Assembly: GCA_044226625.1 (NCBI GenBank)
Contig: JBGAGQ010000018.1
Span: 1 to 64,000, forward strand
Source: Thermoanaerobaculia bacterium
GTDB taxonomy: Bacteria > Acidobacteriota > Thermoanaerobaculia > Multivoradales > UBA5704
DNA length: 64,000 bases
Direction: 5' to 3'
Part shown: piece by piece, positions 1-64,000 of the stretch
Position numbering within the stretch: position 1 is the first letter of the stretch
Layout of the letters: each line of letters starts with the position of its first letter
The notes under the pieces: model-generated
Told to the model about the DNA's origin: nothing
Database searches by the model: none
The model's input: only the letters and a program-made list of their open reading frames with translations
Program-made: the position numbers and the translations under genes

Positions 1-759
1 TGGTTCGTGGCGCCGAGGGTGGGCCTCTCCCGCCGGAACTTGACGATCGCCGAGGGGGAGACGGAGCTCGCTTCGTTCCGCGTCGGCAGCGCGCTCGCCG
101 GCTTCGACGTGGGGCGCGAGGTGTCCGATTGGGGAGAGCTTCGCGTGGGCGTCGAGCTCGAGCGTTTGCGGGCCGTCCCGCGGGCGGGGAGCGCGGGGCC
201 GGTGGTTCGGGCGCGCGACGGCCGGGCGTTCGCCCGATTCACCGTCGACCGTCTGGACGACGCGAGCTTTCCGCGCCGCGGGTTCGCGGGATCCTTCCTT
301 CTGAATCGCTCGTTCCCCGAGCTGGGCGCCGACGAAACCGCCAGCCGGGTCTCGATCGACTCCGAGCTCGCTCGCTCGTTCGGCGCCTACACCCTGGTCG
401 GGGGCCTCGAGCTCGGCTACTCCTTCGAAGAAGGGCTGCTCTTTCCACCGTACTCCCTCGGCGGCTTGTTTTCTCTCTCGGGATATCGACCGGGAGAGTT
501 CCCCGGGGACCGGGTCGCGCTCGCGCGCTTGATCGGCTACCGCCAGTTCACGACGCTCGGGCAAAAGTTTTATTTGGGGGGATCCTTCGAAGGCGGGAAA
601 ACCCACTCCGATCGGAGCGACCTCGGCACCGGCTCCCTACGCCTCTCCGGCAGCCTCTTCGCCGGTGTACGGACCTACTTCGGGCCCATCTACCTTGCGT
701 ACGGCCTGGGGGAGCACCAACGGCGGAACTACTACTTCTATTTGGGGCGGACGTTCTGA
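1..759 (+). CDS. C-terminal Omp85/BamA-type outer-membrane beta-barrel (5' partial), probably a PlpD-like patatin-POTRA-barrel protein
   Basis: Frame open from base 1; amphipathic beta-strands, DRLDDASFPRRG and LGGLFSLSGY motifs, C-terminal beta-signal YFYLGRTF. Confidence 0.7.
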   Translation, partial: WFVAPRVGLSRRNLTIAEGETELASFRVGSALAGFDVGREVSDWGELRVGVELERLRAVPRAGSAGPVVRARDGRAFARFTVDRLDDASFPRRGFAGSFLLNRSFPELGADETASRVSIDSELARSFGAYTLVGGLELGYSFEEGLLFPPYSLGGLFSLSGYRPGEFPGDRVALARLIGYRQFTTLGQKFYLGGSFEGGKTHSDRSDLGTGSLRLSGSLFAGVRTYFGPIYLAYGLGEHQRRNYYFYLGRTF

Positions 760-791
760 AATCTAAGCTTCACTGGTCTTGATCTGCACCC

Positions 792-1730
792 CTACTTGAG
801 CAGTAACGCCGCCACCACCGCGACCACGGCGACGAGGACCGCGACGCCGATCCAGACGAGCTTCTTGCTGCCCCCTTCGGTGGGGAGGTGCATGGTCTGG
901 AAATCGCGGATCTCCGAGAGGAGGCGAAGGCGGAGATCCTCCTCGAGAGCCCCGAGCTCGGCGAGCAGGGCGCTGACCGAGGCCGGCCGATCGTCCGGAT
1001 TGCGCGCGACAGAGCGCAGGACGAGCATGTCGAGGGAGGAGGGGACCTCGGCGTTCACGCCGCTCGGCAGGCCGAAATGGCTGCCCGGCGCTCGGCCGGT
1101 GAGCATCTCGTGGAAGATCGCGCCGGCCGAGTAAAGGTCGGAGCGGACGTCCGCCTTGGCGCGGGAATCGATCGCCTCGGGCGCCTGGTAATAGAGGGCC
1201 GAAAAAGTGATCTCGCTGGTCGCGATAGTGCCGGTGAGCGAGCTCGCCTCGGTGCGGCCGAGGCCGAAATCGGCGATCTTCACGGTCTGCAGATCGTCCG
1301 AAACGAAGACGTTGCGCGGCGTCAGGTCGCGATGGAGCACGCCGCGCGAGTGGGCGTGCTGGAGACCGCGGCAGATCCCTTTGAAGATCGTGATCGCCTC
1401 TTGGAGCGACAGGCGTCGCTCCTTGAGCAGAGCCTCGAGCGTCCGGCCGTTGACGAAGTCGAACGCGAGGTAGAACGTGTCGCCCTCACGGCCGGCGCGG
1501 TAGAGAGTGAGGACGTTCGGATGGTTGAGCGCGGCGATCGCCGCCGCTTCCCTCTCGAACCGCTCGGGGTCGGTGGCAGCCGCCGCGCGCGGCGGAAGGA
1601 TCTTGAGCAGCACCATTCCCGAACCGGTGGCGCCGACGCCGGAATAGAGCCGAGGCGCGCTCGCCGGACCGGCCGGGCCGATCGCTTCGAGGACCCGGTA
1701 GGGGCCGAGGGTGCGGGGTGCGTCGGACAT
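792..1730 (-). CDS. Hanks-type Ser/Thr protein kinase with C-terminal transmembrane anchor
   Basis: VLLK, FERE, HPNV, HRDLTPRN, KIADFG, APE, SDLYSAG motifs; hydrophobic C-terminus; start reassigned to ATG 1730 (MSDAPRTLGPY). Confidence 0.9.
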   Translation of the reverse strand: MSDAPRTLGPYRVLEAIGPAGPASAPRLYSGVGATGSGMVLLKILPPRAAAATDPERFEREAAAIAALNHPNVLTLYRAGREGDTFYLAFDFVNGRTLEALLKERRLSLQEAITIFKGICRGLQHAHSRGVLHRDLTPRNVFVSDDLQTVKIADFGLGRTEASSLTGTIATSEITFSALYYQAPEAIDSRAKADVRSDLYSAGAIFHEMLTGRAPGSHFGLPSGVNAEVPSSLDMLVLRSVARNPDDRPASVSALLAELGALEEDLRLRLLSEIRDFQTMHLPTEGGSKKLVWIGVAVLVAVVAVVAALLLK

Positions 1731-1759
1731 GTCTCTGGTCTCGATTTCAGGTCGGGAAG

Positions 1760-3043
1760 TCAGGCTCGATCGAGCTCGAAGACCAGGACGGTCTCGCCGA
1801 TCACGATGCGGTCGAAGGGACGGAGCAGGGCGGACGAGGCGGCCTGGCCGTTGACGCGTGTGCCGTAGCTGCTGCCGAGGTCGGTGAGCCGGTAGCCCTC
1901 CTCCGTCCACTCGATGCGAAGGTGCTCCTTGCTCGCGTTGACCTCGGCGAGCGAGAGCGTGGAGGAGCGCGAGCGCCCGACCGTCACCGGCTCGGCGCCG
2001 AAGGAGATCGATTTGCCGCGGTCCGCGCCGTCGGCGACGAAGAGGCGGGCCGGGGGAGGCCCGGTCGGTTCCTCCGATTCGATGCGGCGGGCGCGCGGCG
2101 CGAGATGGAGCGTGCGTTGCGGATAGGGGATCTCGATCCCTTCGCGCTTCAGGTCCTCCCAGATGCGATAGCGCAGATCGCTCTGGATGCGCGGAGCCTG
2201 GGCTACGTCGTCGACGAAGGTGCGCACCTCGTAGAGGATCGCCGAGTCGGCGAACTCGAGCAGATAGATCTCGGGCGCCGGATTTTCAAGCACGCCGCGC
2301 GTCGCGCGGGACGCCTCAAGGAGCGTTCTCCGCACGCGATAGGGCGGGGCGTCGTAGTGGGCGCCGACCACCGTCCGCACCATGTGCATGGTGTGGGGGT
2401 AGTAGAAGTTGAGGATCCGCTCGTCCGCCATCTTGATGTTCGGCACCACGATGTCGTCGTTGTTGCGGGTCCGGAGATGGGTGGTCCGCCAGTTGATCGC
2501 GACGACCCGACCCTCGTCGGTGCCGACCTTGATCCAGTCGTTGATCCGATACGGACGCTCGGCGCTGATCACCAGCCCGGCAAAGAAGTTGCCGAGGATC
2601 GGCTGGAGCGCGAGACCGAGGACCAGCGACGTGACCGCGCTCGTCGCGAGGAGCGGCGCGATGTCGAGCTTGGGGAACGTGATGCGCAGGGTGATCAACG
2701 CCGCGATCACATAGACCAGCAGCATCGTCACGGCTGGCAACATGTTCGGCAGCCGCAGCCCGCGCCGCGCGGGGAGGTGAACGTCGAAGAGATAAAGGCC
2801 GAGCAGCCGCAGCACGATCGCGATCAGCAGGAAAGCGAGCAGCCAGTTGCGCAGCGAGGCGGCGACCGGCGCGGCTTTGGAATCGACCCAGAGATACGAC
2901 TGAAGGGCGACGACGCCCGCCGCGACGATCAGCGGAAAGGAGACTTGGCGGACGAAGAAGGATTTGCGCGAGGCCGCGGCGATACCCACCACCAGGAGCG
3001 CGAAGAGAGCGACGCCGCCGAAGAGCGCGAGGAAGGGAAGCAT
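1760..3043 (-). CDS. MscS-family mechanosensitive channel fused to a C-terminal FHA domain
   Basis: N-terminal TM helices, GLALQPILGNFFAG, PYRINDWI, GIEIPYPQR (MscS); then VGR..S..H..DLGSSYGTRVNG..IVIG (FHA). Confidence 0.9.
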   Translation of the reverse strand: MLPFLALFGGVALFALLVVGIAAASRKSFFVRQVSFPLIVAAGVVALQSYLWVDSKAAPVAASLRNWLLAFLLIAIVLRLLGLYLFDVHLPARRGLRLPNMLPAVTMLLVYVIAALITLRITFPKLDIAPLLATSAVTSLVLGLALQPILGNFFAGLVISAERPYRINDWIKVGTDEGRVVAINWRTTHLRTRNNDDIVVPNIKMADERILNFYYPHTMHMVRTVVGAHYDAPPYRVRRTLLEASRATRGVLENPAPEIYLLEFADSAILYEVRTFVDDVAQAPRIQSDLRYRIWEDLKREGIEIPYPQRTLHLAPRARRIESEEPTGPPPARLFVADGADRGKSISFGAEPVTVGRSRSSTLSLAEVNASKEHLRIEWTEEGYRLTDLGSSYGTRVNGQAASSALLRPFDRIVIGETVLVFELDRA

Positions 3044-3058
3044 GATTGAAACTAGATT

Positions 3059-3652
3059 CTAGCCCGAAGCCACCTCGGCCCGGCGAAAACAGGAAAGCAG
3101 ATGGTCGTTGACGACCCCGACCGCCTGCAGGTAGGCGTAGATGATCGTTGGGCCGACGAAGCGAAAACCGCGACGCTTGAGGTCTTTGGAAATCCTCTCG
3201 GCGAGCGGAGTGACCGCCGGGACGTCCCGCAGCGTTTCGCGTTCGCTCGGGACCGGCCGGCCGTCGACGAAGCTCCAGAGGTACGCGGCGAAGGATCCGA
3301 GCTCCTTCTGAACGGCGAGAAACGCGCGGGCGTTGTCGATCGTCGACTCCACCTTGAGGCGGTTGCGAACGATCCCCGGATCGGCGAGGAGGCGTTCCAC
3401 GTCGGCCGGCCCGAAGCGGGCGACCTTCCGGGGGTCGAAGCCGGCGAACGCCTTCCGGTAGGCGGCGCGTTTGCGCAGGATGGTCAGCCACGAGAGGCCG
3501 GCCTGTGCCCCTTCGAGGGTCAGCATCTCGAACAGCAGCCGATCGTCATGGACCGGCACGCCCCAGTCGCGATCGTGGTACTCCACGTATTCGGGCGTTC
3601 CCAGGCACCAACCACAGCGAACGAGCTCGGTCGTCTTTCCGTCGTCTCTCAT
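3059..3652 (-). CDS. tag: DNA-3-methyladenine glycosylase I
   Basis: RCGW, YHDRDWG, LEGAQAGLSW, GIVRNRLK, FVGPT, NDHLLSC motifs. Confidence 0.95.
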   Translation of the reverse strand: MRDDGKTTELVRCGWCLGTPEYVEYHDRDWGVPVHDDRLLFEMLTLEGAQAGLSWLTILRKRAAYRKAFAGFDPRKVARFGPADVERLLADPGIVRNRLKVESTIDNARAFLAVQKELGSFAAYLWSFVDGRPVPSERETLRDVPAVTPLAERISKDLKRRGFRFVGPTIIYAYLQAVGVVNDHLLSCFRRAEVASG

Positions 3653-3696
3653 CGGCCGCGGAGGTTATCGCGTCCGGCGACGCGGCGCGCGAACTT

Positions 3697-6150
3697 TCAC
3701 TCCGCCCGGAGAACGCGACTCGGATCCATCCCGGCGGCTCGCCGGGCAGGAAAGAAGCTCGCGAGGAACGCGACCAGCGAAAGGAGCGCCGAGGTACCCA
3801 GGAGGGCCACCGGGTCGGCGGCCGGGACGCCGTAGAGCAGGCTCTGCGCGAAGTGTCCGACGGTCGTGCCCAGTCCGACCCCCGCGAGCAGGCCGATGCC
3901 GACGATCCAGAGCGCCTGGACCAGGATCAACCGGAGGACGGAGGGTGATCCCGCGCCGAGCGCCATGCGGATTCCGATCTCGCGTTGGCGAGCGCCGACC
4001 GCGAACGACATGACGCCATAGAGGCCGACCGCCGCGAGGACCAGCGCGAGGCCGCCGAAGAGCGCGAGCAGGAAGGCGCCCGCCTCGGGCGCCCAGAGGG
4101 AATCGGCGAGGAGGCGGCGAACCGGCTTCGCGACGGTGATCGGGAGATTGGGGTCGAAGGCATGGATCTCGCGCTCGACCGTGGAGACCAGGGAGAGCGG
4201 ATCGCCGGCGGTGCGGGCGAGCAGGGTGATCCCGCTCGCGTAGCGCTGCTCGTTCGGCACGTAGAGATAAGGCTGCGGATCTTCCCCCAGGGCGTTGTAT
4301 TTCGCGTCGCGGGCGATGCCCACGACTTCCGTCGGAGCGGTGTCGCCGTAGAAGCGGAAACGTTGGCCGATCGCGGAGGCGCCCGGCCAGAAGGTCTTCG
4401 CCATCGTCGCGTTGACGATCGCGACCGAGGCGCCGCCTTGTCGATCGGCCGACGTGAACGGCCGCCCGGCCGTGAGCGGTAGTCCGAGGGTCGCGAAATA
4501 GCCGGGGCCGATGCCGTTGACTTGAACCAGGGTCCCGCTCTTCTCGTTCTCTTGGCCCTCCAGGAAGACCGAACGGGCGAACGAGCCCTGCATCGGCCCC
4601 GCCTGGGCGACGGCGACCTCTTCGACGCCGGGCAGGGATGCCACGCGATCTTCGAGAGCGTGGATCGCCAGGCGGCCGCGCGTCGGATCGAGCCCGGCGA
4701 AGCCGACGTCGACCGATACCGCGAGCAGGCGGTCGACGGGATACCCGGGGTCGATCCGGCTGGCCGCGCCGAGCGAGCGGAGGAAAAGTCCTGCCGCGAT
4801 GAGGGCGGTGAGCGACAGGGCCACCTGCGCGGCCACCAGCGCGCCGCGGAGCCCCATGCGCCTCCCTGCCGCCGCCTGGGCGTTCGAGGCTCCCTTGAGC
4901 GCCGAGACCATCTCGGGCTTGACCGACGCGAGCGCCGGAGCGAGACCGAACAGCAACCCGGTGAGCAGCGCCACCGCGAGGGTGAACAGCAACACGCGCG
5001 GATCGAGCTCCAGCCCGAGGGCGGGGGTGACCGGGAACGGGAGCCTCGGCAACAGCGCCGCGAGACCGCGTTGCGCCCAGAGAGCGAGCAGGAGGCCGAA
5101 GGCGCCACCCAGGAGGGCGAGCACCAGGCTCTCGGTCATCAGCTGGCGGATCAGGCGGGCTCGCCCCGCCCCTTGCGAAAGCCGGATCGCGATCTCCCGT
5201 CGGCGCGCCGACGCCCGCGCGAGCAGCAGGTTCGCGACGTTCGCGCAGGCGATCAGCAGGACGATCCCGACGATCGAGAGGAGGAGGATCGAGGAGGCGA
5301 CCACGCCTTGCCGTCCGTTGCCGGGAAGCGTCGCCTCAGCGACCGGCGTCACTTCGACGCTGCGTCCTTTGTTGTCGTCCGGGTAGTCGCGCTCGAGGCG
5401 CGCCATGATCGATTTGAGATCGGCGCGCGCCTGGGCGACCGTCGCCCCCGGTTTGAGCTTGCCGATGCCGAAAATCGCGAGGCCCCGGCGCTCCTCGTAC
5501 CAGTTGAGGTCGGGGTTCGGCCGCAGGACCGCGTTCATCGCCATCGGCACCCAGAGCTCCGGCTGCACGCCGACGAACGGTCCCTGGAACCAGGAGGGGG
5601 CGATCCCGATCACGCTGAACGGCGTCCCGTTGATGCGGAGGGTGGCGCCGACCGCGGAAGGATCGGCTCCCATCCGACGCCGCCAGAAGGCGTCGGAGAT
5701 GACGGCGACCGGATGGGCCCCCGGCGCTCCGTCCTCCCCTGGGACGAACGTCCGTCCCCGCTCGGCGCGCACCGAGAGGAGATCGAAGTAGTCACCCGGC
5801 ACCATCTGCCCCACCAAGACTTCCGGGTCGCCCGTGGTGGCGACGCTCATCGGCGTCCAGTCGTAGCCGACCAGCCCGTCGAGCGTTCGGTTCTGGGCCC
5901 GCAGGTCCTTCCAGTTGAGATGGGAGAGGGGAGCCTTGCCGGGGTTCTTGGCGTCGACGGTCGAGATCGCGATCAGGCGGTCCACCTCCCGGAGGGGCAG
6001 CGGCCGCAGGAGGAGGGCGTCCACCAGGGAGAAGATCGTGGCGTTGGCGCCGATGCCGAGGGCGAGCGACAGGAGGGCGGCCACCGTGAAGCCGGGCCGG
6101 GCGCGCAACATTCGGAGCGCGAAGCGGACGTCGTGCGCGAGTCGGTCCAT
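3697..6150 (-). CDS. ADOP-family duplicated MacB/FtsX-type ABC permease
   Basis: DVRFALRML..PGFT..LALGIGANATIFS, LLIACANVANLLLAR, REIGIRMALGA; two MacB-PCD/FtsX repeats in 817 aa. Confidence 0.9.
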   Translation of the reverse strand: MDRLAHDVRFALRMLRARPGFTVAALLSLALGIGANATIFSLVDALLLRPLPLREVDRLIAISTVDAKNPGKAPLSHLNWKDLRAQNRTLDGLVGYDWTPMSVATTGDPEVLVGQMVPGDYFDLLSVRAERGRTFVPGEDGAPGAHPVAVISDAFWRRRMGADPSAVGATLRINGTPFSVIGIAPSWFQGPFVGVQPELWVPMAMNAVLRPNPDLNWYEERRGLAIFGIGKLKPGATVAQARADLKSIMARLERDYPDDNKGRSVEVTPVAEATLPGNGRQGVVASSILLLSIVGIVLLIACANVANLLLARASARRREIAIRLSQGAGRARLIRQLMTESLVLALLGGAFGLLLALWAQRGLAALLPRLPFPVTPALGLELDPRVLLFTLAVALLTGLLFGLAPALASVKPEMVSALKGASNAQAAAGRRMGLRGALVAAQVALSLTALIAAGLFLRSLGAASRIDPGYPVDRLLAVSVDVGFAGLDPTRGRLAIHALEDRVASLPGVEEVAVAQAGPMQGSFARSVFLEGQENEKSGTLVQVNGIGPGYFATLGLPLTAGRPFTSADRQGGASVAIVNATMAKTFWPGASAIGQRFRFYGDTAPTEVVGIARDAKYNALGEDPQPYLYVPNEQRYASGITLLARTAGDPLSLVSTVEREIHAFDPNLPITVAKPVRRLLADSLWAPEAGAFLLALFGGLALVLAAVGLYGVMSFAVGARQREIGIRMALGAGSPSVLRLILVQALWIVGIGLLAGVGLGTTVGHFAQSLLYGVPAADPVALLGTSALLSLVAFLASFFPARRAAGMDPSRVLRAE

Positions 6151-6293
6151 GGGGGCCTCCCGGGGCTGGGTTCTCCTCTGATTACGCCGGAGTGGCGGGG
6201 AGGTTACACATTTCTTCTCGAGGGGTGTCCAAAAAAGAACGCGAGCGGCAACCTTCTCTTGAGGAAAAAAAAGCGCTTCCCTTGTGAACGGCG

Positions 6294-7256
6294 ATGCCTA
6301 ACCCCCGTACTCTCGAATCGTTTTCGGACTCCCGCCCCGTTCGACGCGCGCCAAGCCGGTCCTATGGCGAGGCGAGCCCGGCGCTCTACGATCAGGCGTT
6401 CAACCGTGCGGGCGAGGTGCTCGCCGCCTGTTGGCTTCGCCTGGAGGGGGAGCGGAGCGACGCCGTCGGCCAGATCGCCCGGCTGCTCGATCTGCCCGCC
6501 GGGCAGCGCGGGCTGTTGGTGCGCAACAGCGAACGGTTGCGGACCTGGGGCGTCCTCGAGCGCTTGGTCGGTGCGGGTCGCAAGGCGCTCGCCGCGGAGC
6601 CGCCCGATCCTACGGCCGCCGAAGACCTGGCCTCGCTCGCCCTCGAGCTCGCCTCGGCGATCGATCCGGCGGTCTACCCGGACACCCATCGAATGGACCT
6701 CGAGGCGCGCGCTTGGGGTTGCCGCGCGCGAGCCCGGCAGCTCGCCGGCGACCTCGGAGGCGCCGAAGAAGCGCTGGAGACGGCCTACCGCCGCCTGCTC
6801 CAAGGGTCGCGCGACGGCTGGGAGCGGGCGGTGTGGTTGGAGCTCAAGTCGGGGCTGCGCCGGGCGCAAGGCCGTCTCCACGAAGCCGAGGCGACGCTTC
6901 GCCGCGCGACCGCGATCTTCCGCGAGATCGGCGACGACCGTCGGGCGGCGCGTTGTCTCACGGGTCTCGGCGAGGTGCATCGGCGGCTCGGACGTCCGAA
7001 GACCGCGGTGAGCTACACCGGGCAGGCGGTCGCCCTGTTGCGGGGCCATGAACCGGCGCCTCTCGCCGAGGCGTTGCGCGCGCAGCTCGCTTCGCTCTCC
7101 TCGGCCGGTCGGTGGTTCGAGGCGGGGCGAGTCTTCGCCGAGCTTTCGAGCCTCGCCCGGCGGCATCCCCAGCTCGGCATTCCGTTGGCCGACCTGCGGC
7201 CTCTGACGACGCCCGTCGCGTCGCCATCGCCGACCTCTCGCGCCCTGGTAGAGTAG
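6294..7256 (+). CDS. TPR-like helical repeat protein
   Basis: Ala/Leu-rich helical repeats (GDLGGAEEAL, QGRLHEAEATLRRA, LGEVHRRLGRPKTA). Confidence 0.6.
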   Translation: MPNPRTLESFSDSRPVRRAPSRSYGEASPALYDQAFNRAGEVLAACWLRLEGERSDAVGQIARLLDLPAGQRGLLVRNSERLRTWGVLERLVGAGRKALAAEPPDPTAAEDLASLALELASAIDPAVYPDTHRMDLEARAWGCRARARQLAGDLGGAEEALETAYRRLLQGSRDGWERAVWLELKSGLRRAQGRLHEAEATLRRATAIFREIGDDRRAARCLTGLGEVHRRLGRPKTAVSYTGQAVALLRGHEPAPLAEALRAQLASLSSAGRWFEAGRVFAELSSLARRHPQLGIPLADLRPLTTPVASPSPTSRALVE

Positions 7257-7356
7257 GGCCGCCCCGCGGCCGTCCGTTCGAGATTCGGAGGCCCGCCTTT
7301 CCGGCGGCTTCCCGCGAGATCCTCGGACCCCTCCGCGCGCTCCCGCCCGGCCCGAC

Positions 7357-8727
7357 ATGACCACGCCGACCCTGGACGAATTGGTGCTCCTGCCCGAGCC
7401 GGTGGCGCTCCAACGCCATTTCGACGCGCAGAACCAGCGCACCTTCCTCTGGCTGCTCGGGATCTGCGGCACCTGGTCGCTGCTCGGGCTGGCGGTCGCG
7501 ATCGGCCGTGGCGAAACGCTCGCGCCTGCCCTGTTCGGCCTGAACGTCTTCCTCTCCCTGATCCTTTTCGCCGCGCGGCAGGAGCCGTTCGTCTCGCGCT
7601 ACGTGCGCCAGATCATCCTGGGCTACGTCGCCTTCCAGCTCTTGATCCCGTTCGGCCTCCAGGCGGAGCGGTTCGAGCTTTCGATCGTCGGCGTGCTGCC
7701 GATCGCCATGATCTGGCTGCGCCTGCGGCCGACCGAGCACCTACTCCTATTCGGGGCGTCGTGGGTGGCGATGCTCTGGCGCGCCTGGTCCGGGGGGACC
7801 GCGCTTCCCGCCGCCGAGGTCCATCCGTGGCGGCTGGGACCGTTCGAGATCTCGGTCTCGGTCCTGGTGCTGGTCTGCCTGGGGGCGGCGCTCGGACTCA
7901 CGCGGCGCGAGAAGCTCACGTTCCTGGTCGGATTTCGGCGCGAATTCTCGCGCCAGCGCGAGCGGCAACGGATGCGCGACGAGATCGAGCAGGCACGGCG
8001 CGTCCAACTCAGCATGCTGCCGCAGCGCGCGCCCGACCTCACCTGGCTCGAGGTCGCGGCGGCGTCGCTCCCGGCGGCCGAGGTGGGGGGGGACTATTAC
8101 GAGTTCTTCCCGCTCGGCTCGCACCGGTTGGCGGTGGTCGTCGGCGACGTCGCCGGGCATGGGCTCGGATCCGGCCTGGTGCTCTCGGGTCTGCGCGCCT
8201 GTCTCTTCCTCCTCGAGGAGGACCTCGCCGAGCCGGTCCCCGTCTTCGAGCGGATCAACCGGATGATCCGCCGCACCTCGGGCAAGCGGTCGTTCGTCAC
8301 GCTCGCCTGCGCGGTGATCGACGGCGCGGGCCGGAGCGTCAAGGTGACCACGGCGGGGCATCCGCCGATCGTCCATTGGTCGCGCCGCAACCGTTCGGTC
8401 GAGGAAATCGGTCGGGGCTCGCCGCCGCTCGGCACGAATCTACCCACCCGTTTCGAGCTCGAAACCCGCGAGTGCCAACCGGGAGACTTGTTGATTCTCT
8501 ATACCGACGGCCTCATCGAAGCGCGCGATGCCGAGGGGCGGGACTACGGCGACCTCCGGCTCGCGCGCCTGGTCTCGGAGGTCGCCAATGCCGCGAGCGA
8601 GCGCAAGCCCCCGGCGCCGGTGACGGCGCGCGAGATGCGCGACGCGATCCTGGGCGACCTGTCGAACTTCAAGGGTGACAGCGAGCAGCTCGACGACATG
8701 ACGGTCGTCGTGCTGCGCATGCGGTAG
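7357..8727 (+). CDS. Membrane-bound PP2C/SpoIIE (RsbU-like) phosphatase
   Basis: Several N-terminal TM helices; ARRVQLSMLP, VGGDYY, GDVAGHG, AGHPP, LYTDGL, DDMT. Confidence 0.9.
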   Translation: MTTPTLDELVLLPEPVALQRHFDAQNQRTFLWLLGICGTWSLLGLAVAIGRGETLAPALFGLNVFLSLILFAARQEPFVSRYVRQIILGYVAFQLLIPFGLQAERFELSIVGVLPIAMIWLRLRPTEHLLLFGASWVAMLWRAWSGGTALPAAEVHPWRLGPFEISVSVLVLVCLGAALGLTRREKLTFLVGFRREFSRQRERQRMRDEIEQARRVQLSMLPQRAPDLTWLEVAAASLPAAEVGGDYYEFFPLGSHRLAVVVGDVAGHGLGSGLVLSGLRACLFLLEEDLAEPVPVFERINRMIRRTSGKRSFVTLACAVIDGAGRSVKVTTAGHPPIVHWSRRNRSVEEIGRGSPPLGTNLPTRFELETRECQPGDLLILYTDGLIEARDAEGRDYGDLRLARLVSEVANAASERKPPAPVTAREMRDAILGDLSNFKGDSEQLDDMTVVVLRMR

Positions 8728-8731
8728 CCGG

Positions 8732-9199
8732 CTAGCCGCCGAGGTGGACCAGGAGCTGCCGCTCCCTTCGGCCGCGGCGGTGCTCCCAGAGGAAGATCCC
8801 CTGCCAGGTGCCGAGACCCAGGCGGCCGTCGAGCATCGGAATCGACAGCGAGGTCGCGGTGAGCGCGGCCCGGATGTGCGAGGGCATGTCGTCCGGACCT
8901 TCCTCGGTGTGGGTGTAGAGGGGATCGTTCTCCGGCACCAGGCGCGCGAGAAAGCGCTCGAGATCGCGGCGCGCCGAGGGATCGGCGTTCTCCTGGATCG
9001 TCAGGCTCGCCGAGGTGTGGCGGAGGAACAGCGTGCAGAGTCCGCCGTGGCGAAGGGCTCCGTGCCGGTCGCCCGCTTGGGACGCGTGTTCGGCCTCGCT
9101 CCGGGCCTCCTCGACCATCTCGGCGACGGCCGCGGTCACAGGAAGGGTGATCTCGTGCAGACCCGGCCCGGCGATAGGAAGGTCGAGCGTCCGGATCAC
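8732..9199 (-). CDS. yjbQ: YjbQ / UPF0047 family protein
   Basis: HTSASLTIQENADP, HTEEGPDDMPSHI, LGTWQGIFLWEHR; GTG start at 9199 overlaps the upstream TGA (GTGA). Confidence 0.9.
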   Translation of the reverse strand: MIRTLDLPIAGPGLHEITLPVTAAVAEMVEEARSEAEHASQAGDRHGALRHGGLCTLFLRHTSASLTIQENADPSARRDLERFLARLVPENDPLYTHTEEGPDDMPSHIRAALTATSLSIPMLDGRLGLGTWQGIFLWEHRRGRRERQLLVHLGG

Positions 9200-9816
9200 C
9201 TCGGCTCCTCCGGCCGGCAGGCGCTCCAGCCGGCGTGCTCGGCCGTCGCGCGTCGTCTGCCGGTGGCGGGATCGTCGGGACAGGGCGGAGCGTGGAGGAC
9301 CCAACCCTTCGGAATCTCCGGGATCGGCAGCTCGAACGTGAAGTCCACGCCGTTCCTCTGGAGGGGCCGGCCCTGCACCTGGACCTCGCCGAGCAGGTCG
9401 ATTTCGACCGAGGTGCGGCCCGATAGCTCGACCTGATAGGTCACCGTTCGCGCCGAGATCTCGACGTCCGACTCGATCGTCGTCTCTTCGATCTCCGGCG
9501 CGTCGGACCCCTTCGGGGACTCCGGCAGAGTGAAAGTCAGGCGGTCGGCGCTCTTTTCGACGTGGCCGGGCGGGGAGGTCTCTCCCACGAACGAGGCGCC
9601 CTCCTGCAAGGTGACCGTATAGGAGCGCCCGGGGATCGGGTTCGAGAAGCGAAGGCGGATCTTCGGCGCTTTGGCGGCCGCGACCGTGCTGGCCGCTGGC
9701 GCGTCGGCGGGAGCCGGCTTCGCGGGGACCTCGGGCACCTGGCTCGCCGCGCAAGGGCTCGCGGTCGCGAGAGCCGCGCCGAGCAAGGCGTGGCGGAAGA
9801 GCGGGATGGCGATCAA
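9196..9816 (-). CDS. Hypothetical exported protein
   Basis: TTG start overlapping the MFS stop (TTGA); signal-peptide-like N-terminus, Pro/Ala linker, beta-rich domain; stop coupled to yjbQ. Confidence 0.5.
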   Translation of the reverse strand: MIAIPLFRHALLGAALATASPCAASQVPEVPAKPAPADAPAASTVAAAKAPKIRLRFSNPIPGRSYTVTLQEGASFVGETSPPGHVEKSADRLTFTLPESPKGSDAPEIEETTIESDVEISARTVTYQVELSGRTSVEIDLLGEVQVQGRPLQRNGVDFTFELPIPEIPKGWVLHAPPCPDDPATGRRRATAEHAGWSACRPEEPR

Positions 9817-11330
9817 AGCGGTATCTCCATTTCCATGGCCTGGGCGACGGCGGTCTCGCGCTCGGGATCCGCCCAGGCGAGGTCGCGCGGTTTGCCGGCG
9901 GGGAAGCCGAAAGCGACGACCAACGAGGCGATGCCGATCGCGCCGACGCCCCAGAATACCGCCTGGAGCGCGACGAGAAACGCATCGGACAGCCGCGCGA
10001 GCTCCGCGGCCTGCATGCTCGAGCGGCCGATCGGATCGAGCAGAGCGTTGGCGTCCGCCCCGGCGGGGAGCGCCCGGGAGAGCCGGGATGCGAAAAGCGC
10101 GCCGAGGGCGGCGACGCCCACCGCGCCACCGATCGAGCGGAAGAACTGGACCGAGCCGGTCGCGACACCGCGCAGCCGCCAAGGCACCGCGCTCTGGACC
10201 GCGATCATGTAGGGCATCGAGACGAAGCCGAGGCCGAGACCCATGACGAACAGGATGGTCATCACCTCGACCTTTCCGGTCGCGGCGGAAAGCCGTGCGA
10301 GCGCGAGACCGGACAGCGCGAGGAGGACCCCGCCGAGCAGGCAGAAACGCCGGTAGGAATAGCGGTTCATCAGCCGGCCCGTGATCGTGCTAGAGAGGGG
10401 CCAGCCGATCAGAACCGGTGAGAGCAGAGCGCCGGCGTCGGTGGCCGAGCCGCCGAGCACCCCCTGCCCGAGGATCGGCCCGAAGGCGGTGAGCGCGAAG
10501 AGGAGCGTGCCGAGCAGGGCGTTGCCCACGCAGGAGATCGAGATCAGCCGGCTCTTGAACAGGTCGAGCGGCAGCATCGGCTCCTTCGCGCGGTTCTCCT
10601 GCCAGAGGAAGCCGAGGGTGAGCAGGACGGCCCCGGCGAACGAGCCGAGCGTCCGGGGGTCGCTCCAGCCCCAGACGTCCGGCCCTTCGATCAGGCCGAG
10701 CAGAAGCAGCGTCACCGCGACCGACAGCAGGATCGTGCCGAGCACGTCGAGGCGATGTTCCCGCCGGGGGGGCTCCTCGCGCAGATGCCGGTTGAGCATC
10801 CAGGCCGAGAGCAGACCGAAGGGCACGCCGACGAAGAAGATCGCCCGCCAGGAGAGCGCGTCGGTGAGCAGCCCGCCGACGAGCGGGCCCACGAGGCTCG
10901 AAAAGGCCCATACCGCCGCGAACAGCCCCTGCATCCGGCCGCGTTCCTCCAGGGTGAAGATGTCGCCGATGACGGTTGCCGCGACCGGCATCAACCCGCC
11001 GGCGCCGAGTCCCTGAAGAGCACGAAAAACGATCAGCTGCTCGAGGGAGGTGGAGAGCCCCGAGAGGGCGGAGCCGCCGACGAACAGCGCCACAGCGATC
11101 AGGTAGATCCGGCGCCGACCGAACAGATCGGCGAGCTTGCCGTAGAGCGGAACCGTGGTGGTCGACGTGAGCAGATAAGCGGAGAACACCCAGCTGTACC
11201 GGGAGACTCCGCCCATCGATCCGACCGCCGTGGGCACGGCGGCGGCCACCGCCGTCGCTTCGAGCGCGGCGAGCAGAGAGCCGAGCATCAGGGCGGAGGT
11301 GACGAGCTTTCTTTCGCGTCCGGGAAGCAA
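9813..11330 (-). CDS. MFS drug:H+ antiporter (DHA2/MDR-type, 14 TMS)
   Basis: WVFSAYLL, GKLADLFGRR, FRALQGLGAG, GPLVGG, EPMLPLDLF. Confidence 0.9.
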   Translation of the reverse strand: MLPGRERKLVTSALMLGSLLAALEATAVAAAVPTAVGSMGGVSRYSWVFSAYLLTSTTTVPLYGKLADLFGRRRIYLIAVALFVGGSALSGLSTSLEQLIVFRALQGLGAGGLMPVAATVIGDIFTLEERGRMQGLFAAVWAFSSLVGPLVGGLLTDALSWRAIFFVGVPFGLLSAWMLNRHLREEPPRREHRLDVLGTILLSVAVTLLLLGLIEGPDVWGWSDPRTLGSFAGAVLLTLGFLWQENRAKEPMLPLDLFKSRLISISCVGNALLGTLLFALTAFGPILGQGVLGGSATDAGALLSPVLIGWPLSSTITGRLMNRYSYRRFCLLGGVLLALSGLALARLSAATGKVEVMTILFVMGLGLGFVSMPYMIAVQSAVPWRLRGVATGSVQFFRSIGGAVGVAALGALFASRLSRALPAGADANALLDPIGRSSMQAAELARLSDAFLVALQAVFWGVGAIGIASLVVAFGFPAGKPRDLAWADPERETAVAQAMEMEIPL

Positions 11331-11345
11331 GGGACCTCGGGCTCG

Positions 11346-12374
11346 TCAGGACGGCGTGGAGCCGTCCGAAGGGGGCGGCTCGTCGGCGGTCGCCGGTTCT
11401 TCGCTTGCGGAGTCGTCGACCGACTCCTTCGCCGGCTCGCCGTCCGGCTTGCGCTTGAAGAAATGGTCGAAGGCGGCGCCCGCGGCGGGCGAAGCGGGAG
11501 CGTCCGGCTTCTTCTCGGCCGACGGTTCGTCGACCTTTTTGGGGGTCTTCCGCTCCGTCGACGCGGCGGGCGCCTTTTCGTTCCGGGCCGTCGGCGTCTC
11601 GCGTTTCGTCGCGGGTCCCGTCTTCTCTTCAGCCGCTTGTTCCGGCGGTGGTGTCTCTCCCTTCGCCCCGAAGAAATGGGCGAAGGCTCCCTCCTTCCGA
11701 GGGGCTTCCGTCGTCTCGGTCTTTTGGGGGACGGGTGCGGGTGCCGCGTTCGCCGGCTCCTCTTGGATCGGCTCCGCTTTCACGGATTCCAATCTCGGGG
11801 TCTCCGCCTTCACCGGCTCCGGTTCCTTCGGTTCCGGCTTCGCCGATTCGGCGGCCGGGGCTGCCGGTGCGGGCGCGGCCGGTTCGCTCGGGGCCGGCAC
11901 CGGTGCGGGCTCCTGCGGCGGAGGAGTCTGGGCCGAATCGGCCGAACCGGCTGGTACCGGATCGGCGGCCGCGCTGGGCGTTTTCTTGATACCGAGCGCC
12001 AAGCGCTTGTATCGGTTGGACTCCGCCTCGTCGCCCATCTGGAGCGCCGCGGTCGAGGCCCAAAGCCAGGCGGATGCCGGATTCGACGCGAGATCGCCGG
12101 CGCGCACGAACGCGCGGAGAGCGTCGGCCGGCCGACCGAGGCCGGAGAGGTAGACGACGCCGAGGTCGATCTGGACCTGGGCGAGCGCCTCCCGGTCGAC
12201 CCCTTCGAGCTCCCGGCTCGCGGCCAGGTAGTGTTCGGCGGCCGCCGCGTAGTCGCCCCGGCCGAACGCCTCCTTGCCGAGCGCGCGGTGGTCCTCGGCG
12301 CGCGCGACGGAAACATGGAGCAGGGCCAGCAGGGCGAGGGCGGCGAGGTGAGGTAGACGGTTCGTCGTGCGCAT
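11346..12374 (-). CDS. Exported TPR protein with long Pro/Ala/Glu-rich disordered tail
   Basis: Signal peptide from ATG 12374 (MRTTNRLPHLAALALLALL..ARA), TPR-like helices, low-complexity C-terminus. Confidence 0.65.
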   Translation of the reverse strand: MRTTNRLPHLAALALLALLHVSVARAEDHRALGKEAFGRGDYAAAAEHYLAASRELEGVDREALAQVQIDLGVVYLSGLGRPADALRAFVRAGDLASNPASAWLWASTAALQMGDEAESNRYKRLALGIKKTPSAAADPVPAGSADSAQTPPPQEPAPVPAPSEPAAPAPAAPAAESAKPEPKEPEPVKAETPRLESVKAEPIQEEPANAAPAPVPQKTETTEAPRKEGAFAHFFGAKGETPPPEQAAEEKTGPATKRETPTARNEKAPAASTERKTPKKVDEPSAEKKPDAPASPAAGAAFDHFFKRKPDGEPAKESVDDSASEEPATADEPPPSDGSTPS

Positions 12375-12460
12375 GGTCGAAGTCTCCGAAGCGGAGGAGA
12401 GGATCGTAGCTGAAGTGGATCGCTTCGGCCCGAGAGTCCAGCGCCGTCGGCCCTGCCGAA

Positions 12461-13567
12461 TCAGACCGCGGTGGCCTCCAGGATCCACATCGGGCTCGCG
12501 GTCGGATGGACGCGTACGAGGTCGAACCCCGCCGCCGCGAGCAGGCGGCAGAACTCCTCCCGCCCGCGCTCGCGGCCGCCGTCGCAGGCGACCAGCATGT
12601 GGAGGTCCACCTTCGCCCCGAAGTCTCGCGCGTCGTTCCGCTCGACGATCGACTCGACCACCAGCAACTTCGACCCCGGGGTCGCCGCCCGGCGGCAGGC
12701 GCCGAGGATTTCGAGGCAGCGCGCGTCGTCCCAGTCGTGGAGCACCTGTTTGAGCAGGTAGCCGTCGCATCCCGGGGGGATCGAATCGAAGAAGCTCCCC
12801 TCCACGCGTTCCACGCGGTCGAGCACGCCCTGTCGTTCGAGATAGGGGACCGCCTGCTCGAGCACGCCGGCGGAATCCAAGAGGACACCGCGGACGCCGG
12901 GGTGGCGCCGAAGGATCGCCGCGAGCATCGTGCCGCGTCCGCCGCCGAGGTCGGCCAGGCGTTGGAGGCCGGAAAATACCGGCTGGGAAGCGACGGCCGG
13001 CGCGTACATCTCCGTGATCGCCCCCATTGCCGCCGCGAACGTGGCCTGCTCCTCGGGATGAGCCTCGAACCAGGTCCAGATCGAGCTGCCGTGGACGCGT
13101 GGAAAGGCGTTGTCACCCCGCTCGACCGTCCGGGTCAGATCGGCCCAAGCAACCACCGTCGCCTCCGAGCCGAAGTACTCGGCGACCGGGCCGATCGCTT
13201 CCCGGTCGCGCCGCAGGGTCTCCGAGAGGCGGTTGTTCGAAAAGCGCCCGGCGGAATCGAGCCGAAACACCCCCGTAGCCGCGAGCGCTCGAAGCATGCG
13301 ATGGAGCGCGTCGGGATCGGCGCCGACCTCGCGGGCAAGCTCGGCCGCGCTTCGCGGCCCTCCTGCGAGCCGGTCCGCAATCCCGAGCTTGGAGGCGCTC
13401 CGGATCGCCTGGGTCTGTCCGGTCCCCGCCGCGCGGTCCACCATCGCCGCGCTCGCCGGGACCATCCGATCGGCGAGCGCGAGGAGGCCCCGGCGCAGGG
13501 CGAGCGCGACCCGCGCCGCGAAGCGTGGCGGGGCCAGGGGGAGCGGTGGAGGGGTGGGGGAGGCCAA
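12461..13567 (-). CDS. SAM-dependent O-methyltransferase (Methyltransf_2 with dimerisation domain)
   Basis: ADLGGGRG, GSFF, YLLKQVLHDWDD, PGSKLLVVE, GRER. Confidence 0.9.
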   Translation of the reverse strand: MASPTPPPLPLAPPRFAARVALALRRGLLALADRMVPASAAMVDRAAGTGQTQAIRSASKLGIADRLAGGPRSAAELAREVGADPDALHRMLRALAATGVFRLDSAGRFSNNRLSETLRRDREAIGPVAEYFGSEATVVAWADLTRTVERGDNAFPRVHGSSIWTWFEAHPEEQATFAAAMGAITEMYAPAVASQPVFSGLQRLADLGGGRGTMLAAILRRHPGVRGVLLDSAGVLEQAVPYLERQGVLDRVERVEGSFFDSIPPGCDGYLLKQVLHDWDDARCLEILGACRRAATPGSKLLVVESIVERNDARDFGAKVDLHMLVACDGGRERGREEFCRLLAAAGFDLVRVHPTASPMWILEATAV

Positions 13568-13587
13568 GCGCCACCGAGTCTACAGGA

Positions 13588-13622
13588 CGGGTTCGCAGGG
13601 CGGGTTCGCAGGGCGGGTTCGC
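13588..13622. repeat. 13-bp tandem repeat (CGGGTTCGCAGGG x ~2.7) in a divergent intergenic region
   Basis: Copies start at 13588, 13601 and 13614. Confidence 0.7.
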
Positions 13623-13707
13623 CGCAGCGCCGGAGTCCTCCGAAAAGGTCCTCGCCAGGCCGCGGAAACCCGAGGTAAGTACAAGAAACAGAAGGGTTCT
13701 GCGTCGC

Positions 13708-13736
13708 TTGTTCCGGGTGGTCACAAGTGCTAGACT
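13708..13736 (+). promoter_or_regulatory. Putative sigma70 promoter of nuoB-CD-I
   Basis: TTGTTC-N17-TAGACT with extended -10 TG; SD GAGGAG upstream of ATG 13761. Confidence 0.5.
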
Positions 13737-13760
13737 GACGAGCCCGAGGAGCACATCGAC

Positions 13761-14294
13761 ATGGAAACCAAAACCGTCGGAGAAAGCTGGGTCACGACCA
13801 AGTTCGAGGCCCTGGAAGACTGGTCGCGGCGCCATTCCTTCTGGCCCTTCCCGTTCGGCACGGCCTGCTGCGCGATCGAGTTCATGGCCACCGTTTCGGC
13901 CCATTACGACGTGGCCCGCTTCGGCTCGGAGGTCGTGCGGTTCTCCCCGCGCCAGAGCGACGTGCTGCTGGTCGCCGGGACGATCAACGACAAGATGGGG
14001 CCGGTCCTGAAGCGCATCTACGATCAGATGGCCAACCCCAAGTGGGTGATCTCGATGGGCGCCTGCGCCTGCTCGGGCGGCTTCTATCGCTCGTACCACG
14101 TGATGCAGGGGATCGACGAGATCATCCCGGTCGACATCTACGTTCCCGGCTGCCCGCCGACGCCGGAGGGTCTGATGTACGGAATCCTCCAGTTGAAGGA
14201 GCGGGTGGTCCGCGATCGCCGGCGACACCAGGAGCAGCAGAAGAACGACAAGGAGAGCAAGCGTGCCGACGTTGGCCGAGCCGTCCCTGCTTGA
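13761..14294 (+). CDS. nuoB: NADH-quinone oxidoreductase subunit B
   Basis: FGTACCAIE, SPRQSD, PKWVISMGAC, VDIYVPGCPP. Confidence 0.95.
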   Translation: METKTVGESWVTTKFEALEDWSRRHSFWPFPFGTACCAIEFMATVSAHYDVARFGSEVVRFSPRQSDVLLVAGTINDKMGPVLKRIYDQMANPKWVISMGACACSGGFYRSYHVMQGIDEIIPVDIYVPGCPPTPEGLMYGILQLKERVVRDRRRHQEQQKNDKESKRADVGRAVPA

Positions 14295-15972
14295 GGAGCT
14301 CCAAGCGAAGTATCCCGCCGGCAGTATCGCGGTTCAGGATCGCACCGACCAGCCGACCTGGGTGGTGAAGCGCGAGATCCTGGTCGACCTCGCCAAGGAG
14401 CTGCGCGACCGGCGCGACACCCGGTTCGACCTCCTGCTCGACGTCGCCGGGGTGGACTACCCCGACCGGGAGGAGGACGAAGGCGGGCGGTTCGACGTCG
14501 TCTACCACCTCTACTCGGTGGCGCGGAACGACCGCCTTCGCCTGAAAGTTCCGGTCGCCGAGGCCGACGCGTTGCTGCCGTCGGTCACCCCGGTTTGGAA
14601 GGGCGCGAACTGGTTCGAGCGCGAAGTCTTCGACATGTTCGGCGTCAAGTTCTCCGGCCACCCGAACCTGTCGCGCATCCTCTGCCACGAGGCGTTCCAG
14701 GGGCACCCGCTGCGCAAGGATTACGATCCGGCCCGGCGCTGGATCCTCACCGAGGCCGAGATCTACAAGCCGCACTTCGACCTGCCCGACGGCGAGGACG
14801 ACCTGTTCGAGCGGATGGCGATCAACATCGGCCCGTCGCACCCGGCGATGCACGGCACTTTCCGCCTGATGGCGGTGCTCGACGGCGAAGCGATCATCGC
14901 CTCGGACGTGGAGATCGGCTATCTCCACCGCTGCTTCGAGAAGATGTCGGAGACCCACAACTGGCAGCAGATCATTCCCTACACCGACCGGCTGAACTAC
15001 TGCTCGGCGTTCATCAACAACGTCGCCTACTGCAGGACGGTCGAGAAGATGCTCGGGATCGAAGCGCCGCCCCGCGCGGTGTGGGCGCGCACGATCCTCA
15101 CCGAGTTCTCCCGCATCATGGACCACTGCGTCTGCAACGGCGCCACGCTGGTCGACGCCGGAGCGCTGACGAACTTCTGGTATTTGTTCCAGCCGCGGGA
15201 AGAGATCTACGGTCTGATCGAGTCGTGCTGCGGCGCGCGCCTGACGGTCTCGTACGGCCGTATCGGCGGCCTAGCGCAGGACCTGCCCGCCGATTTCGTC
15301 GCGCGCAGCCGCAAGCTGCTCGAAACGATCCCGAAGTTCATCGACGACACCGAGGCGCTGATCGACAAGAACCGGATCTGGATCGACCGCACGGTCGGGG
15401 TCGCGGCGATCAGCGGTGAAGAGGCGATCAATTGGGGTTGGACCGGCCCGTGCCTTCGCGCGAGCGGCGTCGGTCTCGACCTGCGCCGGGCCGCGCCGTA
15501 CGACCTTTACGACACCGTCGACTTCGAGATCCCGACGCTTTCCGGCGGCGACGTCTACGACCGGTACCGCATCCGCATGATGGAGATCCGCGAGTCGCTC
15601 AAGATTATCCGTCAGCTCTTGGATCGCGGAATGCCCGAGGGGCCGTTCATCGTGCAGGATCCGCACGTTGCGCTGCCGCCCAAGGAAGCTTGCTACAACG
15701 AGATGGAAGCCATGATCTATCACTTCAAGTTGATCATGGACGGCATTCAGGTTCCGCCGGGTGAGGTCTACTCCGCCGTCGAAGGCGCCAACGGCGAATT
15801 CGGGTTCTACGCGATCAGCGACGGCTCGTCGAAACCCTATCGCCTGAAGTGCCGGCCACCCTGCTTCCCGATCTTCTCGACCTTCTCCCGGCTGATCAAC
15901 GGGGGCTCGGTCTCCGACGCCATCGTCTCGTTGGGCGGCCTGAACATCATCGCGGGAGAGCTGGAACGATGA
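14263..15972 (+). CDS. nuoCD: NADH-quinone oxidoreductase fused subunit C/D
   Basis: WFEREVFDMFG, GHPLRKDY (NuoC); GPSHPAMHG, GYLHR, TDRLNY, GPCLRASG, PYRLK (NuoD); start may be TTG 14272. Confidence 0.95.
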   Translation: MPTLAEPSLLEELQAKYPAGSIAVQDRTDQPTWVVKREILVDLAKELRDRRDTRFDLLLDVAGVDYPDREEDEGGRFDVVYHLYSVARNDRLRLKVPVAEADALLPSVTPVWKGANWFEREVFDMFGVKFSGHPNLSRILCHEAFQGHPLRKDYDPARRWILTEAEIYKPHFDLPDGEDDLFERMAINIGPSHPAMHGTFRLMAVLDGEAIIASDVEIGYLHRCFEKMSETHNWQQIIPYTDRLNYCSAFINNVAYCRTVEKMLGIEAPPRAVWARTILTEFSRIMDHCVCNGATLVDAGALTNFWYLFQPREEIYGLIESCCGARLTVSYGRIGGLAQDLPADFVARSRKLLETIPKFIDDTEALIDKNRIWIDRTVGVAAISGEEAINWGWTGPCLRASGVGLDLRRAAPYDLYDTVDFEIPTLSGGDVYDRYRIRMMEIRESLKIIRQLLDRGMPEGPFIVQDPHVALPPKEACYNEMEAMIYHFKLIMDGIQVPPGEVYSAVEGANGEFGFYAISDGSSKPYRLKCRPPCFPIFSTFSRLINGGSVSDAIVSLGGLNIIAGELER

Positions 15973-16607
15973 AGATGCCGACGTCCGAACCGATCGACAT
16001 TCCGAACCAGGTGAAGCCCTACAAGATGGGGCTCGCCGAGAAGCTCTATCTGCCGCTGCTCGCGGGGCTGTTCGTCACGATGCGGCACTTCCTGCGGAAC
16101 ATCTTCAATCCGAAGGGGATGCCGACGATCAACTACCCCGAGGAGCGGCGCGCCTACAGCCACCGCTATCGCGGGCACCACATCCTCACCACGCGCCCCG
16201 ACGGCTCGGTGCGTTGCGTCGCCTGTTTCCTCTGCGCCGCGAACTGCCCGGCCGAGTGCATCACGATCGAGGCGGGCGAGCATCCGGACGTCAACATCGA
16301 GAAGTACCCGGTGGTCTACGAGATCGACATGCTCCGCTGCGTCTTCTGCGGCTTCTGCGTCGACGCCTGCCCGGAAGAGGCGATCATCATGTCGAACAAC
16401 TACGACATGGCCTACTTCCACCGCGACCAGTCGATCGTCGGCAAGTCGGATCTAATGAAGCCGTTCACCTTCGATCCGAGCCGGCTCGGCTACCGCCCGT
16501 ACTATCCGGAAGAGGACACGAAGCACAACAAGATGCGCCGCGAAGCGTTCGATCTCGTGGCGCTCGCCAAAGCGAAAGCGGCGGGGGAGCCGGCGGCGGC
16601 TCACTGA
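15969..16607 (+). CDS. nuoI: NADH-quinone oxidoreductase subunit I
   Basis: CVACFLCAANCP and CVFCGFCVDACP ferredoxin motifs; ATGA overlap with nuoCD. Confidence 0.95.
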   Translation: MKMPTSEPIDIPNQVKPYKMGLAEKLYLPLLAGLFVTMRHFLRNIFNPKGMPTINYPEERRAYSHRYRGHHILTTRPDGSVRCVACFLCAANCPAECITIEAGEHPDVNIEKYPVVYEIDMLRCVFCGFCVDACPEEAIIMSNNYDMAYFHRDQSIVGKSDLMKPFTFDPSRLGYRPYYPEEDTKHNKMRREAFDLVALAKAKAAGEPAAAH

Positions 16608-16633
16608 GACAGACATCAGTCGGCGATCTGCAC

Positions 16634-16957
16634 CGCCCCCACCTCGATCCTCCCCCGCAAGCGGGGGAGGAGGCCCGCCCGGTCCCTTTGTGCCCTTCGG
16701 GTCCGCCCACCTCCCCCGGTTCCTACATCCTGTCGGCGCAGGTCTCTCTCCCGCGGGGAGGAGGCCGCCCTGCCCCTTTGTACCCTTCGGGTCCGCCCAC
16801 CGCTCTCGACTCCTACATCCTTTCGGCGCAGGTCCCTCCCCAGGAGGCCCGCCCGGCCCGTTGTGCCCTTCGCTCCGCCCAGCGCTCCCGACTCTTCTTG
16901 GATCCTCTCGGCGCAGGGTCCCTCCCTCCGCTTGCGGGGGGAGGTCAGGAGGGGGGC
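16634..16957. repeat. REP/BIME-like array: GC-rich hairpins separated by three degenerate ~83-90 bp units
   Basis: Hairpins CCTCCCCCGCAAGCGGGGGAGG and CCTCCCTCCGCTTGCGGGGGGAGG at the ends; repeated TTGTRCCCTTCG..CCGCCCA..TCGGCGCAGG units; lies between convergent genes. Confidence 0.8.
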
Positions 16958-16981
16958 TCTCTTGCTAGCTCCGCACCGTCG

Positions 16982-18724
16982 TTACCGCGCCGCCCGGAGC
17001 TGGCCGCGGACGGCGGCAAGGTCTAAGGCGATGGGCGGCTCGGCGCGGAGGGCTTCGTCGAGAGTTTCGTCGTGACCGTAGATGTCCTTGCGGAATTGAA
17101 TCTGGCCGTCGTCGGAGACCCAGGCGGTCCAGTAGAGGATGTGGACCGGTATCGGGCGGGGTAGACGAACGGAGCGCGTCTCTCCGGTCGCGATCTCCTG
17201 CTGAAGCTTCTCGGGGCGCTGGCTCGAATCGTCTCGCAAGAGGTAGGAGGCGAGCTCGAACGGCTTCTCGAGCCGGACGCAACCGTGGCTGAAGTCGCGC
17301 TCTTCGCGGGCGAAGAGGTGATCGGCCGGCGTGTCGTGGAGATAGACGTCGAAGCGGTTGGGGAACATGAACTTGATCTTGCCGAGGGGATTGTCTTCCC
17401 CGGAGCGAGCCCGTAGGCGCACGTCCGAGCCGGCGACGCCGACTTCCGAAATCTCCGCGGGGTCGAGGACTTCGGCATCTTCGTCCCAGCCGCGTACGAC
17501 CTCGATTCCCTTCGAGGCGAGATAGTCGGGGTTCCGCGCGACCGCCGGCATCACCTCTTCACGGGCGATCTTCTCGGGGATGTTCCAGGTCGGATTCAGT
17601 ACCAGGTAGGTCATCCGGCCGCTGAAGCTTGGGGTGCGGCTCTGCTCCTTGCCGACCACAACCCGCTGCGCGTGGACGACGCGGCCCCCTTCGACCACCT
17701 CCAGGCGGAAATCGGGGACGTTGACCTTGATGTAGCGATCGCCCAGGTCGCGCGGCATCCAGCGCCAGCGCTCCATGTTGTCGGTGATCTGACGGATTCG
17801 GCCCTCGACGGGGACGTTCATCGCTTCGAGCGTTCCGGCGTCCATCGTTCCCGTGGGATCGAGGCCGTGTCGGCTTTGGAAGTGGGCGATCGCCTGAGCC
17901 AGCGCGCCGTCGGCTAGAGGAGCCTCCGATTGGGCTAGGTCTCCGGACGCGGCGAGGCGCGCGCGAAGCGCCGCGGCCACGGCGGGCTCGAAGCGTCCCT
18001 TCTTGGCATGGAGCGCCTCCTCGGGAACCGTCGGCCATCCTCCCGAGCGCGCGATCTCGCGGAGCTGCGCTAGGGCATCGCGCAAACGTCCGTATTCCGG
18101 TTGCGATGGGACAAGGCCGAGCAACGCCCGATCGAGGTTGCCCGGCTGCTCGAGCATTTTGGCGAGAAGCTTGTCGAGGTCGATCCGCCGAGCCTCGCGA
18201 TACCACTCGACGTCGACCTCGCTCGGCCGCTCGCGACCCACCGCGAGATGCTGCGCGAGAGTCATGAACGTGTAGGTCAGCGTGAGATCGAGATCGGCGA
18301 GCCGCTGCTGCGTTTCGGGGGCGTCGAGCGATCGGGTCTTCTCGGCTTGGTCGAGCAGCTCTTCGAGACGATCGGCCCCGTAGCGGCGCGGGTCGATGCC
18401 TTCGCGCCCGGCAGGGCCGATCGCGGTGACCAGCTCCCTCGCTTGGGGCAGAGGTCCCTTGGGACCGAGCCAAACCGGCTGGAAGCCGCGCCGTCGATAG
18501 AAGTCGCGGACCTCACGCCATGCTTCCGCGCGCTCCGGCTCGCGTCGCGCCTCGGCGGGCATGACGGTCGATTCCACGGTCGCATGGAGAAGGGCCGGCA
18601 CCTCGGGCGGCATCTCCTTTGGGCGGCAGCCCGCGCCGCCAGCCCATAGGCCCAAGATCAAGAGAGAAGCAGCCTGCCACCGAGCCCGCTCGAGAATCGC
18701 CCCGCTCAGCGATCGAAATTTCAT
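16982..18724 (-). CDS. L,D-transpeptidase, YcbB/LdtD-like (scaffold + PG-binding + YkuD domains)
   Basis: FQSRHGL, NMERWRW, NPTWNIP, NPLGKIKFMFPN, YLHDTP, SHGCVR; ATG 18724 preceded by GGAGGG. Confidence 0.9.
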   Translation of the reverse strand: MKFRSLSGAILERARWQAASLLILGLWAGGAGCRPKEMPPEVPALLHATVESTVMPAEARREPERAEAWREVRDFYRRRGFQPVWLGPKGPLPQARELVTAIGPAGREGIDPRRYGADRLEELLDQAEKTRSLDAPETQQRLADLDLTLTYTFMTLAQHLAVGRERPSEVDVEWYREARRIDLDKLLAKMLEQPGNLDRALLGLVPSQPEYGRLRDALAQLREIARSGGWPTVPEEALHAKKGRFEPAVAAALRARLAASGDLAQSEAPLADGALAQAIAHFQSRHGLDPTGTMDAGTLEAMNVPVEGRIRQITDNMERWRWMPRDLGDRYIKVNVPDFRLEVVEGGRVVHAQRVVVGKEQSRTPSFSGRMTYLVLNPTWNIPEKIAREEVMPAVARNPDYLASKGIEVVRGWDEDAEVLDPAEISEVGVAGSDVRLRARSGEDNPLGKIKFMFPNRFDVYLHDTPADHLFAREERDFSHGCVRLEKPFELASYLLRDDSSQRPEKLQQEIATGETRSVRLPRPIPVHILYWTAWVSDDGQIQFRKDIYGHDETLDEALRAEPPIALDLAAVRGQLRAAR

Positions 18725-18880
18725 CTTCGTACCCTCCCGCCGGGGCCAGAGGGCAAGAGGTGTGCCGGGCTTCTCGGTAGGAAAGGCACGGTGCCCGTCC
18801 GTCCCCGCAGGAAACAATTTCCGGAGGGTTCTCGATTCGGCGGCCGTTTTCTGCAGCGGTTCTCGGGCTCTTTGTCGGCC

Positions 18881-19477
18881 CTACGTCGAGCCGACGGGCC
18901 GCCATTCCTCCCGATCGGTCACGACCACCGTCATCGGAACGTCGTGTGCCTCGTCCGGAAGCCGATCGAGGAGCTGTACGTCGTAGCCAAGACCGACAGA
19001 CGGGAAAGGGCGATCGCGGAGGAATCGGTCGAAGTAGCCGCTGCCGTAGCCAAGCCGAAATCCGCGGCGGTCGTATCCCAGGCCGAGAACGAGCACCGCG
19101 TCGAGAGTCGAATCGATCGATCGCTCCTCGACCTCGGGAGCCCCGCGCGGCGGCTGCTTCAAACCGAAAGCGAGCGTTCGCAGGGGGCAGGGGTAGGGAT
19201 GGACGTGGAGCTTGCCGTCGCGTGGGTCCGCGCGGGGCACGAACAACTCGTGCCCCGAGGCGAGCAGGTGCTCGGAGAGCTTCCAGGTGTCGATCTCGGA
19301 CCCGAACGAGAGACAGGTGAGGATACGCCGGGCGCTCGCGATCTCGGGGAGGGTGAGCACCCTCTCCGCGACCCGATCGGCGGCGGTGGCGGCCACCGTC
19401 GGCTCGATCGAGGAGACGGCCTCACGGAGCCGCTCGCGCAGCTCCGGTTTGGTCGGGGATTCCGCCGTTTCCAGCAA
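18881..19477 (-). CDS. 5-formyltetrahydrofolate cyclo-ligase
   Basis: SEIDT, FGLKQP, GFRLGYGSGYFDRFL, HDVPM..VVT. Confidence 0.9.
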   Translation of the reverse strand: MLETAESPTKPELRERLREAVSSIEPTVAATAADRVAERVLTLPEIASARRILTCLSFGSEIDTWKLSEHLLASGHELFVPRADPRDGKLHVHPYPCPLRTLAFGLKQPPRGAPEVEERSIDSTLDAVLVLGLGYDRRGFRLGYGSGYFDRFLRDRPFPSVGLGYDVQLLDRLPDEAHDVPMTVVVTDREEWRPVGST

Positions 19478-19496
19478 ATCGGTCGAGGAAGGCCCG

Positions 19497-20153
19497 TCAG
19501 GCGCTCGGAGGGCTCGTCGGCGGAGGGGTAGCCGGCGGGGGGCTCGCGGGGGGGGGAGTTTCCGGCTCGTCGCTCTTGGCCGGGAGGACGCGGATGGCCA
19601 CCTTGGACTTGTCCTTGTCTTCGCGGTACTCGACGGTGACCCGAAGACCGGCCACGAGGGGTTTGACCAGGTATTCGGTCGAGGGCAGAAGGAAGAAGGT
19701 GACGTCCCCGTCGGGCGTGTGCAGGACGAGCGTCGCGTCGCTCGCCGAGACGATCTCGCCCGTCGCCATGTAGGTCTGGACCATCGGGGCGGGAACCGGC
19801 TCAGCGGCGGGCGCTTGGCCGGCGGCGTAGATCTTTTCGGCCAGGATGAAGGTGCCGATCTTCCGGTGGAACTCGACGGTGATCGCGACGCCTTTGGCGA
19901 TCTCCACGTTCTTCTCGGTCGACTCGGTGACGCCGACCTTCTGGTCCTTGCCGTCCTCGGTTCGAAGCTCGATCTCGTCGTTGACGAACCGGGTTACCGT
20001 CCCGGTGACCTTCGAGGCCGAAGCTGGCGAGGGAGCGGGTTGCGTACCGGGCGGCGCCTCTCCGCTCTGGGCGCGAGCGCCGGGCGCGGCGGCGAGACAG
20101 AAGATTGCGAGCAGAGTGGAGAGAAAGACGAGGCGAGGTTCTGGAAACTTCAT
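19497..20153 (-). CDS. Exported protein with two tandem OB-fold-like (DUF5666-like) repeats
   Basis: Signal peptide from ATG 20153; repeats VTGTVT..G.AITVEF..A.KI and ATGEIV..GLRVTVEY..A.RV; Pro-rich tail. Confidence 0.6.
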   Translation of the reverse strand: MKFPEPRLVFLSTLLAIFCLAAAPGARAQSGEAPPGTQPAPSPASASKVTGTVTRFVNDEIELRTEDGKDQKVGVTESTEKNVEIAKGVAITVEFHRKIGTFILAEKIYAAGQAPAAEPVPAPMVQTYMATGEIVSASDATLVLHTPDGDVTFFLLPSTEYLVKPLVAGLRVTVEYREDKDKSKVAIRVLPAKSDEPETPPPASPPPATPPPTSPPSA

Positions 20154-20313
20154 GGAGGCACCTCCAATCGATCGGGCGAAGGCCGGCGTCCGGCTCGAGT
20201 CGAGCATACCGCGTCGACCGGTGGACCGCTTTCGCCCCGTCGGTGGCGTCGGACCGGGCAGGCACGCGGCTCCCCGCCTTTCGGCGCCTCGCGGCCAGTA
20301 CTGAAGGACGCTA

Positions 20314-22002
20314 TCAGCGCGCGAGCGCCGATTGGACCTCTCGCCAGCTCGACGCGGCGGCCAGGGCGTTGCGCCGCGTCGGGTCCTTGGCGAGGCGGGC
20401 GATCTCGGAGAGGAGGGTGAGGCAACCTTCCGGCCGCTCCTCGGGGCAGAGCAGCAGGAACATCAACTCGACCGTCGATTCGCCCCCGGCGGGGGAGCGG
20501 AGGACGGCCAGCGCGAGCCGCGGCTCGCTGAGGCCGGGAATCCGCGCGTGGGGGACCGCGATCCCTTCTCCGAGATAGGTCGAGGCTTCTCGTTCGCGCA
20601 GCTCGAGGTGGCGGAGCACGTCGGAAGGATCCAGTCGGGTCCCGGCGAGCAGCGGTTCGAGGAGGCGTTCCATCAGCTCCCCGCGTGAAAGCGCTTCGCG
20701 CAGGAAGAACGTTCGTTCCGGCCGAAGAATCTCGGCGAGGCGGCCCACGGCGCGCCGTGGATTGGCGAGCGGCGGCGCAGCCCCAGCGGCCGCCGGCCGC
20801 TCCACCCCCTCGGCGGGCCGCTCGGCGAGATGGGCCATCTCGGCCTGCTGGGCCCATTCCGCCGGATGCGGAGACGGCGCTTCCTCCGCCGGAGCAACGG
20901 CGGGGTCGACGACCACCACGGCGAGCCCCGAGGCGCGGACGAGGAGGGTGTCGACGAGCGAAGGTCGGAGGAAGCGAAGGATGCCTTTCCTCGGCGTCGA
21001 GCGGCCGATCACGACGTGGCCGGCGCGGACTTCGCGGGCGAAGCGGAGGATCGTCTCGACCACGTCGTCGCCTCGAAACGTGAAGACGGTCGCGCCCAGC
21101 TGGCGCGCGAGCTCGAGCGTTTCGGCCAGCCGGGCTTCCGTTTCCGGCTCGAGCTGTCGCTCGGCGGAGGTGCGGACGTAGAGCGCGTACCAATTGCGGT
21201 CGAGCTTGCCCGCGAGACGAGAGGCGTAACGGAGAAGGGCGTCGGCACTCGGGCTCTTCGACGAGAGGCAGGCGACGACCTGGTCGGGCGCTTCGACGGA
21301 CGTACCCTCCGAGCGGCCTCGGCGCTCCAGCACGGACGCCGCCTCGCGAAGCGCGAGCTCGCGCAGCTGCTCGAGGGGCCGGGTACGAAAGAAGTTCTGG
21401 AGCGCGGCCGCCGCCCGTTCCGGTGGGTAGATCCGCCCCTCCTCGAGGCGTCGTCGCAGATCCTCGGCGGCGAGGTCGACGTTGACGACCTGATCGGCCT
21501 CGGCGAGCACCCAGTCGGGAATCCGTTCCTTGACCTTCACTCCCACCAGCCGCTCGACCGTGTCGTACAAGCTTTCGAGGTGCTGGATGTTGAGGGTGGT
21601 GATCACATGGATCCCCGCGGCGAGCAGGTCCTGGACGTCGAGGTAGCGCTTGGGATGAACGCTGCCCGGCGCGTTGGTGTGCGCGAGCTCGTCGACCAGC
21701 ACCACCTCGGGCTTCCGTTCGAGGATCGCGGCGAGGTCCATCTCCTGGAGCTTCACCCCACGGTAGGTGATCTCTCGCGGGGGAACGGCGTCGAGCCCGA
21801 GGACCAGTGAGGCGGTGTCGGCACGCCCATGGGTCTCGACCACGCCGATCTCGACGTCGATCCCTTGCGCTTTCAAACGGTGCCCCTCGAGCAGCATCTG
21901 GTAGGTCTTGCCGACCCCGGGGCCGTAGCCCAGGTAGACCTTGAGCCGACCGCGCCGCGCGCGGTGGATCAGCCGGAGGAAGCTCTCGGGGCTCTGGGGC
22001 AT
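20314..22002 (-). CDS. kdpD: KdpD N-terminal sensor domain + USP domain + PTS EIIA domain; no TM or kinase domain
   Basis: GRLKVYLGYGPGVGKTYQML, VETHGR, LVDELAHTN, TTLNIQHLESL; USP-like segment; C-terminal REREASTYLGEGIAVPHAR (EIIA phospho-His motif). Confidence 0.88.
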   Translation of the reverse strand: MPQSPESFLRLIHRARRGRLKVYLGYGPGVGKTYQMLLEGHRLKAQGIDVEIGVVETHGRADTASLVLGLDAVPPREITYRGVKLQEMDLAAILERKPEVVLVDELAHTNAPGSVHPKRYLDVQDLLAAGIHVITTLNIQHLESLYDTVERLVGVKVKERIPDWVLAEADQVVNVDLAAEDLRRRLEEGRIYPPERAAAALQNFFRTRPLEQLRELALREAASVLERRGRSEGTSVEAPDQVVACLSSKSPSADALLRYASRLAGKLDRNWYALYVRTSAERQLEPETEARLAETLELARQLGATVFTFRGDDVVETILRFAREVRAGHVVIGRSTPRKGILRFLRPSLVDTLLVRASGLAVVVVDPAVAPAEEAPSPHPAEWAQQAEMAHLAERPAEGVERPAAAGAAPPLANPRRAVGRLAEILRPERTFFLREALSRGELMERLLEPLLAGTRLDPSDVLRHLELREREASTYLGEGIAVPHARIPGLSEPRLALAVLRSPAGGESTVELMFLLLCPEERPEGCLTLLSEIARLAKDPTRRNALAAASSWREVQSALAR

Positions 22003-22006
22003 GGGG

Positions 22007-22606
22007 CTATTTTCGAACGTCCAAAGCGAGGTTCAACTCGAGAACGTTGACCCGCGGCTCGCCGAGCAGGCCGAAGGTACGCCCCTCGGTGTGAGCGGCG
22101 ACGATCCGGCGGACCTCGTCCTCGGAGAGTCCGCGCTCGCGCGCGACGCGCGGCAGCTGGAATTCCGCGGCCGCCGGGGTGATGTGCGGGTCCAGCCCGG
22201 AGGCCGACGCGGTGACGAGATCGACGGGCACCGCGCGATCGGCGGCGCCGTTTTCGGCTCGCGCCGCCGCGACCGCCGGGACGATCCTCTCCTCGATCAG
22301 CTTTCTGCTCGTCGGCCCGAAATTGGTGCCGGCCGAGGAGGTTCCGTCGTAACCCGCGCCCGCGGCGGACAGCCGGGAGCGGAAGTAGCCGGGCCCCGTG
22401 AAGGGTTGGCCGATCAGGCGCGAGCCGATCACCGCACCCCGTGCGTCGCGAATCAGGCTTCCCTCGGCCTGGTTCGGAAACAGCAGGCGGGCGAGGCCGG
22501 TGACGACCATGGGGTAGGCGAAACCGAGAATCGCGGTGAGCACGAGCGTCATCCGGATCGCCGGACCGAGATGCTTCCACCAGGAGGTCGAAAGGTTCTC
22601 GTTCAC
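22007..22606 (-). CDS. kdpC: K+-transporting ATPase subunit C
   Basis: [42 protein letters not shown]. Confidence 0.95.
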
Positions 22607-22616
22607 GTGAGGCTCC

Positions 22617-24755
<2,139 letters not shown>

Positions 24756-24777
24756 ATCGATCTCGGGCTCTCTTCGG

Positions 24778-26568
<1,791 letters not shown>

Positions 26569-26571
26569 GAT

Positions 26572-26661
26572 CTAGAACCTCTCCGGACGGAGCAAGGCAT
26601 ACGTCAAGTAGAGGAGGAGGCCTAGCACGATCACCGCGCCGAGCCAGAGCTCAAGGGTCAT
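26572..26661 (-). CDS. kdpF: KdpF small membrane subunit (29 aa; absent from the ORF track)
   Basis: Manual translation MTLELWLGAVIVLGLLLYLTYALLRPERF with the YLxYALxxPERF signature; SD AAAGGA. Confidence 0.9.
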   Translation of the reverse strand: MTLELWLGAVIVLGLLLYLTYALLRPERF

Positions 26662-26675
26662 AGAGACGTCCTTTC

Positions 26676-26759
26676 TCAGAGCCGGTCGGTGCCGCGGACA
26701 TAGGCGAGGCACAGGCCAAAGAAACCCAGGGTCACGACGACGAAAATCAGGTCGAGCAT
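26676..26759 (-). CDS. Small hydrophobic Kdp-associated peptide (27 aa; absent from the ORF track)
   Basis: Manual translation MLDLIFVVVTLGFFGLCLAYVRGTDRL; SD GGAGGA; directly upstream of kdpF. Confidence 0.75.
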   Translation of the reverse strand: MLDLIFVVVTLGFFGLCLAYVRGTDRL

Positions 26760-26891
26760 GGGGCGGTCCTCCGGCGGAAAGAGGTTAGAAACGCCAGGGC
26801 GGCGGTGCCCGCAATGGAACGCAAGGCGTTCATGGAGTTTCCTTTGGGAAAGCGCGGCGACGAAGGGACGCCGGCGGTGAGGTTGAGCGAC

Positions 26892-28790
26892 TCAGCCTGC
26901 GGCTGTTCCGGAAGTGGACGCCACGGGCAAGCTGAACCAGAACGTCGTCCCGGCGCCCTCTTTCGACTGGACGTGGATTTCGCCGCCGTGGGCGTGGACG
27001 ATCTCCTTGGCGATCGACAGTCCGAGGCCGGCGCCGCCGACGTCTTCGGTTCCGGGAACTTGATAGAAGCGGTCGAAAATTCGATCGAGCTGATCGGCAG
27101 GAATTCCCTTACCGGTATCGGCGACCGAGAAACGGACGTATTTCTTGTGCGCCTCGGCGCGAACGACCACGCTGCCGCCCGCAGGCGTGTGGTGAAGCGC
27201 GTTCGACAGAAGGTTCGAGAGGACCAGCCTGGCGCGCGCCGGATCGGCGAGCACCCTGGGCGCCGCAGGATCGATCTCGACCTTGAGCTCGATGCCCGCG
27301 TCCTCGAACTCGGGGCGGAATTCGTTCGTACGCGCTTCCACGAAGTCGCGGGTTGCGACCGGTTCGAGGCGTAGGAGCTGGCGGTCGGACTGAAGGCGGG
27401 ATAGCTCCAGGAGGCTCTCCACGATCTCGCGCAGGCGCTCCGCGTCGTCGCGCGCGACCATCAACAGCTCCGTCTGCTCCTTGTTGAGCTCTCCGAGCTT
27501 TTCGCCGAGCAGAACGTGGACCGCCATCTGGAGCGAGGTCAACGGCGTTCGCAGCTCATGGGAGACGGTGGACAGGAGTCCGCTCTTCATCTCGTCGACC
27601 CGGCGCAAATCGGTGACGTCCGAGAGGATCAGGGTGGTCCCTTGCAGGCGCCCCTCCGCGTCGCGGATCGCCACGGCGTGAGGCAGGAAGAAATTCTCCT
27701 TGCCCTCTTTCCAGACTTGGATCGCCGCCTCGAAACCGCGTTCGGGTGGGGTGCCGAAACGACCCGCGAGATCCGCGGCATGATCGACGGTGGCGAGCAG
27801 GGGCCTCAGCCACTGGCTATGACGTTCGGGGATCGGCGCTCCCGGCGCCAGACCGAAGTCTGAAATCGCCGTACGGTTCGCCAGCTCGATCCCGCCCTCC
27901 GGCGATAGGAGCGCCACCGCGTCGGGAAGGCTGTCGATCGCGAGCTGGGAAGTCTGTTGCGCCCGGAGGAGCTTCGCCTGATCGGAGCGGCGCAACTCGC
28001 GAAGGCTGCTCGCCATGGCGTTGAACGCCTCCGCGAGTTGCCCGAGCTCGTCGCGTGAAGGTACCGGAACCACGAGATCCAGGTGTCCGCGCTCGATCTC
28101 GCGGGCCGATTCGGTGAGCCGGCCGAGCGGACCGAGGATCGCCCGAGAAAGAAAGGCGACGAGGCCGATCGCCAGCGCCGCGCCGGCTGCGAGAAGCAGA
28201 ACCATCCGGTGACGCGCCGAGGCCGCGAGCGCGCGAGCCCGGTCGTTCGCCTCGACCATGTTCGCCTGGTTGAGCGCCAGGATCTCCTCTGCGTTCCGCT
28301 TGATCTCTTGAAACCGGGGAAGGAGCTGAGAGAAATAGGCTCGACTCCGTTCCGTCGCGGGCCGGCCGTCGTCCAACACGAGCGGCAAGGAGGAGACGTA
28401 GGTCTGGAAGAGGTCGCGGACCCGCTCCGCGCGCTCTCGCTCCCCTTCGATCGTGATGTTGCCGAGCTCGATCTTGAGTGCCGCTTCGAATCGGGGGCGC
28501 TGGAGGTCGACCAGCGCACGGCCGCGGTCGGCGTCTCCCGCCAGGGCGAACAGGGCGCCGCTGTCGATCCGCTCGAGCGCTTCGGTCATCTGCTGCGCGG
28601 CGATCACGCTCTTGTAGTTCTCGCGCAGGATGACGTCGATCGAGCCGCCGAGCCGTTCGAGCATCGAAATGCTTTGCGCGCCGACCACGAACAGAAGCGC
28701 GAGCAGCCCGCCGAAACCGAGGGCCAGCTTCCAGCGAAGGCCGAGGCCGGAACGTGGGGTCGGGGAAGAGAACGAGGTGGAGTCGGTCAT
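26892..28790 (-). CDS. Membrane sensor histidine kinase (periplasmic helical sensor-HAMP-PAS-HisKA-HATPase), KinB-like
   Basis: Two TM segments, DELGQLAEAFN, SHELRTPLT, NLLSNA, DTGKGI, GLGLSI; start reassigned to ATG 28790 with GGAG SD. Confidence 0.9.
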   Translation of the reverse strand: MTDSTSFSSPTPRSGLGLRWKLALGFGGLLALLFVVGAQSISMLERLGGSIDVILRENYKSVIAAQQMTEALERIDSGALFALAGDADRGRALVDLQRPRFEAALKIELGNITIEGERERAERVRDLFQTYVSSLPLVLDDGRPATERSRAYFSQLLPRFQEIKRNAEEILALNQANMVEANDRARALAASARHRMVLLLAAGAALAIGLVAFLSRAILGPLGRLTESAREIERGHLDLVVPVPSRDELGQLAEAFNAMASSLRELRRSDQAKLLRAQQTSQLAIDSLPDAVALLSPEGGIELANRTAISDFGLAPGAPIPERHSQWLRPLLATVDHAADLAGRFGTPPERGFEAAIQVWKEGKENFFLPHAVAIRDAEGRLQGTTLILSDVTDLRRVDEMKSGLLSTVSHELRTPLTSLQMAVHVLLGEKLGELNKEQTELLMVARDDAERLREIVESLLELSRLQSDRQLLRLEPVATRDFVEARTNEFRPEFEDAGIELKVEIDPAAPRVLADPARARLVLSNLLSNALHHTPAGGSVVVRAEAHKKYVRFSVADTGKGIPADQLDRIFDRFYQVPGTEDVGGAGLGLSIAKEIVHAHGGEIHVQSKEGAGTTFWFSLPVASTSGTAAG

Positions 28791-28839
28791 CGGAGCTCTC
28801 CAGCTCGACCGGAGCATGGTCGAGACGCTCGAGGAAGAG

Positions 28840-28855
28840 TGCACCGCGTGTGCCA
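28840..28855 (-). promoter_or_regulatory. Putative sigma54 (-24/-12) promoter upstream of the histidine kinase/kdp genes
   Basis: Minus strand reads TGGCACACGCGGTGCA = TGGCAC-N5-GTGCA, exact GG-N10-GC spacing; adjacent to a sigma54 activator gene. Confidence 0.75.
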
Positions 28856-28928
28856 TGGTGTTCCAACGACGTATCTCTCTGATTCCACATGGATCTGCTG
28901 ATCGGCCCTGGAGAATCGCGCGGATCCG

Positions 28929-28978
28929 CGTTGCGTTCTGCAACGAGCGGCCGACGTGGAATCGTGCAATCTGCAATG
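28929..28978. promoter_or_regulatory. Candidate enhancer (UAS) pair for the sigma54 activator
   Basis: Palindrome CGTTGC-GTTCT-GCAACG and a second TGCAATCTGCAA 33 bp away; both fit TGCnnTCTGCAA. Confidence 0.5.
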
Positions 28979-29006
28979 AGGCCGGGGGTCTGGTACATTC
29001 GCCGAG

Positions 29007-30365
29007 ATGCCCACCCGAGAGAGCCGACCGCTGCTCGACATCCTGATCGTCGACGACGAGCCGAACATCCGTCGTACTCTCAGTCTGCACCTTGGAGGCG
29101 CGGGACACCGGGTGCGCGCCGCGGCGAGTGTCGGGGAGGCGCTCGTGGCCGCTCGAGAGGGACGGTTCGACCTCGCGCTGGTCGACCTGCGGCTCGGATC
29201 CGAATCGGGTCTGGACCTGATACCGCGACTGCTCGCCGAGGATCCGGCGATGAAGATCCTCGCGATCACGGCTTACGCCTCGGTCGAGACCGCGATCGAG
29301 GCGATGCGGCGGGGTGCGCGAGACTACCTGCCGAAACCCTTCACGCCGGCCGAGCTCGACCTCGCGATCGCCAAGCTGGTCGACCTCTCGCGCCTGGAGC
29401 GCAAGGTGGCGGCGCTCGAAAGCGACCTCGCCGAGGCGGAGCCCGAGCTCGAGCTCGCAAGCGAAAGCCCGGCGATGCGGGCCCTGCTCGACCTCGCGCG
29501 GCGCGCGGCCGACGGCGACGCCCGCTTGTTGATCCGCGGCGAGAGCGGCACCGGCAAAGGAGTGCTCGCGCGCGCGATCCACCGCATGAGCCCGCGGCGC
29601 AACCGGCCGTTCGTGACCGTCTCCTGCCCGTCGCTCCCCGCGGAGCTGCTCGAGAGCGAGCTGTTCGGCCACGCGAAGGGCGCCTTTACCGGCGCCACCC
29701 GCGACAGCGCGGGCCGCGTGGCGCTCGCAGAGGGAGGGACGCTCCTGCTCGACGAAATCGGCGATCTGCCGCGCAACCTCCAACCGAAGCTGCTCCGCTT
29801 CGTGCAGGACCGCGAATACGAGCGAGTGGGCGACCCGGCGACCCGGCGCGCCGACGTGCGCATCCTGGCGGCCACGAACCAGGACCTCGAGACCGCGGTG
29901 GCCGAGGGACGCTTTCGCGAAGACCTGCTCTACCGGCTCGACGTCCTGACCCTCTCGATCCCGCCGCTGCGCGATCGTCGCGAGGACGTGTTGCCGCTCG
30001 CCCGCCGGTTCCTGGCCCTCTTCGGTCGCCAGTACGGTCATCCGGGAAGCGAGTTCTCTCCCGCAGCCGAGCGCACGCTTCTCGATCACGCCTGGCCGGG
30101 CAACGTGCGCGAGCTCAAGAGCGCGGTCGAACGCGCCGCGATGCTCTCGCGGGGTGGAAAGATCGGACCCGAGCTTTTGCTGCTCAAGGGGAGCCCGGCG
30201 GCACCGGCCGGCCCGAACGTCGGCGATCTCGTGCCGCTCGCGGAGATCGAGCGCGAGCACGTCGAGCGAGTCGTGGCGCGCACGGGCTCGCTCAAGGAAG
30301 CGGCGGAGGTTCTCGGCATCGATCCGGCGACGCTTTGGCGTCGGCGTAAGACCGCTGGAGGGTAG
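29007..30365 (+). CDS. Sigma54-dependent response regulator (REC-AAA+-Fis HTH), AlgB/NtrC-like
   Basis: IVDDE, LVDLRL, GESGTGK, ESELFGH, GAFTGA, FREDLLYRL, WPGNVREL, C-terminal HTH. Confidence 0.95.
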   Translation: MPTRESRPLLDILIVDDEPNIRRTLSLHLGGAGHRVRAAASVGEALVAAREGRFDLALVDLRLGSESGLDLIPRLLAEDPAMKILAITAYASVETAIEAMRRGARDYLPKPFTPAELDLAIAKLVDLSRLERKVAALESDLAEAEPELELASESPAMRALLDLARRAADGDARLLIRGESGTGKGVLARAIHRMSPRRNRPFVTVSCPSLPAELLESELFGHAKGAFTGATRDSAGRVALAEGGTLLLDEIGDLPRNLQPKLLRFVQDREYERVGDPATRRADVRILAATNQDLETAVAEGRFREDLLYRLDVLTLSIPPLRDRREDVLPLARRFLALFGRQYGHPGSEFSPAAERTLLDHAWPGNVRELKSAVERAAMLSRGGKIGPELLLLKGSPAAPAGPNVGDLVPLAEIEREHVERVVARTGSLKEAAEVLGIDPATLWRRRKTAGG

Positions 30366-30465
30366 GACCTCACAGGAACGAGAGAGCCGCCGGTGGATCG
30401 CCGACTCTCATGCTCCGCCTGGGTGCCACGGAGGGGAGGCGGGTTCCGCGTATGATCTCGGGGCG

Positions 30466-31104
30466 ATGTTGACGCTCTACTTCCTGCGCCACGGTCAGAC
30501 GGAATTCTCGCGCGACGACACCTTTTGTGGCTCCGGTCTCGATCCCGGGCTCACCCCCGAGGGGCGGGCGATGGCCGCGGCGTTCGCGGGCGATTACGGC
30601 TCGATGCCGTGGGCGGGCATCTACGCGAGCCCGCTCCGCCGGACGATCGAAACCGCGCGCGCCCTCTGTGGCGCATGGAGGGCCGGCCTCGAGGTGCGCG
30701 ACGGTCTCAAGGAGATCGGCTACGGCGCTTGGGAGGGGAGGACCCGCGCGGAGGTCGAGCGCGACCACCACGACGACTACATCCGCTGGGAGGCCGACCC
30801 CGCTTGGAACCCCCCGACCGGCGGCGAGCGGGGGATCGTCATCGCCCGCCGGGTGGCCGAGGTGATCGAGGAGATCAAAGAGCGCCACCAGGACGGGCCC
30901 GTCCTCGTCGTCTCGCACAAGGCGACGATCCGGATCGCCCTGTGCGGTCTGCTCGGAATCGACGTGGGGCGATTCCGCTATCGCCTCGCCTGCCCGGTGG
31001 GCAGCGTCTCGATCGTCGAGTTCGGCAACAACGGTCCGCTGCTGCGGTCGCTCGCTGACCGTGCGCATCTGCCCGCGGACCTTCGGGCGCTGCCGGGAAC
31101 CTGA
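30466..31104 (+). CDS. Histidine phosphatase (phosphoglycerate mutase-like)
   Basis: LRHGQT, SPLRR, EIGYGAWEG, VVSH; start at ATG 30466. Confidence 0.9.
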   Translation: MLTLYFLRHGQTEFSRDDTFCGSGLDPGLTPEGRAMAAAFAGDYGSMPWAGIYASPLRRTIETARALCGAWRAGLEVRDGLKEIGYGAWEGRTRAEVERDHHDDYIRWEADPAWNPPTGGERGIVIARRVAEVIEEIKERHQDGPVLVVSHKATIRIALCGLLGIDVGRFRYRLACPVGSVSIVEFGNNGPLLRSLADRAHLPADLRALPGT

Positions 31105-31162
31105 CCTTGCTACACTCGGATTCCGCAGCGTCCTGATCCGCTCACCCGCCCCGGAGGTCTCG

Positions 31163-32497
31163 ATGTCGAACGACCCGAACACCCAGCGCCTCGCCCTGAT
31201 CGTCGACGACGAGCCGGGGATCTTGACCACCCTTTCCGGCATCCTCGCCGACCGGGGGTACGGCACGCTCTGCACCGCGTCCGGGAACGAGGCGATCGAC
31301 CTTTATCGGGGGCATCGCCCGGACGTCGTCTTCCTCGACATCTGGCTTCCCGATCGCGACGGCCTCGAAACGCTCCAGGCTTTGCGCGCGGACGACCCCG
31401 CCGCGGCGGTGATCATGATGTCGGGGCATGGGACGACGGCGACGGCGGTCAAGGCGATCAAGATGGGGGCCTACGACTATCTCGAGAAGCCGCTGTCGCT
31501 CCGCCGCGTGGTCGAGGCGGCCGAGGGGGCGATCGACCAGAAGCTGGCGCTTGGATTCCGGGGGACGAACGGCGAAGGCGGTGAGAGCGGGGCGACCCAC
31601 GCGGCCACGGGTCCGGATCTAGAGCGCCAGATCGCGCCGCCCCCTCCTCTTTCCCTGCTCGCGCCGTCCGGCCGGCGCCAGCGGACGATCCGCCATTCGA
31701 CGGTGATCTACGGCCTGGGCCTGCACTCGGGCGCGCGCACGGGCATGGTGATCCAGCCTCTCCCGCCCGACAGCGGCATCCATTTCTACACCCTGCCCGG
31801 GGGCCAGATGATTCCGGCTCACGTCTCGCAAGTGGCCGACACCGACTACGCCACGACGATCGGTCGCGATGGCGACAGCGTCCGCACGGTCGAGCATTTT
31901 CTGTCCGCCCTGCACGCGGCGGGGATCTCGAACCTGTTGATCAAGCTCCACGGCGAGATTCCGGTGCTCGACGGCTCGTCGGTCGAGTTTTGCCGGCTGC
32001 TCCGAGAGATCGGCGTCGAAGAGCAGGACGAGGAGCAGCAGGAGCTGGTGATCGACCGCGTCTACGAAGTGGGGAGCGGAGAAAAGAAGCTCACGCTCGA
32101 GCCGTTCGACGGCTTTTCGGCCTCGTACCGCCTGCGTTACCCGGCACCCGTAGGCGAGCAGGAGCACGAGTTCGTGCTCACGAGCTTCGAGGTTTACGAG
32201 CGCGAGATCGCCCCGGCTCGGACCTTCGGTTTCATGAAGGACCTCAAGATGATGGCCGAGCTCGGGCTCGGATCGGGCGGCCGGCTCGACAACTTCATCC
32301 TGGTCGGCGAGGACGACGTGCTGAACACGGAGCTCCGCTTCCCCGACGAGTTCGCCCGCCACAAGATTCTCGACATCGTCGGCGATCTCTACCTGCTGGG
32401 CTATCCCATTCGCGGCAAGGCCACCGCGAGCCTCACCGGCCATCGCGACAACATCGCGATGCTCAAGCAGATCTGGGCCGAGGCCGGGGCGTCGTAA
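31163..32497 (+). CDS. lpxC: Receiver domain fused to UDP-3-O-acyl-GlcNAc deacetylase LpxC
   Basis: REC: IVDDE, LDIWLP, MSGHG, EKP; LpxC: QRTI..GLGLHSG, TVEHFLSAL, EIPVLDGSS, ARTFGF, RHKILDIVGDL, GH; SD GGAGG. Confidence 0.92.
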   Translation: MSNDPNTQRLALIVDDEPGILTTLSGILADRGYGTLCTASGNEAIDLYRGHRPDVVFLDIWLPDRDGLETLQALRADDPAAAVIMMSGHGTTATAVKAIKMGAYDYLEKPLSLRRVVEAAEGAIDQKLALGFRGTNGEGGESGATHAATGPDLERQIAPPPPLSLLAPSGRRQRTIRHSTVIYGLGLHSGARTGMVIQPLPPDSGIHFYTLPGGQMIPAHVSQVADTDYATTIGRDGDSVRTVEHFLSALHAAGISNLLIKLHGEIPVLDGSSVEFCRLLREIGVEEQDEEQQELVIDRVYEVGSGEKKLTLEPFDGFSASYRLRYPAPVGEQEHEFVLTSFEVYEREIAPARTFGFMKDLKMMAELGLGSGGRLDNFILVGEDDVLNTELRFPDEFARHKILDIVGDLYLLGYPIRGKATASLTGHRDNIAMLKQIWAEAGAS

Positions 32498-32546
32498 GCC
32501 TCCGGAAACCGTCGAAGAATCGAAGCGGTTCCGATCCGTCCTCTCG

Positions 32547-33410
32547 ATGCTTTTCCTTCGCCGCCGCTCGCTGGAGCTCGTACTGTTCCTCGCTCCCGTC
32601 GCGGTCCTCGGATGTTTCGGTCCGACGGCCGGCGGGAAAGGATCCCGTACGCCGGGCATCGCTCCGCTCGGCGAAGCGGCGGTCGAGATCCGAAAAGGCA
32701 CCCCGGAGAGGGAGAGGATCCGCCTCGCGCCTCGCGGAATCGCCTACGGCCGCATCGGCGGCGCGGTCGAGCGGGCGGTCTATTCGAGCGACGACGTTCG
32801 CGAGGAGCTCGCGGCGCTGACCGGGGCCTACGCGCCGTTCAATCTCGTCGTGGGTTCCTCGAGGATTCGATTTCTCGGCCGAGGGGCGGCCGAGGCCTCG
32901 CCCGCCGAACGCCGGAGGATCTCGGAATGGGCTCTCTTCCTCGCGGCGGAGTCTTCGGGAGCGGGGGACGGGGTGCCGGCGCCGATCCTCTTCTGGCAAC
33001 GCGGAGGTGAAGGCGAGGCTTGCGACCGTCTCGGCATCGATCGCACCGCCGCGGTCTCCGGAGGGGCCTGCGGCGGCCTGGAGACCTCGCGACGTCTGGC
33101 CGGAGCGGATCTCGAAAAGCTCTACGGTTGGTTCGATCGCCTGGGACCGTTCGAAACCAGCTGGCTCGAGGGGCCGCCGGACGAGCAGCGGACGTTCCGC
33201 ATGGTCTTCGCGGGCGCTGGGCGATCCGGAGCGGGGGAGAGGGAGCGCGCTGAGATTGCCGTCTGGGCCGCGGAGGTCGCGGCGGATTTGAAACTCGAGG
33301 GGTCGCCTCGCTTTGCGCCCGCTCCTCGCCGCCTACCACCCGCTCCGCTCGCGCTGCCGGTCCGTTCGCCGATGCCGCCGCTTCTGCCTAGAACCAGCCC
33401 TTCTTTTTGA
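32547..33410 (+). CDS. Hypothetical protein, possible lipoprotein
   Basis: Fills the gap; N-terminal hydrophobic stretch ending VLGC; 3' end overlaps the corA 3' end by 23 bp. Confidence 0.5.
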   Translation: MLFLRRRSLELVLFLAPVAVLGCFGPTAGGKGSRTPGIAPLGEAAVEIRKGTPERERIRLAPRGIAYGRIGGAVERAVYSSDDVREELAALTGAYAPFNLVVGSSRIRFLGRGAAEASPAERRRISEWALFLAAESSGAGDGVPAPILFWQRGGEGEACDRLGIDRTAAVSGGACGGLETSRRLAGADLEKLYGWFDRLGPFETSWLEGPPDEQRTFRMVFAGAGRSGAGERERAEIAVWAAEVAADLKLEGSPRFAPAPRRLPPAPLALPVRSPMPPLLPRTSPSF

Positions 33411-34488
33411 AGAAGAGGATCAAGGCGAGGGCGACCGCCGCCATCAAGCCGAGCGCGAACGGATAGCCCATGACCCAATGGAGCTCGGGCATATTGAAGC
33501 GACTGACGGTGGAGTCGAAATTCATGCCGTAAACACCGGCGATGAAGGAGAGCGGAATGAAGATCGAAGACAGGATGGTGAGGACCTTCATGATCTCGTT
33601 CATGCGGTTGCTCGCGCTCGACAGATAAACGTCGAGCATGCCGCCGGCGAGCTCGCGATAGGTCTCGATCACGTCGATCGCCTGCACCACGTGGTCGTAG
33701 CAGTCGCGTAGGAAGACGCGGGTCTCGGCCGTGATCAGCTCCGAGCCGTCGCGCAAGATCGCGTTCAGGAGGTCGCGCTCCGGCCAGGCGGCGCGGCGCA
33801 ACATCAAGAGGTCGCGCTTGATCTTGTGAATCTGGTTCAGCAACCCCGGGGAGGGGCGGCCGATCAGCTCGTTCTCGAGCTTCTCGACCTCTTCGCCGTA
33901 ACGTTCGAGGACGGGGAAGAACTCGTCGATCAGCGCGTCGATGAGCGCGTAGGCGAGGTAGTCCGATCCGCGCTTACGAATCAAGCCGCGCCCCAGCCGG
34001 ATCCGCTCCCGAACCGCCTCCCACGAATCGCCGGGGATCTCCTGGAACGTGACCACGTAGCCCCGACCGAGGAAGAGGCTGATCTGCTCGCCGATCAGGT
34101 CGGTTTCGTGCTCGATCTGGACCGAGCGGAGGATCAGGAACTCGTGGTCGTCGTACGGCTCGACCTTCGGGCGCTGGCCGCAGTTGACCACGTCTTCGAG
34201 CGCGAGCTTATGGAAGCCGAAACGCTCGCCGAGCCGGGCGATCAGCTCGACGTCCGAGAGACCTTCGACGTTGATCCAGGTGACGCTGTCCCGCTCTTTG
34301 TAGGCGAACGCCTCTTCGATCCTGTCGAGGGTGCGTTCCTCCAAGTGATCCGGGCCGTAGTCGATGAGAGTGATCTTCACCGACCCGCCGCCCTCGGGGG
34401 CGGGGGCGAGGATGCCGGGCGCGCTACCAGGGCGGAAGCCGGGGCGCTTCAGATGGATTCGACGACCTTTGGATCGAGACCGCGCCAT
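33388..34488 (-). CDS. corA: CorA Mg2+/Co2+ transporter
   Basis: WINVEG, HKLALED, QRPKVE, NEIMKVLT, GVYGMNF, MPELHW; start reassigned to ATG 34488. Confidence 0.93.
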   Translation of the reverse strand: MARSRSKGRRIHLKRPGFRPGSAPGILAPAPEGGGSVKITLIDYGPDHLEERTLDRIEEAFAYKERDSVTWINVEGLSDVELIARLGERFGFHKLALEDVVNCGQRPKVEPYDDHEFLILRSVQIEHETDLIGEQISLFLGRGYVVTFQEIPGDSWEAVRERIRLGRGLIRKRGSDYLAYALIDALIDEFFPVLERYGEEVEKLENELIGRPSPGLLNQIHKIKRDLLMLRRAAWPERDLLNAILRDGSELITAETRVFLRDCYDHVVQAIDVIETYRELAGGMLDVYLSSASNRMNEIMKVLTILSSIFIPLSFIAGVYGMNFDSTVSRFNMPELHWVMGYPFALGLMAAVALALILFFKKKGWF

Positions 34489-34499
34489 GAGCCGAGAGG

Positions 34500-35147
34500 C
34501 TACAACATCGGATCCGCGGACGGACCATCGGACGGATCTCGTGCGGCATCGCTCGGCGATTCGAGCGGAAGGCCGGGATCTCCGGGCAGGGGGAGGATCG
34601 GTCTTCCCCCCAAGGGTGCCGCGACGGGCGGCGGCGCGAAGGGCGAGCGGACCGCTTGCGCTGTCGGGCGCTCGCGCTCGATGCGAGCCTGGGTCTCGTG
34701 GACGTCCGCCGCCAATTGGTCGAAGACGCGACGCGCCTTGCCGTGCGACCAGCCGAGCCGCATGCGGACCCAGCTTCGCCGGCTCTGGACCGAGATCACC
34801 CAGTCTGGGAGCAGGGCGCCGAGAACGATCCCCGCGGCACCCGCCGAGAGCATCGTGAGGGCGATGGTTCCGCCTCCGGCGTCGGCGATCGCTGGCGCGA
34901 TCAGGCCGATCGATAGGCCGAGCAGGCCGAGGCCGAGCATCGAGAGGACGCTTCGCCCGCGGTGGAGGGTCATCAGCTCGACCTCTTGAAACAGCACGCG
35001 GTGCCGGACGATCCGAAAGAAGCTCGACGTGTCGACCTCGAGCGATGGTCCCCGCCGGTAGATGCGGATCCGCTCGACCAAGCTCGCGTCTCGGGCGAGC
35101 AGCCGGCGCTCGGCGACGTATTCGGGAGCGGCGGCCTGAGCGGTCAT
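34500..35147 (-). CDS. Hypothetical membrane protein (two TM helices)
   Basis: ATGA coupling to the upstream gene; central hydrophobic hairpin. Confidence 0.6.
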   Translation of the reverse strand: MTAQAAAPEYVAERRLLARDASLVERIRIYRRGPSLEVDTSSFFRIVRHRVLFQEVELMTLHRGRSVLSMLGLGLLGLSIGLIAPAIADAGGGTIALTMLSAGAAGIVLGALLPDWVISVQSRRSWVRMRLGWSHGKARRVFDQLAADVHETQARIERERPTAQAVRSPFAPPPVAAPLGGRPILPLPGDPGLPLESPSDAARDPSDGPSADPML

Positions 35148-35776
35148 TTCTTGGCTCCCGCGCCGCTGAATCCCGCCGCTCCGGCAAACAGGATCGCAAT
35201 GAGCGCAAGGGAGAACAGGGTCATGAGCACACCCAGGACGATCGACACGATCGGCCCCGCCTTGCCTCCGACCTCGCGCCAGGCGCGCCTTTGGCGGAGC
35301 CCTTTGACCGCGAAGACGATCGCAAGCGGGCCGGCCAGAAACGCTCCGCAGGAGAGCAGCCAGCCGAGGATTCCCAAGGTGAGCGCGAGCGACGAGGCGT
35401 CGAAAAACTGGGTCTCGACCGCGGCGAACGATCCCTCGCGGCTGAGACGGTCGAAGCAGTCCGGACAGAGGTCATGCCCTTCGAGCGGGATGCGACACAG
35501 CTCGCAGATGAACACGCCGCAGCGCGAGCAGTTGGTCACCGACGCGTTGTTCGGGTGTTGGACGCAGGGTGTCGTTCCGAGTGCGGTCCCTTCGGGTCCG
35601 GCCGCGGGTTGGGGCAGTCGAACGACCGGGCCGGGAGGGGTGAACGCGACGACGGAAAAGGAAGTGCCGCAGAAGCCGCAGGTCTCTTCCGGCGGTCGCT
35701 CGAAGAACTCCGGCAGCGGCCTGCGGCATTTTGGGCAAAGCAGCGCGCGGCGAGGCGACGCGGCGATCAGGGCCAA
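35144..35776 (-). CDS. Zn-ribbon + B-box zinc finger + DUF4190-like membrane protein
   Basis: CPKC..CGFC, CVQHP..CSRCGVFICELC..CPDC, C-terminal TM helices; start uncertain (TTG 35776). Confidence 0.7.
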   Translation of the reverse strand: MALIAASPRRALLCPKCRRPLPEFFERPPEETCGFCGTSFSVVAFTPPGPVVRLPQPAAGPEGTALGTTPCVQHPNNASVTNCSRCGVFICELCRIPLEGHDLCPDCFDRLSREGSFAAVETQFFDASSLALTLGILGWLLSCGAFLAGPLAIVFAVKGLRQRRAWREVGGKAGPIVSIVLGVLMTLFSLALIAILFAGAAGFSGAGAKK

Positions 35777-36402
35777 TCGACCACCCGGGTCTTCGCCGCC
35801 ATGTCGTGAATGCACGTCCGCTCGGCGCCGAACGCGGTGAGGTAGTTGATGATTCCGAAGCAGGAGAGGAGGCCGAACGCCTGTTGGACCAGCGCTCGGA
35901 TCCAGGCCTGGCTGGGACGCACGTCGCTACCGTCCGGCGATACGACCTTGATGCCGATGATCCGCTTGCCGAACGTCTGGCCGCTCCGCGCGATCTGAAT
36001 CCCGTAATAGAGGATGCCGGCGACGAAGCCGAAGCCCATCAGCCCCAACTGGAGCGCGAGCTGCATTCCGAGCAGGAATCCGTTCGGTTCCGCCCCCGGC
36101 TTCATTAGGCCGGCGGGGATCATGAAGCCGAACATCGCGATCATGGTGATCGCTACGAGCGGAATGCCGAGGAAGATGCCATCGAGGAGGATCGCGACGA
36201 AACGGCGTCCGATCGTGGCGAGCCGGAGCGGGCCGCCGGTCGCCGCCGCGCCGGCCTGCAAATCGAGGAGACGCTGTACCTTGCACTCGGCGCAGAACGG
36301 CATTCCGCCCAGCTCGACGTAGCAATCGGGGCAGAAATTCTCCGCGCAACGCGCGCAGCGAACCAGTCCTTCTTCGACCCAAGGATGGTTTTTGCAAGGC
36401 AT
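35767..36402 (-). CDS. RDD family protein with N-terminal B-box zinc finger
   Basis: CKNHP..CARC..FCPDC..CAEC; RRFVAILLD, GQTFGK, HDMAAKTRVV. Confidence 0.9.
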   Translation of the reverse strand: MPCKNHPWVEEGLVRCARCAENFCPDCYVELGGMPFCAECKVQRLLDLQAGAAATGGPLRLATIGRRFVAILLDGIFLGIPLVAITMIAMFGFMIPAGLMKPGAEPNGFLLGMQLALQLGLMGFGFVAGILYYGIQIARSGQTFGKRIIGIKVVSPDGSDVRPSQAWIRALVQQAFGLLSCFGIINYLTAFGAERTCIHDMAAKTRVVDWP

Positions 36403-36515
36403 GTGGAATTCCCGTAACGCGTGCTCCGCGCGGAAGTTCGTAAGAGGCCGATGATGGCGTCAGGTAGACCCGGATATGCTATCAGACGCCAGAAAGGCGA
36501 AATGGTTTACCCGGA

Positions 36516-36818
36516 ATGATCGCCAGCCCTCAGAGCGCCGGACCGCAGACCTGCGCCTACCATCAGGACCGAGGCGCGCACGCTCGCTGCGTGTCGTGCC
36601 GCAAACCCCTTTGCCGCGGCTGCGCGACGCCGTGGGAAGGAATCTTCCTCTGCGCTGCATGCCTTTCGGAGCGCCGGGCGACGGTCGAGCGGAAGGGCTC
36701 GTTCTGGGGGTGGGGCAAGCTTGGCGTGGGATTGATCGCCGCGGCGGGCCTCGCGGTTCTCCTGCTCGCGTGGGTGCTGGGACTCTGGGCGGAGCTGCTG
36801 TCGGGGAGCGGTTCGTGA
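36516..36818 (+). CDS. Small B-box zinc-finger membrane protein
   Basis: CAYH..CVSCRKPLCRGC..CAAC followed by one TM helix; GTGA coupling to the next gene. Confidence 0.75.
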   Translation: MIASPQSAGPQTCAYHQDRGAHARCVSCRKPLCRGCATPWEGIFLCAACLSERRATVERKGSFWGWGKLGVGLIAAAGLAVLLLAWVLGLWAELLSGSGS

Positions 36819-37681
36819 GGGATCGCCTCGGCCTCGGCGAGCTGCTCGATCGCGCCGCCCAACTGGTACGCGAGCTGCCCGAACGGACGGCGCTCGCGAT
36901 GCTCGCCGGCCTGCCGTACCGGCTCCTCCAAGTCTGGCTGTTCCATCGCCTGATCGAGCTGGGCTCGACTGCGACCCAGCACGGTCGTTACCTGCTCTCC
37001 CTCTCGCTCTGGTCGATCGCGGCGCTGCCGCTCGCGTTCTGGGGCAAGGCACAGCTCGCTCGCGGCTGCTCGATCGCCCTCGCGGGGGAGGACGCCTCGC
37101 TCGCCCGGTCGCGCTTCGGCATCCCCTGTGCCGCGTTCCTCACGGGCCTGTATCCGGCGTTGGTGGCGCAGGCCTTATATCCCGCGTTCGGCTGGATGGT
37201 CCTCCCGTTGCCACTCGTCGCGGCCTACTCGGGTCTCGCCGCGGCGAGCGCCCCCTATCAGGAGAAGCCGGGCCTCTGGGTGCCCCTCGAGGTTCCCGCC
37301 CGCGGTTTCGCTTCCCCGGTGCTCCTCGCCGGGCTCTGGACCGCGACGGTGGTGGGCCTGGTGATCGCATGGTTCCAGATCTTCGTGCTGTTCGAGCTTG
37401 GCCTCTGGGCGGCCCAGACGGCGATCGGAGCCGGCGGGGTCTGGTGGCAGCAGGCGCTCTCTCCGTCGAACCGTTTGTTCGTGTTGCTGGTCATCGCCGG
37501 AGCGATCTTGGTGGTCGAGCCGTTCTGGATCGCCGGCCTGTCGATCTTGGTGCGGCGCGGTCGCGCGCGGGCGACGGGCGAGGACCTGAGCGCGTGGATT
37601 GCGGAGCTCGATGAGCTCGACGGGCCGGCCGGCGCGGAAGGGACCGCGGTCGAGACGAGCTCCGAGGAGAACGCCGCGTGA
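36815..37681 (+). CDS. Polytopic membrane protein of the MoxR cluster
   Basis: GTG start at 36815; LGELLDRA motif, several TM helices, C-terminal R..GEDL motif. Confidence 0.7.
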   Translation: MRDRLGLGELLDRAAQLVRELPERTALAMLAGLPYRLLQVWLFHRLIELGSTATQHGRYLLSLSLWSIAALPLAFWGKAQLARGCSIALAGEDASLARSRFGIPCAAFLTGLYPALVAQALYPAFGWMVLPLPLVAAYSGLAAASAPYQEKPGLWVPLEVPARGFASPVLLAGLWTATVVGLVIAWFQIFVLFELGLWAAQTAIGAGGVWWQQALSPSNRLFVLLVIAGAILVVEPFWIAGLSILVRRGRARATGEDLSAWIAELDELDGPAGAEGTAVETSSEENAA

Positions 37682-38760
37682 GGGGGCCGGCCGCGAAGGT
37701 GGCGATCGCCTGCGCTCTGCTCTCGGCTCTCGCCGTCCGTTCCGAACCGGCCTACGGACGGCCGTTCTCGGTCGAAGAATATCGCGATCGGCTGGAGGAG
37801 ATTCGCGTGGGGATCGCGGCCGGGGAGTGGCAGGGTCCGGGTGTCCTCGCGCGAGAGCTCCTCGCGAGTGACGGAATCGCTGGGCCCGGCGTCGAGCGCG
37901 TCGCGCCGGACGCCTCCTTGCTCGGGCCCATCTCTCGCGCCGGCAATCTCGCCGAGGCACGCGGACCGGCGGGCGAACATCTCCGACGTTTGGGCCATCT
38001 GGTGCGGGCCTTGGAAGCGCGGGAATCCGAGGGGGCTCAGAGCGCGACGGCCGCGGCGGATCGAGAGCGCCTTGCCCGGCTTGCGGCGCGGGAGAAGCTC
38101 GCCGCGCTTCCTTCGGGCGGAGCACTACCGGAAGCGAAGGTCCCGGAAGGTGTTCTCGACACCCTGTCCGACTTCTTCGAACCGCTCGCCCGGATCCTGC
38201 GCGCGATCGGGCGGGCGATTCTCGAGGCTTTCGATCGAATGTTCCGTGGGCGGGGGAAGCCGAAAGCCCAGAGCCGGTTTTCCGATTGGGTGATCGCGAG
38301 TGCGGTGGCGATCGCGCTCGCGCTGGCGGGTGCGGCGATCCTCTACGTTCGGCGGCGCAAGCGACGCGTCGATCTCAAGTGGCCCGACGAGGCGCCCCAG
38401 CCGCCCGCCGCCGACGACGATCCTCTCTCTCGAGAGGTGAGCGAGTGGGAGCGTTACGCCCATGAGCTCGAGCGCGCCGGCCGGTGTCGCGAGGCCGTGC
38501 GCGCCTGGTACCACGCGGTGCTGGTCGCCCTCTATCGCACCGGCTTCGTCCACTACCGGCGGGGACGAACCAACTGGGAGTACGTCTCCTCGCTCTCGCC
38601 GTCTTTGCCTGCGCGGCAAGGCTTCTCCGACCTCACCCGGCGGTTCGAACGCGAATGGTACGGACGAGAGGAGAGCGATCCGGAAGCGCTCGCCGCGGTC
38701 GAAGAGGTGGCGAGCGCCCTGCTCGAGGGCGTTCGCTCGCTCGGGGAGAAGGCCGCATGA
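37678..38760 (+). CDS. DUF4129 domain protein
   Basis: Signal/TM segments; REAVRAWY..L..G......RTNWEY..FEREWYG. Confidence 0.8.
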   Translation: MRGPAAKVAIACALLSALAVRSEPAYGRPFSVEEYRDRLEEIRVGIAAGEWQGPGVLARELLASDGIAGPGVERVAPDASLLGPISRAGNLAEARGPAGEHLRRLGHLVRALEARESEGAQSATAAADRERLARLAAREKLAALPSGGALPEAKVPEGVLDTLSDFFEPLARILRAIGRAILEAFDRMFRGRGKPKAQSRFSDWVIASAVAIALALAGAAILYVRRRKRRVDLKWPDEAPQPPAADDDPLSREVSEWERYAHELERAGRCREAVRAWYHAVLVALYRTGFVHYRRGRTNWEYVSSLSPSLPARQGFSDLTRRFEREWYGREESDPEALAAVEEVASALLEGVRSLGEKAA

Positions 38761-40202
38761 GGCGGCGCCGGGCCTCCTGGCTCGTCGTCGCCGTAGCGGC
38801 CTACGCGGTCGCGACGATCGTGTGGGTGGCGGGCGACCGGCGGGCCGAACGGGACGCGTTCGAAAATCCCGGCTCGAGCCTCGATCGCACCGCCGCGGGT
38901 ACCTCGCTTGCCCGCGCGTTCCTCGCCGAGCGGGCCGGTCCGGGCGGCCGGGTCGAGACCCTCCTGCGCCGCATCGAGCCCGAGGATCTGGCGGCCGACG
39001 CGGTCGTCTTCCGCCTGGCGCCCCCCGTGGCTCCCTCCTTCCTCAGCGTCGAGGAGCTCGAGAAGCGGTTGAGCGAAAAGAAGGACGGCGACCCAAGGGA
39101 CGGCAAGGATGACGGCAAGAAGGGCGGCACGGGCGTCGACTCCGAGGGCGAGAAGAGCGGCGACGAAGCCCCGAAAGGCTCGCCGCCCGCGGGGAACGTC
39201 GCTCCCGACCCAAACACCCCGAACGAGCCGGCGGCCGGCCCGGAAAAAGGAATCGGCGAGCGAGCGAAGGCCAAGGAAGCGCGCTCCAAACCCCCGAAGA
39301 AGACCGAGGGCGACGACGAGCCGGGCGAGGACGACGAGGGAGAAGAGGAGGAGCCCGCGCGTCCCGATCCTCTGCTCGCCGACGGTGAGGAGGCTTGGGT
39401 GCGGGCGGGGGGGCGGTTGGTGTTGGCGGTGGGCGGCGGGTATGGCCCTGTGCAGGTCGAAGAGCTCGAGGGAAAGGCCTCGATGGCCAAGGTTTTCCCC
39501 CTCTGGCCGGGCGTTCGGAAGCTCCAGCCGGAATCCGTCCGCGCTCTCGGCGGCTCGCCCGTTGCGGTTGGTACCGCCGTCTTCGTCGCCCAGGAGCGGC
39601 CGGTGATCTCGCGGATCATGATCGGGAGCGGCGAGGTGATCCTGATCGCGATTCCCGAGATCTTCGCCAACGAGCGTCTCGCCGCCGGAGACCACCTCGC
39701 GCTGCTCCAGGCGCTCGCCGGTCCTCCGGGGGCTCGGCCGGTCTATTTCGACGAGTGGAGCCACGGCTTCGCGCGGTCGAAAGGGACGCTCGCCCTCGCG
39801 CTGAGCTGGGGTTTCGGCCCCGCCTTGGGACTCGCCCTCGTCGCCCTGGCCGCCGGATTCTGGCGCGCCTGGAGGCCGATCGGCCCGCCCGAGCGCGAGG
39901 ACCCCGATTTGCGGAGCGAGGCGGTCGATCTGGTCGGCGCGCTCGGCGAGCTGTACGACCGCGCGCTTCGCCGGGTGGACGCGCTACGGCTCCATTACGA
40001 CAATCTGGTCCGCACGGTCGCGGCCGAGACGGGGCTCTCGGGCGCCGCGCTCGCCGCTCGAATTGCGGCTCTGCTGCCCGGCTTTTCGCCGCCCGCCCCG
40101 GGCGCGGCGGAGATCTCGCGCGAAGAGCTGCGCCAGAAGTTACGGCTCGTCAATGACGCTTTCGGGAGGATCGATGTCCGAACCCATGCACGCCGGCGCT
40201 GA
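38757..40202 (+). CDS. DUF4350 domain protein with an acidic low-complexity insertion
   Basis: ATG 38757 (ATGA overlap); SS..AAGT, WVRAGGRLVL, IGSGEVILI, FANERL, VYFDEWSHG, ALGELY. Confidence 0.75.
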   Translation: MRRRRASWLVVAVAAYAVATIVWVAGDRRAERDAFENPGSSLDRTAAGTSLARAFLAERAGPGGRVETLLRRIEPEDLAADAVVFRLAPPVAPSFLSVEELEKRLSEKKDGDPRDGKDDGKKGGTGVDSEGEKSGDEAPKGSPPAGNVAPDPNTPNEPAAGPEKGIGERAKAKEARSKPPKKTEGDDEPGEDDEGEEEEPARPDPLLADGEEAWVRAGGRLVLAVGGGYGPVQVEELEGKASMAKVFPLWPGVRKLQPESVRALGGSPVAVGTAVFVAQERPVISRIMIGSGEVILIAIPEIFANERLAAGDHLALLQALAGPPGARPVYFDEWSHGFARSKGTLALALSWGFGPALGLALVALAAGFWRAWRPIGPPEREDPDLRSEAVDLVGALGELYDRALRRVDALRLHYDNLVRTVAAETGLSGAALAARIAALLPGFSPPAPGAAEISREELRQKLRLVNDAFGRIDVRTHARRR

Positions 40203-41223
40203 AGCGCCGGGATCCAATCCAAATGCGGCGCCCGTCGCTGCCGCGCCGTCTCCGGCCGGTCCGTCGCCGGATATCGCCTGGGTCGGCCAGCGGTTCGCGG
40301 CCCTGTCGGCGGAGCTCGACCGCGTGGTCGTCGGCCAGGGGAGAGTCAAAGAACAGCTTCTCGCGTGCCTGCTCGCGGGGGGACACGCGTTGCTCGAAGG
40401 GGTGCCGGGCACCGCAAAGACGCTCCTCGCGCTCGCTCTGTCGAACTTGATCGGCGGGCGGTTCCGGCGCATCCAGTTCACGCCCGATCTGATGCCCGCG
40501 GACCTCTTGGGAACGAACGTCTTCAACCCGAAGACCCAGGAGTTCGATTTCCGCGCCGGGCCGATCTTTTGCGACCTGCTGCTCGCCGACGAGGTGAACC
40601 GGACGCCGCCGCGTACCCAGTCCGCGCTGCTCGAGGCGATGCAGGAGCGTTCCGCGACGATCGACGGCGAGCGGCGGCCGATCTCGCCGGTTTTCCTGGT
40701 AGTCGCGACCCAGAATCCGATCGAGTTCGAGGGGACCTATCCGCTCCCCGAGGCGCAGCGCGATCGGTTCCTGCTCAAGATCGCGATCGACGTGCCGACC
40801 GCCGAGGACGAGACGGCGGTGCTCACCGCCTACGCCGCCGGGCATCGCCTCCACGAGGAGGTGACGAAGCTCGTACCCGTCCTGTCGACGGAGGAACTGG
40901 TGGCGGCGCGCAAGCTCGCCTCGGAACGGGTCCGCGTGGAGCCGTCCTTGATCGCCTACATCCAGCGGGTCGTCGCGATGACGCGCGATCACGACTCGGT
41001 GCAGATCGGCGCCGGGCCGCGCGCATCGCTCGCCCTGCTCGACGTGGCACGGGCGATCGCGATCCTACGTGGGCGCGACTTCGCGACGCCGGACGACGTC
41101 AAGGAGATGGCCGAGCCGGTGCTCGTCCATCGCGTGATCCTCACGCCCGAGGCGGAGATGGAAGGGGTCCGCCTGAGCGACCTCCTGCGGCGGATCTTCG
41201 AGCAGGTGGAGGTCCCGCGCTGA
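40174..41223 (+). CDS. moxR: MoxR-family AAA+ ATPase
   Basis: GHALLEGVPGTAKT, RIQFTPDLMPAD, DEVNR, SALLEAMQE, ATQNPIE.EGTYPLPEAQRDRF; SD GGAGGA. Confidence 0.93.
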   Translation: MSEPMHAGAEAPGSNPNAAPVAAAPSPAGPSPDIAWVGQRFAALSAELDRVVVGQGRVKEQLLACLLAGGHALLEGVPGTAKTLLALALSNLIGGRFRRIQFTPDLMPADLLGTNVFNPKTQEFDFRAGPIFCDLLLADEVNRTPPRTQSALLEAMQERSATIDGERRPISPVFLVVATQNPIEFEGTYPLPEAQRDRFLLKIAIDVPTAEDETAVLTAYAAGHRLHEEVTKLVPVLSTEELVAARKLASERVRVEPSLIAYIQRVVAMTRDHDSVQIGAGPRASLALLDVARAIAILRGRDFATPDDVKEMAEPVLVHRVILTPEAEMEGVRLSDLLRRIFEQVEVPR

Positions 41224-41240
41224 GACCCGAGCTGCCCGCC

Positions 41241-42606
41241 GTGGGCCGGAAGACGAAGAACCGCTGGCGACCGACCGGGCGCTCGATCGGAGCGCTGCGG
41301 ATCGCCGCGGCGTTCGCGCTGCTCGCGCCCTGGGTGCCGTGGATGGCGGAGCTCGGAGGGCTCGTCGTGCTCGGTGTGGTGTTGCTGGCAGCGCGCGAGG
41401 CGCGGGCGCTACGACGCCTCACCTTCGTCGCCGAGCGTCCGGAGCGCAGCGTCCTTTCGCTCGGCGAGGACGAGGCGGTCCCGGTTGCGATCCGAATCGG
41501 GGGGATTCGAGAAAAGGATTTCGGAGGTCGCCTTTCCCTTCGCTTGCGCCAGCTCTGGCCCGATCTGATCGAACGGCGGGCGAGCGCCGCCGAGGAGAGC
41601 CCGGTTCTGCGCGCGGGCTCGATCTCGGTCCCTTTCGAGTTGCCGGTGCGCGCGGTCCAGCGAGGCGGAGCCGAGCTCGATCCGCCATGGCTCGCGGTCT
41701 CTCGGGACGGCTGGGTCGAACGGCTGGCGCCCGCCGAGCAGGAGCCTCGGCAGCCGTCAGTCACGGTGCTTCCGAGCCTGCTCGCGGTTCGCCGGATGCG
41801 CCGTGAGCTCGATCGGATGTTCCTCTCCGGGCTCGGCTCGCGCGCCGCGCCGCGCCTGGGGAAAGGGCGTGAGTTCGACCGGCTGCGCGAGTACGTCGCG
41901 GGCGACGACCTGCGCGACGTCGCCTGGAAAGCGACCGCCCGGCATGGCAAGCCGATCACCCGCGAGTTTCGGCTCGACCGGGCGCAGGACGTGTTGATCT
42001 GCGTCGATCGGGGCCACCGGATGGCAGCGCGGGTAGGGCCGATCACCCGGCTCGACCACGCGGCGAACGCTGCCGTCCTGCTCGCGTCGATTTGCAACCG
42101 GATGGAGGATCGGGTGGGGTTTCTCGGCTTCGACGACGAGGCCGACCCGAGCACGGCCGGGCTCGGCCAGGGGCGGGGGATGAAGCACCTACGCGCTCTC
42201 ACCGCGCGCGCCGCTGAGATCCGCACCGCCGATCGGCCGACCGACTACCTGGCGCTCGCCTCGCACGTGCGTCATCGATTGAAGACCCGCTCGCTGGTCG
42301 TGCTGATCACCGTCTTGCCGGAGCTCGACGAGGAACGGACGCTCGCCCGAGCCGTCGCCCAGCTCATGCCGCAGCACGTCGCGGTGGTCCTGACCTTCGC
42401 CGATCCGGCGCTCGAGGCGGAGGCGACCGCCTTGCCGGTGGAGAAAGACGAGCTCTGCCGCACCCTCGTCGCGCGCGACCTCTGGGTCGAGCGCCGAAGG
42501 ACGCTCGCCGACCTGCGGCGACGCGGCGCGATGGTGGTCGAGGCCGCGCCGGGCGACGCGGGGATCGAAGCGGTGAACGCCTATCTCGAGGTCAAGCGGC
42601 GCCAGC

Positions 42607-42614
<8 letters not shown>
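41241..42614 (+). CDS. DUF58 (vWA-like) protein
   Basis: [37 protein letters not shown]; start uncertain (41220-41241). Confidence 0.88.
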
Positions 42615-45363
<2,749 letters not shown>

Positions 45364-45372
45364 GGGCGGACA

Positions 45373-46917
45373 CTACGCGCCACGCCGTGTTGGGAGCAAA
45401 CGGAATTCGATCCCGCGCATCCTCCGCACCAGGGAAAGGGCCAAAGCGAAACCCGAGGCCGCGAGCGCGCCCAAGAGGAGGGTTCCCGCCATCGAGGGCC
45501 TCTCTGCCGAGATCAGCGCTCCCCGCCAGGCATCGACCGCGGCCGACAGCGGATTCCAGCGCGCGATCGTCGCGAGCCAGGCGGGCATCGCCCGATGGGG
45601 GACGAGGGCGGTGCTGGTGAAGAAGAGAGGCATGTTCACCAGGTGGACGAAGGTCGCCATCCCTTCTTGGGAGCGGGTGAGGAAGGCGAGGATCGAGGAG
45701 AGCGCGGCGAAGGCGACGGCGAATAGGGCGAGGTCGAGGAGGGCGACAGCGCACGCCGTGGGAGCCCAAAGGAGGCGGGCGCCGAGGAGGAGTCCAAGCA
45801 CCAGGACGACGACTGCCTGGACCAGGAGCCGTCCAACGTCGGCCCCGATCTTGCCGGCGAGGAGGGGAACGGGTCCCGCCGGTGCGGCGAGGAGGCGGGC
45901 CAGGAATCCCGTCTGCAGGTCGCGAATCCAGCCGATGCCTGACTGGGAGGCGCCGAACAGGAGGGTCATCGCGCTCACGCCTGGCGCGAGGTAATCGAGG
46001 TACGAGACGCGCCCGGTGGGATCGATCTCCACCCGCCCGAAGCGATGGAACAGGAAGCCGAAGAAGAGCATCCAGATGAGGGGTTGGCCGAGCGAGAAGG
46101 TGAGCAGAACGGGCCGGCGAAGGGCGCTGCGGAGGGTGCGGCCGGCGACAGCCCGCGCGGCGCCGAGTCTCGAAGGAGCCGGGCTGGGTGTGCGGGCATC
46201 GGGTGTCCCCCTGGAGGCGCCGCCGGTGAAGGCTTCAGCCATCCGGCCCGCCTCGAGGCGCACGATCCGATCCGCCCCTTCCGCCGCCGCGCGATCGTGG
46301 GTGGCGATCACCACGGCGGCGCCTTTCGCCGCTCGCCGATCGATCTCCTTCCGGAGCGTTGCCACCCCTTCGTCGTCGAGCCCCGCCGTCGGCTCGTCGA
46401 GCAGGAGGAGCGCGGGCTCGTGGATCATCCCCGCCGCGAGATGGAGCCGGCGCTTTTGTCCACCCGACCAGGTGGAGACGGGACGGTCGAGTGGCTTGGC
46501 GATACCGAACGCCTCGGCGAGCTCCCGGATCCCTTCGGCGAGACCGCGGCGGGGTATGCCGTGGAGCGCAGCCAGGAGGCCCAGCGTCTCGCGGCCCGTC
46601 ATCTCGGGATCCAGCGCAACTTGCTGAGGCACGAACGAGACTTCACGGCGAAGGATCTTTCGTTCGCGCCGGTCTGCCTGCGCCGGCTCGTCGATCCCGA
46701 GCACGTTCACAGCGCCGCGGCTTGGGGCGATCTCTCCGGCGAGCAGGTGCAATAGCGTGCTCTTGCCCGCGCCGTTCGGCCCGAGGAGGGCCGTGACGGA
46801 GCCGCGAGGCAGATCGAGGTCGATCGCGTCGAGTGCGGCGGTCGAGCCGAAATCTTTTCTCGCGCCGCGGAGCGAGACGGCCGGTCCAAGCTCGGCCGCT
46901 TCGCCGTCAGTCGGCAT
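45373..46917 (-). CDS. ABC exporter with the ATPase fused to an ABC-2 permease
   Basis: GPNGAGKST, WSGGQ, LLLLDEPT, ATHD, Pro-rich linker, then QPLIWMLFFG, YLDYLAPG, NMPLFFTS, MPAWL..NPLS. Confidence 0.88.
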   Translation of the reverse strand: MPTDGEAAELGPAVSLRGARKDFGSTAALDAIDLDLPRGSVTALLGPNGAGKSTLLHLLAGEIAPSRGAVNVLGIDEPAQADRRERKILRREVSFVPQQVALDPEMTGRETLGLLAALHGIPRRGLAEGIRELAEAFGIAKPLDRPVSTWSGGQKRRLHLAAGMIHEPALLLLDEPTAGLDDEGVATLRKEIDRRAAKGAAVVIATHDRAAAEGADRIVRLEAGRMAEAFTGGASRGTPDARTPSPAPSRLGAARAVAGRTLRSALRRPVLLTFSLGQPLIWMLFFGFLFHRFGRVEIDPTGRVSYLDYLAPGVSAMTLLFGASQSGIGWIRDLQTGFLARLLAAPAGPVPLLAGKIGADVGRLLVQAVVVLVLGLLLGARLLWAPTACAVALLDLALFAVAFAALSSILAFLTRSQEGMATFVHLVNMPLFFTSTALVPHRAMPAWLATIARWNPLSAAVDAWRGALISAERPSMAGTLLLGALAASGFALALSLVRRMRGIEFRLLPTRRGA

Positions 46918-47746
46918 GGACGATCGTGCCGACGTGCTCGCCTTCCAGCGCTCGGGCGAGCCGATCGGGATGCCGACCGTTGACGATCTGGAAGCTTTTC
47001 ACCAGCCGCGCCCGGGAGAGCAGGTCGAGCAGCACCTCGTCGAACGGTAGCGTCGCAAGGCCCAGAGAGCGCAGCTCGCCCACCCCGATCCGAGGGATGA
47101 ACCGGGCGCCGGAATGGATCTTCGGATCGGCGTCGTACAGGCCGTCGACGTCCTTGACCAGGATCACGCTCTTGCAGCCGAAGCACTCGGCCACCAGGTA
47201 GGAGCCGGCGTCGGTCCGATGCGGCGGGATGCGGCCGATTTCCGGCGGATGCTCCCAGATCGAATAGGGGGGATCGCCGTTGAAGATCACACCCGGCGCG
47301 GAGTGTAGGAAAAGCGGCAACAGGTGGCCGAACATCTCCGGCGGGATCGCCACCACGCCGAGCGGCGCGAGCAAGGTCCCCAGGATGTGGGCGTTGCCGA
47401 GCGCGTCGGCGATCGCGAGCTGGGCGAGGACGCCGGTCGGCAGCCCGAGGTCCATGCCGATCGAAAAGACGTGGCGGGAGCGCACGCCGCCTCCGGTCGA
47501 GAGGATCAGCTTGCGTTCGCGAAGCACCTCGGCGAGCACTTCCACCAGCCCCGGGAGAGCCTCGGCCCCGTGGTCGACGATCGATCGCCCGCCGATCTTC
47601 ACCACGTGGGCGTGGGGGAGCATCCGGACGAGCGGCGCCTTGCGCTCGGTGCCGGCGACCAGGTCCTTGTCGATCAGGCTTTCGCGCATCAGCATCGAGG
47701 TCAGGTGATGCCGGGCGTCTTCGGAGGGCTGGGTTTCCTCGGTCAT
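46907..47746 (-). CDS. mosA: Molybdenum storage protein alpha-like subunit (amino-acid-kinase fold)
   Basis: HLTSMLMRESL.DKDL, VVKIGG, GVRSRHVFSIGMDLGLP, RIPPHRTD, EHVGT resemble Azotobacter MoSto alpha from recall. Confidence 0.75.
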   Translation of the reverse strand: MTEETQPSEDARHHLTSMLMRESLIDKDLVAGTERKAPLVRMLPHAHVVKIGGRSIVDHGAEALPGLVEVLAEVLRERKLILSTGGGVRSRHVFSIGMDLGLPTGVLAQLAIADALGNAHILGTLLAPLGVVAIPPEMFGHLLPLFLHSAPGVIFNGDPPYSIWEHPPEIGRIPPHRTDAGSYLVAECFGCKSVILVKDVDGLYDADPKIHSGARFIPRIGVGELRSLGLATLPFDEVLLDLLSRARLVKSFQIVNGRHPDRLARALEGEHVGTIVHAD

Positions 47747-47762
47747 GTCGCGCGCCTCTTTC

Positions 47763-48587
47763 TCAATCGACCGAAATCAGGGTGCCGACGTCTTCGCCTT
47801 CGAGGGCACGGGTGAGGTTGCCGGGCACCAGGCCGTTGATCACCCGGATCGAGGTGCGATGGACGGCGCGCTCCATGAGGTCGAGCACCGCGCGCTCGAC
47901 CACGAGGTCACCCAAGTCCATGGCCTTCAATTCCGACACGGTGATCTTCGGGATGAATTTCGCGTTGCGGTCTTTCTTGGGATCGGCGGTGTAGAGGCCG
48001 TCCTCGTCCTTCACGTAGATCATCGAGCGGGTGCCGAAGACCTCCGAGACGAGATAGGCGCCGGTGTCGGTCCGGTGTGGCGGGATGCGTCCGATCGCCG
48101 GGTTCTGCTGCCAGAAGGTGTAGGGGGGCATGCCGAAGAAGACCGCGGCACGCCGCTCGGCGAGAAACAGCGGCAGCTGGGGAAACTGCGCGGGCTCTAT
48201 GAACGGGATGCCGTGCCGGGCGAGCAGGTAGTGGATCATCCGCGCGTTCTGCATGCTGACGAACGTGCCGAGAACGCTCATCACGCCGGTCGGCAGGCCG
48301 AGGTCGAGGGCGACGCTGTAGGCATGGCGGGCACGCGTGCCGGCGCCAGTGCCGAGGATCATCCGATGGCGCGGAAGGTTCTCCACCACCTCGTCGAGGA
48401 TCGGAAAGACCGCGGCGCGTCCGCGGTCGATCATGCTCTGGCCGCCGATCTTCACCACGTTCGCCTCGGGCAGGATGCGCTCGACCGGACCGACCGTCTG
48501 GCGCATCAGATCGCGATCGGAAAGCGACCCCGCGACGAGGTTCTTCCCCAACTCGGTGAGCAGGTCTCCGGCGAGCGCTTCGGTCAT
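47763..48587 (-). CDS. mosB: Molybdenum storage protein beta-like subunit (amino-acid-kinase fold)
   Basis: RILP.ANVVKIGGQS.IDRGRAAV.P, GTGAGTRARH.YS, GMPPY..W, VKDEDGLYTA, NGLVPGNLTRAL resemble MoSto beta from recall. Confidence 0.8.
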   Translation of the reverse strand: MTEALAGDLLTELGKNLVAGSLSDRDLMRQTVGPVERILPEANVVKIGGQSMIDRGRAAVFPILDEVVENLPRHRMILGTGAGTRARHAYSVALDLGLPTGVMSVLGTFVSMQNARMIHYLLARHGIPFIEPAQFPQLPLFLAERRAAVFFGMPPYTFWQQNPAIGRIPPHRTDTGAYLVSEVFGTRSMIYVKDEDGLYTADPKKDRNAKFIPKITVSELKAMDLGDLVVERAVLDLMERAVHRTSIRVINGLVPGNLTRALEGEDVGTLISVD

Positions 48588-49378
48588 GCCCGGTCTCCGC
48601 GCGGCGGGATCGAAACCCCCGCGATCTCGTAGGTTTCGATCGAAGGGTACCGCACATCGAGCGCGCCGAAGCGCTCTTCCGCGAAAGCTCGCAGCGCGGA
48701 GAGCACCTCGCGTTGAAGCTGCGGCGTGACGTCATGCCCGCCGAGTCCGGTCTTGCCCGCCCAGGCGTCGAGAAGCGCCGCCGGTCGTTCCTCGGTCTCC
48801 CACCGGGCGACCACGACCGCCGGCAGCTCCGTCGTATTCGGAACATGCGCAACAAGAGCTTCCAGCACCGCGCGATGCCCTTTCCTGCCGCCGCGTGCGG
48901 GCAATCCTCGGGCGGCGAGAAGGACCTCGAGCTCGCGGCGCAGGGTCGTGCGGACGCTCTCTTGCGGACGCTCGACGCGGCCGATCGCGAACCGGCCTCC
49001 GGACGGCGAGGCGAGCCGCGCCACTTCGCCGGCGAGGTTGTGCAGGTCGAGCCGGTGCGCCGCGCGGGAGGCGAAGATCAGCTGCGCCGCATCACCGCGC
49101 AACGGCCACGGACGGGACGCGTCGGCGGCGACGCGCGGCGCGCGTGACCGGCGCCCGAATCGGGCGAGCATCCCGGTCGACAGATCGAGTCCGACATAGC
49201 GGGCGCCGTCGGAAACGAGAGCGGCGCCGACTTGTCCGGTGCCGCAGCCGATCTCGACGATCCGCCCTCCCTCGGCGAGCCGTTCGAGATGGCGACCGAT
49301 TGCGACGACCGCCGCGTCGGGCAAGCCGGCGCGGCGGTCGAACTCGGCGGCCTGTTCGTCGAAGGCCGCTCGGCTCAA
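48584..49378 (-). CDS. Class I SAM-dependent methyltransferase
   Basis: AFDEQA..FD, VEIGCGTG, GLDLS..ML, ADA; TTG 49378 overlaps the oxidase stop, own stop overlaps the mosB ATG. Confidence 0.8.
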   Translation of the reverse strand: MSRAAFDEQAAEFDRRAGLPDAAVVAIGRHLERLAEGGRIVEIGCGTGQVGAALVSDGARYVGLDLSTGMLARFGRRSRAPRVAADASRPWPLRGDAAQLIFASRAAHRLDLHNLAGEVARLASPSGGRFAIGRVERPQESVRTTLRRELEVLLAARGLPARGGRKGHRAVLEALVAHVPNTTELPAVVVARWETEERPAALLDAWAGKTGLGGHDVTPQLQREVLSALRAFAEERFGALDVRYPSIETYEIAGVSIPPRGDRA

Positions 49379-51636
49379 TGGGAGTGGTCCATACCGCTCA
49401 TTCCTCCGGCCGAGGCACCCGGGACGTACGGCGGACAGGGGGGGAACGGCGTGGTAGCCGACGGCGTGCCGCATTCGTCCGCCATGCCGTTCGTCTGCGT
49501 CTTGCCGTATTTCCACGCCTTGGGGTCGGCGCCGCCAGGGGGGCAGACCGCCTGGACGTTCTGCATCATTCCGCGGTCTTCATGGCCGAGGAAATGGCAG
49601 TGCAGCACGTAGCCGCCGGTGTAGTCCTCAAATCGCTGGAGGATCTCGATCGACTTGACCGCCGCCCCCTGGCAGCAGCCGCAGACCGACTGTTGGCCGG
49701 GGACGGTCGTCCGCCACTGGCCGTTCCAGCTAAACGCCGGGCCTCCCTGCGTAGGGATCGCGGCGCACACCCCAGGGCACACCTGCTCGGCCTGGGACTG
49801 GCCGGAGATCGGACCGGCGTTCGCGTCTTGGCACGTGACGTTCGGCAGGGCGACGGTGTCCCACCAGATGTAGGGGGGCTTGAACGTCGTGGTGTCGTTC
49901 CGCGTCAGCTGGAACGGGTTGGTATGGATGTGGAACGGATGGTTCGGCGCCGAGTCGTTGGTGATCGTCCACCGCTCGCCGGTGCCGAGGGTCATGGTCT
50001 GGTTCGCGCACGACTGGTTGTACTTCAGCTTGTCGATCCAGAAGCCGTTCGGCTGGGTGCCCGGCTTCGTGTCGATCCCCGTCGCGGGGTCGGTCATCGA
50101 GAAGGCGAGCGTCCGATCGCGCACGACCGAGGAGATGTCGGACAGATACGGCGGCATGGCGGGCCATGTCGTGGGCAGCGTCATCGCCGGGACGATCGGG
50201 TTCTTGTCGGTGAGGTCGATCGAGAAGAGCGAGGGATTCGACTGCGCTACGGCGGCGCCGCGCAAGCGCTGCGCGGAGCGGAGGTCGAGCTGGTCGCGCA
50301 GGTCGGACACTACGTTGCCGAAGACGGCAAACGTCACCTCGCGCATGCCCGGCGCCGCTTCCTTCGGCGAGGCCGGCGCCTGGACCAGGAAGTCGGCGCG
50401 GTTGCCAGGAGCGATGCTGAAGGTCTGGCCGGGGCCGAGCAGCGGCTGGCTCGCGTAATTTTCGGGCGCGAACTGGACGCCGTCCTGGGCGATCTGCCGG
50501 ACCACGAAGTCGTCGGGAAAGTCCACCGTGACCTCGGCGGAGGCCTGCATCGTGGCGTTGATGAAGCGCAGGCGTTTCACCTCACCGTAGCGGAAGGTGA
50601 TCTTCGGGTCGGCCTGGCCGTTGACCAGCGGCTGCGGCGGATAGTTCGGATGCGGGCGGTGGAAGAAGTTGAGCTCCGGCCACTGCTGCTGGACGTCCAT
50701 CAGCTTCTCGAACGTCTCGACCGCCGCGGGATCGTTGCCGTTCACCTTGTAGTAGTTCCAAAGCCAGTCGTCGAGCTCCCCTTCGATCAGCAGAGAGCCG
50801 GAGAGGCCGTTCAAAACCTGGAGCGCCGTGGCGCCGTGCTTGTGCGGGTGGTACCAATGGGTGCCCGGCGGCTGGTTCCAAGGAAACGGGTCGAGCTCGG
50901 TCTGGTAGGTGCCGATCGCCACGGTTTCGCTCACCGGCGGCGGGGGAGGATTGGTCTGGAGCGACGAGTAGAGGGCCACCAACGGAAAGTCGTGGTGCGG
51001 CTGCGGCGAGACGTGCGTGCCGTGGTAGTGAATGTTGGTGACGTCGGGGCCGTGGAAGCAGTCGGGCTCCTTCTGGGGGATTTTGACGCCGCTGGTCGAT
51101 CCGGGGGTCGGCGGCTGCTGGACCTCGGCCGGGTCGCACTTATGGTACGGGTAGTTGTTGTTCGGCAGTCGGTTCGCGAGCAGCAGCCGGAAGCGGGTGC
51201 CGGGGACGGCGACCGGGTTGGTTTTCGGATCGTACGGCTTGCTTGGCTCTTTGAGCTTCGCCTTCCGTACCCGATAGGTCGGCCCCGGGCTGGTCCAGAG
51301 GAGGGTCGGATCCTTCGGATTGTTGCCGTTCAGCGGCGAGCCGTAGGTGCGCAACGACATCTGCCGATACTCCCAATGTGGATTGGGGATCGTCTTACCC
51401 GCGGCGTCCTGAGAAACCCAGAGCGGCACGCAGTAGGCCGTCCTCTGTTCGACGGTCAAGCTGGTGTCGATCAGGCCCGTCGGCAGCGGCCGGATCACCC
51501 GGGGCTGGATGAGCTCCTGGTTGTAGACCGGCTGAGGGCAGACGGGGGGCTGCCCGATGGCCGGGGTGGCGACCGTGGCGAGCGCGAAGACGAAGAGTAA
51601 GAGGGCGAACAGGGGCGGGCGGAAGCGTTCGACCAT
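49375..51636 (-). CDS. Secreted multicopper oxidase with an inserted MVL-type lectin domain
   Basis: Signal peptide; TNIHYHG, WYHPHKHG, HPFHIH, HCHFLGHEDRGMM; insert AGPI..AEQVCPGVC..WNGQWRTTVPG..SVCGC; Met/His tail MSGMDHSH. Confidence 0.88.
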   Translation of the reverse strand: MVERFRPPLFALLLFVFALATVATPAIGQPPVCPQPVYNQELIQPRVIRPLPTGLIDTSLTVEQRTAYCVPLWVSQDAAGKTIPNPHWEYRQMSLRTYGSPLNGNNPKDPTLLWTSPGPTYRVRKAKLKEPSKPYDPKTNPVAVPGTRFRLLLANRLPNNNYPYHKCDPAEVQQPPTPGSTSGVKIPQKEPDCFHGPDVTNIHYHGTHVSPQPHHDFPLVALYSSLQTNPPPPPVSETVAIGTYQTELDPFPWNQPPGTHWYHPHKHGATALQVLNGLSGSLLIEGELDDWLWNYYKVNGNDPAAVETFEKLMDVQQQWPELNFFHRPHPNYPPQPLVNGQADPKITFRYGEVKRLRFINATMQASAEVTVDFPDDFVVRQIAQDGVQFAPENYASQPLLGPGQTFSIAPGNRADFLVQAPASPKEAAPGMREVTFAVFGNVVSDLRDQLDLRSAQRLRGAAVAQSNPSLFSIDLTDKNPIVPAMTLPTTWPAMPPYLSDISSVVRDRTLAFSMTDPATGIDTKPGTQPNGFWIDKLKYNQSCANQTMTLGTGERWTITNDSAPNHPFHIHTNPFQLTRNDTTTFKPPYIWWDTVALPNVTCQDANAGPISGQSQAEQVCPGVCAAIPTQGGPAFSWNGQWRTTVPGQQSVCGCCQGAAVKSIEILQRFEDYTGGYVLHCHFLGHEDRGMMQNVQAVCPPGGADPKAWKYGKTQTNGMADECGTPSATTPFPPCPPYVPGASAGGMSGMDHSH

Positions 51637-51815
51637 GGTTCGAATCCTCCTTAGACCGCCGTCGACGGAACGAGGGACGAGTCCGTCGGCGAAGGAAAGA
51701 TGGCGTGCGCGAAGGTTTGAGGCTACACCCGGTGGATGTCGCGGTCAAACGACAACTGGAGGATACGAAACGTGCCTTGCCGCGCGATCGGGGCCGGCAT
51801 ACCATCCCGGGCAAA

Positions 51816-53042
51816 ATGAGCGACTCCGAGGAGAGGGGGGAGAGGCGTGGCGATCGCGAGCTGGTGCCGCGCTTGGAGGGACAGGGGTACTCCGCCGAGG
51901 CGCTCGCGAGCCGGCGCGCCTGGGCGCAGGAGAAGACCGGCGCCCGTCTGGGCGCGATAGGCGGCGCGCCCATCGACCCCGAGGAAATGCGGGGCAACAT
52001 CGAGAACCCGATTGGTGAGGCGCGCCTGCCGCTCGGCGTCGCCGGACCTCTCGTCGTGCGCGGCGAGCACGCGGACGGGACGTTTTACGTTCCCCTGGCG
52101 ACGACCGAAGGGACGCTGGTCCGCTCTTACGAGCGCGGGATGGTCGCGATCTCTCGCTCCGGAGGGGCGACGGCGCGGGTGCTCGCCGACGAGAACCGCG
52201 TCTCGCCGATCTTCCGTTTTTCAAACGTCGAGTCGGCCGTGGCGTTCGCCCGTTCGATCCCTGGCCGTTTCGCCGAGATCGCCGAAGCGGCGGAGGCGAC
52301 CACCCGTCACGGCCGGCTGCTCCGGATCGAGCCGATGACGCTCGGCCGCAAGGTGATCCTCCATTTCGTCTACTCTACCGGCGACGCCCACGGCATGAAC
52401 ATGATCGTCCGGGCGACCGAGGCCGCCTGCCGCGAGCTCGTGGAGGAGGCGGACGGGTACGTGCTGTTCAGCGGCGCCGAGTCGGAAAAGCACGCGAGCG
52501 GCTCGTTGCTTGCGGGAGGGAAGGGCAAGCGCGTGACCGCGGGCGCCCTTTTGCCCGCACGGGTGACGCGGGCGTACCTCCACGCGACCCCCGACGAAAT
52601 CGTTGAAGTCTGGCAGCACACGGTGCTCGGGCACCTCCAGGCCGGGGCGATCGGCTACAACGGGCATTTCGCCAATGGCCTGACTTGCCTGTTCATCGCC
52701 TGCGGCCAGGACGTCGCGAACATTGCGAACGCGGCGGTGGGTGTGAGCCACCTCGAGCGGACCAAGACCGGAGATCTGTTTGCGAGCGTCACCCTGCCGT
52801 CGCTCACCGTGGCCACGGTCGGCGGCGGCACCGGCCTCGGCACCGGCCGCGAGTGCCTGGAGATGCTCGGGTGCTACGGTGGAGGGAAGGCGAAAAAGCT
52901 CGCCGAGATTGCCGCCGCGACGGTGCTCGCGGGCGAGCTGTCGATGGCAGGCGCGATCGCGAGCGGCGAGTTCGTTGAGGCGCACGAGACCTACGGCCGG
53001 AACCGGCCAGAAGGGGACACCCCTTCCGCCGAGGCCTCGTGA
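51816..53042 (+). CDS. Class I HMG-CoA reductase-like protein
   Basis: GNIENPIG, PLATTEG, TGDAHGMNM, GQDVA, TVGGGT, GELS, C-terminal His; start likely ATG 51816. Confidence 0.85.
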   Translation: MSDSEERGERRGDRELVPRLEGQGYSAEALASRRAWAQEKTGARLGAIGGAPIDPEEMRGNIENPIGEARLPLGVAGPLVVRGEHADGTFYVPLATTEGTLVRSYERGMVAISRSGGATARVLADENRVSPIFRFSNVESAVAFARSIPGRFAEIAEAAEATTRHGRLLRIEPMTLGRKVILHFVYSTGDAHGMNMIVRATEAACRELVEEADGYVLFSGAESEKHASGSLLAGGKGKRVTAGALLPARVTRAYLHATPDEIVEVWQHTVLGHLQAGAIGYNGHFANGLTCLFIACGQDVANIANAAVGVSHLERTKTGDLFASVTLPSLTVATVGGGTGLGTGRECLEMLGCYGGGKAKKLAEIAAATVLAGELSMAGAIASGEFVEAHETYGRNRPEGDTPSAEAS

Positions 53043-54559
53043 AGCGCCGATTTCGCGGGCTGCGCTCGGTTCCCGACCCCCGGTATGACGCGATCCTGAT
53101 CGGCTCGGGCGTCGGAGGGCTGGTCGCCGGCAACCTACTCGCGCGGGCCGGGCTCAAGGTCCTCCTCGTCGAGCAGCACTACATGGTCGGCGGCTACTGC
53201 AGCACTTTCCGCCGCGGCGGCTACACGTTCGACGCGGCGACCCATTTCTATCCGCTGCTCGGCAACCCGGACACGCTCACCGGCCGGCTCCTCGCCGAGC
53301 TCGGCGTCACGACCGGCTGGGTGAAGATGGACCCGGTCGACACCTTCCACTTTCCCGACGGCTCGCGCTTCGAGGTGCCGGCCGACCTCGAAACGTACAA
53401 GGCCAAGGTCAAGGCCGAGTTCCCCGAGGAAGCCGGCGCCCTCGACGCGTTCTTCCAGGAGGTCAAGGAGGTCTACTTCCTCGGCTTGCTCCATTACTTC
53501 CGCGGCAAGCCGATCGAGCGCGGGGTTGCGCAGATGGAACGGCTGGAGCGCCTTCGCCATCTGACGCTCGGCGAGGTGCTCGCCGCGCGCTTTCGCGACC
53601 GCAAGCTGAGGCTTCTCCTCGCCGCCGACTGCCCCCATTGGGGCTCGCGCCCCGGGCGCACCTCGTTCGTTTTCGACTCGATGCTCCGGCTCTCCTACTT
53701 CCTTGGGAACTACTACCCCAAAGGCGGCTCGCAGGCGTTCGCCGACGAGCTGGCGCTCCGGTTCGAAGAGCAGGGAGGGCACCTGCTCACGAGCGCGATG
53801 GTCGAGCGCATCTACGTCGAAAAGGGCGCCGCTCGTGGCGTCGAACTGGAGCTTCTCCGCGGTCCGGTCAAGGCGCTCTTCCCGCGCGGCCGGATCGAGA
53901 GCGACGTGGTGATCTCGAACGCCGACCTGATCCAGACCTACGAGCGGTTGATCGGCGCCGAGAATCTTCCCGCCGAGGCAATCGCCGAGGTCCGGGCGCT
54001 CCGCCCGACGTTTCCCTGTTGGCTCACGCATCTCGGCCTGGTCGACGTCACGAACGAGGAGCTCGAGCAGGTGCAGGGGTATTACTGGGACGGCTGGGAC
54101 ATGGACCGGGTGGGGATCGACGCGCTCCGATTCAAGTTGTTCGCTCCGACGCTCTACGAGCCGGAGATGGCTCCGCCGGGCGGCCAGGTGCTGATCATCC
54201 AGAAGGTCATGGAGATGGACTACGACCGGATCGACGATTGGCCGAAGCACAAAGCGGAGGTCGAGGCGTTCCTGTTCGACCACCTCGGGCGCCTGATGCC
54301 CGGAATCGAGAAGAAGATCGTCGCGCGCACCAGCGCCTCGGCGAAAACCTCGGCGCGCTTCACCCTGAACACGAGCGGCGCCATGCTCGGCTGGGAAATG
54401 TCCCCGGCCCAGCTCGGCGACGGCCGGCCGACGATCGAGACGCCGATCGACGGCCTCTATTGCGTCGGTCACTGGACCCGCCCGGGCGGCGGGATCACGC
54501 CGGTCATCGTCTCGGCGCAACAGGCAGCGCAGAGGGTGCTCGCGGGGAGAGGGGAGTAG
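53039..54559 (+). CDS. CrtI/RetSat-like FAD-dependent oxidoreductase
   Basis: IGSGVGGL..VEQH..GGYC..GYTFD, YPKGGSQ, ISNAD, TPIDGLYCVGHW..PGGG; GTGA overlap with the HMGR-like gene. Confidence 0.88.
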   Translation: MKRRFRGLRSVPDPRYDAILIGSGVGGLVAGNLLARAGLKVLLVEQHYMVGGYCSTFRRGGYTFDAATHFYPLLGNPDTLTGRLLAELGVTTGWVKMDPVDTFHFPDGSRFEVPADLETYKAKVKAEFPEEAGALDAFFQEVKEVYFLGLLHYFRGKPIERGVAQMERLERLRHLTLGEVLAARFRDRKLRLLLAADCPHWGSRPGRTSFVFDSMLRLSYFLGNYYPKGGSQAFADELALRFEEQGGHLLTSAMVERIYVEKGAARGVELELLRGPVKALFPRGRIESDVVISNADLIQTYERLIGAENLPAEAIAEVRALRPTFPCWLTHLGLVDVTNEELEQVQGYYWDGWDMDRVGIDALRFKLFAPTLYEPEMAPPGGQVLIIQKVMEMDYDRIDDWPKHKAEVEAFLFDHLGRLMPGIEKKIVARTSASAKTSARFTLNTSGAMLGWEMSPAQLGDGRPTIETPIDGLYCVGHWTRPGGGITPVIVSAQQAAQRVLAGRGE

Positions 54560-54630
54560 GCGGGCTCCTAGAGCTCCTTTCTTCCGCCGGTGCTATCGTT
54601 CCTCCCGACGAACCCTGGGAGATCGAACGC

Positions 54631-55557
54631 ATGCCGCGACTCGCTTTGTCGCTCGGAGGAATCGTGCTCGCCGCCGCCTGCGCCACGGCCTCACCGCCGC
54701 TTTCGAAGGCGTCGTCTGGAGGGGCCAAGCCGGCTTCGAGCGTCGCCGCGGCGATCGAGTCGGCGCTCGCCGGCTCCCAAGGGATCACCGCGGTGGCGTT
54801 TTTCGATCTCCAGACGGGGGAGTCTGCCGGACGCCAAGAGCACCTCCGCTTCCACGCCGCGAGCACCATGAAAGTGCCGGTGCTGGTGGAACTGTTCCGG
54901 GAGGTCGACCGGGGGGAGCTGGCCCTCGATCGCCCGGTTCCGGTGAAGAACGAGTTCAAGAGCCTGGTCGACGGCTCGCCGTTCACCCTGGACTCGAAAG
55001 AGGACGGCGATCCCGACTTGTACGCCGCCGTCGGGGAGAGCCGGCCTCTCGGCGAGCTCGCGCGGCGGATGATCCAGCGCAGCTCGAACCTGTCGACCAA
55101 TCTGCTGATCGAGCTGCTGGGCGCGAAACGCGTCACCGCGGAGATGAGGACGCTCGGGGCGCAGGACATCGAAGTCCTCCGGGGAGTCGAAGACGAAAAG
55201 GCGTTCGAGGCCGGCCTGATCAGCTCGACGACCGCCTACGACCTCGCGGTCATCCTGCGCGCGATCGCCGAGAAGAAGGTGGTTTCACCCGCGGCGAGCG
55301 CGACGATGATCGAGATTCTCGAAGGGCAGGAGTTCAAAGAGAAGATCCCGGCGGGCTTGCCGCCCGGCACGCAGGTCGCGAACAAGACCGGCGACATCAC
55401 CGGTGTCCATCACGACGCGGCGATCGTCTTCCCCCCGGGCCGGGCGCCGTACGTGCTCGCGGTGCTCACCGAAGGGTATTCGAGCGAGGAAGAGGCCGAC
55501 GCACGAATCGCCGCGGTATCGAAAGCGGTGTGGCGAGCGCTCTCGCCATCCTCTTGA
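54631..55557 (+). CDS. Class A beta-lactamase-like serine hydrolase, probable lipoprotein
   Basis: Lipobox LAAAC; FHAASTMK (SxxK), SSN, KTG, HDAAIV. Confidence 0.85.
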   Translation: MPRLALSLGGIVLAAACATASPPLSKASSGGAKPASSVAAAIESALAGSQGITAVAFFDLQTGESAGRQEHLRFHAASTMKVPVLVELFREVDRGELALDRPVPVKNEFKSLVDGSPFTLDSKEDGDPDLYAAVGESRPLGELARRMIQRSSNLSTNLLIELLGAKRVTAEMRTLGAQDIEVLRGVEDEKAFEAGLISSTTAYDLAVILRAIAEKKVVSPAASATMIEILEGQEFKEKIPAGLPPGTQVANKTGDITGVHHDAAIVFPPGRAPYVLAVLTEGYSSEEEADARIAAVSKAVWRALSPSS

Positions 55558-55656
55558 TTTTCATTGAGATCGCGGCGTGATGCCACGAATCGACGCGCGG
55601 AGACGGAACCCTTCGGCCGATCGCACGATGCCGCGCAGGAGCTTCGTTTCTCGTGG

Positions 55657-55873
55657 GGGAAAGCCGCTCGAAGGCCCCGGGAAGCCGCTCTCTGCGCTGG
55701 GAAGCCAATTTCTTTCGGTGGATAGCCGCTATACACGCCAGATAGCCGCTCTCTGCGCCAGGAAGTCGTTATTTTTCGGCGGATAGTCGCTTTATTCGCC
55801 TGGAAAATCGCTATCCCCGCTGGGAAGCCGCTATGCCCGCTGGGAAGCCGCTATCCGCGCTCGAATAATCGCT
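55657..55873. repeat. Eleven-copy degenerate 20-21 bp tandem array (core GGRWAGCCGCT)
   Basis: AGCCGCT-like cores at 55662, 55683, 55703, 55724, 55744, 55764, 55785, 55806, 55826, 55846, 55867. Confidence 0.8.
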
Positions 55874-56010
55874 TTTGGCCGACTACGGCGGCTAGACGGC
55901 AGGGCGCGGCCGAAAAGCGAAACCGCCCGGCGCTTCGCCACAACCGCGGCGGACAACGGCTTGCGGCGTACGCCATTGGCTGTCGCTCGATCCTTTGCGC
56001 TTTGCGGGTC

Positions 56011-56334
56011 GCCCCCCTCCTGGCCTCCCCCCGCAAGCGGAGGGAGGGACGTGCTTACCGGCGTTGGTGGGAGAGCGAGCCCCCAGCGGGTTTTCCGGAG
56101 GCGCCGTCCTTCTTCTTCCCCCCGCAAGTGGGGGGAGGGACGTGCTTACCGGCGTTGGTAGGAGAGCGAGCACCCAGCGGGTTTTCCGGAGGCGCCGTCC
56201 TTCTTCCTCCCCCCGCAAGTGGGGGGAGGGACGTGCTTACCGGCGTTGGTAGGAGAGCGAGCACCCAGCGGGTTTTCCGGAGGCGCCGTCCTTCTTCCTC
56301 CCCCGCGTGCGGGGGGAGGACCGAGGTGGGGGCG
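56011..56334. repeat. REP/BIME-like array: 91-bp unit x3 with four GC-rich hairpins
   Basis: GACGTGCTTACCGGCGTTGGT at 56048, 56139, 56230; hairpins CCCCCCGCAAGYGGGGGGAGG; ends match 16634-16957 in inverted orientation. Confidence 0.9.
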
Positions 56335-56472
56335 TCAACCGACAGCCCTGCGATGCGGCCATGGGGCCGAAGCTCGCGATAGAATCGCATCCGTTCCTCG
56401 GGAGGTCCCCTCCCAACTCCACTCGACCTTCTAGACTTCAGATTCTCGATTCGACATTCCAAAGAGGGACGC

Positions 56473-57540
<1,068 letters not shown>

Positions 57541-57633
57541 AGGGCCGGCCCCTGATGTGATTTTCGCGAACCTTGCGCCAAGCCTATCGAGAAGGCGAAA
57601 TTCTTCGCCCTCTACATCGATGGGAGATTGGCC

Positions 57634-57819
57634 ATGAAAGCGAAGCGCAACCGGAAGCTGAACTTGAGCCTCGAGACCGTTCGGCGTCTCAACGGAATCG
57701 AGATGGCGGCCGTGGCCGGTGGGGCGACGTCGAACTGCACCATGAATCCCAGGGTGTGTACGACGTCGGACCGCTGCACCGAATCCTGCGGCCCGATCTC
57801 CGTCTGCATCTGCGCCTGA
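57634..57819 (+). CDS. RiPP (lanthipeptide-like) precursor 1, 61 aa
   Basis: Leader MKAKRNRKLNLSLETVRRLNGIEMAAVAGG + core ATSNCTMNPRVCTTSDRCTESCGPISVCICA (6 Cys, 9 Ser/Thr); SD GGGAG. Confidence 0.88.
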   Translation: MKAKRNRKLNLSLETVRRLNGIEMAAVAGGATSNCTMNPRVCTTSDRCTESCGPISVCICA

Positions 57820-57829
57820 GCCGGCCGGC

Positions 57830-57857
57830 GGGATGCCGGGAGGGATCCCGGCATCCC
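57830..57857 (+). terminator. 12-bp stem-loop after precursor 1 (terminator or mRNA-stabilising hairpin)
   Basis: GGGATGCCGGGA-GGGA-TCCCGGCATCCC; no U-tract. Confidence 0.6.
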
Positions 57858-57955
57858 CATGACGAAAGCGGGGCGTGATTCGATTTCGCCGATCCTGGCG
57901 CCTATCCTTTCGAGAAGGCGAAATCCATCGCCTCCCTACGGATAGGAGTCCGTCC

Positions 57956-58144
57956 ATGAAAACGAAGCGGAGCAGGAAGCTTTCCTTGAGCGCGGAGACG
58001 GTTCGGCGCCTGACCGGGAACGACCTCGCGGCGATCGCCGGCGGCATCACCTCGGTCTGTACCGCCAACCCGAACCCCGGCTGCACCACGTCGGACCTCT
58101 GCACCGACTCCTGCGGCCCGATCTCCGTCTGCATTTGCCGGTAA
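57956..58144 (+). CDS. RiPP (lanthipeptide-like) precursor 2, 62 aa, paralog of precursor 1
   Basis: Leader MKTKRSRKLSLSAETVRRLTGNDLAAIAGG + core ITSVCTANPNPGCTTSDLCTDSCGPISVCICR; SD AGGAG. Confidence 0.88.
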   Translation: MKTKRSRKLSLSAETVRRLTGNDLAAIAGGITSVCTANPNPGCTTSDLCTDSCGPISVCICR

Positions 58145-58290
58145 GGCGTCCGAGCGGGGCGCCGGCCTCCCGGCGTCCCGTGTCACGGCGGTTCGCTCGC
58201 GGCCGCGACGGGGCGGCTCGCTTTCCTTCCCGCGGGCACCCCTTTCTGTAGGGGGCAACCGCGCCCCTCGAATCCGCGAGGAGATCCACG

Positions 58291-58500
58291 ATGAAGAAGT
58301 TGCGCCTGCACAAAGAAACCCTGCGTTCGCTCGAACGGGCCGGTCTGGCCGGGGTCGAAGGCGGCTTCTGGTCGATCCCCACCCATTGCCCGGACGACTA
58401 TCCGGACTGCTCGGTCAACGACTGGTGCCAGAGCGCCAACGGCGGCTGCACCGGTTGGCACCAGTGCCCCACCGGCGACCAGACGATCCTGGTTTGCTGA
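58291..58500 (+). CDS. RiPP (lanthipeptide-like) precursor 3, 69 aa
   Basis: Leader MKKLRLHKETLRSLERAGLAGVEGG + core FWSIPTHCPDDYPDCSVNDWCQSANGGCTGWHQCPTGDQTILVC (6 Cys, 7 Ser/Thr); SD GAGGAG. Confidence 0.85.
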   Translation: MKKLRLHKETLRSLERAGLAGVEGGFWSIPTHCPDDYPDCSVNDWCQSANGGCTGWHQCPTGDQTILVC

Positions 58501-58512
58501 GACCCCCTCCCG

Positions 58513-58543
58513 GAGGGATCGGCACCTCTCCCGCCGATCCCTC
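58513..58543 (+). terminator. 11-bp stem-loop between precursor 3 and lanC
   Basis: GAGGGATCGGC-N9-GCCGATCCCTC; no U-tract. Confidence 0.55.
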
Positions 58544-58627
58544 GAGGGTCCACCGATTCGATCGAAGGGCGACGGCGCATGGTTTCCTCTCCTCGGCGCG
58601 GAGGATGCCGAAGAAGCTCGCCGTGCG

Positions 58628-59944
58628 GTGGTCGCGATCGCCGAATCCCTCGCGCTGCGGAATACTTCCGAATCACACGAGATCGTTTCCTCGCACGATT
58701 CCGACAGGCCTTGGGGGCCCGGCTCTCTGGGCGAGGGCTGCTCCGGGATCGCCCTGTTTTTCGCCTACCTCTCGCGTGCGGCCACCGCGGTCGGCTCGAG
58801 CCCGGAGCGAGCCGCCGAGCATCGGCTCCTGGCCGAGCGATTCGCGGACCAGGGGGCCGACCGGTTGGCCGAGGGTCTGTCGGACCCCTCGCTGTATTGC
58901 GGCTTCACCGGCACGGCCTGGATGATCCGACACCTCGGAACGCTCTGGGGCGATCCGGAGGCGGCGAGCTACACGGAGGAGGTCGATGCCCTTCTCGTCG
59001 CCCTGCTCGGCACGGAAGATTGGACCGCCGAGCTCGATCTGATCACCGGGCTCGCCGGCCTGGGTACCTACGGGCTTCAGGCGATCGCGAGCGGAGGGCC
59101 GGTCGAAGATCTCGTCGCGTCCGTCGTTCGGCACCTCGACCGGAAGGCGGAGGTAAGCGCACACGGGTTCACCTGGTTTACTCCGCCCCGTCTCCTGGAT
59201 CGCGCCTCGCGAGACAACTTCCCGGAGGGGTACTACAACGTGGGCGTCGCGCACGGCGTGCCGGGCATCCTCGCGATCTTGGCCCGCGCCGCGCGGGCGG
59301 GAATCGCCGCGGAGAGGGCGGCGGCTCTCGCGGAGGGCGCTTTCGATTGGCTGATGGGGCAGCGCCTCGGTCCGGAGAGTCCCTCCGTCTTTCCGAGCTT
59401 CGTCCCTCCCGGCGGCTCCCCCTGGCCGTCTCGCCTCGCCTGGTGCTACGGCGACGCGGGCGTCGCCGCGGCTCTCTGGGGGGCGGCCGAGAGTCTCGAC
59501 GAGCCCCGAATGCGCCGCGCCGCGATCGACGTCGGGAGGCGGGCCGCGTCCCGCGATCCGGCTTCGGCATGGGTCCAAGACGGCTGCCTCTGCCATGGTG
59601 CCGCCGGCCTCGCGTTGATCTTCGACCGGCTGTTCAAGGCGACGGGGGAGGAGGTTTTCCGCGACGCCGCCGTCGCCTGGTATCGCCGGCTTTTGGGCCA
59701 GCGATCCGAGAGTGGTGTCCTCGGCGGATTCGGGTCTTGGACGTCGCTCTCGGGAGAAGAAGGTGGGTTTCGGAGAGAAGAGCGACCAGGGCTCCTCACG
59801 GGAGCGGCGGGGATCGGACTCGCCCTCCTCGCGGCGATCTCGAGCGACGCCCCGGATTGGGATCAGGCGCTCCTGATCAGCCCCGAGAGGACGCGTTCGA
59901 GCGACCGCGGTCGGACCGGTCCGGTCGAGAAGGCTGTGCTATAA
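58628..59944 (+). CDS. lanC: LanC lanthionine synthetase (cyclase); true start probably further upstream
   Basis: G..GIALF, LYCGFTG, DLITGLAG, GVAHGVPG, AWCYGDAG, LCHGAAG, GLLTGAAGIGL..WD; Zn ligands and catalytic His present. Confidence 0.92.
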   Translation: MVAIAESLALRNTSESHEIVSSHDSDRPWGPGSLGEGCSGIALFFAYLSRAATAVGSSPERAAEHRLLAERFADQGADRLAEGLSDPSLYCGFTGTAWMIRHLGTLWGDPEAASYTEEVDALLVALLGTEDWTAELDLITGLAGLGTYGLQAIASGGPVEDLVASVVRHLDRKAEVSAHGFTWFTPPRLLDRASRDNFPEGYYNVGVAHGVPGILAILARAARAGIAAERAAALAEGAFDWLMGQRLGPESPSVFPSFVPPGGSPWPSRLAWCYGDAGVAAALWGAAESLDEPRMRRAAIDVGRRAASRDPASAWVQDGCLCHGAAGLALIFDRLFKATGEEVFRDAAVAWYRRLLGQRSESGVLGGFGSWTSLSGEEGGFRREERPGLLTGAAGIGLALLAAISSDAPDWDQALLISPERTRSSDRGRTGPVEKAVL

Positions 59945-59954
59945 ATTCGGCCCC

Positions 59955-60824
59955 GTGATACGCCTTGGTGATCTCGAGCTGACCCTGGTCGGCGATGGAG
60001 AATTCCGCCTCGACGGGGGAGCCATGTTCGGGGTTGTGCCGAAGGTGCTCTGGTCGCAGATGAAGGAGCCGGACGCGGACAACCGGATCCGCATGGCGAC
60101 GAACTGCGTGCTGATCCGTCGGGGGAGCGATCTCCTCTTGATCGATAGCGGGATCGGCGACAAACACAACGCGAAATTCGGCGAGATCTACGCCATGGAG
60201 CCGCACGCCGTTCGGCTGCCAGAGTCGATCCGACGGGCCGGATACGAGCTGTCGGACGTCACCCACGTCGTGCTCTCGCACCTCCACTTCGACCATTGCG
60301 GCTGGAACACCCGGAAAAACCCCGACGGGCGGGTGGTGCCGACCTTTCCCAACGCCCGTTACTTCCTCAACCGGGGCGAGGTCGAGCACGCCCGGAACCC
60401 TTCCGAGCGCGACCGGGCGAGCTACTTTCCCGAGAATTGGGAGCCGCTCTTCGAGGCCGGTCAGGTCGAGCTGTTCGATGACGAGGTGGAGGCGATGCCC
60501 GGGGTGCGCGCGGTCAAAGCGCCGGGGCATAACGCCGACATGTGCATCGTTCTACTGGATGGCGGGGCGGACGCCTCGGGCCGACCCGAGCGCGGCGTCT
60601 TCTGGGCCGATCTGGTTCCGACGGTCGCGCACGTCCCGCTACCTTGGATCATGGGTTACGACCTCTATCCTCTGACCACCCTCGAGAACAAGAAGAAGTG
60701 GCTGCCGCGCGCCGCGGAAGAGGGCTGGCTGTCGATCTTCGAGCACGACGCCGAGTCGCCGCTCGCCCGGATCGCCTCGGATCGTCCGGGGCGCTTCCGC
60801 GTGGAGCCGCTCGCCTCCTCCTGA
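59955..60824 (+). CDS. MBL-fold metallo-hydrolase (YtnP-like)
   Basis: LDGGAMFGVVPK, IDSGIG, SHLHFDHCG, PGH, ADL, WIMGYD, FEHD. Confidence 0.9.
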   Translation: MIRLGDLELTLVGDGEFRLDGGAMFGVVPKVLWSQMKEPDADNRIRMATNCVLIRRGSDLLLIDSGIGDKHNAKFGEIYAMEPHAVRLPESIRRAGYELSDVTHVVLSHLHFDHCGWNTRKNPDGRVVPTFPNARYFLNRGEVEHARNPSERDRASYFPENWEPLFEAGQVELFDDEVEAMPGVRAVKAPGHNADMCIVLLDGGADASGRPERGVFWADLVPTVAHVPLPWIMGYDLYPLTTLENKKKWLPRAAEEGWLSIFEHDAESPLARIASDRPGRFRVEPLASS

Positions 60825-60879
60825 TCCGAACCGTCTCAAGCGCTTCTCGATTCGAACGCTCTCATCCCCTGGAGACCTC

Positions 60880-62277
60880 ATGGAATCCCAAGACAGTTTC
60901 GACCTGATCATCCTCGGCAGCGGTCCCGGCGGTTATGTCGCCGGCATCCGGGCCGGTCAGCTGGGCCTCAAAGTGGCGGTGGTCGAGAAGGATCCGAAGT
61001 TCGGCGGCACCTGCCTGCATCGCGGCTGCATCCCCACGAAGGCGTTGCTCCATACCGCTTCGGTTCTCGACGAAATCCGGGAAGCGGGCGGCATCGGCAT
61101 CGACGTCGGCGAGCCGAAGCTCGACATCGGCCGAGCCCAGGAACGCAAGCGCAAGGTCGTCGACAAGAACGCGCGCGGCATCGAGTTCCTGTTCAAGAAG
61201 AACAAGGTCACCGGCATCCAGGGCTTCGGCCGGATGGTGGGGCCGCACCACGTCGAGGTCGCCGGGGCGAACGGCACCGCCGTCTACGAGGCGAAGCACG
61301 TGATGATCGCGACCGGCTCCGTGCCGCGCGAGATCCCGATCGCGCCCTCGGACGGCGAGCGCGTGCTCAACTCCGACCACATCCTGGAGCTCCAGCGGAT
61401 TCCCCAGAGCCTGGTCGTGCTCGGCGCGGGCGCGGTGGGGACCGAGTTCGCCTCGATCTACACCTCGTTCGGCACCAAGGTGACGCTGATCGAGATGCTG
61501 CCGCGCGTCCTGCCGATCGAGGACGAGGAGGTCTCGGCCGATCTCGAGAAGATCCTTCGGAAGCGCGGGATCGAGATCCTCACCAACACCAAGATGCTTT
61601 CCTGTGAGAAGACCGAGACGGGCGTCCGCCTGAAGCTCGAAGGGGGCAAGAAGGCCGAGGTCGAGGCCGAAATGCTGCTCGTCGCGGTGGGCCGCAAGCC
61701 GGTCACCGAGAACCTCGGCTTCGAGGCGCTCGGCGTCGAGATCGAGCGCGGCTACGTCAAGGTCAACGAGTACATGCAGACCGCCGTGCCCCACATCTAC
61801 GCGATCGGCGACGTGGTGAACACGCCGTGGCTCGCGCACGTCGCCTCGGCGGAGGGGATCCTAGCGGCCGAGCGCATCGCCGGCAAGGAAGCCCGGCCGG
61901 TCAACTACGACCGCGTCCCCTCCTGCACCTATTGCGATCCGGAGGTCGCGAGCGTCGGCCTGACCGAAGCGAAGGCGAAGGAACGGGGCTACGACGTCCA
62001 GGTCGGCAAGTTCCCGCTCTCGGCGCTCGCCAAGGCGGCGATCCTCGGGCGGCCGGAAGGGTTCGTCAAGGTCGTTCGCGACAAGAAATACGACGAGGTG
62101 CTCGGCGTCCACATCCTCGGCGCCCACGCCACCGACTTGATCGCCGAGGCCTGCGTGGCGCTCCAGCTCGAAGGGACCGACGAGGAGCTGTTCCGCACCA
62201 TGCACGCGCACCCGACCCTCTCCGAGGCGGTGATGGAGGCGGCGCACGCCGCCCACGGCCAGGCGATCCACTTCTGA
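60880..62277 (+). CDS. lpdA: Dihydrolipoyl dehydrogenase (E3)
   Basis: GSGPGGY, GGTCLHRGCIPTK, GAGAVG, AIGD, HAHPTLSE. Confidence 0.95.
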   Translation: MESQDSFDLIILGSGPGGYVAGIRAGQLGLKVAVVEKDPKFGGTCLHRGCIPTKALLHTASVLDEIREAGGIGIDVGEPKLDIGRAQERKRKVVDKNARGIEFLFKKNKVTGIQGFGRMVGPHHVEVAGANGTAVYEAKHVMIATGSVPREIPIAPSDGERVLNSDHILELQRIPQSLVVLGAGAVGTEFASIYTSFGTKVTLIEMLPRVLPIEDEEVSADLEKILRKRGIEILTNTKMLSCEKTETGVRLKLEGGKKAEVEAEMLLVAVGRKPVTENLGFEALGVEIERGYVKVNEYMQTAVPHIYAIGDVVNTPWLAHVASAEGILAAERIAGKEARPVNYDRVPSCTYCDPEVASVGLTEAKAKERGYDVQVGKFPLSALAKAAILGRPEGFVKVVRDKKYDEVLGVHILGAHATDLIAEACVALQLEGTDEELFRTMHAHPTLSEAVMEAAHAAHGQAIHF

Positions 62278-62289
62278 TCGGAGGGCTCG

Positions 62290-63384
62290 ATGGGCACAGG
62301 ACAGACGTTCGGTTCGCTGCACCCGCCGGCCCCCACGGTCGAGCGCTTGGCCACGACGAGCCTGCCGCGCGAGCGGCAGCTCGATCTCTACCGCCTGCTC
62401 CGCCTCACGCGGATGGTCGAGGGGCGGCTCGGAAACCTTTATCGGCAGGGCAAGGTCGTGGGCGGGCTCTATTCGAGCCTCGGCCAAGAGGCGACGGCGG
62501 TGGGATCGGCCTATGCGCTCGAATCGGGAGACTTCATCGGGCCGCTGATCCGCAACTTGGGCTCGATGCTCGTCCGGGGCGTCCAGCCGCGCGAGGTCAT
62601 GATGCAGTACATGGCGCGCGGGCTCTCGCCCACGGGCGGTAAGGACGGCAACACCCACTTCGGCGATTTGAAGCGGGGGATCGTCGCGCCGATCTCGATG
62701 CTCGGCTCGGTAATCCCGGTGATGGCCGGCGTCGCGCTCGCCGCGAAGATGCAGGGCCGGCCGCTCGTCGCGCTCACCTACATCGGTGACGGCGGCACTT
62801 CGACGGGGGACTTCCACGAGGGGCTGAACCTCGCCTCCGTCCTCGACGTGCCGTTCGTCCTGGTCGTCGAGAACAACGGCTACGCCTACTCGACTCCCAC
62901 CGCGCGCCAGATGAAGGTCAAGCACATCGTCGCGCGCGCCTCGGCGTACGGCATCCCGGGCGAGGCGGTCGACGGCAACGACGTGCTGGCGGTCTACGAG
63001 GCGACCAAGCGAGCGGTCGAGCGCGCCCGCTCGGGCGGGGGACCGACGCTGATCGAGGCGAAGACCTTCCGGATGAAAGGGCACGCCGAGCACGACGACG
63101 CCGGCTACGTACCGCCGGAGCTGTTCGTCGAATGGCGGAAGAAGGACCCGATCGACCGCTTCGAGCGGCACCTGCTCGGGCTGGGCCTCGCGACGCCGGA
63201 GGAGCTGCAAGGGATCGTCGCCGAGATCGACCGTGGCCTCGACGCCGAGGTCGACTTCGCGCTCGCCTCGCCGATGCCGCCGCCGGAGCGTGCGCTCGAA
63301 GGCGTCTATGAAGCCGATCCGGAGGAAGGCCTGGGGACGATCCTTCCCGATGCGCCGCCGGTCCATTCCGGAGGTGCGCGATGA
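62290..63384 (+). CDS. 2-oxoacid dehydrogenase E1 alpha subunit (pyruvate or branched-chain)
   Basis: GQEA, GDGGTS..ENN TPP motif, VDGND, R..GHAEHD. Confidence 0.92.
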   Translation: MGTGQTFGSLHPPAPTVERLATTSLPRERQLDLYRLLRLTRMVEGRLGNLYRQGKVVGGLYSSLGQEATAVGSAYALESGDFIGPLIRNLGSMLVRGVQPREVMMQYMARGLSPTGGKDGNTHFGDLKRGIVAPISMLGSVIPVMAGVALAAKMQGRPLVALTYIGDGGTSTGDFHEGLNLASVLDVPFVLVVENNGYAYSTPTARQMKVKHIVARASAYGIPGEAVDGNDVLAVYEATKRAVERARSGGGPTLIEAKTFRMKGHAEHDDAGYVPPELFVEWRKKDPIDRFERHLLGLGLATPEELQGIVAEIDRGLDAEVDFALASPMPPPERALEGVYEADPEEGLGTILPDAPPVHSGGAR

Positions 63385-64000
63385 GCGCCGCCAGCTCCCA
63401 GACTTACCTCGAGGCGATCCGCCAGGGGATGTGGGATGAGATGGTCCAGGACGAGCGGGTCTTCCTGCTCGGCCAGGACGTCGGCACGTACGGCGGCGCG
63501 TTCCGCGTCACCGCGGGCTTCCTCGACCATTTCGGCCCGAAGCGCGTGATCGACACGCCGATCTCGGAATCGGCCATGGTCGGCGCGGCGATCGGCGCCG
63601 CGATGATGGGTCTTCGGCCGATCGTCGAGATGCAGTTCATCGACTTCATCTCCTGCGCCTTCAACCAGATCGTCAACTTCGCCGCGACCTGCCGCTACCG
63701 CTGGGGACAGAACGTGCCGATCGTCGTCCGCGGTCCCTCGGGCGGCAACGTGCACGGCTCGGCGTTCCACAGCCAGAACCCGGAGAGCTATTTCCAGCAC
63801 ACTCCCGGTTTGAAGGTGGTGGCACCCGCGACCGCGGTCGACGCCAAGGGGCTGATCCGCGCGGCGATCCGCGATCCGAATCCGGTGCTCTTCTTCGAGC
63901 ACAAGTACCTCTACCGCCGGATCAAGGAAGAGGTCCCCGACGGCGACTGGATCGTGCCGATCGGCAAGGCTCGCCTCGCGCGGGTGGGCCGCGACCTGTC
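63381..64000 (+). CDS. 2-oxoacid dehydrogenase E1 beta subunit (3' partial)
   Basis: ATG 63381 (ATGA overlap); YLEAI, GQDVG.YGG.F, DTPISE, EMQFIDF, FHSQ, PGLKVV, FFEHK; runs off the window end. Confidence 0.92.
   Translation, partial: MSAASSQTYLEAIRQGMWDEMVQDERVFLLGQDVGTYGGAFRVTAGFLDHFGPKRVIDTPISESAMVGAAIGAAMMGLRPIVEMQFIDFISCAFNQIVNFAATCRYRWGQNVPIVVRGPSGGNVHGSAFHSQNPESYFQHTPGLKVVAPATAVDAKGLIRAAIRDPNPVLFFEHKYLYRRIKEEVPDGDWIVPIGKARLARVGRDL

Follow-up and report, generated by a model that had tools for sequence, protein, structure and literature searches.

A KdpD_N-Usp-EIIA fusion protein and putative two-layer regulation of the high-affinity K+ pump in a Thermoanaerobaculia bacterium

The kdp locus described here, which is located within a 64,000-nt stretch of DNA (the window), encodes a soluble fusion protein of 562 aa that joins the N-domain of KdpD and a Usp domain to a PtsN-like EIIA domain, and it includes genes for a separate membrane-bound histidine kinase and an NtrC-type sigma-54 activator. 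From the genes of this locus, together with motifs and a linkage that are both conserved, we infer a control module that would act on the high-affinity K+ pump at two layers, an explanation that as a whole appears somewhat likelier to be right than wrong. Transcriptional control of kdp through sigma-54, i.e. layer 1, is highly probable, and for layer 2, an EIIA-gated serine kinase acting on the pump itself, we regard the chances as evenly balanced. The genes on the minus strand are arranged in the order kinase, a 27-aa ORF, kdpF, kdpA, kdpB, kdpC and fusion gene, and the activator gene is divergent.

Pfam analysis of the fusion protein (20314..22002, minus strand) revealed a KdpD domain of the atypical serine kinase (ASK) type at residues 16-223 (PF02702, 303.6 bits; nt 21334-21957), a Usp domain at residues 249-358 (PF00582, 26.3 bits and thus barely above the cut-off of 24; nt 20929-21258) and a PTS_EIIA_2 domain at residues 425-560 (PF00359, 67.6 bits; nt 20323-20730), and detected no TM, GAF, DUF4118, HisKA or HATPase_c domain over the 562 residues. 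Sequence matches in the PDB comprise 2r8r, which is a KdpD N-domain, and the PtsN structures 3urr, 4gqx, 2a0j and 1a6j. His485 (codon 20548-20550) resides within GEGIAVPHARI, which lines up with GEGVAIPHGRI of solved PtsN structures including 3urr and 4gqx. A preliminary description of the locus had read the gene behind kdpC in the same manner, namely as KdpD N-domain plus USP without membrane or kinase part, ending in an EIIA domain with the intact histidine of IAVPHAR, and both the Pfam domains and the PtsN alignment bear it out. Of the 120 top-ranking homologues in the database, 118 combine PF02702 with PF00359, indicating that the fusion is not a chance ORF.

Comparison with family models further delimits the identity of the protein. 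An assignment as full-length sensor kinase KdpD was rejected: PF02702 is followed by Usp, but the membrane, GAF and DHp/CA parts are absent and the corresponding NCBIfam model NF007793 yields 344.8 bits relative to a cut-off of 1123, with only model positions 9-374 being aligned. Residues 3-365 cover positions 4-370 of the 373 positions of NF038185 (KdpD-like non-kinase potassium sensor), albeit with 344 bits as compared to a cut-off of 550, and judged by its sequence the fusion is a relative of these proteins that carries an added domain and scores below a member. The EIIA part is most similar to PtsN, as TIGR01419 is the best EIIA model in NCBIfam (57.1 bits, cut-off 138.7). It was not classified as a PtsN/EIIA-Ntr equivalog, since it has the fold and the G-x-A-x-P-H-x-R site but scores under the cut-off and is part of a fused protein, whereas members of that family are separate proteins of ~150-160 aa with their gene next to rpoN.

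Conservation was assessed among the 120 homologues. Walker A (G-x5-GKT) reads GYGPGVGKT at residues 25-33, with GKT being kept in 118-119 sequences, Walker B reads VDELAH with D104/E105 kept as DE in all 120, and R185 is invariant. The adenine-coordinating Trp/Arg pair corresponds to W39/R190 in E. coli KdpD (PMC11018627); the residue following GKT is Tyr34 in 119 of the 120 proteins, as in the Pseudomonas structure 2r8r, and not Trp. In the EIIA domain, P484, H485 and R487 (P-H-x-R) are invariant in 120/120 homologues and also kept in 36/36 copies of the cassette, which are 25-74% identical, the domain itself being otherwise 25-43% identical in most pairs. Invariance of P-H-x-R in an otherwise diverged domain is the pattern that would be expected of a working phosphorylation site. 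A patch in the Usp domain (S-x-S, X20, W-Y-A-L-Y) is likewise strongly conserved and fits both published KdpD-Usp motifs, that is the S. aureus motif SXS-X20-FTAXY of the c-di-AMP type and the E. coli-type RXXXR-X8-WXAVY, with which the former was contrasted (PMC4686210). In conjunction with two matches to the diadenylate-cyclase (DAC) domain in the genome, this patch makes c-di-AMP a possible real input to the fusion.

The pump genes, all on the minus strand, comprise kdpC (22007..22606; Pfam KdpC, 239.5 bits), kdpB for the P-type ATPase subunit (22617..24755; identified by Pfam and by alignment to E. coli KdpB 6hra_B, E = 2.2e-271), kdpA (24778..26568; Pfam KdpA, 794.3 bits) and kdpF with 29 aa (26572..26661; NF011342, 54.6 bits, cut-off 53; TIGR02115, 39.9 bits, cut-off 26.85). 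KdpB retains the TGES motif, which is aligned with TGES at positions 159-162 of the E. coli protein, its serine corresponding to Ser162. Directly upstream of kdpF, reading of the sequence revealed a conserved hydrophobic ORF of 27 aa (26676..26759, minus strand), which matched no NCBIfam family. Of 52 related loci, 41 have a similar hydrophobic ORF in the equivalent position, and it may represent an extra small Kdp-associated membrane peptide.

The kinase gene is contained in a long ORF (26892-30260), the true start being the ATG at 28790, which is preceded by GGAGAG (26892..28790, minus strand). Its product of 632 aa consists of a sensor region flanked by two TM segments, followed by HAMP, PAS (PAS_4), HisKA and HATPase_c domains, with H411 within HELRTPL. 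The predicted sensor structure (mean pLDDT 85.2) is all-helical and forms a four-helix bundle. Structural matches of this model are weak and none reaches E 0.001, the best being 4k0d (E 0.005) and the KinB sensor 4llc appearing at rank 20 (E 0.04); the modelled sensor is a four-helix bundle of a generic kind. The divergent activator (bEBP) of 452 aa (29007..30365, plus strand) contains the domains that define the NtrC family, i.e. a receiver (Response_reg, PF00072), an AAA+ domain (Sigma54_activat, PF00158, 215.7 bits; AAA_lid_14) with an intact GAFTGA motif at residue 225, and a Fis-type HTH (HTH_8, PF02954). Its best NCBIfam equivalog match is AtoC with 371.8 bits relative to a cut-off of 714; all other models also stay under their cut-offs and no AlgB model is among the 25 NCBIfam matches listed. 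The preliminary placement of a HAMP-PAS kinase upstream of kdpF, of a divergent NtrC-family activator and of no kdpE in the window agrees with the Pfam annotation. Its labels 'KinB-like' and 'AlgB-like' found no specific support, as both proteins remain below every NCBIfam equivalog cut-off and the sensor is of a generic type.

Several lines of evidence connect this pair to kdp. Every relative of the kinase sensor domain that could be evaluated (71/71) adjoins kdp genes, so that the association does extend to other genomes, and in relatives the kinase is flanked by orthologues of the activator (53-87% identity). A sigma-54 (-24/-12) promoter-like element, TGGCACACGCGGTGCA (28840..28855, minus strand), begins at -65 relative to the kinase ATG. 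On both strands of the 64-kb window, just 2 sites agree with the consensus at ≥10 of 12 positions, and this element is one of them, although its -12 region deviates in having GTGCA instead of TTGCA. Among relatives that carry the activator, 43 of 47 possess such an element at -32 to -65, as compared to 0 of 21 KdpE-type relatives (background, 0.04 per 200 nt). Further upstream on the minus strand are the palindrome TTGCAGAACGCAA (28931..28943; TTGC-N5-GCAA), which is conserved and a predicted activator binding site (UAS 2), and, 33 nt upstream thereof, the imperfect palindrome TTGCAGATTGCAC (28964..28976), a putative UAS 1. Of the 47 activator-bearing relatives, 32 have a perfect palindrome in the 300 nt that precede the kinase gene, as compared to 0 of 21 others (background, 0.017 per 300 nt), and where relatives possess two copies, their spacing is ~32 nt. 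Within 20000-30500, no sigma-70-like promoter was found and terminator-like matches did not exceed those in shuffled sequences (6 vs 5.9), none of them lying between the kinase gene and kdpF. The 71/71 linkage and the conserved promoter and palindromes thus indicate that the kinase/activator pair is dedicated to kdp.

The whole assembly, which comprises 133 contigs and is 97.9% complete, contains a single match each to the KdpD domain and to KdpA and none to DUF4118, the KdpD-type membrane domain, and no kdpE-like gene is present in the region. Thus, no canonical kdpDE was found that could control the operon from elsewhere, a possibility that the preliminary description had named as one that would refute it. 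A cluster rpoN-hpf-ptsN-hprK-rapZ-...-HPr-EI provides rpoN along with the PTS genes for EI, HPr, stand-alone PtsN and HprK; this PtsN, encoded beside rpoN and hpf, has 149 aa and is 31% identical to the fused EIIA domain.

According to two reports (PMC3333781, Rajeev et al. 2011; PMC4641369, Kazakov et al. 2015), the kdp operon DVU3339.1-DVU3334 of Desulfovibrio vulgaris Hildenborough likewise combines a sigma-54 activator, a separate kinase and a short KdpD, and DVU3334 binds in front of the kdp operon to which it belongs, where a sigma-54 promoter at -61 and the sites GTTACATTTTGTAAC and CTTTCATTTTGATAC are given. Both clusters share an NtrC-type regulator, a separate histidine kinase, a short KdpD (KdpD_N + Usp), kdpFABC, a -24/-12 promoter located ~60 nt before the first gene and two palindromic sites that resemble each other in shape (GTTACA-N3-TGTAAC in D. 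vulgaris, TTGCA-N3-TGCAA in the present locus), and the locus thereby has the layout of a DVU3334-type regulon. The order differs: in D. vulgaris it is kdpFABC, kdpD, kinase and regulator with the promoter in front of kdpF, whereas the present operon begins with the kinase gene and has the regulator gene in divergent orientation. The short KdpD of D. vulgaris stops after Usp and, unlike the protein described here, has no EIIA domain; the same applies to S. fumaroxidans (sequences in the supplement of PMC11018627), for which PMC3333781 reports a DVU3334 orthologue. The preliminary description had located the novelty in the combination of elements. Judged by the D. vulgaris reports, the sigma-54 activator, separate kinase and short KdpD are already published as a set, and it is the KdpD_N-Usp-EIIA fusion that appears to be new; no paper describing it was found in our literature search. 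In split KdpD systems of Acidobacteriota and cyanobacteria, the N-terminal half of KdpD is also a protein of its own at the end of the kdp operon (as in the related loci L068 and L072), and this type accounts for 31 of the 37 Acidobacteriota covered by the supplement of PMC11018627. In contrast to the present locus, those systems lack a sigma-54 promoter (0 of 21) and combine KdpD_N-Usp with a TM-GAF-DHpCA (DUF4118-type) kinase and an OmpR-type KdpE, genes that are absent from the window.

In layer 1, the membrane kinase would sense a signal via its four-helix-bundle domain and phosphorylate the activator, which would bind the two TTGC-N5-GCAA palindromes and open the sigma-54 promoter, from which kinase gene, 27-aa ORF, kdpFABC and fusion gene would be transcribed as one operon. 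The pair would replace the kinase half of KdpD together with KdpE. This layer draws on the sigma-54 element, the palindromes, the intact GAFTGA motif, rpoN, the lack of a sigma-70 signal in the region, the 71/71 linkage, the D. vulgaris precedent and the lack of a KdpD kinase half. In layer 2, the N-domain of the fusion would, as an atypical serine kinase, phosphorylate KdpB at the serine of TGES and thereby switch the pump off. The EIIA domain would occupy the place of the K+-sensing TM/GAF module of full-length KdpD, and its phosphorylation at His485 by HPr/NPr would translate the state of the regulatory PTS into the level of serine-kinase activity. The KdpD N-domain has been identified as the serine kinase for S162 of KdpB, which is thereby switched off, and short KdpD/Usp forms were reported to act only post-translationally (PMC11018627, Silberberg et al. 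2024). Because of this activity, the fusion is for us primarily a pump switch under PTS control and not a proven kinase adaptor. Like E. coli KdpD and the ASK of Deinococcus geothermalis, the present system has Walker A (G-x5-GKT), Walker B (DE) and, in KdpB, the E161-S162 (TGES) substrate site; these features, the kept R185, the PtsN-like EIIA domain with invariant P-H-x-R, and EI, HPr, PtsN and HprK argue for layer 2. The short KdpD/Usp of D. geothermalis is also a soluble KdpD_N + Usp protein without histidine-kinase part, but lacks the C-terminal EIIA domain. The inputs named in PMC11018627 are c-di-AMP via Usp or K+ via TM/GAF and not the PTS; neither 'EIIA' nor 'PTS' was found as a term in the accessible part of its supplement, in which a 551-aa protein of Desulfomonile tiedjei is listed simply as 'KdpD domain, Usp domain'.

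The EIIA domain might also serve transcription. The fusion would then be the cytoplasmic sensor adaptor of a three-component system, in which binding to the HAMP-PAS kinase or the activator, depending on EIIA phosphorylation, tunes sigma-54-dependent kdp transcription. Free PtsN (EIIA-Ntr) of E. coli is reported to bind the transmitter, that is the histidine-kinase half of KdpD, and to act on KdpD/KdpE. A PtsN-type EIIA with a G-x-A-x-P-H-x-R site is thus tied to Kdp control in both cases, but in E. coli it is free and addresses the histidine-kinase half, whereas here the histidine kinase is of the HAMP-PAS type, unrelated to the KdpD kinase half, and EIIA is covalently attached to the serine-kinase/Usp half. 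The E. coli activity is cited indirectly in PMC3162934, and a PTSNtr-KdpDE-KdpFABC pathway reported for Sinorhizobium (PMC9239096) points in the same direction. Moreover, of 52 evaluable loci, 36 have EIIA and bEBP, 15 neither, 1 bEBP only and 0 EIIA only, so that EIIA accompanies 36 of 37 bEBPs and none of the 15 loci without one, which could mean that EIIA takes part in transcriptional control. On a quick tree of the kinases, however, a single clade (SH-aLRT 100) comprises all 16 rows from complete loci that lack bEBP or EIIA, and the co-occurrence thus amounts to approximately one evolutionary event. One locus (L125) has a bEBP but no EIIA, and another (G305) has the fusion alongside a KdpD-type kinase and an OmpR-type regulator without bEBP. 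The latter and the sigma-54 cassette of D. vulgaris, described with an EIIA-less short KdpD like that of S. fumaroxidans, suggest that EIIA travels with KdpD_N-Usp and is not required for sigma-54 control. The strict conservation of catalytic serine-kinase motifs, which an adaptor would not need, also speaks against this role, which we consider rather unlikely as the main function, although it is compatible with two-layer control.

It is improbable that the EIIA domain is no phospho-acceptor at all but a structural, dimerising or ligand-binding remnant within a short KdpD that is regulated by c-di-AMP via Usp. The stimulation of the D. geothermalis protein by c-di-AMP (PMC11018627), the two DAC matches and the resemblance of Usp region I to the S. 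aureus motif would fit such a scenario, but the latter patch also fits the contrasting E. coli-type motif, the genome encodes EI and HPr, and P484, H485 and R487 are invariant in all homologues and cassette copies. Layer 1 would be affected if the kinase/activator pair controlled another target and kdp were driven by an unrecognised OmpR-type KdpE elsewhere. The sequence of an OmpR-family regulator does not by itself reveal its targets, and the assembly has draft status, but this explanation is disfavoured and very improbable: a KdpD-type kinase partner is missing from the assembly, the kinase gene stands first in the kdp operon and nothing resembling a promoter or terminator separates it from the pump genes, its linkage to kdp is without exception in the evaluable loci, and the sigma-54 promoter is confined to the bEBP class of relatives.

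Taken together, the two-layer explanation implies that the conserved fusion may tie shut-off of the K+ pump to the regulatory phosphotransferase system.

Annotation with Pfam and NCBIfam confirmed the KdpD-USP-EIIA fusion, the separate kinase and the divergent activator, and the gene-level preliminary description of the region (20314–30365) proved right at all checkable points. The window has a G+C content of ~68%. Its minus strand encodes a 632-aa HAMP-PAS histidine kinase (26892–28790; ATG at 28790 after GGAGAG), a hydrophobic 27-aa ORF (26676–26759; MLDLIFVVVTLGFFGLCLAYVRGTDRL), kdpF (26572–26661), kdpA (24778–26568), kdpB (22617–24755), kdpC (22007–22606) and, as the last gene, the 562-aa fusion (20314–22002), in which Pfam places KdpD_N at residues 16–223, Usp at 249–358 and PTS_EIIA_2 at 425–560. 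On the plus strand, the divergent gene (29007–30365) codes for an NtrC-family activator of 452 aa that comprises a receiver, a sigma-54 AAA+ domain with GAFTGA (residue 225) and HTH_8. A named family for kinase and activator was dropped, as every NCBIfam equivalog stayed below its cut-off. The assembly searched (6.6 Mb, 133 contigs) contains one match to the KdpD domain and one to KdpA, and DUF4118, the membrane domain of KdpD-type kinases, was not found in this 97.9% complete draft; thus, no canonical KdpD/KdpE was detected in the genome. The genes for sigma-54 and the regulatory PTS are clustered on contig 76 of the same genome (1417–9416 of the fetched locus L140), in the order LptA-like gene, rpoN, hpf, the gene for a 149-aa PtsN, hprK, rapZ and the genes for an EIIA-Man protein, HPr and EI. 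Between this PtsN and the fused EIIA domain, sequence identity is 31%. In addition, the genome has two diadenylate-cyclase (DAC) matches.

The KdpD_N-Usp-EIIA architecture is real and conserved. PF02702 and PF00359 occur together in 118 of the 120 best database homologues of the fusion, which are named 'PTS sugar transporter subunit IIA' or 'KdpD' in their sources and come from organisms named as Acidobacteriota, Thermoanaerobaculia and Desulfomonilaceae MAGs. Alignment of these homologues revealed that the catalytic and phospho-acceptor residues are conserved: the Walker A motif G-x5-GKT is retained in 118–119 of 120 sequences, and Walker B D-E, R185 and the EIIA motif P-H-x-R (His485) are retained in all 120. 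The EIIA part best matches the PtsN structures 3urr, 4gqx, 2a0j and 1a6j, and His485 aligns with the PtsN phosphorylation motif. The Usp domain contains a strongly conserved patch that is compatible with the c-di-AMP motif of S. aureus and likewise with the E. coli-type motif (PMC4686210). In the window KdpB, TGES aligns with E. coli residues 159–162. Overall, many uncultured Acidobacteriota (Thermoanaerobaculia, Aminicenantes) carry the fusion, as do Desulfobacterota and one MAG each of Hydrogenedentales and Opitutaceae. An unfused version follows kdpABC in genome G045 (locus L049, 13875–16944), where a KdpD_N-Usp protein of 417 aa, a HAMP-HisKA protein of 445 aa, in which HATPase_c was not found, and a stand-alone EIIA_2 protein of 199 aa are encoded.

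The linkage of kinase and activator to kdp in other genomes was approached from both ends, from the fusion and from the kinase, and it holds in either case. A KdpD_N match was obtained in 165 of the 401 genomes sampled from the phylum; this tally takes in G152 and G024, both flagged as unpublished, and no further claim uses either genome. We fetched 12 loci with a KdpD_N protein of ~550–610 aa and eight with short forms. In ten of the 12 long-form loci, a full-length activator orthologue (53–86% identity) and a kinase orthologue (44–87%) are present beside kdpABC. One further locus (L039) is truncated by a contig end, leaving only the kinase visible. The remaining one, L044 of genome G305, combines the fusion with a DUF4118-HisKA-HATPase kinase and an OmpR-type regulator, has the gene order kdpA-kdpC-kdpB and contains no sigma-54 activator (bEBP) in the fetched stretch. 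The EIIA part was detected by tblastn in 11 of the 12 long-form loci and not detected in L042.

For the survey from the kinase, we used its sensor region. A model of the first 200 residues (mean pLDDT 85.2) predicts a membrane-anchored four-helix bundle, and a fold search of this domain against the PDB returned weak matches to generic four-helix bundles, all of them with E above 0.001. Right after the first membrane helix lies the stretch SIDVILRENY-x-SV-x-A-x-x-M-x-EALERIDSG (28650–28700, minus strand; kinase residues ~48–80), which is near-invariant in nine orthologues that are 45–79% identical to the window copy. The sensor-region alignment (A1) was specific enough to retrieve 407 relatives in a scan of one genome per species, and the best 80 were kept. 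All of these 80 are MAGs, belonging to Thermoanaerobaculia, Holophagales, Aminicenantes, Desulfomonile and other Thermodesulfobacteriota, Hydrogenedentales and one Opitutaceae. In this best-80 set, kdpABC or KdpD_N lies downstream of the kinase in 71 of the 71 loci with at least 1500 nt there. Presence of bEBP and EIIA was left unjudged in 28 of the 80 loci, owing to contig-end cuts or frameshifts. The 52 loci judged at both ends comprise 36 with bEBP and EIIA fusion, 15 with neither, one with bEBP only (L125) and none with EIIA only. As exemplified by L068 and L072, the loci with neither encode a DUF4118 kinase, an OmpR-type regulator, the HAMP-PAS kinase, an outer-membrane channel, kdpABC and a KdpD_N-Usp-DUF4118-GAF protein. 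In a quick maximum-likelihood tree of 63 kinases, the 16 rows without bEBP or EIIA form a single clade (SH-aLRT 100), nested in a 22-row clade that also contains the window's group. Therefore, the 36/15 split represents approximately one evolutionary event and not 51 independent observations, and we rejected the co-occurrence of bEBP and EIIA as statistical proof of a functional link.

Several loci deviate in detail. In L125, the sole bEBP-bearing locus without fusion among those judged, a 394-aa KdpD_N protein lacking EIIA is followed by a second HAMP-PAS kinase and a regulator for which a receiver was the sole domain detected (17765–20334). The cassettes of L048, L066, L073, L105, L108 and L131 are fragmented into many tblastn pieces, which indicates frameshifts, that is assembly errors or decaying operons. 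An OmpL-like BBP2 porin gene is located between activator and kinase in L038 of genome G365 (5545–7152), and a Phenol_MetA_deg-family channel gene lies between kinase and kdpA in L068 (11974–12771) and L072 (12183–12995), both with an OmpR-type regulator. These outer-membrane channels may provide dedicated entry routes for K+ across the outer membrane.

The kinase gene is preceded by a promoter/enhancer architecture typical of the loci with a sigma-54 activator (bEBP class). Searching both strands of the 64 kb for TGGCACG-N4-TTGCW at ≥10 of 12 positions yielded only two matches, one of which is the sigma-54 promoter-like element TGGCACACGCGGTGCA (28855–28840, minus strand), beginning 65 nt upstream of the kinase ATG. 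When relatives were scored at ≥9 of 12 positions with GG and GC required, 43 of 47 bEBP-class loci had such an element at a distance of 32–65 nt before the kinase start, as compared to 0 of 21 loci with an OmpR-type regulator (KdpE class), against a background of 0.04 per 200 nt. Three of the four bEBP-class loci without the element at the usual place differ in their layout: in L086 the order is bEBP-kdpABC-kinase, and activator and kinase are separated by extra sequence in L088 and L106. Likewise, a perfect TTGC-N5-GCAA palindrome occurs within 300 nt upstream of the kinase in 32 of 47 bEBP-class and 0 of 21 KdpE-class loci (background 0.017 per 300 nt). Two copies, mostly at ~-150 and ~-118 and thus ~32 nt apart, are present in 11 of the 47. 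The window contains one palindrome, TTGCAGAACGCAA (28943–28931, minus strand), and an imperfect one, TTGCAGATTGCAC (28976–28964, minus strand). A scan of 20000–30500 detected no sigma-70-like promoter and six terminator-like matches versus 5.9 in shuffled sequences, none of them between the kinase gene and kdpF. A sigma-54 or sigma-70 promoter immediately 5' of kdpF or the 27-aa ORF was sought by eye and by scan and rejected; the promoter precedes the kinase gene. On these grounds, we read the kinase gene, the mini-ORF, kdpFABC and the fusion as one sigma-54 operon.

A hydrophobic ORF of 26–46 aa directly 5' of kdpF is present in 41 of 52 related loci (L058–L137), in the bEBP and KdpE classes alike, and many copies end in C-E-R-I/L. 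No NCBIfam family matched the 27-aa ORF of the window, which may encode a leader peptide or a small subunit of Kdp that has so far escaped recognition. Directly 3' of the activator lies a His_Phos_1 gene (~30460–31104, plus strand, in ORF 30154–31104) that remains below all NCBIfam equivalog cut-offs. The histidine-phosphatase superfamily includes phosphohistidine phosphatases; we saw no evidence linking this gene to the PTS. Further downstream (31061–32497, plus strand), a receiver domain (residues 46–154) is fused to LpxC (207–472; TIGR00325 lpxC above cut-off), and a receiver-like match is placed likewise in L037 and L059–L061, which are close relatives. This fusion suggests that lipid A synthesis could be controlled by phosphorylation.

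Parts of this arrangement have precedents. DVU3334 of Desulfovibrio vulgaris is reported to control the operon to which it belongs and which also encodes kdpFABC; the kinase there is called 'split', DVU3336 having the K+ sensor and UspA domains and DVU3335 the dimerisation and phosphoacceptor domain (Rajeev et al. 2011, PMC3333781). DVU3334 is also listed as the GAFTGA-containing sigma-54 regulator of DVU3339.1-DVU3337, genes whose promoter is placed at -61 and for which GTTACATTTTGTAAC and CTTTCATTTTGATAC are given as the two sites (Kazakov et al. 2015, PMC4641369). Thus, a sigma-54 activator replacing KdpE, a separate kinase and a short KdpD had already been published, and the sigma-54 Kdp cassette is known. 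The preliminary interpretation is partly supported: it stands with regard to control by kinase, activator and sigma-54, and the novelty of the combination narrows to the EIIA fusion. Together, comparison and the D. vulgaris precedent strongly support that the kinase-activator-sigma-54 pathway controls the kdp operon, as judged from sequence. Silberberg et al. (2024, PMC11018627) identified the KdpD N-domain as an atypical serine kinase acting on KdpB, which it phosphorylates at S162. They also showed that most forms consisting only of KdpD and Usp come from species lacking KdpE, and that the form of Deinococcus geothermalis responds to c-di-AMP. In the supplement of that study, the proteins of D. 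vulgaris and Syntrophobacter fumaroxidans carry the label 'KdpD domain, Usp domain' and their sequences stop shortly past Usp; a 551-residue protein of Desulfomonile tiedjei, which is long enough for an EIIA fusion, and one of 585 residues from Desulfobacterium are labelled identically. Neither 'EIIA' nor 'PTS' occurs as a term in the three supplement files searched (file 1 in part). The D. vulgaris short KdpD sits in a sigma-54 cassette, as does the window fusion; yet it ends without EIIA in the listed sequence, as does that of S. fumaroxidans, whereas the window protein carries one. Our literature search found 'PTS_EIIA_2' and 'KdpD' together only in an unrelated Stenotrophomonas study, and no published description of a KdpD-EIIA fusion, which other journals or supplements could still contain. 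Within the reach of these searches, no description exists of the EIIA fusion, the spread of the cassette over several phyla, the kinase family dedicated to kdp, or the mini-ORF.

The evidence on where the fused EIIA domain acts, in pump control or in transcription, is divided. We tentatively propose, as a reading with somewhat less than an even chance, that the regulatory PTS (EI -> HPr/NPr) directly gates the serine kinase, so that the phosphorylation state of EIIA would decide KdpB phosphorylation and shut-off of the K+ pump. Judging from homology and motif conservation, the fusion would phosphorylate KdpB. HPr~P would phosphorylate His485 and thereby set serine-kinase activity, as suggested by the invariant P-H-x-R, the presence of EI and HPr and the placement of EIIA at the site taken by the K+-sensing TM/GAF module in other forms. 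The conserved Usp patch, which fits both published motifs, and the two DAC matches make a second input via c-di-AMP possible. In addition, the sigma-54 kinase/activator pair may receive feedback from the fusion. The preliminary description had regarded the fusion as a sensor adaptor in the sigma-54 transcription arm, an idea that is still alive, as EIIA co-occurs with the bEBP in all but one of the judged bEBP-bearing loci and is present in none of the judged loci without a bEBP. However, the fusion accompanies a KdpE-type system in G305, an unfused EIIA gene adjoins KdpD_N-Usp in G045, and the short D. vulgaris protein dispenses with EIIA inside a sigma-54 cassette; together with S. fumaroxidans, these cases tie EIIA to KdpD_N-Usp and not to the sigma-54 machinery. 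Complex prediction for the EIIA domain and two copies of the kinase DHp-CA core (36-row alignments A2 and A3) gave a score of 0.00, which is no answer, neither for nor against.

Kdp serves as the textbook example of a two-component system regarded as 'simple'. Among the modulators that act on K+ homeostasis from outside, PtsN is the best known; its mechanism is still debated. Our comparative data define a kdp-dedicated HAMP-PAS kinase family with a highly conserved sensor motif and a conserved extra mini-ORF before kdpF, and they carry the sigma-54 promoter/enhancer architecture beyond D. vulgaris, its single precedent, into several phyla. The covalent KdpD_N-Usp-EIIA fusion is evolutionary evidence for cooperation between the PTS and the KdpD N-terminal module, and since the partner of EIIA is the serine-kinase half, it suggests a concrete, testable mechanism of post-translational pump control. 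If true, this would be an EIIA-controlled serine kinase, and a natural fusion would place the link between PtsN and Kdp on the pump itself and not on transcription alone.

Follow-up and report, generated by a model that had tools for sequence, protein, structure and literature searches.

Lipopolysaccharide synthesis is controlled at LpxC, the enzyme that commits the cell to lipid A and a major antibiotic target. To our knowledge, a mechanistic grasp of its regulation is limited to a few Proteobacteria, in which it is exerted by proteolysis or protein partners. The window analysed here, the whole 64,000-nucleotide stretch of contig JBGAGQ010000018.1 from a Thermoanaerobaculia bacterium, encodes an LpxC with a response regulator receiver at its N-terminus. 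The locus thus raises the question of whether a two-component system may act in this lineage on the LpxC protein itself.

The fusion gene (Table 1) is a single ORF without interruption. Its longest form (31061-32497) has a GTG start, and in alignments the ATG at 31163 matches the N-termini of the orthologues. According to Pfam, the protein shows a Response_reg match of 98.9 bits (cut-off 30.2) in residues 12-120 and an LpxC (PF03331) match of 274.9 bits (cut-off 27) which spans positions 1-267 of the 268 of the profile and is full-length. The receiver has D15-D16, D59 within FLDIWLP, S87 and K109-P110; the LpxC domain has E244-H245, H400-K401-x-x-D404 and G426-H427, as well as H188, T354, F355 and D408. 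These results confirm the initial annotation, which had described one ORF with a receiver, a linker and an LpxC and had named these residues except for the last four; the Gly/Pro-rich linker that it reported is present at about residues 121-172. Residues 136-149 of the linker are predicted to be disordered, and a semi-conserved ER..PPPxLxLL motif is found just before the LpxC domain. The AF2 model (pTM 0.72, by itself little informative) shows five strand-helix pairs in the receiver, in a (beta-alpha)5 pattern, and predicts a long alpha5 helix at residues 113-136. Co-folding of the receiver (1-135) against the linker plus LpxC (150-444), carried out without controls, gave a score of 0.00, from which nothing follows about an intramolecular contact. 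In Pfam, the window protein shows no central sigma54-type AAA+ domain, no C-terminal Fis-type HTH and no C-terminal FabZ hot-dog domain, and it stops 6 residues past the LpxC match. A sigma70 promoter scan yielded no hit, and terminator-like sites were no more frequent than expected by chance.

Table 1. Features of the REC-LpxC locus, in positions of the window.
Feature	Position	Strand	Details
REC-LpxC fusion gene	31163..32497	+	444 aa plus stop, protein P0001
Shine-Dalgarno-like GGAGG	31152..31156	+	6 nt before ATG 31163, read from sequence
Response_reg receiver, residues 12-120, NtrX/NtrC-like	31196..31522	+	Pfam, PDB matches, AF2 secondary structure
Codon of Asp59, predicted phospho-acceptor (FLDIWLP)	31337..31339	+	conserved across fusion proteins
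Extended alpha5 helix and Gly/Pro-rich linker, residues 121-172	31523..31678	+	
LpxC domain, residues 173-438	31679..32476	+	Pfam, PDB matches, alignment
His_Phos_1 (histidine phosphatase superfamily) gene	30469..31104	+	58 nt upstream of fusion
sigma54/NtrC-type response regulator	29007..30365	+	upstream context
HAMP-PAS-HisKA-HATPase kinase	26892..28550	-	heads kdpABC operon, 2.6 kb upstream of fusion

The closest solved structures agree with this layout. The top matches of the receiver were 4d6x (E 4.2e-22), deposited as 'Bacterial regulatory, Fis family protein', 5m7n, deposited as 'Nitrogen assimilation regulatory protein', and the NtrC-family chain 1zit; we take the 4d6x and 5m7n chains to be Brucella NtrX. 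The earlier description of the receiver as NtrX-like holds through these matches, and in the receiver tree it groups with NtrC-type receivers. The best solved LpxC relative was 5u39_A (E 8.7e-52), presumably P. aeruginosa LpxC, and H245, H400, D404, E244 and H427 align to its TVEH, HKILD and SGH. On the E. coli numbering that we assume, these would be the zinc/catalytic residues H79, H238, D242, E78 and H265. Among 53 diverse fusion proteins, D15, D16, S87 and K109 are kept in all and D59 in 52, so that the five receiver signature residues occur together in 52; D59 is also invariant in the 24 fusion proteins of a smaller alignment. E244, H245, H400, K401, D404, D408 and H427 are likewise kept in 53 of 53, and the residues of phosphorylation chemistry are retained in fusion proteins down to 35% identity. 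The N-terminal domain is a receiver (PF00072) by its profile, its fold and its DD/Asp/Ser-Thr/Lys quintet. Judged from its sequence, the protein is an LpxC, with a full-length profile match, the His-His-Asp zinc ligands and the catalytic Glu/His. The same kind of evidence marks it as a derivative of the NtrX/NtrC family (REC-AAA+-HTH_8) rather than a member, because the AAA+ and HTH domains are absent but are kept in longer relatives.

The fused protein is the sole LpxC: PF03331 has one match in the window's genome (6.6 Mb, 97.9% complete, a draft of 133 contigs with an estimated contamination of 5.5%), and the check for a second lpxC suggested in the initial annotation thus found none in this draft. 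Single matches were also found for lpxB, the lpxA C-terminal domain and lpxK. The genome has no match to the YejM N-terminal domain (PF11893), nor to the LapB zinc ribbon (PF18073), a profile which proved unspecific in the control, matching Gram-positives too. The draft state and the contamination estimate are what would favour an assembly or gene-calling artefact joining two genes; this explanation has practically no probability and is refuted. Of 151 genomes of the class, 41 have the same in-frame, stop-free fusion, and so do named records from several other phyla; it is full-length in 33 of 41 order-level relatives (2 further copies are cut at contig ends), and both domains are carried by 120 of the 120 protein matches listed, from many sources. 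Furthermore, a separate contig of 757 nt from a public run, which may be the source sample, spans 31436-32192, from the receiver end into LpxC, bridging the junction exactly with 0 mismatches; the depth in this run is 17.3 over the segment versus 16-17 in the flanks. Three small-share runs (X2-X4) gave short or diverged pieces only. A chimeric assembly, against which the initial annotation had cautioned, is thus ruled out, and literature searches found no paper on the architecture, in agreement with its statement that no functional characterisation was known.

Longer fusion proteins also exist. Some relatives are whole NtrX-type regulators (REC-AAA+-HTH_8) joined to LpxC: the AAA+ domain is present in 15 of 15 long relatives and HTH_8 is above the cut-off in five. 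The GAFTGA motif was found in none of the 15, and a Walker B pattern too crude to interpret gave no match in their AAA+ domains. In the LpxC tree, a branch with 98% SH-aLRT support separates all fused-form domains from 39 stand-alone LpxCs, which are those best matching the query; three short rows labelled as stand-alone (P0155, P0173 and P0182), perhaps fragments, sit among the fused forms.

The immediate surroundings of the fusion are conserved over a short range. The order NtrC-His_Phos_1-fusion is kept only within the genus (L003-L007), and 20 diverse fusion loci show no common neighbour, apart from one deep clade. The loci of this clade share CoA_binding_2, ECF sigma, hemE and hemN neighbours. 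The NtrC-type regulator in the window has a receiver that shares only 38.6% identity with the fused receiver and is not the closest to it. The initial annotation had proposed a cognate kinase that is not adjacent. This needs two amendments: the window does encode a histidine kinase, 2.6 kb upstream of the fusion, and a much better candidate can be named on contig C14. This kdp-linked kinase is less likely to be the partner of REC-LpxC than the NtrY-type kinase of C14.

The candidate on C14 emerges from gene order across the class. In 19 of 20 class genomes with a stand-alone LpxC, the order is lpxC-(DUF4390)-NtrY-like kinase-NtrX-like response regulator, whereas in 20 of 21 loci of fusion-only genomes, including that of the window, the kinase has no adjacent lpxC or response regulator; these counts come from related genomes and not from independent samples. 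A detectable DUF4390 gene precedes the kinase in most of those fusion-only loci, and in the window's genome the orphan DUF4390/NtrY-like kinase pair is located at G000:C14:59196-61937, with the kinase at 59688-61937. The one exception (G057) is a fusion-only genome with the regulator still beside the kinase. Both gene-order states are found inside each of three families (f1, f17 and f20), and seven of the eight genomes with a fusion plus a stand-alone LpxC retain the whole lpxC-kinase-regulator cluster, so that in these the kinase has a partner other than the fusion. Elsewhere the kinase adjoins the fusion itself: a full-length NtrY-like kinase lies directly upstream, on the same strand, at 12 of 33 fusion loci, all 12 in other phyla, while none was found beside the fusion at the 11 Acidobacteriota-labelled loci, at 20 diverse class loci and at 10 of the 22 loci not labelled Acidobacteriota. 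At L095 and L104, Pfam shows DUF4390, then NtrY_N/HAMP/PAS/HisKA/HATPase, then REC-(AAA-HTH)-LpxC, with overlapping stops and starts; L090 is a further locus with an operon-linked pair. The pattern of a kinase that is orphaned in fusion-only members of the class and operon-linked elsewhere is new here.

Comparison of the receivers points in the same direction. For all three lpxC-linked NtrX-like regulators examined, the best receiver in the window's genome is the fused one (115-120 bits), by a small margin over the paralogue on C69 (108-119 bits). The alpha1 and beta5-alpha5 segments of receivers face the kinase, and in these the fused receiver shares 23 of 30 positions with the lpxC-linked regulators, the next best sharing 19. 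The receiver tree (128 columns) does not place fused receivers and lpxC-linked regulators relative to each other; the only group they share has 81% support and holds other receivers too. In a full-length comparison, the C69 regulator comes closest to the lpxC-linked one (51%). It was considered as a relocated ntrX and rejected, as it has its own orthologues, with 69-82% identity, in genomes that keep the linked regulator. With the query used, no NtrX-like regulator orthologue was found elsewhere in the genomes of G009 and G171.

We consider it moderately probable that a known transcriptional link from NtrYX to lpxC has been turned here into a post-translational one. The fusion would have arisen from a module of a DUF4390 (PlrP-like, periplasmic) protein, an NtrY-type kinase and an NtrX-type regulator that was genetically tied to lpxC, and the AAA+ and HTH parts would then have been lost in the window's lineage, leaving the receiver on LpxC. 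The orphan DUF4390/NtrY-like pair on C14 would serve as phosphate donor to Asp59, whose phosphorylation state may set LpxC output through catalytic activity, oligomeric state or stability. Control of the enzyme would thereby stand in place of the transcriptional control of lpxC by NtrYX seen in Alphaproteobacteria and Desulfovibrio. We infer both the phosphotransfer from the C14 kinase to REC-LpxC and any effect on LpxC, and the kinase was chosen from gene order only. The phospho-switch on LpxC proposed in the initial annotation therefore stands as regards architecture, conserved residues and sole copy, while control by phosphorylation is still inference. LpxC is normally a monomeric enzyme, which counts against control through a receiver.

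The same receiver could be a real phospho-switch with another donor: the kdp-linked kinase, another kinase of the genome or acetyl phosphate. A kinase and an NtrC-type regulator do lie just upstream, the NtrC-His_Phos_1-fusion order is kept in the genus, the C-terminal part of the kinase, used as query, matched 32 kinase-like sequences of the genome, and the Acidobacteriota-labelled and diverse class loci never have the fusion beside an NtrY-like kinase. However, the upstream context is lost outside the genus, the window kinase heads kdpABC, the NtrC receiver has low identity to the fused one, and it is exactly in the fusion-only genomes that the NtrY-like kinase stands alone, whereas other phyla have it in one operon with the fusion; we regard another donor as unlikely.

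The retained phosphorylation residues bear on a further explanation, in which the receiver is silent, a pseudo-receiver in function that serves for constitutive dimerisation or as a scaffold, with LpxC regulated otherwise or unregulated. Their conservation in 52-53 of 53 proteins would be unexpected for a purely structural module, and a further point against this explanation is that the fusion shares an operon with a kinase in other phyla. The long alpha5 helix of the AF2 model fits such a role, since some NtrC-family regulators dimerise via a helix of this type, as does the lack of an adjacent kinase in the window's lineage; overall a silent receiver seems quite improbable. Finally, LpxC could be constitutive and the receiver mainly a phosphate sink or reporter, by which LpxC abundance is fed back onto the NtrY pathway. 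The seven genomes with an NtrX-like regulator by the kinase plus a separate REC-LpxC would fit competition for one kinase, but no such regulator is found beside the kinase in 20 of 21 fusion-only genomes, nor elsewhere in G009 and G171 with the query used, and we hold this explanation to be very improbable.

Returning to the proposed post-translational link, a receiver on the sole LpxC suggests that a membrane sensor kinase may act on the enzyme directly and not via gene expression. If true, this would be a distinct and directly testable regulatory logic, with a candidate kinase and a periplasmic co-sensor named. It would also give independent support for NtrY/NtrX systems as envelope regulators at root, a link that had so far shown itself only in pleiotropic effects on transcription. 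Within the family, fusions of the enzyme to a whole regulator, to a receiver plus HTH and to a receiver alone make up a natural gradation, in which a shift of control from transcription to protein can be studied. A wider proposal is possible rather than probable: DUF4390, the NtrY-type kinase and REC-LpxC might form a complete, transcription-free envelope-homeostasis loop, in which the periplasm-facing sensor pair monitors the condition of the envelope and throttles lipid A commitment by phosphorylation. This loop would replace the enterobacterial FtsH/LapB/YejM circuit in Acidobacteriota and several other phyla, and the REC-AAA+-HTH_8-LpxC forms would be bifunctional, midway between transcriptional and post-translational control.

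Response regulators with enzymatic or adaptor output include the methylesterase CheB, the cyclases PleD and WspR, RpfG and the proteolysis adaptor RssB. They share with REC-LpxC an N-terminal receiver, a flexible linker and a C-terminal effector, and their output depends on Asp phosphorylation; in CheB, the unphosphorylated receiver occludes the active site. The output here differs, being a biosynthetic metalloamidase that belongs to the lipid A pathway. Another fusion, LpxC-FabZ, occurs in Chlorobium and others (excerpt of PMC516016) and also joins LpxC to a functionally linked partner, of the Rosetta-stone type; there the partner is a C-terminal pathway enzyme, whereas here it is an N-terminal signalling domain. 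Post-translational control of LpxC is known from FtsH/LapB/YejM proteolysis in E. coli and MurA-LpxC activation in P. aeruginosa (in part from PMC12444477). These systems likewise have the LpxC protein, not its mRNA, as control point, but the logic proposed here is two-component phosphorylation.

Further parallels are transcriptional. According to excerpts of PMC12444477 and PMC7240162, NtrYX represses lpxC in R. sphaeroides and C. crescentus, and an excerpt of PMC3333781 gives lpxC as the single mapped target of DVU2934, an NtrC-type regulator of Desulfovibrio vulgaris. DUF4390/PlrP has been proposed as a third component of NtrYX-family systems in a survey of Proteobacteria only, the available part of which reports no LpxC link (PMC13001219). 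In the Bordetella PlrP-PlrS-PlrR system, as far as that part describes it, DUF4390 lies directly before an NtrY-type kinase, as it does in the window's genome, L095 and L104; PlrR, however, is a transcription factor. The NtrYX and DVU2934 cases are alike in that the same type of two-component system is tied to LpxC, with lpxC clustered with it in the stand-alone-LpxC relatives. They differ in that their link is DNA binding or an indirect effect on transcription, whereas here the receiver is covalently on the enzyme and the AAA+ and HTH domains are gone.

The fusion of a receiver to LpxC (REC-LpxC) starts at ATG 31163, which is preceded 6 nt upstream by GGAGG, as read in the sequence, and agrees with the N-termini of the aligned orthologues. 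The initial annotation had described, from sequence alone, one ORF with a receiver, a Gly/Pro-rich linker and LpxC motifs, and Pfam and the alignments bore this out in every detail. The AF2 model of the protein has a mean pLDDT of 89.4 and a pTM of 0.72, with residues 136-149 disordered and 150-170 confident.

Features of the REC-LpxC fusion and its neighbourhood in the window (nucleotide positions for genes, residues of the 444-aa protein for domains)
Feature	Position	Strand	Remarks
kdpA/B/C, KdpD-N/Usp/EIIA protein, HAMP-PAS kinase	upstream of fusion	-	
kdp operon genes of the row above (kinase at 26892-28550)	20314-22002, 22007-26568, 26892-28550	-	
NtrC-type regulator	upstream of His_Phos_1 gene	+	divergent from kdp operon
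His_Phos_1 gene	30469-31104	+	histidine phosphatase superfamily; ends 58 nt upstream of fusion
REC-LpxC fusion gene	31163-32497	+	single open frame, 444 codons
Receiver domain	residues 12-120		Pfam, 98.9 bits
Extended alpha5 helix and Gly/Pro-rich linker	between receiver and LpxC domains		
LpxC domain, complete	residues 173-438		Pfam, 274.9 bits, profile 1-267 of 268
287-aa ORF	32547-33410	+	50 nt 3' of fusion; no Pfam match
CorA Mg2+ transporter gene	33388-34488	convergent	

Along its entire length the LpxC part can be aligned with the solved chain 5u39_A (E 8.7e-52), which we take to be P. aeruginosa LpxC, and the TVEH, HKILD and GH motifs coincide. For the receiver, the top solved matches are 4d6x and 5m7n, presumably Brucella NtrX, and NtrC-family chains. 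Across 53 aligned fusion proteins, down to 35% identity, the LpxC residues E244, H245, H400, K401, D404, D408 and H427 are conserved in all 53, T354 in 52 and H188 in 50. The receiver residues D15, D16, S87 and K109 are likewise conserved in 53/53 and D59 in 52/53, the sole exception being P0143, which has Asn. Zinc-binding, catalytic and phospho-chemistry roles of these residues are presumed from E. coli LpxC and CheY, and the LpxC moiety looks active. A second lpxC was sought in the genome, a 6.6-Mb assembly of 133 contigs at 97.9% completeness, and the single PF03331 match is the fusion gene itself; REC-LpxC, with both its receiver and its LpxC domain intact in a single polypeptide, is the sole LpxC of this organism. 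Single matches were likewise obtained for LpxB, LpxK and the C-terminal domain of LpxA, and profile searches of this genome gave no match to the LapB zinc-ribbon, for which the control is unspecific, or to the YejM N-terminal domain.

The fusion is real and conserved, and is neither an artefact nor rare. A chimeric assembly is ruled out by its occurrence across relatives and by a 757-nt contig from a public run, possibly the source sample, that matches 31436-32192 exactly at a depth equal to the flanks. The architecture search that the initial annotation called for found Response_reg and LpxC together in 120 of the 120 matches listed by a large protein search, with source names that include Acidobacteriota and Thermoanaerobaculia. 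Among order-level relatives, 33 of 41 carry a full-length one-frame fusion and two more carry one interrupted by contig ends. Two others, G022 and G036 (96% and 94% complete), show receiver-level matches and no LpxC-level match among the 41 candidates scored per genome, an absence that may not be real. In the class sample, 41 of 151 genomes have the full-length fusion (41/148 without the unpublished G044, G135 and G165, which are all of the stand-alone type): it is the only LpxC match in 33, and eight also have a stand-alone LpxC. Stand-alone LpxC only (about 36-44% identity) was found in 109 of the 151, and no match in one.

The local gene context of the fusion does not supply the clue to its partner. 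The order NtrC-type regulator, His_Phos_1 gene and fusion is conserved in the genus only, and 20 loci from diverse class genomes show no common neighbour, one deep clade excepted. In this partly low-GC clade (loci L019-L022 of G043, G051, G055 and G059), REC-LpxC lies between CoA_binding_2 and an ECF sigma factor gene followed by hemE and hemN, and its linker is charged and helical, not Pro-rich. The kdp operon, headed by a separate HAMP-PAS-HisKA-HATPase kinase, encodes a protein with KdpD N-terminal sensor, Usp and PTS EIIA-2 domains and without the kinase core; since EIIA-Ntr (PtsN) binds KdpD in E. coli, this too may be a case of interacting partners fused into one protein.

Outside the fusion proteins, the fused receiver finds its best matches (51-53% identity) in the three order-mates with stand-alone LpxC only (G016, G027 and G031), where each lies a few kb from lpxC. 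There, the annotated operon runs from lpxC through DUF4390 (a PlrP-like periplasmic protein) and a kinase of about 740-800 aa, with HAMP, PAS, HisKA and HATPase_c domains, to a REC-AAA+-HTH_8 regulator. This regulator was confirmed by Pfam in G027 and G016, and in G031 tblastn supports it (66% identity, residues 4-451). At the G016 locus (L034, 9086-13793), Ser/Thr protein kinase and MacB/FtsX-type permease genes lie between the NtrY-like kinase and the regulator. The window's genome retains DUF4390 and the orthologous kinase on contig C14 (64% identical to that of G027, E 1.2e-258, with a weak NtrY_N match), with smpB rather than lpxC upstream and a convergent sugar-transferase gene rather than the regulator downstream. 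The best match to the linked regulator at full length (51%) is a regulator encoded on contig C69. It was considered as a relocated ntrX and rejected, being a distinct paralogue whose own orthologues (69-82%) occur in the same three genomes. The fused receiver is the genome's top receiver for all three linked regulators, with 115-120 bits versus 108-119 for C69, and is identical to them at 23 of 30 alpha1 and beta5-alpha5 positions, versus 19/30 for C69 and at most 15/30 for the rest.

The kinase orthologue is present in 145 of the 151 class genomes (142/148 without the three unpublished ones). Its locus was taken from 49 genomes, none of them unpublished, and four proteins were mapped onto each by tblastn; the counts are raw, and related genomes are non-independent samples. 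In fusion-only genomes, 20 of 21 loci have neither an upstream lpxC nor an adjacent downstream NtrX-like regulator (exception G057), while lpxC, kinase and regulator are clustered in 19 of 20 loci from stand-alone-only genomes (exception G058) and in seven of the eight from genomes with both (G011 without). At the kinase locus of the fusion-bearing genome G057 (L057, 4655-9483), the kinase is still followed by an NtrX-like regulator, and upstream there is a weak, incomplete match to LpxC (31%, residues 48-244); this may represent an intermediate or decaying state. Both genome states occur within families f1, f17 and f20; therefore, the association is not a single inherited event. The fusion family is genetically linked to the DUF4390/NtrY-type sensor, which in the window's genome has lost its ordinary regulator.

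A direct link to the kinase comes from other phyla. A library of 50%-identity representatives contains short fusions and proteins of 650-736 aa. All 15 long forms scanned show REC, sigma54-type AAA+, AAA lid and LpxC, with HTH_8 above cut-off in five and GAFTGA in none; absence of GAFTGA is typical of NtrX. REC-HTH_8-LpxC forms are also present (P0133, and P0142 with HTH_8 just under cut-off). These longer forms are labelled Deltaproteobacteria, Candidatus Entotheonellia and Nitrospinota, and one cluster is named 'NtrX' by IMG. Proteins P0121, P0125, P0130, P0134, P0144 and P0145 and loci L090, L095 and L098 join whole NtrX-type regulators, some with a Fis-type HTH, to LpxC, and may be bifunctional.

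A scan of species-representative genomes found 33 loci where one gene encodes both receiver and LpxC, under titles including Thermodesulfobacteriota, Nitrospinota, Desulfomonile, Syntrophobacteraceae, Thermodesulfovibrionia, Candidatus Binatia, Holophagae/Holophagales, Thermoanaerobaculia and Terriglobia. In 12 of them (0/11 Acidobacteriota-labelled, 12/22 others) the gene immediately 5' of the fusion, in the same orientation, encodes a full-length NtrY-like kinase. These kinases share 31-39% identity with the C14 kinase, mostly across roughly residues 30-750 and otherwise over about residues 280-750, in some cases with a further short match at the N-terminus. According to Pfam, L095 encodes DUF4390, an NtrY_N/HAMP/PAS/HisKA/HATPase_c kinase and REC-AAA-HTH_8-LpxC, and L104 DUF4390, kinase and REC-LpxC, both with overlapping stop and start codons; in L090, L101 and L107 the kinase precedes the fusion. 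The fusion therefore takes the place of ntrX in a plrP-ntrY-ntrX module, and REC-LpxC descends from an NtrX-type regulator.

In the unrooted LpxC-domain tree (103 rows, 276 columns; stand-alone rows picked as best hits), 36 stand-alone representatives and three stand-alone class LpxCs split from all fused forms with 98% SH-aLRT; three short rows, perhaps fragments, fall on the fused side. The receiver tree (85 rows, 128 columns) groups short Acidobacteriota, long and REC-HTH forms at 87% support within NtrC-type receivers, and gives no placement of the lpxC-linked regulators relative to fused receivers. Both trees fit, short of proof, one ancient fusion that later lost domains and spread laterally.

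In the likeliest mechanism, the C14 kinase would phosphorylate Asp59 of REC-LpxC, and this could alter LpxC output up or down; conceivably, the receiver blocks the active site, the long alpha5 helix switches the oligomeric state, or the protein is marked for degradation. The logic of such kinase-to-LpxC control has precedent in the literature. NtrYX is described as repressing lpxC in two Alphaproteobacteria, apparently indirectly, with the lpxC transcript up 8.8-fold and LPS about two-fold in a deletion strain (PMC7240162; PMC12444477, section 10). In D. vulgaris, lpxC is the sole mapped target of an NtrC-type regulator, and in S. fumaroxidans it adjoins the orthologous operon (PMC3333781). 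DUF4390/PlrP is proposed to act from the periplasm on an NtrY-family kinase, curbing its activity as a phosphatase (PMC13001219). In line with the initial annotation, which knew of no functional characterisation, a full-text search largely outside subscription journals gave no description of a receiver-LpxC protein, and the words 'fusion', 'fused', 'receiver' and 'response regulator' are absent from a 2025 review on how lipid A synthesis is regulated. Databases list the Response_reg and LpxC pair; therefore, the architecture is recorded, though apparently unstudied. REC-LpxC comes with a specific, testable candidate partner kinase, and represents a new form of two established types of system: response regulators whose output is an enzyme, and the control of LpxC by NtrYX.

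Follow-up and report, generated by a model that had tools for sequence, protein, structure and literature searches.

A pair of adjacent genes resembling the two subunits of the molybdenum storage protein (MoSto) lies in a 64,000-nt stretch of DNA from a Thermoanaerobaculia bacterium (GCA_044226625.1, JBGAGQ010000018.1:1-64000; hereafter the window), where it is joined to genes for a methyltransferase (MT) and an exporter. What may such a pair do in this company? To our knowledge, MoSto has been studied in one organism only. A search of titles and abstracts, with subscription MoSto structure papers lying outside it, found no literature on MoSto homologues from non-diazotrophs or on a cassette of this kind, and a passage of one article calls MoSto 'rather unique ... 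having no known homologs' (PMC6448029). The preliminary description of the locus had offered two readings: a metal-oxyanion storage/export system in a new context, or recruitment of a MoSto-like kinase to a small-molecule or isoprenoid-related pathway.

Organization of the locus

The features are listed in Table 1. The coupled run from the oxidase gene to the ABC gene and the divergent HMGR-like/CrtI-like pair, both proposed earlier, were confirmed at every junction. As read from the sequence, the TTG start of the MT gene overlaps the stop of the multicopper oxidase gene (TTGA), and the start of MosB1 overlaps the stop of the MT gene (ATGA). The MT protein read from this TTG starts with M-S-R-A-A-F-D-E-Q-A, in agreement with the orthologue consensus MxxxxFDxQA. 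MosB1 and MosA2 are separated by a spacer of 16 bases, which holds a GAAAGAGG stretch, and the ATG of the ABC gene lies inside the end of the MosA2 gene, with an overlap of 11 bases. The HMGR-like and CrtI-like genes overlap by 4 bases, the latter starting with GTG, and the two are divergent from the oxidase gene, 68 bases from its start. The glycoside hydrolase gene, 9 bases downstream of the ABC gene on the same strand, is outside the conserved cassette described below; a homologue occurs in 2 of 80 related loci. Among the 47 ORFs that were Pfam-scanned across the window (small ORFs left out), there was no nitrogenase, mod or Moco gene, as had been claimed.

Table 1. Features of the locus, in window positions
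Feature	Position	Strand	Domains
GH63/MGH1-like glycoside hydrolase	42607..45363	-	Pfam
Fused ABC ATPase + ABC-2 permease, 514 aa	45373..46917	-	ABC_tran + ABC2_membrane
MoSto alpha-lineage subunit MosA2, 279 aa	46907..47746	-	Pfam AA_kinase
MoSto beta-like subunit MosB1, 274 aa	47763..48587	-	Pfam AA_kinase
Class I SAM methyltransferase (MT)	48584..49378 (TTG start; ORF called 48584-49516)	-	Methyltransf_11/25
Multicopper oxidase	49375..51636	-	Pfam Cu-oxidase_2, Cu-oxidase_3 + MVL
HMGR-like gene	51705-53042	+	Pfam HMG-CoA_red
CrtI-like gene	53039-54559	+	Pfam Amino_oxidase; NCBIfam crtI_fam

Homology and subunit identity of the pair

Judged from the alignments, both proteins are genuinely homologous to MoSto. 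Against PDB chains, MosB1 matches Azotobacter MosB with an E value of 3.4e-90 (residues 11-272) and MosA with 3.9e-61, and MosA2 matches MosB with 5.2e-68 (residues 14-278) and MosA with 3.2e-60; taken alone, the N-terminal half of MosA2 scores 113.3 bits with MosA and 111.8 with MosB. The MosB1 clade has 99% support, its 49 orthologues have a mean column identity of 78%, and identity of MosB1 between loci carrying the labels of 13 phyla is 74-96%, a sign of strong constraint. The lysine of the KIGG motif is invariant in both subunits (K46 in 49/49 MosB1 and K50 in 50/50 MosA2 sequences).

A phylogeny against MosA and MosB, as had been proposed, held MosA2 with the alpha-type representative P0135; the tree that keeps the two together was better by 17.27 lnL (p-AU 0.952), and both have a one-residue insertion in common. 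MosA2 groups with the Azotobacter-type alpha subunits. The beta-like C-terminal half noticed earlier in this alpha copy (..FGCK..VKDVDGLY..) is present in the sequence, and this observation stands; its explanation, however, is a different one. The Azotobacter-type alpha is the derived form, alone in the alignment in having a PPYHHHE motif and a 3-residue deletion, and MosA2 looks beta-like for this reason.

The family is large: the number of 90%-identity clusters that pass an E value of 1e-20 exceeds 4,549. A search for fusions returned eight longer proteins with a MoSto-like domain, six of which are single-chain beta-alpha proteins; a fusion with CbiQ was also found, and none of the eight carries an MT or ABC domain. 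Two other identities were rejected for the pair: UMP kinase (pyrH_arch TIGR02076, 59.2 and 71 bits vs a cut-off of 158) and isopentenyl phosphate kinase (IPK; IPPK_Arch NF040647, 28.2 bits each vs a cut-off of 120). The genome has further AA_kinase matches on other contigs, among them a putative PyrH on contig C33.

Conservation and spread of the cassette

Eighty related loci were surveyed and partner genes were counted by tblastn, with antisense shadow ORFs in GC-rich loci (clusters c6, c7, c9, c17 and c21) disregarded. The MosB-like and MosA-lineage genes are adjacent in 77 of the 80 loci, labelled as 13 phyla, and in 60 of the 70 loci with enough upstream flank the pair is immediately preceded by the MT gene. 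Because this core recurs so often, the arrangement is not due to chance, and the conserved unit is MT-MosB-like-MosA-lineage. Directly downstream of the pair, an ABC-2 exporter, split or fused, is found in 31 of 62 loci. Where both flanks are available (57 loci), the exporter occurs with the MT gene in 28 loci and without it in one, and eight loci have neither. Only 10 of the 80 loci have a homologue of the multicopper oxidase immediately upstream and in the same orientation; the oxidase is therefore a lineage-limited partner. Around the cassette, the loci surveyed show no conserved core biosynthetic gene.

Could the pair be an ordinary MoSto that stores Mo for molybdoenzymes, with the MT, exporter and oxidase genes as unrelated neighbours? 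The high identity to MosB, the eight loci without either partner, and the canonical Azospirillum loci, which share the beta-then-alpha order without such partners, would be consistent with this. However, the MT gene is too regular a neighbour, and here a translationally coupled one, the exporter is nearly confined to loci that also have the MT gene, and three covalent cluster ligands are missing in 50/50 orthologues of MosA2 (see below), so that we consider this explanation unlikely.

The cassette recurs in many soil bacteria that do not fix nitrogen. Its spread is patchy, with the pair in 4 of 301 genomes of its own phylum and in 4 of 400 genomes of Gammaproteobacteria, and we are inclined to regard it as accessory and horizontally scattered.

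Co-occurrence with the pair had been proposed as a check for the HMGR-like and CrtI-like genes as well as for the MT and ABC-2 genes. While the latter two recur among the loci (60/70 and 31/62), the former are found in only 3 of the 80, all of them closest kin; the HMGR-like/CrtI-like pair is a matter of lineage synteny only and is outside the conserved cassette. The HMGR-like protein of the window scores below its NCBIfam cut-off (338.7 vs 441.8). A role of the MoSto-like pair together with these two genes in an isoprenoid pathway was suggested by their divergent position beside the oxidase gene and by the AA-kinase fold, which includes IPK. Against it stand the three loci and the IPK model, which gives 28 bits on both proteins. 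In addition, a full mevalonate cluster is present on another contig of the same genome (C120), where HMGR passes its cut-off and two true IPKs reach 146 and 139.6 bits (cut-off 120). The isoprenoid reading is already close to refuted, and we hold it to be highly improbable.

Methyltransferase, exporter and oxidase

From its profile and motifs, the MT can be assigned to the class I SAM-dependent methyltransferases of the TTHA0223 type. A profile built from 34 orthologues has a full-length match to PDB 2yqz (E 2.5e-38), and the motif residues G44/G46/G48 and D65 are invariant in these 34. No paper in the literature searched names TTHA0223, and a Protein Atlas query with the MT returned generic methyltransferase clusters only. 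Conserved catalytic cysteines are typical of arsenite methyltransferases. The ArsM identity was rejected for the MT, which has no invariant or near-invariant Cys and scores 20.1 bits with NF041537 (cut-off 510). As for a methyl-acceptor residue on the pair, no column conserved in loci with the MT gene changes in both MT-less clades (3 + 4 rows, a weak test; this excludes 4 rows in which the MT gene is only in the vicinity and 6 whose flank is too short). In one genome with neighbours scanned (locus L115), MT orthologues adjoin SCO1/SenC-domain proteins.

The exporter consists of an ABC_tran domain (PF00005, residues 29-178, E 2.3e-31) and an ABC2_membrane domain (PF01061, residues 255-468, E 2.3e-30). 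Its best NCBIfam matches are drrA and drrB, both below cut-off (176 vs 312 and 112 vs 223), and a PDB sequence search gave no solved relative of the permease half. The oxidase is of the secreted type, with a hydrophobic signal-like segment at the N-terminus, an MVL domain (mannan-binding lectin) as an insertion, and a Met/His-rich C-terminus. Contigs from one RNA-library run, 97-99% alike, cover no more than portions of the oxidase and MT genes; these are contigs, carry-over of DNA is possible, and the gap over the two MoSto-like genes carries no information.

Association with molybdate genes

Within 10 kb of the pair, modA is found in 28 of the 80 loci, and modA together with modB in 27; modA, modB and modC were over their NCBIfam cut-offs in the example locus tested (L046). 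A more distant pair, in genome G196, abuts a mod-like set of SBP, permease and ATPase genes. Since the cassette is often next to molybdate uptake genes, it probably handles Mo or W. The genome to which the window belongs has modE-like, porin and modABC genes on contig C48, moaA on contig C25, preceded by a Moco riboswitch at a distance of 204 bases, and moeA, also outside the window. nifH over cut-off was found in none of eight genomes with MoSto-like pairs (own 0/1; others 0/5 and 0/2).

Several observations at the loci themselves speak against a role in Mo handling. The window has neither mod nor Moco genes, and homologues of the own-genome moaA and moeA were absent from the 80 loci at an E value of 1e-10. 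There is no Moco riboswitch in the window; such riboswitches occur in 5 of 40 carrier genomes, none of them overlapping loci L007-L086. A simple ModE-box pattern had no match in 1,106,186 bases of loci.

The recurrent neighbours also bear on whether the cassette confers resistance to another toxic oxyanion or metalloid (tungstate alone, vanadate, arsenate or tellurite), in which the cage or kinase would capture the species, the MT methylate it, and the ABC-2 exporter expel it. The patchy spread across phyla, the presence of both MT and exporter, the upstream copper-oxidase gene, coupled here and present in 10 loci, and the SCO1/SenC-domain proteins in L115 would all suit such a cassette. However, the genes that recur nearby are modABC importers rather than arsenic or tellurium genes, and the MT has no invariant cysteine and scores far below the ArsM cut-off. 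Resistance of this kind seems rather unlikely.

Cluster ligands

Conservation of the residues that bind the Mo clusters had been put forward as a check, and the result was negative. The three-fold-axis histidine of Azotobacter MoSto alpha is presumably αHis140. Together with αGlu129 and αHis156, it corresponds in MosA2 to Pro135, Phe146 and Ser162 (αGlu129/αHis140/αHis156 in that order), and among the MosA2 orthologues these positions hold Pro in 50/50, Phe in 47/50, and Ser in 40/50; the three covalent ligands are kept in 0/50. The E/H/H combination is limited to the P0135 type. For Azotobacter MoSto, covalent binding of clusters by αGlu129 and αHis156 is described in a passage of one paper (PMC4504029). 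Because these ligands are absent from all 50 orthologues, a different species may be stored, or cage chemistry may be lacking altogether. Clusters, if formed, would be bound without covalent links or through different invariant residues; H141 and H166 of the alpha lineage and E131 of the beta-like subunit are candidates.

Such a loss, together with kinase-family motifs kept in both subunits, an MT and exporter of the sort common in biosynthesis, and loci without Moco genes, may indicate a metal-free small-molecule pathway, in which an organic acid or phosphate would be the substrate of the AA-kinase-fold heteromer, the MT would methylate the phosphorylated product, and the ABC-2 exporter would carry it out of the cell. 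This is difficult to reconcile with the nearly end-to-end alignment of MosB1 with MosB, the mod genes in 28/80 loci, the want of a conserved biosynthetic gene, and UMP kinase and IPK scores far below cut-offs, and we think it distinctly unlikely.

Proposed function

With moderate confidence, we favour the reading of the cassette as a Mo/W oxyanion storage-and-export system, and a new MoSto variant, in bacteria that make Moco without nitrogen fixation. The metal-oxyanion alternative of the preliminary description is retained to this extent: it fits the homology to MoSto, the absence of nifH, and the frequencies of the ABC-2 exporter (31/62) and modA (28/80), whereas the roles of the MT and exporter are what we infer. 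The two AA-kinase-fold genes would encode the subunits, one beta-like and one of the alpha lineage, of a heteromer of the MoSto type, which may form an (alpha-beta)3 cage and load molybdate or tungstate using ATP. The cassette runs MT-beta-alpha, in many loci with an ABC-2 exporter next and in many with modABC, and would serve Mo/W homeostasis: the exporter may remove surplus or unwanted oxyanion (e.g. tungstate) or a methylated product, and the MT may act on the oxyanion or exported substrate, or on the cage. Besides the missing ligands and the lack of Moco genes and regulatory signals at the loci, two points count against this storage-and-export reading. MT plus ABC-2 exporter is a typical small-molecule pairing, and the one canonical alpha-type locus inspected, on an Azospirillum plasmid, has no MT, ABC-2 or mod genes. 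We know of no role in Mo handling for either such an MT or an ABC-2 exporter.

More tentatively, the cassette may be a complete mobile Mo/W homeostasis device of an undescribed kind, in which a ligand-poor MoSto-like ATPase cage captures the oxyanion and works with a dedicated methyltransferase and ABC-2 pump; this stronger proposal is doubtful at present. We are aware of no bacterial efflux route for molybdate or tungstate, and if the proposal is true, the ABC-2 pump would be the first bacterial efflux system for molybdate/tungstate or a methylated oxyanion. Coupling to copper proteins, i.e. the oxidase here and SCO1/SenC beside stray MT copies, may point to Mo-Cu antagonism. The questions that follow are whether Mo/W storage cages are general in soil bacteria, what kind of polyoxometalate chemistry a cage poor in ligands would have, and whether bacteria export molybdate or tungstate.

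Comparison with known systems

The MoSto-like pair shares the Pfam family PF00696 with UMP kinase (PyrH) and IPK. For the MT, the sole structurally solved relative is TTHA0223 from Thermus thermophilus (PDB 2yqz/2yr0), a methyltransferase without an assigned substrate, to which it is related by the full-length profile match and the class I SAM motifs. The exporter has the ABC ATPase and six-helix ABC-2 permease of the DrrAB/NodIJ type; it differs from these in being one fused chain and in scoring below the drrA and drrB cut-offs.

Azospirillum is a diazotroph. Its plasmid-borne mos genes, annotated as 'uridine kinase' and 'molybdenum storage protein subunit alpha', have the beta-then-alpha order seen here, and the alpha subunit is 80-84% identical to P0135, in which, rather than in Azospirillum itself, the E/H/H motif was read. 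In this single record, no MT, ABC-2 or mod genes lie within 8 kb.

MoSto of Azotobacter vinelandii (MosA/MosB; PDB 2ogx, 4f6t, 4ndo and others) likewise consists of two paralogous subunits of the AA-kinase fold, encoded side by side, and the nucleotide-site motifs are kept in both subunits of the present pair. In contrast to the Azotobacter alpha subunit, MosA2 has neither the PPYHHHE motif nor the 3-residue deletion. While the known MoSto serves nitrogenase in a diazotroph, the present organism has no nifH and its pair stands among genes for a methyltransferase and an ABC-2 exporter. Overall, the commonest form of the MoSto family in our survey lies outside the nitrogen fixers, without the known covalent ligands and with fixed gene partners.

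Gene organisation

The window has a G+C content of 68%, and its nearest public relatives carry the labels Thermoanaerobaculia and Acidobacteriota. On the minus strand, a multicopper oxidase, a methyltransferase (MT), two proteins of the amino-acid-kinase (AA-kinase) fold and an ABC/ABC-2 fusion (the exporter) form a head-to-tail run of five genes. Read from the sequence, the oxidase/MT and MT/beta-like junctions are TTGA and ATGA, respectively, 16 bases with a purine-rich stretch separate the two subunit genes, and the second subunit gene overlaps the exporter gene by 11 bases. The TTG start of the MT agrees with the consensus of its orthologues. In the oxidase, the mannan-binding MVL domain is inserted near the C-terminal cupredoxin domain, and the tail is rich in Met and His. 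No nitrogenase, mod or molybdenum cofactor (Moco) gene was found among the 47 ORFs of the window scanned with Pfam. At the level of ORFs, Pfam domains and junctions, the preliminary description of a coupled run, a divergent gene pair and no nif, mod or Moco genes is correct in every detail.

Features of the window, with the five-gene run and further observations
Feature	Position	Strand	Remarks
Multicopper oxidase	49375-51636	-	753 aa; inserted MVL lectin domain; signal-like N-terminus
MT	48584-49378	-	class I SAM methyltransferase
Beta-like subunit	47763-48587	-	AA-kinase fold; 274 aa
Second subunit	46907-47746	-	AA-kinase fold; 279 aa
Exporter	45373-46917	-	514 aa; ABC ATPase and ABC-2 permease in one fusion
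GH63-like gene			9 bases downstream of the five-gene run
HMGR-like and CrtI-family genes	51705-54559	+	4-base mutual overlap; 68 bases upstream of the oxidase, opposite strand
MscS-type mechanosensitive channel	1760-3043	-	C-terminal FHA domain
kdpABC operon	20314-26568	-	followed by KdpD sensor N-domain joined to PTS EIIA-2, no histidine kinase
LpxC (UDP-3-O-acyl-GlcNAc deacetylase)	31061-32497	+	one fusion, behind a response-regulator receiver domain
Class A beta-lactamase-like gene	~54590-55557
LanC-like protein, then metallo-beta-lactamase-fold protein	58628-60824	+

Conserved neighbours

With one genome per species scanned, the beta-like protein has 488 relatives; the best 80 of these loci, 74-96% identical to it, were compared, and neighbours were counted by tblastn with the window's proteins. 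Among these best 80, both subunits are present in 77, and the other three stop at a contig edge. The MT lies directly upstream in 60 of the 70 loci whose flank measures 900 bases or more and nearby in three more, and the ABC-2 permease directly downstream in 31 of the 62 whose flank measures 2.2 kb or more. The oxidase is directly upstream on the same strand in 10/80, the GH63-like gene is present in 2/80, and the HMGR-like and CrtI-like genes occur together in 3/80, which are the closest kin. When both flanks are available (57 loci), MT and exporter are found in 28, MT only in 20, exporter only in one, and neither in eight. What is conserved is therefore the MT–beta–alpha unit, and the isoprenoid-looking genes represent the synteny of one lineage; the isoprenoid link suggested earlier for the pair is not sustained. 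A less probable, rival explanation is that MT, exporter and oxidase are incidental neighbours of an ordinary molybdenum storage protein (MoSto) pair, as known from Azotobacter.

Clustering of the other ORFs at these loci brought up a periplasmic binding protein, a permease and a TOBE-bearing ATPase as recurrent neighbours, which in the one example tested score as modA, modB and modC, each over its NCBIfam cut-off. modA lies inside the locus in 28 of the best 80 loci, and modA together with modB in 27. Overall, about half of these loci have an exporter and about a third have molybdate importers. In genome G196, a more distantly related pair likewise adjoins a mod-like set and a silicon-transporter-like protein. 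Four loci with Gammaproteobacteria or Pseudomonadota labels (L063, L064, L073 and L083) have a MoSto-like pair without MT or ABC-2; in front of it are a GT2/GH17 protein, an EamA transporter and a conserved protein of 104 aa without a Pfam match.

The window's HMGR-like protein scores below its NCBIfam cut-off (338.7 vs 441.8). The full mevalonate cluster of the source genome is on contig C120 (99000-118000), where an HMGR that passes the cut-off lies together with mevalonate kinase, decarboxylase, two tandem isopentenyl phosphate kinases and a squalene/phytoene-synthase-like gene. The HMGR-like and CrtI-family pair of the window may be a separate, uncharacterised unit. An organic small-molecule pathway for the cassette is another, less probable, rival explanation.

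Relationship of the subunits to MoSto

The beta-like subunit matches Azotobacter MosB with an E value of 3.4e-90 and MosA with 3.9e-61; the corresponding values for the second subunit are 5.2e-68 and 3.2e-60, and its N-terminal half alone gives 113.3 bits with MosA and 111.8 with MosB. With models for UMP kinase and isopentenyl phosphate kinase, the scores fall far below the cut-offs.

In a quick tree of 55 family members with many open forks, the beta-like (99%) and second-subunit (100%) proteins form distinct clades, and a branch with 96% support has a 'beta supergroup' on one side and, on the other, the second-subunit clade together with P0135, the representative of the Azotobacter alpha type, and two further groups. 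A tree that holds the second-subunit clade with P0135 and P0238 beats the free search by 17.27 log-likelihood units (p-AU 0.952), and these three share a one-residue insertion absent from all 'beta supergroup' rows. Because of this gain and the shared insertion, the second subunit belongs to the alpha lineage; its beta-like look arises because the Azotobacter-type alpha is the derived form. Among 13 aligned rows, only P0135 has PPYHHHE with a 3-residue deletion; the motif also occurs in two shorter representatives, P0255 and P0263.

According to PMC4504029, His156 and Glu129 are the covalent ligands of octamolybdate in MoSto, and three symmetry-related histidines bind a W3 cluster. Ligand positions were taken from an alignment to chain 6h6w_A, in which index plus one gives the native numbering and residue 156 is Ala. 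The W3-binding histidine we take to be αHis140. At the αGlu129, αHis140 and αHis156 sites, P0135 retains E, H and H, and the window's second subunit has Pro135, Phe146 and Ser162. Across 50 second-subunit orthologues, the first column is Pro in all 50, the second Phe in 47 and Leu in three, and the third Ser in 40, Ala in eight, and Gln and Asn in one each. The invariant histidines of this subunit are H14, H92, H120, H141 and H166, and in the beta-like subunit the αGlu129 column is the invariant Glu131. In two more distant MoSto-like pairs (L095, G196:C99, and L096, G283:C33), the KIGG lysine of the first subunit is replaced by Ser or Cys.

Methyltransferase and exporter

When 34 MT orthologues are combined in a profile, the only end-to-end match is Thermus TTHA0223 (2yqz; E 2.5e-38), and every other match is limited to the SAM-binding half. 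The SAM motifs are invariant, and no conserved cysteine was found among the 34 orthologues. Two Acidobacteriota with an MT-less cassette have a full-scoring MT orthologue elsewhere (300.9 and 298.2 bits; positive control, 294.1), at loci L115 (G411:C1:2449000-2468000) and L116 (G414:C53). A Pfam scan of L115 places the stray MT beside two large SCO1/SenC-domain proteins of 946 and 725 aa, in a gene run that also includes unknown proteins; ORFs of similar size occur at L116, and neither locus has MoSto, ABC or mod genes. Since the L115 copy adjoins SCO1/SenC-domain proteins, there are hints of a copper link of the MT family. In two Gammaproteobacteria with an MT-less cassette, no MT orthologue was found at E 1e-15, and an EamA-type transporter precedes the cassette instead. 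The exporter is a generic DrrAB-type pump whose scores stay below the cut-offs.

Distribution and host genomes

At E 1e-20 the second subunit has matches in more than 4,549 protein clusters (90% identity), which the sources call 'molybdenum storage protein' or 'uridylate kinase'; with clustering at 50% identity, there are 85 representatives beyond 1e-30. In PMC13188454, a table row counts KEGG K00947, 'mosAB', in a rhizosphere metagenome. Per genome the cassette is rare: 4/301 sampled genomes of the source phylum, the source genome counted, and 4/400 sampled Gammaproteobacteria (3/399 without the unpublished genome G044). The best 80 of 488 loci carry 13 phylum labels, which are submitter-given, mostly of bins, and may in some cases be wrong. 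On the beta tree, 21 label changes are needed, compared with a minimum of 12 and 44 in shuffles; descent is therefore partly vertical, and some mixing has occurred. The beta, alpha-lineage and MT alignments have mean column identities of 78%, 73% and 45%, respectively.

Six representatives (P0273-P0278, 501-602 aa) are apparent single-chain beta-alpha MoSto-like fusions, although as singleton clusters they are possible gene-calling merges; one, from a Bradyrhizobium isolate, bears the name 'uridylate kinase'. In P0158 and P0279 (about 732 aa), a MoSto-like domain is fused behind a CbiQ-like membrane domain (ECF transporter T component).

No nifH over the cut-off was found in the source genome (6.6 Mb, 133 contigs, 97.9% complete), in five other cassette carriers or in two genomes with distant pairs. 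In the source genome, contig C48 carries a modE-like gene, a porin and modABC, C25 a Moco riboswitch with moaA 204 bases behind it, and C93 moeA.

Proposed function and comparison with known systems

The strongest single functional clue is the repeated modABC adjacency in loci from several phyla. Because of this adjacency and the full-length homology to MoSto, Mo/W handling is, with modest confidence, the best explanation of the cassette. For both the MT and the pump, the substrates are inferred. A resistance cassette for another oxyanion is a further rival explanation, less probable than Mo/W handling.

In Azospirillum, 10 plasmids carry genes 80-84% identical to P0135 under the name 'molybdenum storage protein subunit alpha'; the gene before each of them is a beta homologue, called 'uridine kinase' or 'uridine monophosphate kinase'. 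With alpha named correctly and beta misnamed in NZ_CP007798.1 and nine other records, this looks like systematic misannotation. Unlike the cassette, the Azospirillum mos genes have no MT, ABC-2 or mod gene within 8 kb in the one record inspected. Since the ligands, a defining feature, were examined and are absent, the pair is classed as a variant of MoSto and not as a strict member. The loss of all three covalent ligands, the fixed MT partner, the exporter and the patchy spread set the cassette apart from an Azotobacter system that has just changed hosts.

Follow-up and report, generated by a model that had tools for sequence, protein, structure and literature searches.

The three precursor genes (LanA1, LanA2 and LanA3) and the LanC gene found close together in the window, the whole 64,000-nt stretch of DNA that was analysed, were shown to form a composite of two modules and not one unit. 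LanA1 and LanA2 constitute an old orphan precursor locus that is conserved in the genus just upstream of an MBL hydrolase gene, and LanA3 and LanC constitute an accessory cassette inserted at this locus in this genome only. Both modules are likely to be parts of a class I lanthipeptide system dispersed over the genome without clustering, the chemistry and enzyme-substrate pairings of which we infer from its genes.

Organization of the Locus

All four genes are located on the + strand within 2.3 kb. The upstream flank was shown to be fbaB, encoding a class I fructose-bisphosphate aldolase (NF006707, E 4e-189), and LanC is followed by a gene for a YtnP-like MBL hydrolase and then by lpdA, in agreement with the initial annotation of this DNA. 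The annotation had also described the lack of an adjacent LanB or C39 exporter, and this holds for the whole 97.6-kb contig carrying the window (C4), on which domain-profile searches detected no LanB, no second LanC-domain protein and no C39 exporter.

LanA1 (57634..57819, + strand) encodes 61 aa, with a 30-aa leader ending in GG and a 31-aa core containing 6 Cys and 9 Ser/Thr. Its 72% identical paralog LanA2 (57956..58144, +) encodes 62 aa, its core likewise having 6 Cys and 9 Ser/Thr, and LanA3 (58291..58500, +) encodes 69 aa with a 25-aa leader and a 44-aa core of 6 Cys and 7 Ser/Thr. Exactly six Cys and seven to nine Ser/Thr had been reported for these cores, and our counts are the same; the open reading frames were likewise found intact, with a GGAG-type Shine-Dalgarno sequence upstream of each ATG. 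The earliest possible starts lie further upstream for ORF1 (57628, TTG) and ORF2 (57875, GTG), and the ATGs agree with the family alignment. The three peptides share the leader (K/R)KLxLxxET(V/L)RxL...GG; the LxLxxET...GG part had been read correctly before, and only its beginning, written as K(K/R)L, needed the trivial correction to (K/R)KL.

RNA folding predicted a 12-bp G+C-rich hairpin without a T run just 3′ of LanA1 (57830..57857, +; fold of 57815-57880, -34.8 kcal/mol, z -2.5), another 12-bp hairpin 3′ of LanA2 (58154..58181, +; z only -1.1 for the whole 121-nt stretch) and a third one between LanA3 and LanC (58505..58548, +; z -1.3, unremarkable alone). Among these hairpins 3′ of precursors just that of LanA1 exceeds shuffled sequence, and it is possibly an attenuator or a terminator. 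A promoter scan of 57400-60100 gave no sigma-70 sites, and a terminator scan gave three hits compared to 1.5 expected, which is no better than shuffles.

The LanC gene (58628..59944, +) has a GTG start and encodes a stand-alone protein of 438 aa covering positions 2-350 of the 350 in PF05147 (E 5e-43). PDB alignments to MadC (8BYK, E 2e-18), its closest solved match, and to NisC (2G02) showed that the AHG histidine, the WCYG and the CHG motifs are kept, so that both the Zn ligands (Cys, Cys, His) and the catalytic His previously described as intact are present. Besides, a protein atlas places this LanC in the ‘LanC family’. Its sole close relative was G007:C713 (54–56% identity), with which it was paired with a support of 100 in a quick tree. 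A homology search with the single window LanC protein gave no confirmed relative in the contig collection; alignment of LanB succeeded instead.

In the metatranscriptome run X6, a 233-nt contig (word depth 113.7) over 58257-58471 covered LanA3, and a 163-nt contig (depth 5) was found inside the window LanC. These contigs give a mere hint of LanA3/LanC expression, as contigs cannot rank expression and the library may hold DNA. LanA1 and LanA2 were without cover in X6, an absence that carries no weight.

Composite Origin of the Locus

A LanA1 ortholog was located directly 5′ of the MBL gene in 5/5 sister genomes examined, and a tandem pair of the LanA1/LanA2 type was also present in G002 and G007. 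Junction alignments and tblastn synteny showed that the LanA3+LanC cassette (approximately 1.75 kb; 58182..59933, +) is missing from this site in all five, and neither LanA3 nor LanC occurs within the 7–12 kb stretches compared around their LanA1-type locus. The last stretch aligning with the sister genomes before the insertion is 58154..58181, and from position 59934 onward there is a conserved box, just 5′ of the MBL start, that includes the LanC stop codon. Each of the five sister genomes carries a core LanC at another place. Among 92 genomes of the family, LanA3 was found in two, each time directly upstream of a LanC of the window-LanC clade, and in G007 this cassette is located away from the LanA1/2 pair.

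The locus had first been presented as a single unit, and this is overturned by the synteny of an orphan LanA1/LanA2 locus and a separately inserted LanA3+LanC cassette. Nor is it a rare oddity, since a precursor+LanC cassette without LanB was the commonest type of LanC context in this lineage (31/66) and about 56 such precursors are present in the genome.

A Genome-Wide Precursor Family

The genome is an uncultured Thermoanaerobaculia (Acidobacteriota) MAG assembled in 133 contigs (5.5% contamination), and scatter was judged across these contigs. Approximately 56 precursor genes with the shared leader were found on 33 of them. The leader profile picked up 53 small ORFs (E ≤ 0.01) among the six reading frames of the genome and none when the same ORFs were reversed; the leader signal is thus not due to chance. 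An SD-like tetramer precedes 48/56 of the precursor genes compared to 18% of random ATG/GTG sites, and inspection by eye of the 56 upstream regions showed no shared motif beyond the SD.

Leaders were more conserved than cores, both in mean pairwise identity (42% vs 23%, with 43 core clusters among 45) and in pN/pS (0.33 vs 0.52). Ser+Thr equalled or exceeded Cys in 56/56 cores, and the number of Cys per core was odd in 31 and even in 25. Ser/Thr occurred at -2 to -5 of 89% of the 323 Cys compared to 62% (sd 2.7) after shuffling; the strongest positional signals near Cys, at -1 (z 7.4) and -5 (z 10.6), mirror a repeated [ST]C-x3-C-like pattern and are no proof of lanthionine rings.

LanA1, LanA2 and LanA3 have the leader and the Cys/Ser/Thr-rich core of class I lanthipeptide precursors. 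They matched the class I lanthipeptide leader model NF038153 of NCBIfam with E values of 7e-4, 1.8e-3 and 3.5e-3 and scores of 19.7, 18.4 and 17.5 bits, respectively, which is below the curated cut-off of 22 bits and outside formal membership; six further paralogs encoded in the genome score above it. Membership of the window peptides in the wider leader family rests on a purpose-built profile (E 1e-9 to 3e-12). In an alignment of 17 LanA1/2 homologs, all six Cys and exactly six Ser/Thr were invariant, and the five distinct variant sites of LanA3 in public contigs were all synonymous. Searches against Pfam and NCBIfam core models gave no match of the cores to characterised families. PF28317 is annotated on a few distant homologs.

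About 52/56 precursors are without a recognisable RiPP enzyme nearby. The leader type is not confined to LanBC: a paralog on C17 is located directly 3′ of a radical SAM/SPASM gene. On C84, two precursors lie on either side of a PRMT_C-like gene, with a 2OG oxygenase nearby; a RiPP enzyme was absent from most of 12 other precursor neighbourhoods scanned. Neither YcaO nor the SPASM genes explain the family: the single YcaO gene is on a contig that carries no precursor, and just one of the four SPASM copies is near a precursor.

Dehydratase, Cyclases and Exporter Elsewhere in the Genome

Profile searches of the whole genome gave a single match each for PF04738/PF14028 and PF03412 and two for PF05147, and among these only the window LanC is on C4. 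In the sole LanB (1123 aa; contig C93), both the PF04738 domain (E 2e-171) and the PF14028 domain (E 1e-67) are complete, and MibB (5EHK) and NisB (4WD9) are among its nearest relatives with a solved structure. This LanB has no precursor of its own alongside and is 77–86% identical across all eight genomes of the genus (82–86% in six sisters and 77% in G005). No LanC was detected on its 172-kb contig in a PF05147 search. The second LanC is a genus-conserved core LanC on contig C114; both LanCs are stand-alone proteins of 432–438 aa. The sole C39-peptidase ABC exporter (787 aa; C39, ABC_membrane and ABC_tran domains) carries the Cys of the DCG motif and is located on C93, 42 kb from LanB.

A full-length LanB is thus present in the same organism, and the one lanB, the one C39 peptidase-ABC gene and the approximately 56 leader genes are what the genome search proposed in the initial annotation has yielded. 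Its suggestion of a dispersed class I system with LanB and transporter in trans fits these findings well, as both are encoded at a distance from every LanC and vary together with the leader family across relatives. LanA, LanB and LanC do not form one cluster, LanB and the LanCs being on different contigs in 8/8 genomes of the genus. All three window leaders end in GG, as expected for substrates of a PCAT with a catalytic Cys, at which cleavage is predicted.

The predicted complex of LanB(1-760) with LanA1 scored 0.52 (best of three controls 0.01), past a mark reached by 58/80 solved complexes and 2/110 mismatched pairs, in a range up to 0.60 that holds only 7 of the 80 solved complexes and both mismatches. 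At least 35% of contacts are shared among the runs, and partner pLDDT is at least 38. Passing the mark may reflect memory, because a complex of NisB with the NisA leader has already been solved, and the prediction lends weak support to recognition of the leader by LanB.

Occurrence of the System in Related Genomes

Matches to the NF038153 leader (E ≤ 0.03) were found in 23/41 genomes, with 1 to 38 in each. All 23 leader-positive genomes contain LanB, LanC and an exporter match of at least 55% identity, the match in G010 being limited to a C-terminal fragment (76% identical) at the start of a contig, and no leader matches were found in 16/16 genomes without LanB. Three within-genus contrasts (g6, g7 and g8) fit this co-occurrence of leader and LanB. 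Exceptions were G015 and G029, which have LanB and no leader matches, and G023, which has an exporter ortholog without the other parts. The 41 genomes are kin, and the counts of co-occurrence therefore overstate independence.

More distant relatives keep all four parts in ordinary LanB-LanC-LanA-exporter clusters. In G027:C7 the parts are consecutive, with six leader ORFs alongside LanB, LanC and the exporter, and G024:C142, G027:C11 and G013:C3 showed a similar organization; the exporter orthologs are located inside these LanBC clusters. The locus shows a biosynthetic gene cluster dispersing in evolution, clustered in distant relatives and scattered in this genus. Small-share holders were seen in sludge, bioreactor and biofilm metagenomes, and no habitat is named on this basis.

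Proposed Pathway and Alternative Explanations

The genes, their intactness, distribution, synteny and conservation were observed, and each chemical step and each enzyme-substrate pairing proposed here is deduced from them. The shared leader of the translated precursors would be recognised by the sole LanB, which would glutamylate and then eliminate core Ser/Thr to give Dha/Dhb, and LanC would add the six Cys thiols to Dha/Dhb, closing as many as six (methyl)lanthionine rings. For LanA3 the cyclase is most likely the adjacent LanC, with which it is constantly paired. LanA1 and LanA2 are probably cyclised by the core LanC on C114, because sister genomes without the window LanC must use theirs in this way. 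The sole C39-peptidase ABC exporter would cut after GG and export the product. One set of machinery may thereby serve all of the scattered precursors with their conserved leaders and hypervariable cores, like ProcM with the prochlorosins.

That the four genes instead form one operon, in which the adjacent LanC cyclises all three precursors after dehydration by LanB in trans, would agree with their position on one strand within 2.3 kb and with the six Cys in all three cores, and class I cyclases often accept varied substrates. We consider it unlikely, since LanA1-type genes occur at the same site without LanA3 or LanC in all five sister genomes, which hold a core LanC elsewhere, and since LanA3 goes with the window-LanC clade in two of 92 genomes, in G007 apart from the LanA1/2 pair; in addition, the genes are set apart by strong hairpins.

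Two further explanations do without LanB. The leader could be a general export or recognition tag, with most members, perhaps including LanA1 and LanA2, modified by enzymes other than LanB and LanC, e.g., radical SAM enzymes or as yet unrecognised ones. The rSAM-SPASM gene adjoining the C17 paralog, the PRMT_C-like gene and 2OG oxygenase at the C84 pair and a weak match of LanA1 to the rSAM-RiPP leader model TIGR04149 (E 3e-3) point in this direction, and [ST]C-rich patterns occur in other RiPP classes too. Such a maturase is nevertheless improbable for the family, given that three of the four SPASM genes and the single YcaO are away from precursors, that most of the 12 other neighbourhoods contain no RiPP enzyme and that LanB, LanC and the exporter track the leader family phyletically and physically in relatives. 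Still less probable is that the peptides are undehydrated, disulfide-rich secreted peptides and that LanC has a different role, e.g., thiol chemistry on another substrate or chaperone-like work; a LanC acting without LanB on disulfide-rich peptides had been raised earlier for this locus. The lack of an adjacent dehydratase and the even number of Cys (six) in all three peptides would suit this explanation, and a survey (PMC11251773) includes 197 predicted LanC-associated peptides with no dehydratase in the cluster. Against it, an intact and strongly conserved LanB without a precursor of its own beside it is present in this genome, leader matches turned up only alongside LanB in the 41 genomes, exactly six Ser/Thr are invariant along with the six Cys, and Cys counts in the family are odd about as often as even. 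With LanB at hand this explanation is unneeded, and no positive evidence for it was found.

Comparison with Known Systems

The dispersed system shares its enzyme families, and precursors consisting of a leader and a Ser/Thr/Cys-rich core, with canonical class I clusters (nisin NisABTC and the MadC and MibB systems). It differs from these in that LanB, core LanC, exporter and precursors lie apart, in the combination of a double-Gly leader and a C39 exporter, and in having additional LanC paralogs that are each linked to a precursor of their own. Prochlorosins of marine picocyanobacteria (class II), whose genes are scattered over the genome (PMC7268733, PMC11251773), show a similar organization, with one enzyme set, many scattered precursors, conserved leaders and hypervariable cores. 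Unlike in the prochlorosin system, no LanM is present, the only LanC-domain proteins being the two stand-alone LanCs; the dehydratase is of the tRNA-dependent LanB type (class I dehydratases use glutamyl-tRNA-Glu; PMC9993889), the host belongs to another phylum and has accessory cyclase cassettes, and the leaders match NF038153 and not the Nif11 type.

Class I precursors of Bacteroidetes, including the pinensin family, have LxLxKx5L leaders ending in GG, which are probably removed by a C39 protease (PMC7268733). The window peptides have the same leader architecture as these LxLxKx5L/NF038153 lant_leader_L1a precursors. They differ in their Acidobacteriota host, in scoring below the NF038153 cut-off and in being encoded by scattered genes, dozens per genome, and according to the Pfam and NCBIfam core models no characterised member of the Bacteroidetes family shares their cores. 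The LanA3+LanC cassette also resembles cases in PMC11251773 in which a short Cys-rich ORF lies beside a LanC domain with no dehydratase nearby. Those cases were left unexplained in the pertinent part of that survey, whereas here a dehydratase was found elsewhere in the same genome, co-varying with the peptides.

The term ‘undescribed system’, applied earlier to this locus, is too strong for the peptides, since the leader type has been described (PMC7268733) and NCBI labels close homologs of the window peptides ‘class I lanthipeptide’. The scattered class I architecture, prochlorosin-like and equipped with accessory cyclases in cassettes, was not encountered in print: a search of full-text literature covering the main texts of articles outside subscription journals gave no account of a dispersed class I system, nor of class I lanthipeptides from Thermoanaerobaculia. 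More tentatively, and with somewhat less than even confidence, we suggest that this lineage is a class I counterpart of the prochlorosin producers, in which one shared LanB of broad substrate tolerance, together with a core LanC and a single exporter, matures dozens of hypervariable peptides encoded throughout the genome, and small mobile cassettes of a precursor and a private cyclase add new ring topologies. The cluster would have dissolved into a regulon-like network, with the cyclase, not the dehydratase, as the unit of innovation.

Should the dispersed system operate as proposed, a single LanB has to act on dozens of unrelated cores, a tolerance known from ProcM (class II) and sought for peptide engineering, and the paired accessory cyclases would be a natural experiment in what determines ring topology. 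Mining tools for class I lanthipeptides seek LanB, LanC and LanA side by side, a rule that would miss nearly all precursors of this lineage and would misread LanA-LanC cassettes as dehydratase-free systems. The leader profile found 8,736 cluster representatives in public data, and the untapped peptide space is therefore large.

Organization of the window locus

Three small ORFs on the + strand, LanA1 (57634–57819, 61 aa), LanA2 (57956–58144, 62 aa) and LanA3 (58291–58500, 69 aa), each with a GGAG-type ribosome-binding stretch 5′ of the ATG, were found upstream of a LanC gene on the same strand (58628–59944, 438 aa). Their alignment showed a common Lys/Arg-rich N-terminus and the motif (K/R)KLxLxxET(V/L)RxL, with a GG about 12 residues after the motif, and the cores contain exactly six Cys each and 9, 9 and 7 Ser+Thr, respectively. 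All three matched NF038153, which models class I lanthipeptide leaders in NCBIfam, at 17.5–19.7 bits, which is under its 22-bit cut-off, and several close homologs bear the NCBI label "class I lanthipeptide". The LanC gene is complete (PF05147 positions 2–350 of 350, E 5e-43), and alignments with MadC (8BYK) and NisC match it at the histidine, WCYG and CHG motifs. The locus is flanked by a class I fructose-bisphosphate aldolase gene (fbaB) on the 5′ side and by a YtnP-like metallo-beta-lactamase-type (MBL) hydrolase gene and then lpdA on the 3′ side. Leader, core composition, intact LanC motifs and position were thus all as described in the initial annotation.

A scattered precursor family

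In the source genome, a MAG (6.6 Mb, 133 contigs, 97.9% complete, 5.5% contamination; window contig 97.6 kb), a leader regular expression detected 15 small ORFs, and a profile built from these and iterated once detected 53 ORFs at E ≤ 0.01 compared to 0 in the same ORFs reversed. At E ≤ 1, 58 ORFs were found; two without Cys were dropped, which left 56 on 33 contigs. Between −20 and −4, 48 of the 56 genes have an SD-like tetramer, compared to 18% of random ATG/GTG sites. The cores contain 2–10 Cys, and Ser+Thr at least equals Cys in all 56. Ser/Thr was found 2–5 residues upstream of 89% of the 323 Cys compared to 62% after shuffling, and was over-represented at −5 and −1 and under-represented at +5. 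For the 45 precursors with a full leader match, mean pairwise identity was 42% for leaders and 23% for cores; these cores fell into 43 clusters at 50% identity, LanA1/LanA2 being one of only two with several members.

Twelve other stretches (10 precursor loci, the LanB locus and the locus of a second LanC gene on contig C114) were scanned for neighbouring genes. A radical SAM/SPASM gene precedes one precursor, and in one pair the two precursors enclose a PRMT_C-like gene; no RiPP enzyme was found near the precursors in the remaining stretches. The single precursor, a 74-aa paralog with 9 Cys (contig C17, L008:4223–5983), lies directly 3′ of the radical SAM/SPASM gene, which has a PCP_red-like C-terminus, so this leader type may also serve a non-lanthipeptide maturase. 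The pair (contig C84, L012:8154–9898) lies on either side of a 399-aa PRMT_C-like-domain gene, with a 2OG-Fe(II) oxygenase gene and the gene for a 655-aa ABC ATPase near; these neighbours may be tailoring genes.

Dehydratase, exporter and co-occurrence

The genome searches proposed in the initial annotation, which had noted no dehydratase or peptidase-ABC gene beside the locus, located further leader-bearing ORFs as well as a dehydratase and an exporter on another contig (C93, 172 kb). Exactly one LanB is present, an uninterrupted 1123-aa frame with both Pfam dehydratase domains and with MibB and NisB among its nearest solved relatives. The one C39-peptidase ABC exporter (787 aa, with the DCG catalytic-Cys motif) lies 42 kb from LanB. 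Exactly two LanC-domain genes are present, that of the window and that on C114, which has a PTPS-like gene on one side and a TonB receptor gene on the other. No RiPP partner gene was found in the neighbourhoods of LanB, the C114 LanC or the exporter.

A complex prediction of LanB (residues 1–760) and LanA1, with an alignment for each, scored 0.52 compared to 0.01 for the best of three controls, with contact agreement between runs of at least 35% and a partner pLDDT of at least 38. Of 80 solved complexes 58 passed the mark used, as did 2 of 110 mismatched pairs, but the passes with a score of 0.60 or under comprised only 7 of the solved complexes and both mismatched pairs. The predicted complex weakly supports the pairing; it may reflect likeness, since NisB with its leader is a solved structure.

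In a set made up of the source genome plus 40 relatives, 23 genomes had NF038153 matches at E ≤ 0.03, 1 to 38 in each. All 23 contained LanB (E ≤ 1e-50), LanC and an exporter match of at least 55% identity (in G010 a fragment only), and none of the 16 genomes without such a LanB had a leader match. The exceptions were two genomes with LanB without leaders (G015, G029) and one with the exporter ortholog alone (G023). In each of the three genera with both states (g6, g7, g8) the parts go together; as these genomes are kin, the co-occurrence counts as a pattern rather than as a statistic. In an even phylum sample, any leader match was found in only 7 of 150 other genomes (1–6 each), so that the expansion characterizes this family and the groups nearest to it. 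One relative, G022, has 10 LanC and 12 leader matches and a LanB in several frame pieces with TGA (C3:1391948–1394854), either a pseudogene or the result of indel errors in a long-read assembly; if real, the broken LanB bears on the persistence of LanC cassettes without LanB.

Composite origin of the window locus

Seven of the 8 genus genomes carry LanA1-type genes, which are scarce beyond the genus: the count for the whole family is 8 of 92, and the eighth of these is a weak match interrupted by a stop. In all five sister genomes examined, such a gene lies directly upstream of MBL-lpdA, as a tandem pair in G002 and G007, and fbaB lies upstream in four; the G001 stretch spanned only 5.5 kb, without fbaB. 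Neither LanA3 nor LanC was found at these five loci within the stretches examined. The source genome matches its sisters as far as a hairpin after LanA2 and rejoins them at a conserved box from 59934, which includes the LanC stop codon. These breaks at both ends show the approximately 1.75 kb of LanA3 and LanC to be an insertion. Thus, the genes of the minimal locus initially annotated are present, but three precursors and LanC do not form a single unit. Of the 92 family genomes just two have LanA3, namely the source genome and G007; in G007 it lies directly upstream of the window LanC's one close relative (54–56% identity), in a setting of MFS and MacB-type transporter genes.

In 17 LanA1/LanA2 homologs (67–87% identical), all six Cys and exactly six Ser/Thr were invariant while neighbouring positions vary, and pN/pS over 36 pairs of nine orthologs was lower in the leader (0.33) than in the core (0.52). 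In public contigs, five distinct LanA3 variant sites were found, all third-position synonymous; one RNA-library contig covers most of LanA3, which is only a hint of expression.

Core and accessory cyclases

Orthologs of the C114 LanC were present in 8 of 8 genus genomes (69–86% identical) and form a tight clade of stand-alone genes. In a quick tree, the window LanC has the G007 copy as its sole partner, with a long branch and support 100. A context set was compiled from 55 stretches around strong LanC matches and the G007, C114 and window loci, excluding 2 fragments and about 14 weak matches in ~1000-aa frames (66 LanC genes, 25 genomes). In 31 of the 66 a leader ORF lies within 3 kb while LanB is absent within 7 kb; 7 had both near, 7 LanB only and 21 neither, 8 of these being the genus core LanC. 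Absence of LanB is slightly overcounted, as contig ends cut some stretches.

In relatives the parts may be clustered: the order in G027:C7 is LanB, LanC, six leader ORFs and exporter, with similar clusters in G027:C11, G024:C142, G013:C3 and G030:C127. This arrangement is the ancestral state. In a named genome collection, which overlaps our genomes in species and is not independent, 53 of 80 LanB loci had LanC in the available flank, compared to 0 of 7 at genus level (75–85% LanB identity), and in all 8 genus genomes no LanC shares a contig with LanB. In the genus member G005 the exporter is directly upstream of LanB (C448:2995–8567), an arrangement that resembles a half-way stage in the break-up of the cluster; in the source genome and G001, 42 kb of a single contig separate the two genes. 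In G024:C142 (L041, L164), a LanB frame open for ~1540–1550 aa abuts the LanC match; either a LanC-LanB fusion or simply two neighbouring frames may account for this.

Proposed maturation and relation to known systems

LanB would act in trans, dehydrating Ser/Thr in the leader-bearing precursors; LanC would form up to six thioether rings, and the exporter would cut the leader after GG and export the peptide. The constant LanA3-LanC adjacency suggests that the window LanC is LanA3's own cyclase, and LanA1/LanA2 are presumably matured by the core LanC in sister genomes without the window LanC. Cyclase-peptide pairing, LanB tolerance and ring patterns are predictions; all conclusions are based on sequence, and the genome is a MAG.

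The leader is of the LxLxK type with a GG end and a C39 protease described for Bacteroidetes class I precursors (PMC7268733). In the text seen of the two sources concerned, scattered precursors are described only for class II ProcM systems (PMC7268733, PMC11251773), and peptides beside LanC without dehydratase are counted without explanation (PMC11251773). In a full-text literature search, no description was found of scattered class I systems, accessory LanA-LanC cassettes or Thermoanaerobaculia class I lanthipeptides; the single paper found on this bacterial class reports class II and class III clusters.

Other sequence features

The LanA1 5′ region (57560–57633) is predicted to fold stably (−28.6 kcal/mol, z −3.6), contains a GGCGAA/TTCGCC palindrome and could be an operator or RNA element; LanA2 is also preceded by related sequence. 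The spacer between a beta-lactamase-like gene and fbaB (55558–56472) is 915 bp compared to ~60–80 bp in sister genomes, and contains a tandem array (56024–56319) of 3.3 copies of a 91-bp repeat. The palindromic G+C-rich core (~40 bp) of this repeat occurs more than 100 times on more than 50 contigs of the genome, often paired, and looks like a REP/MITE-like element family.
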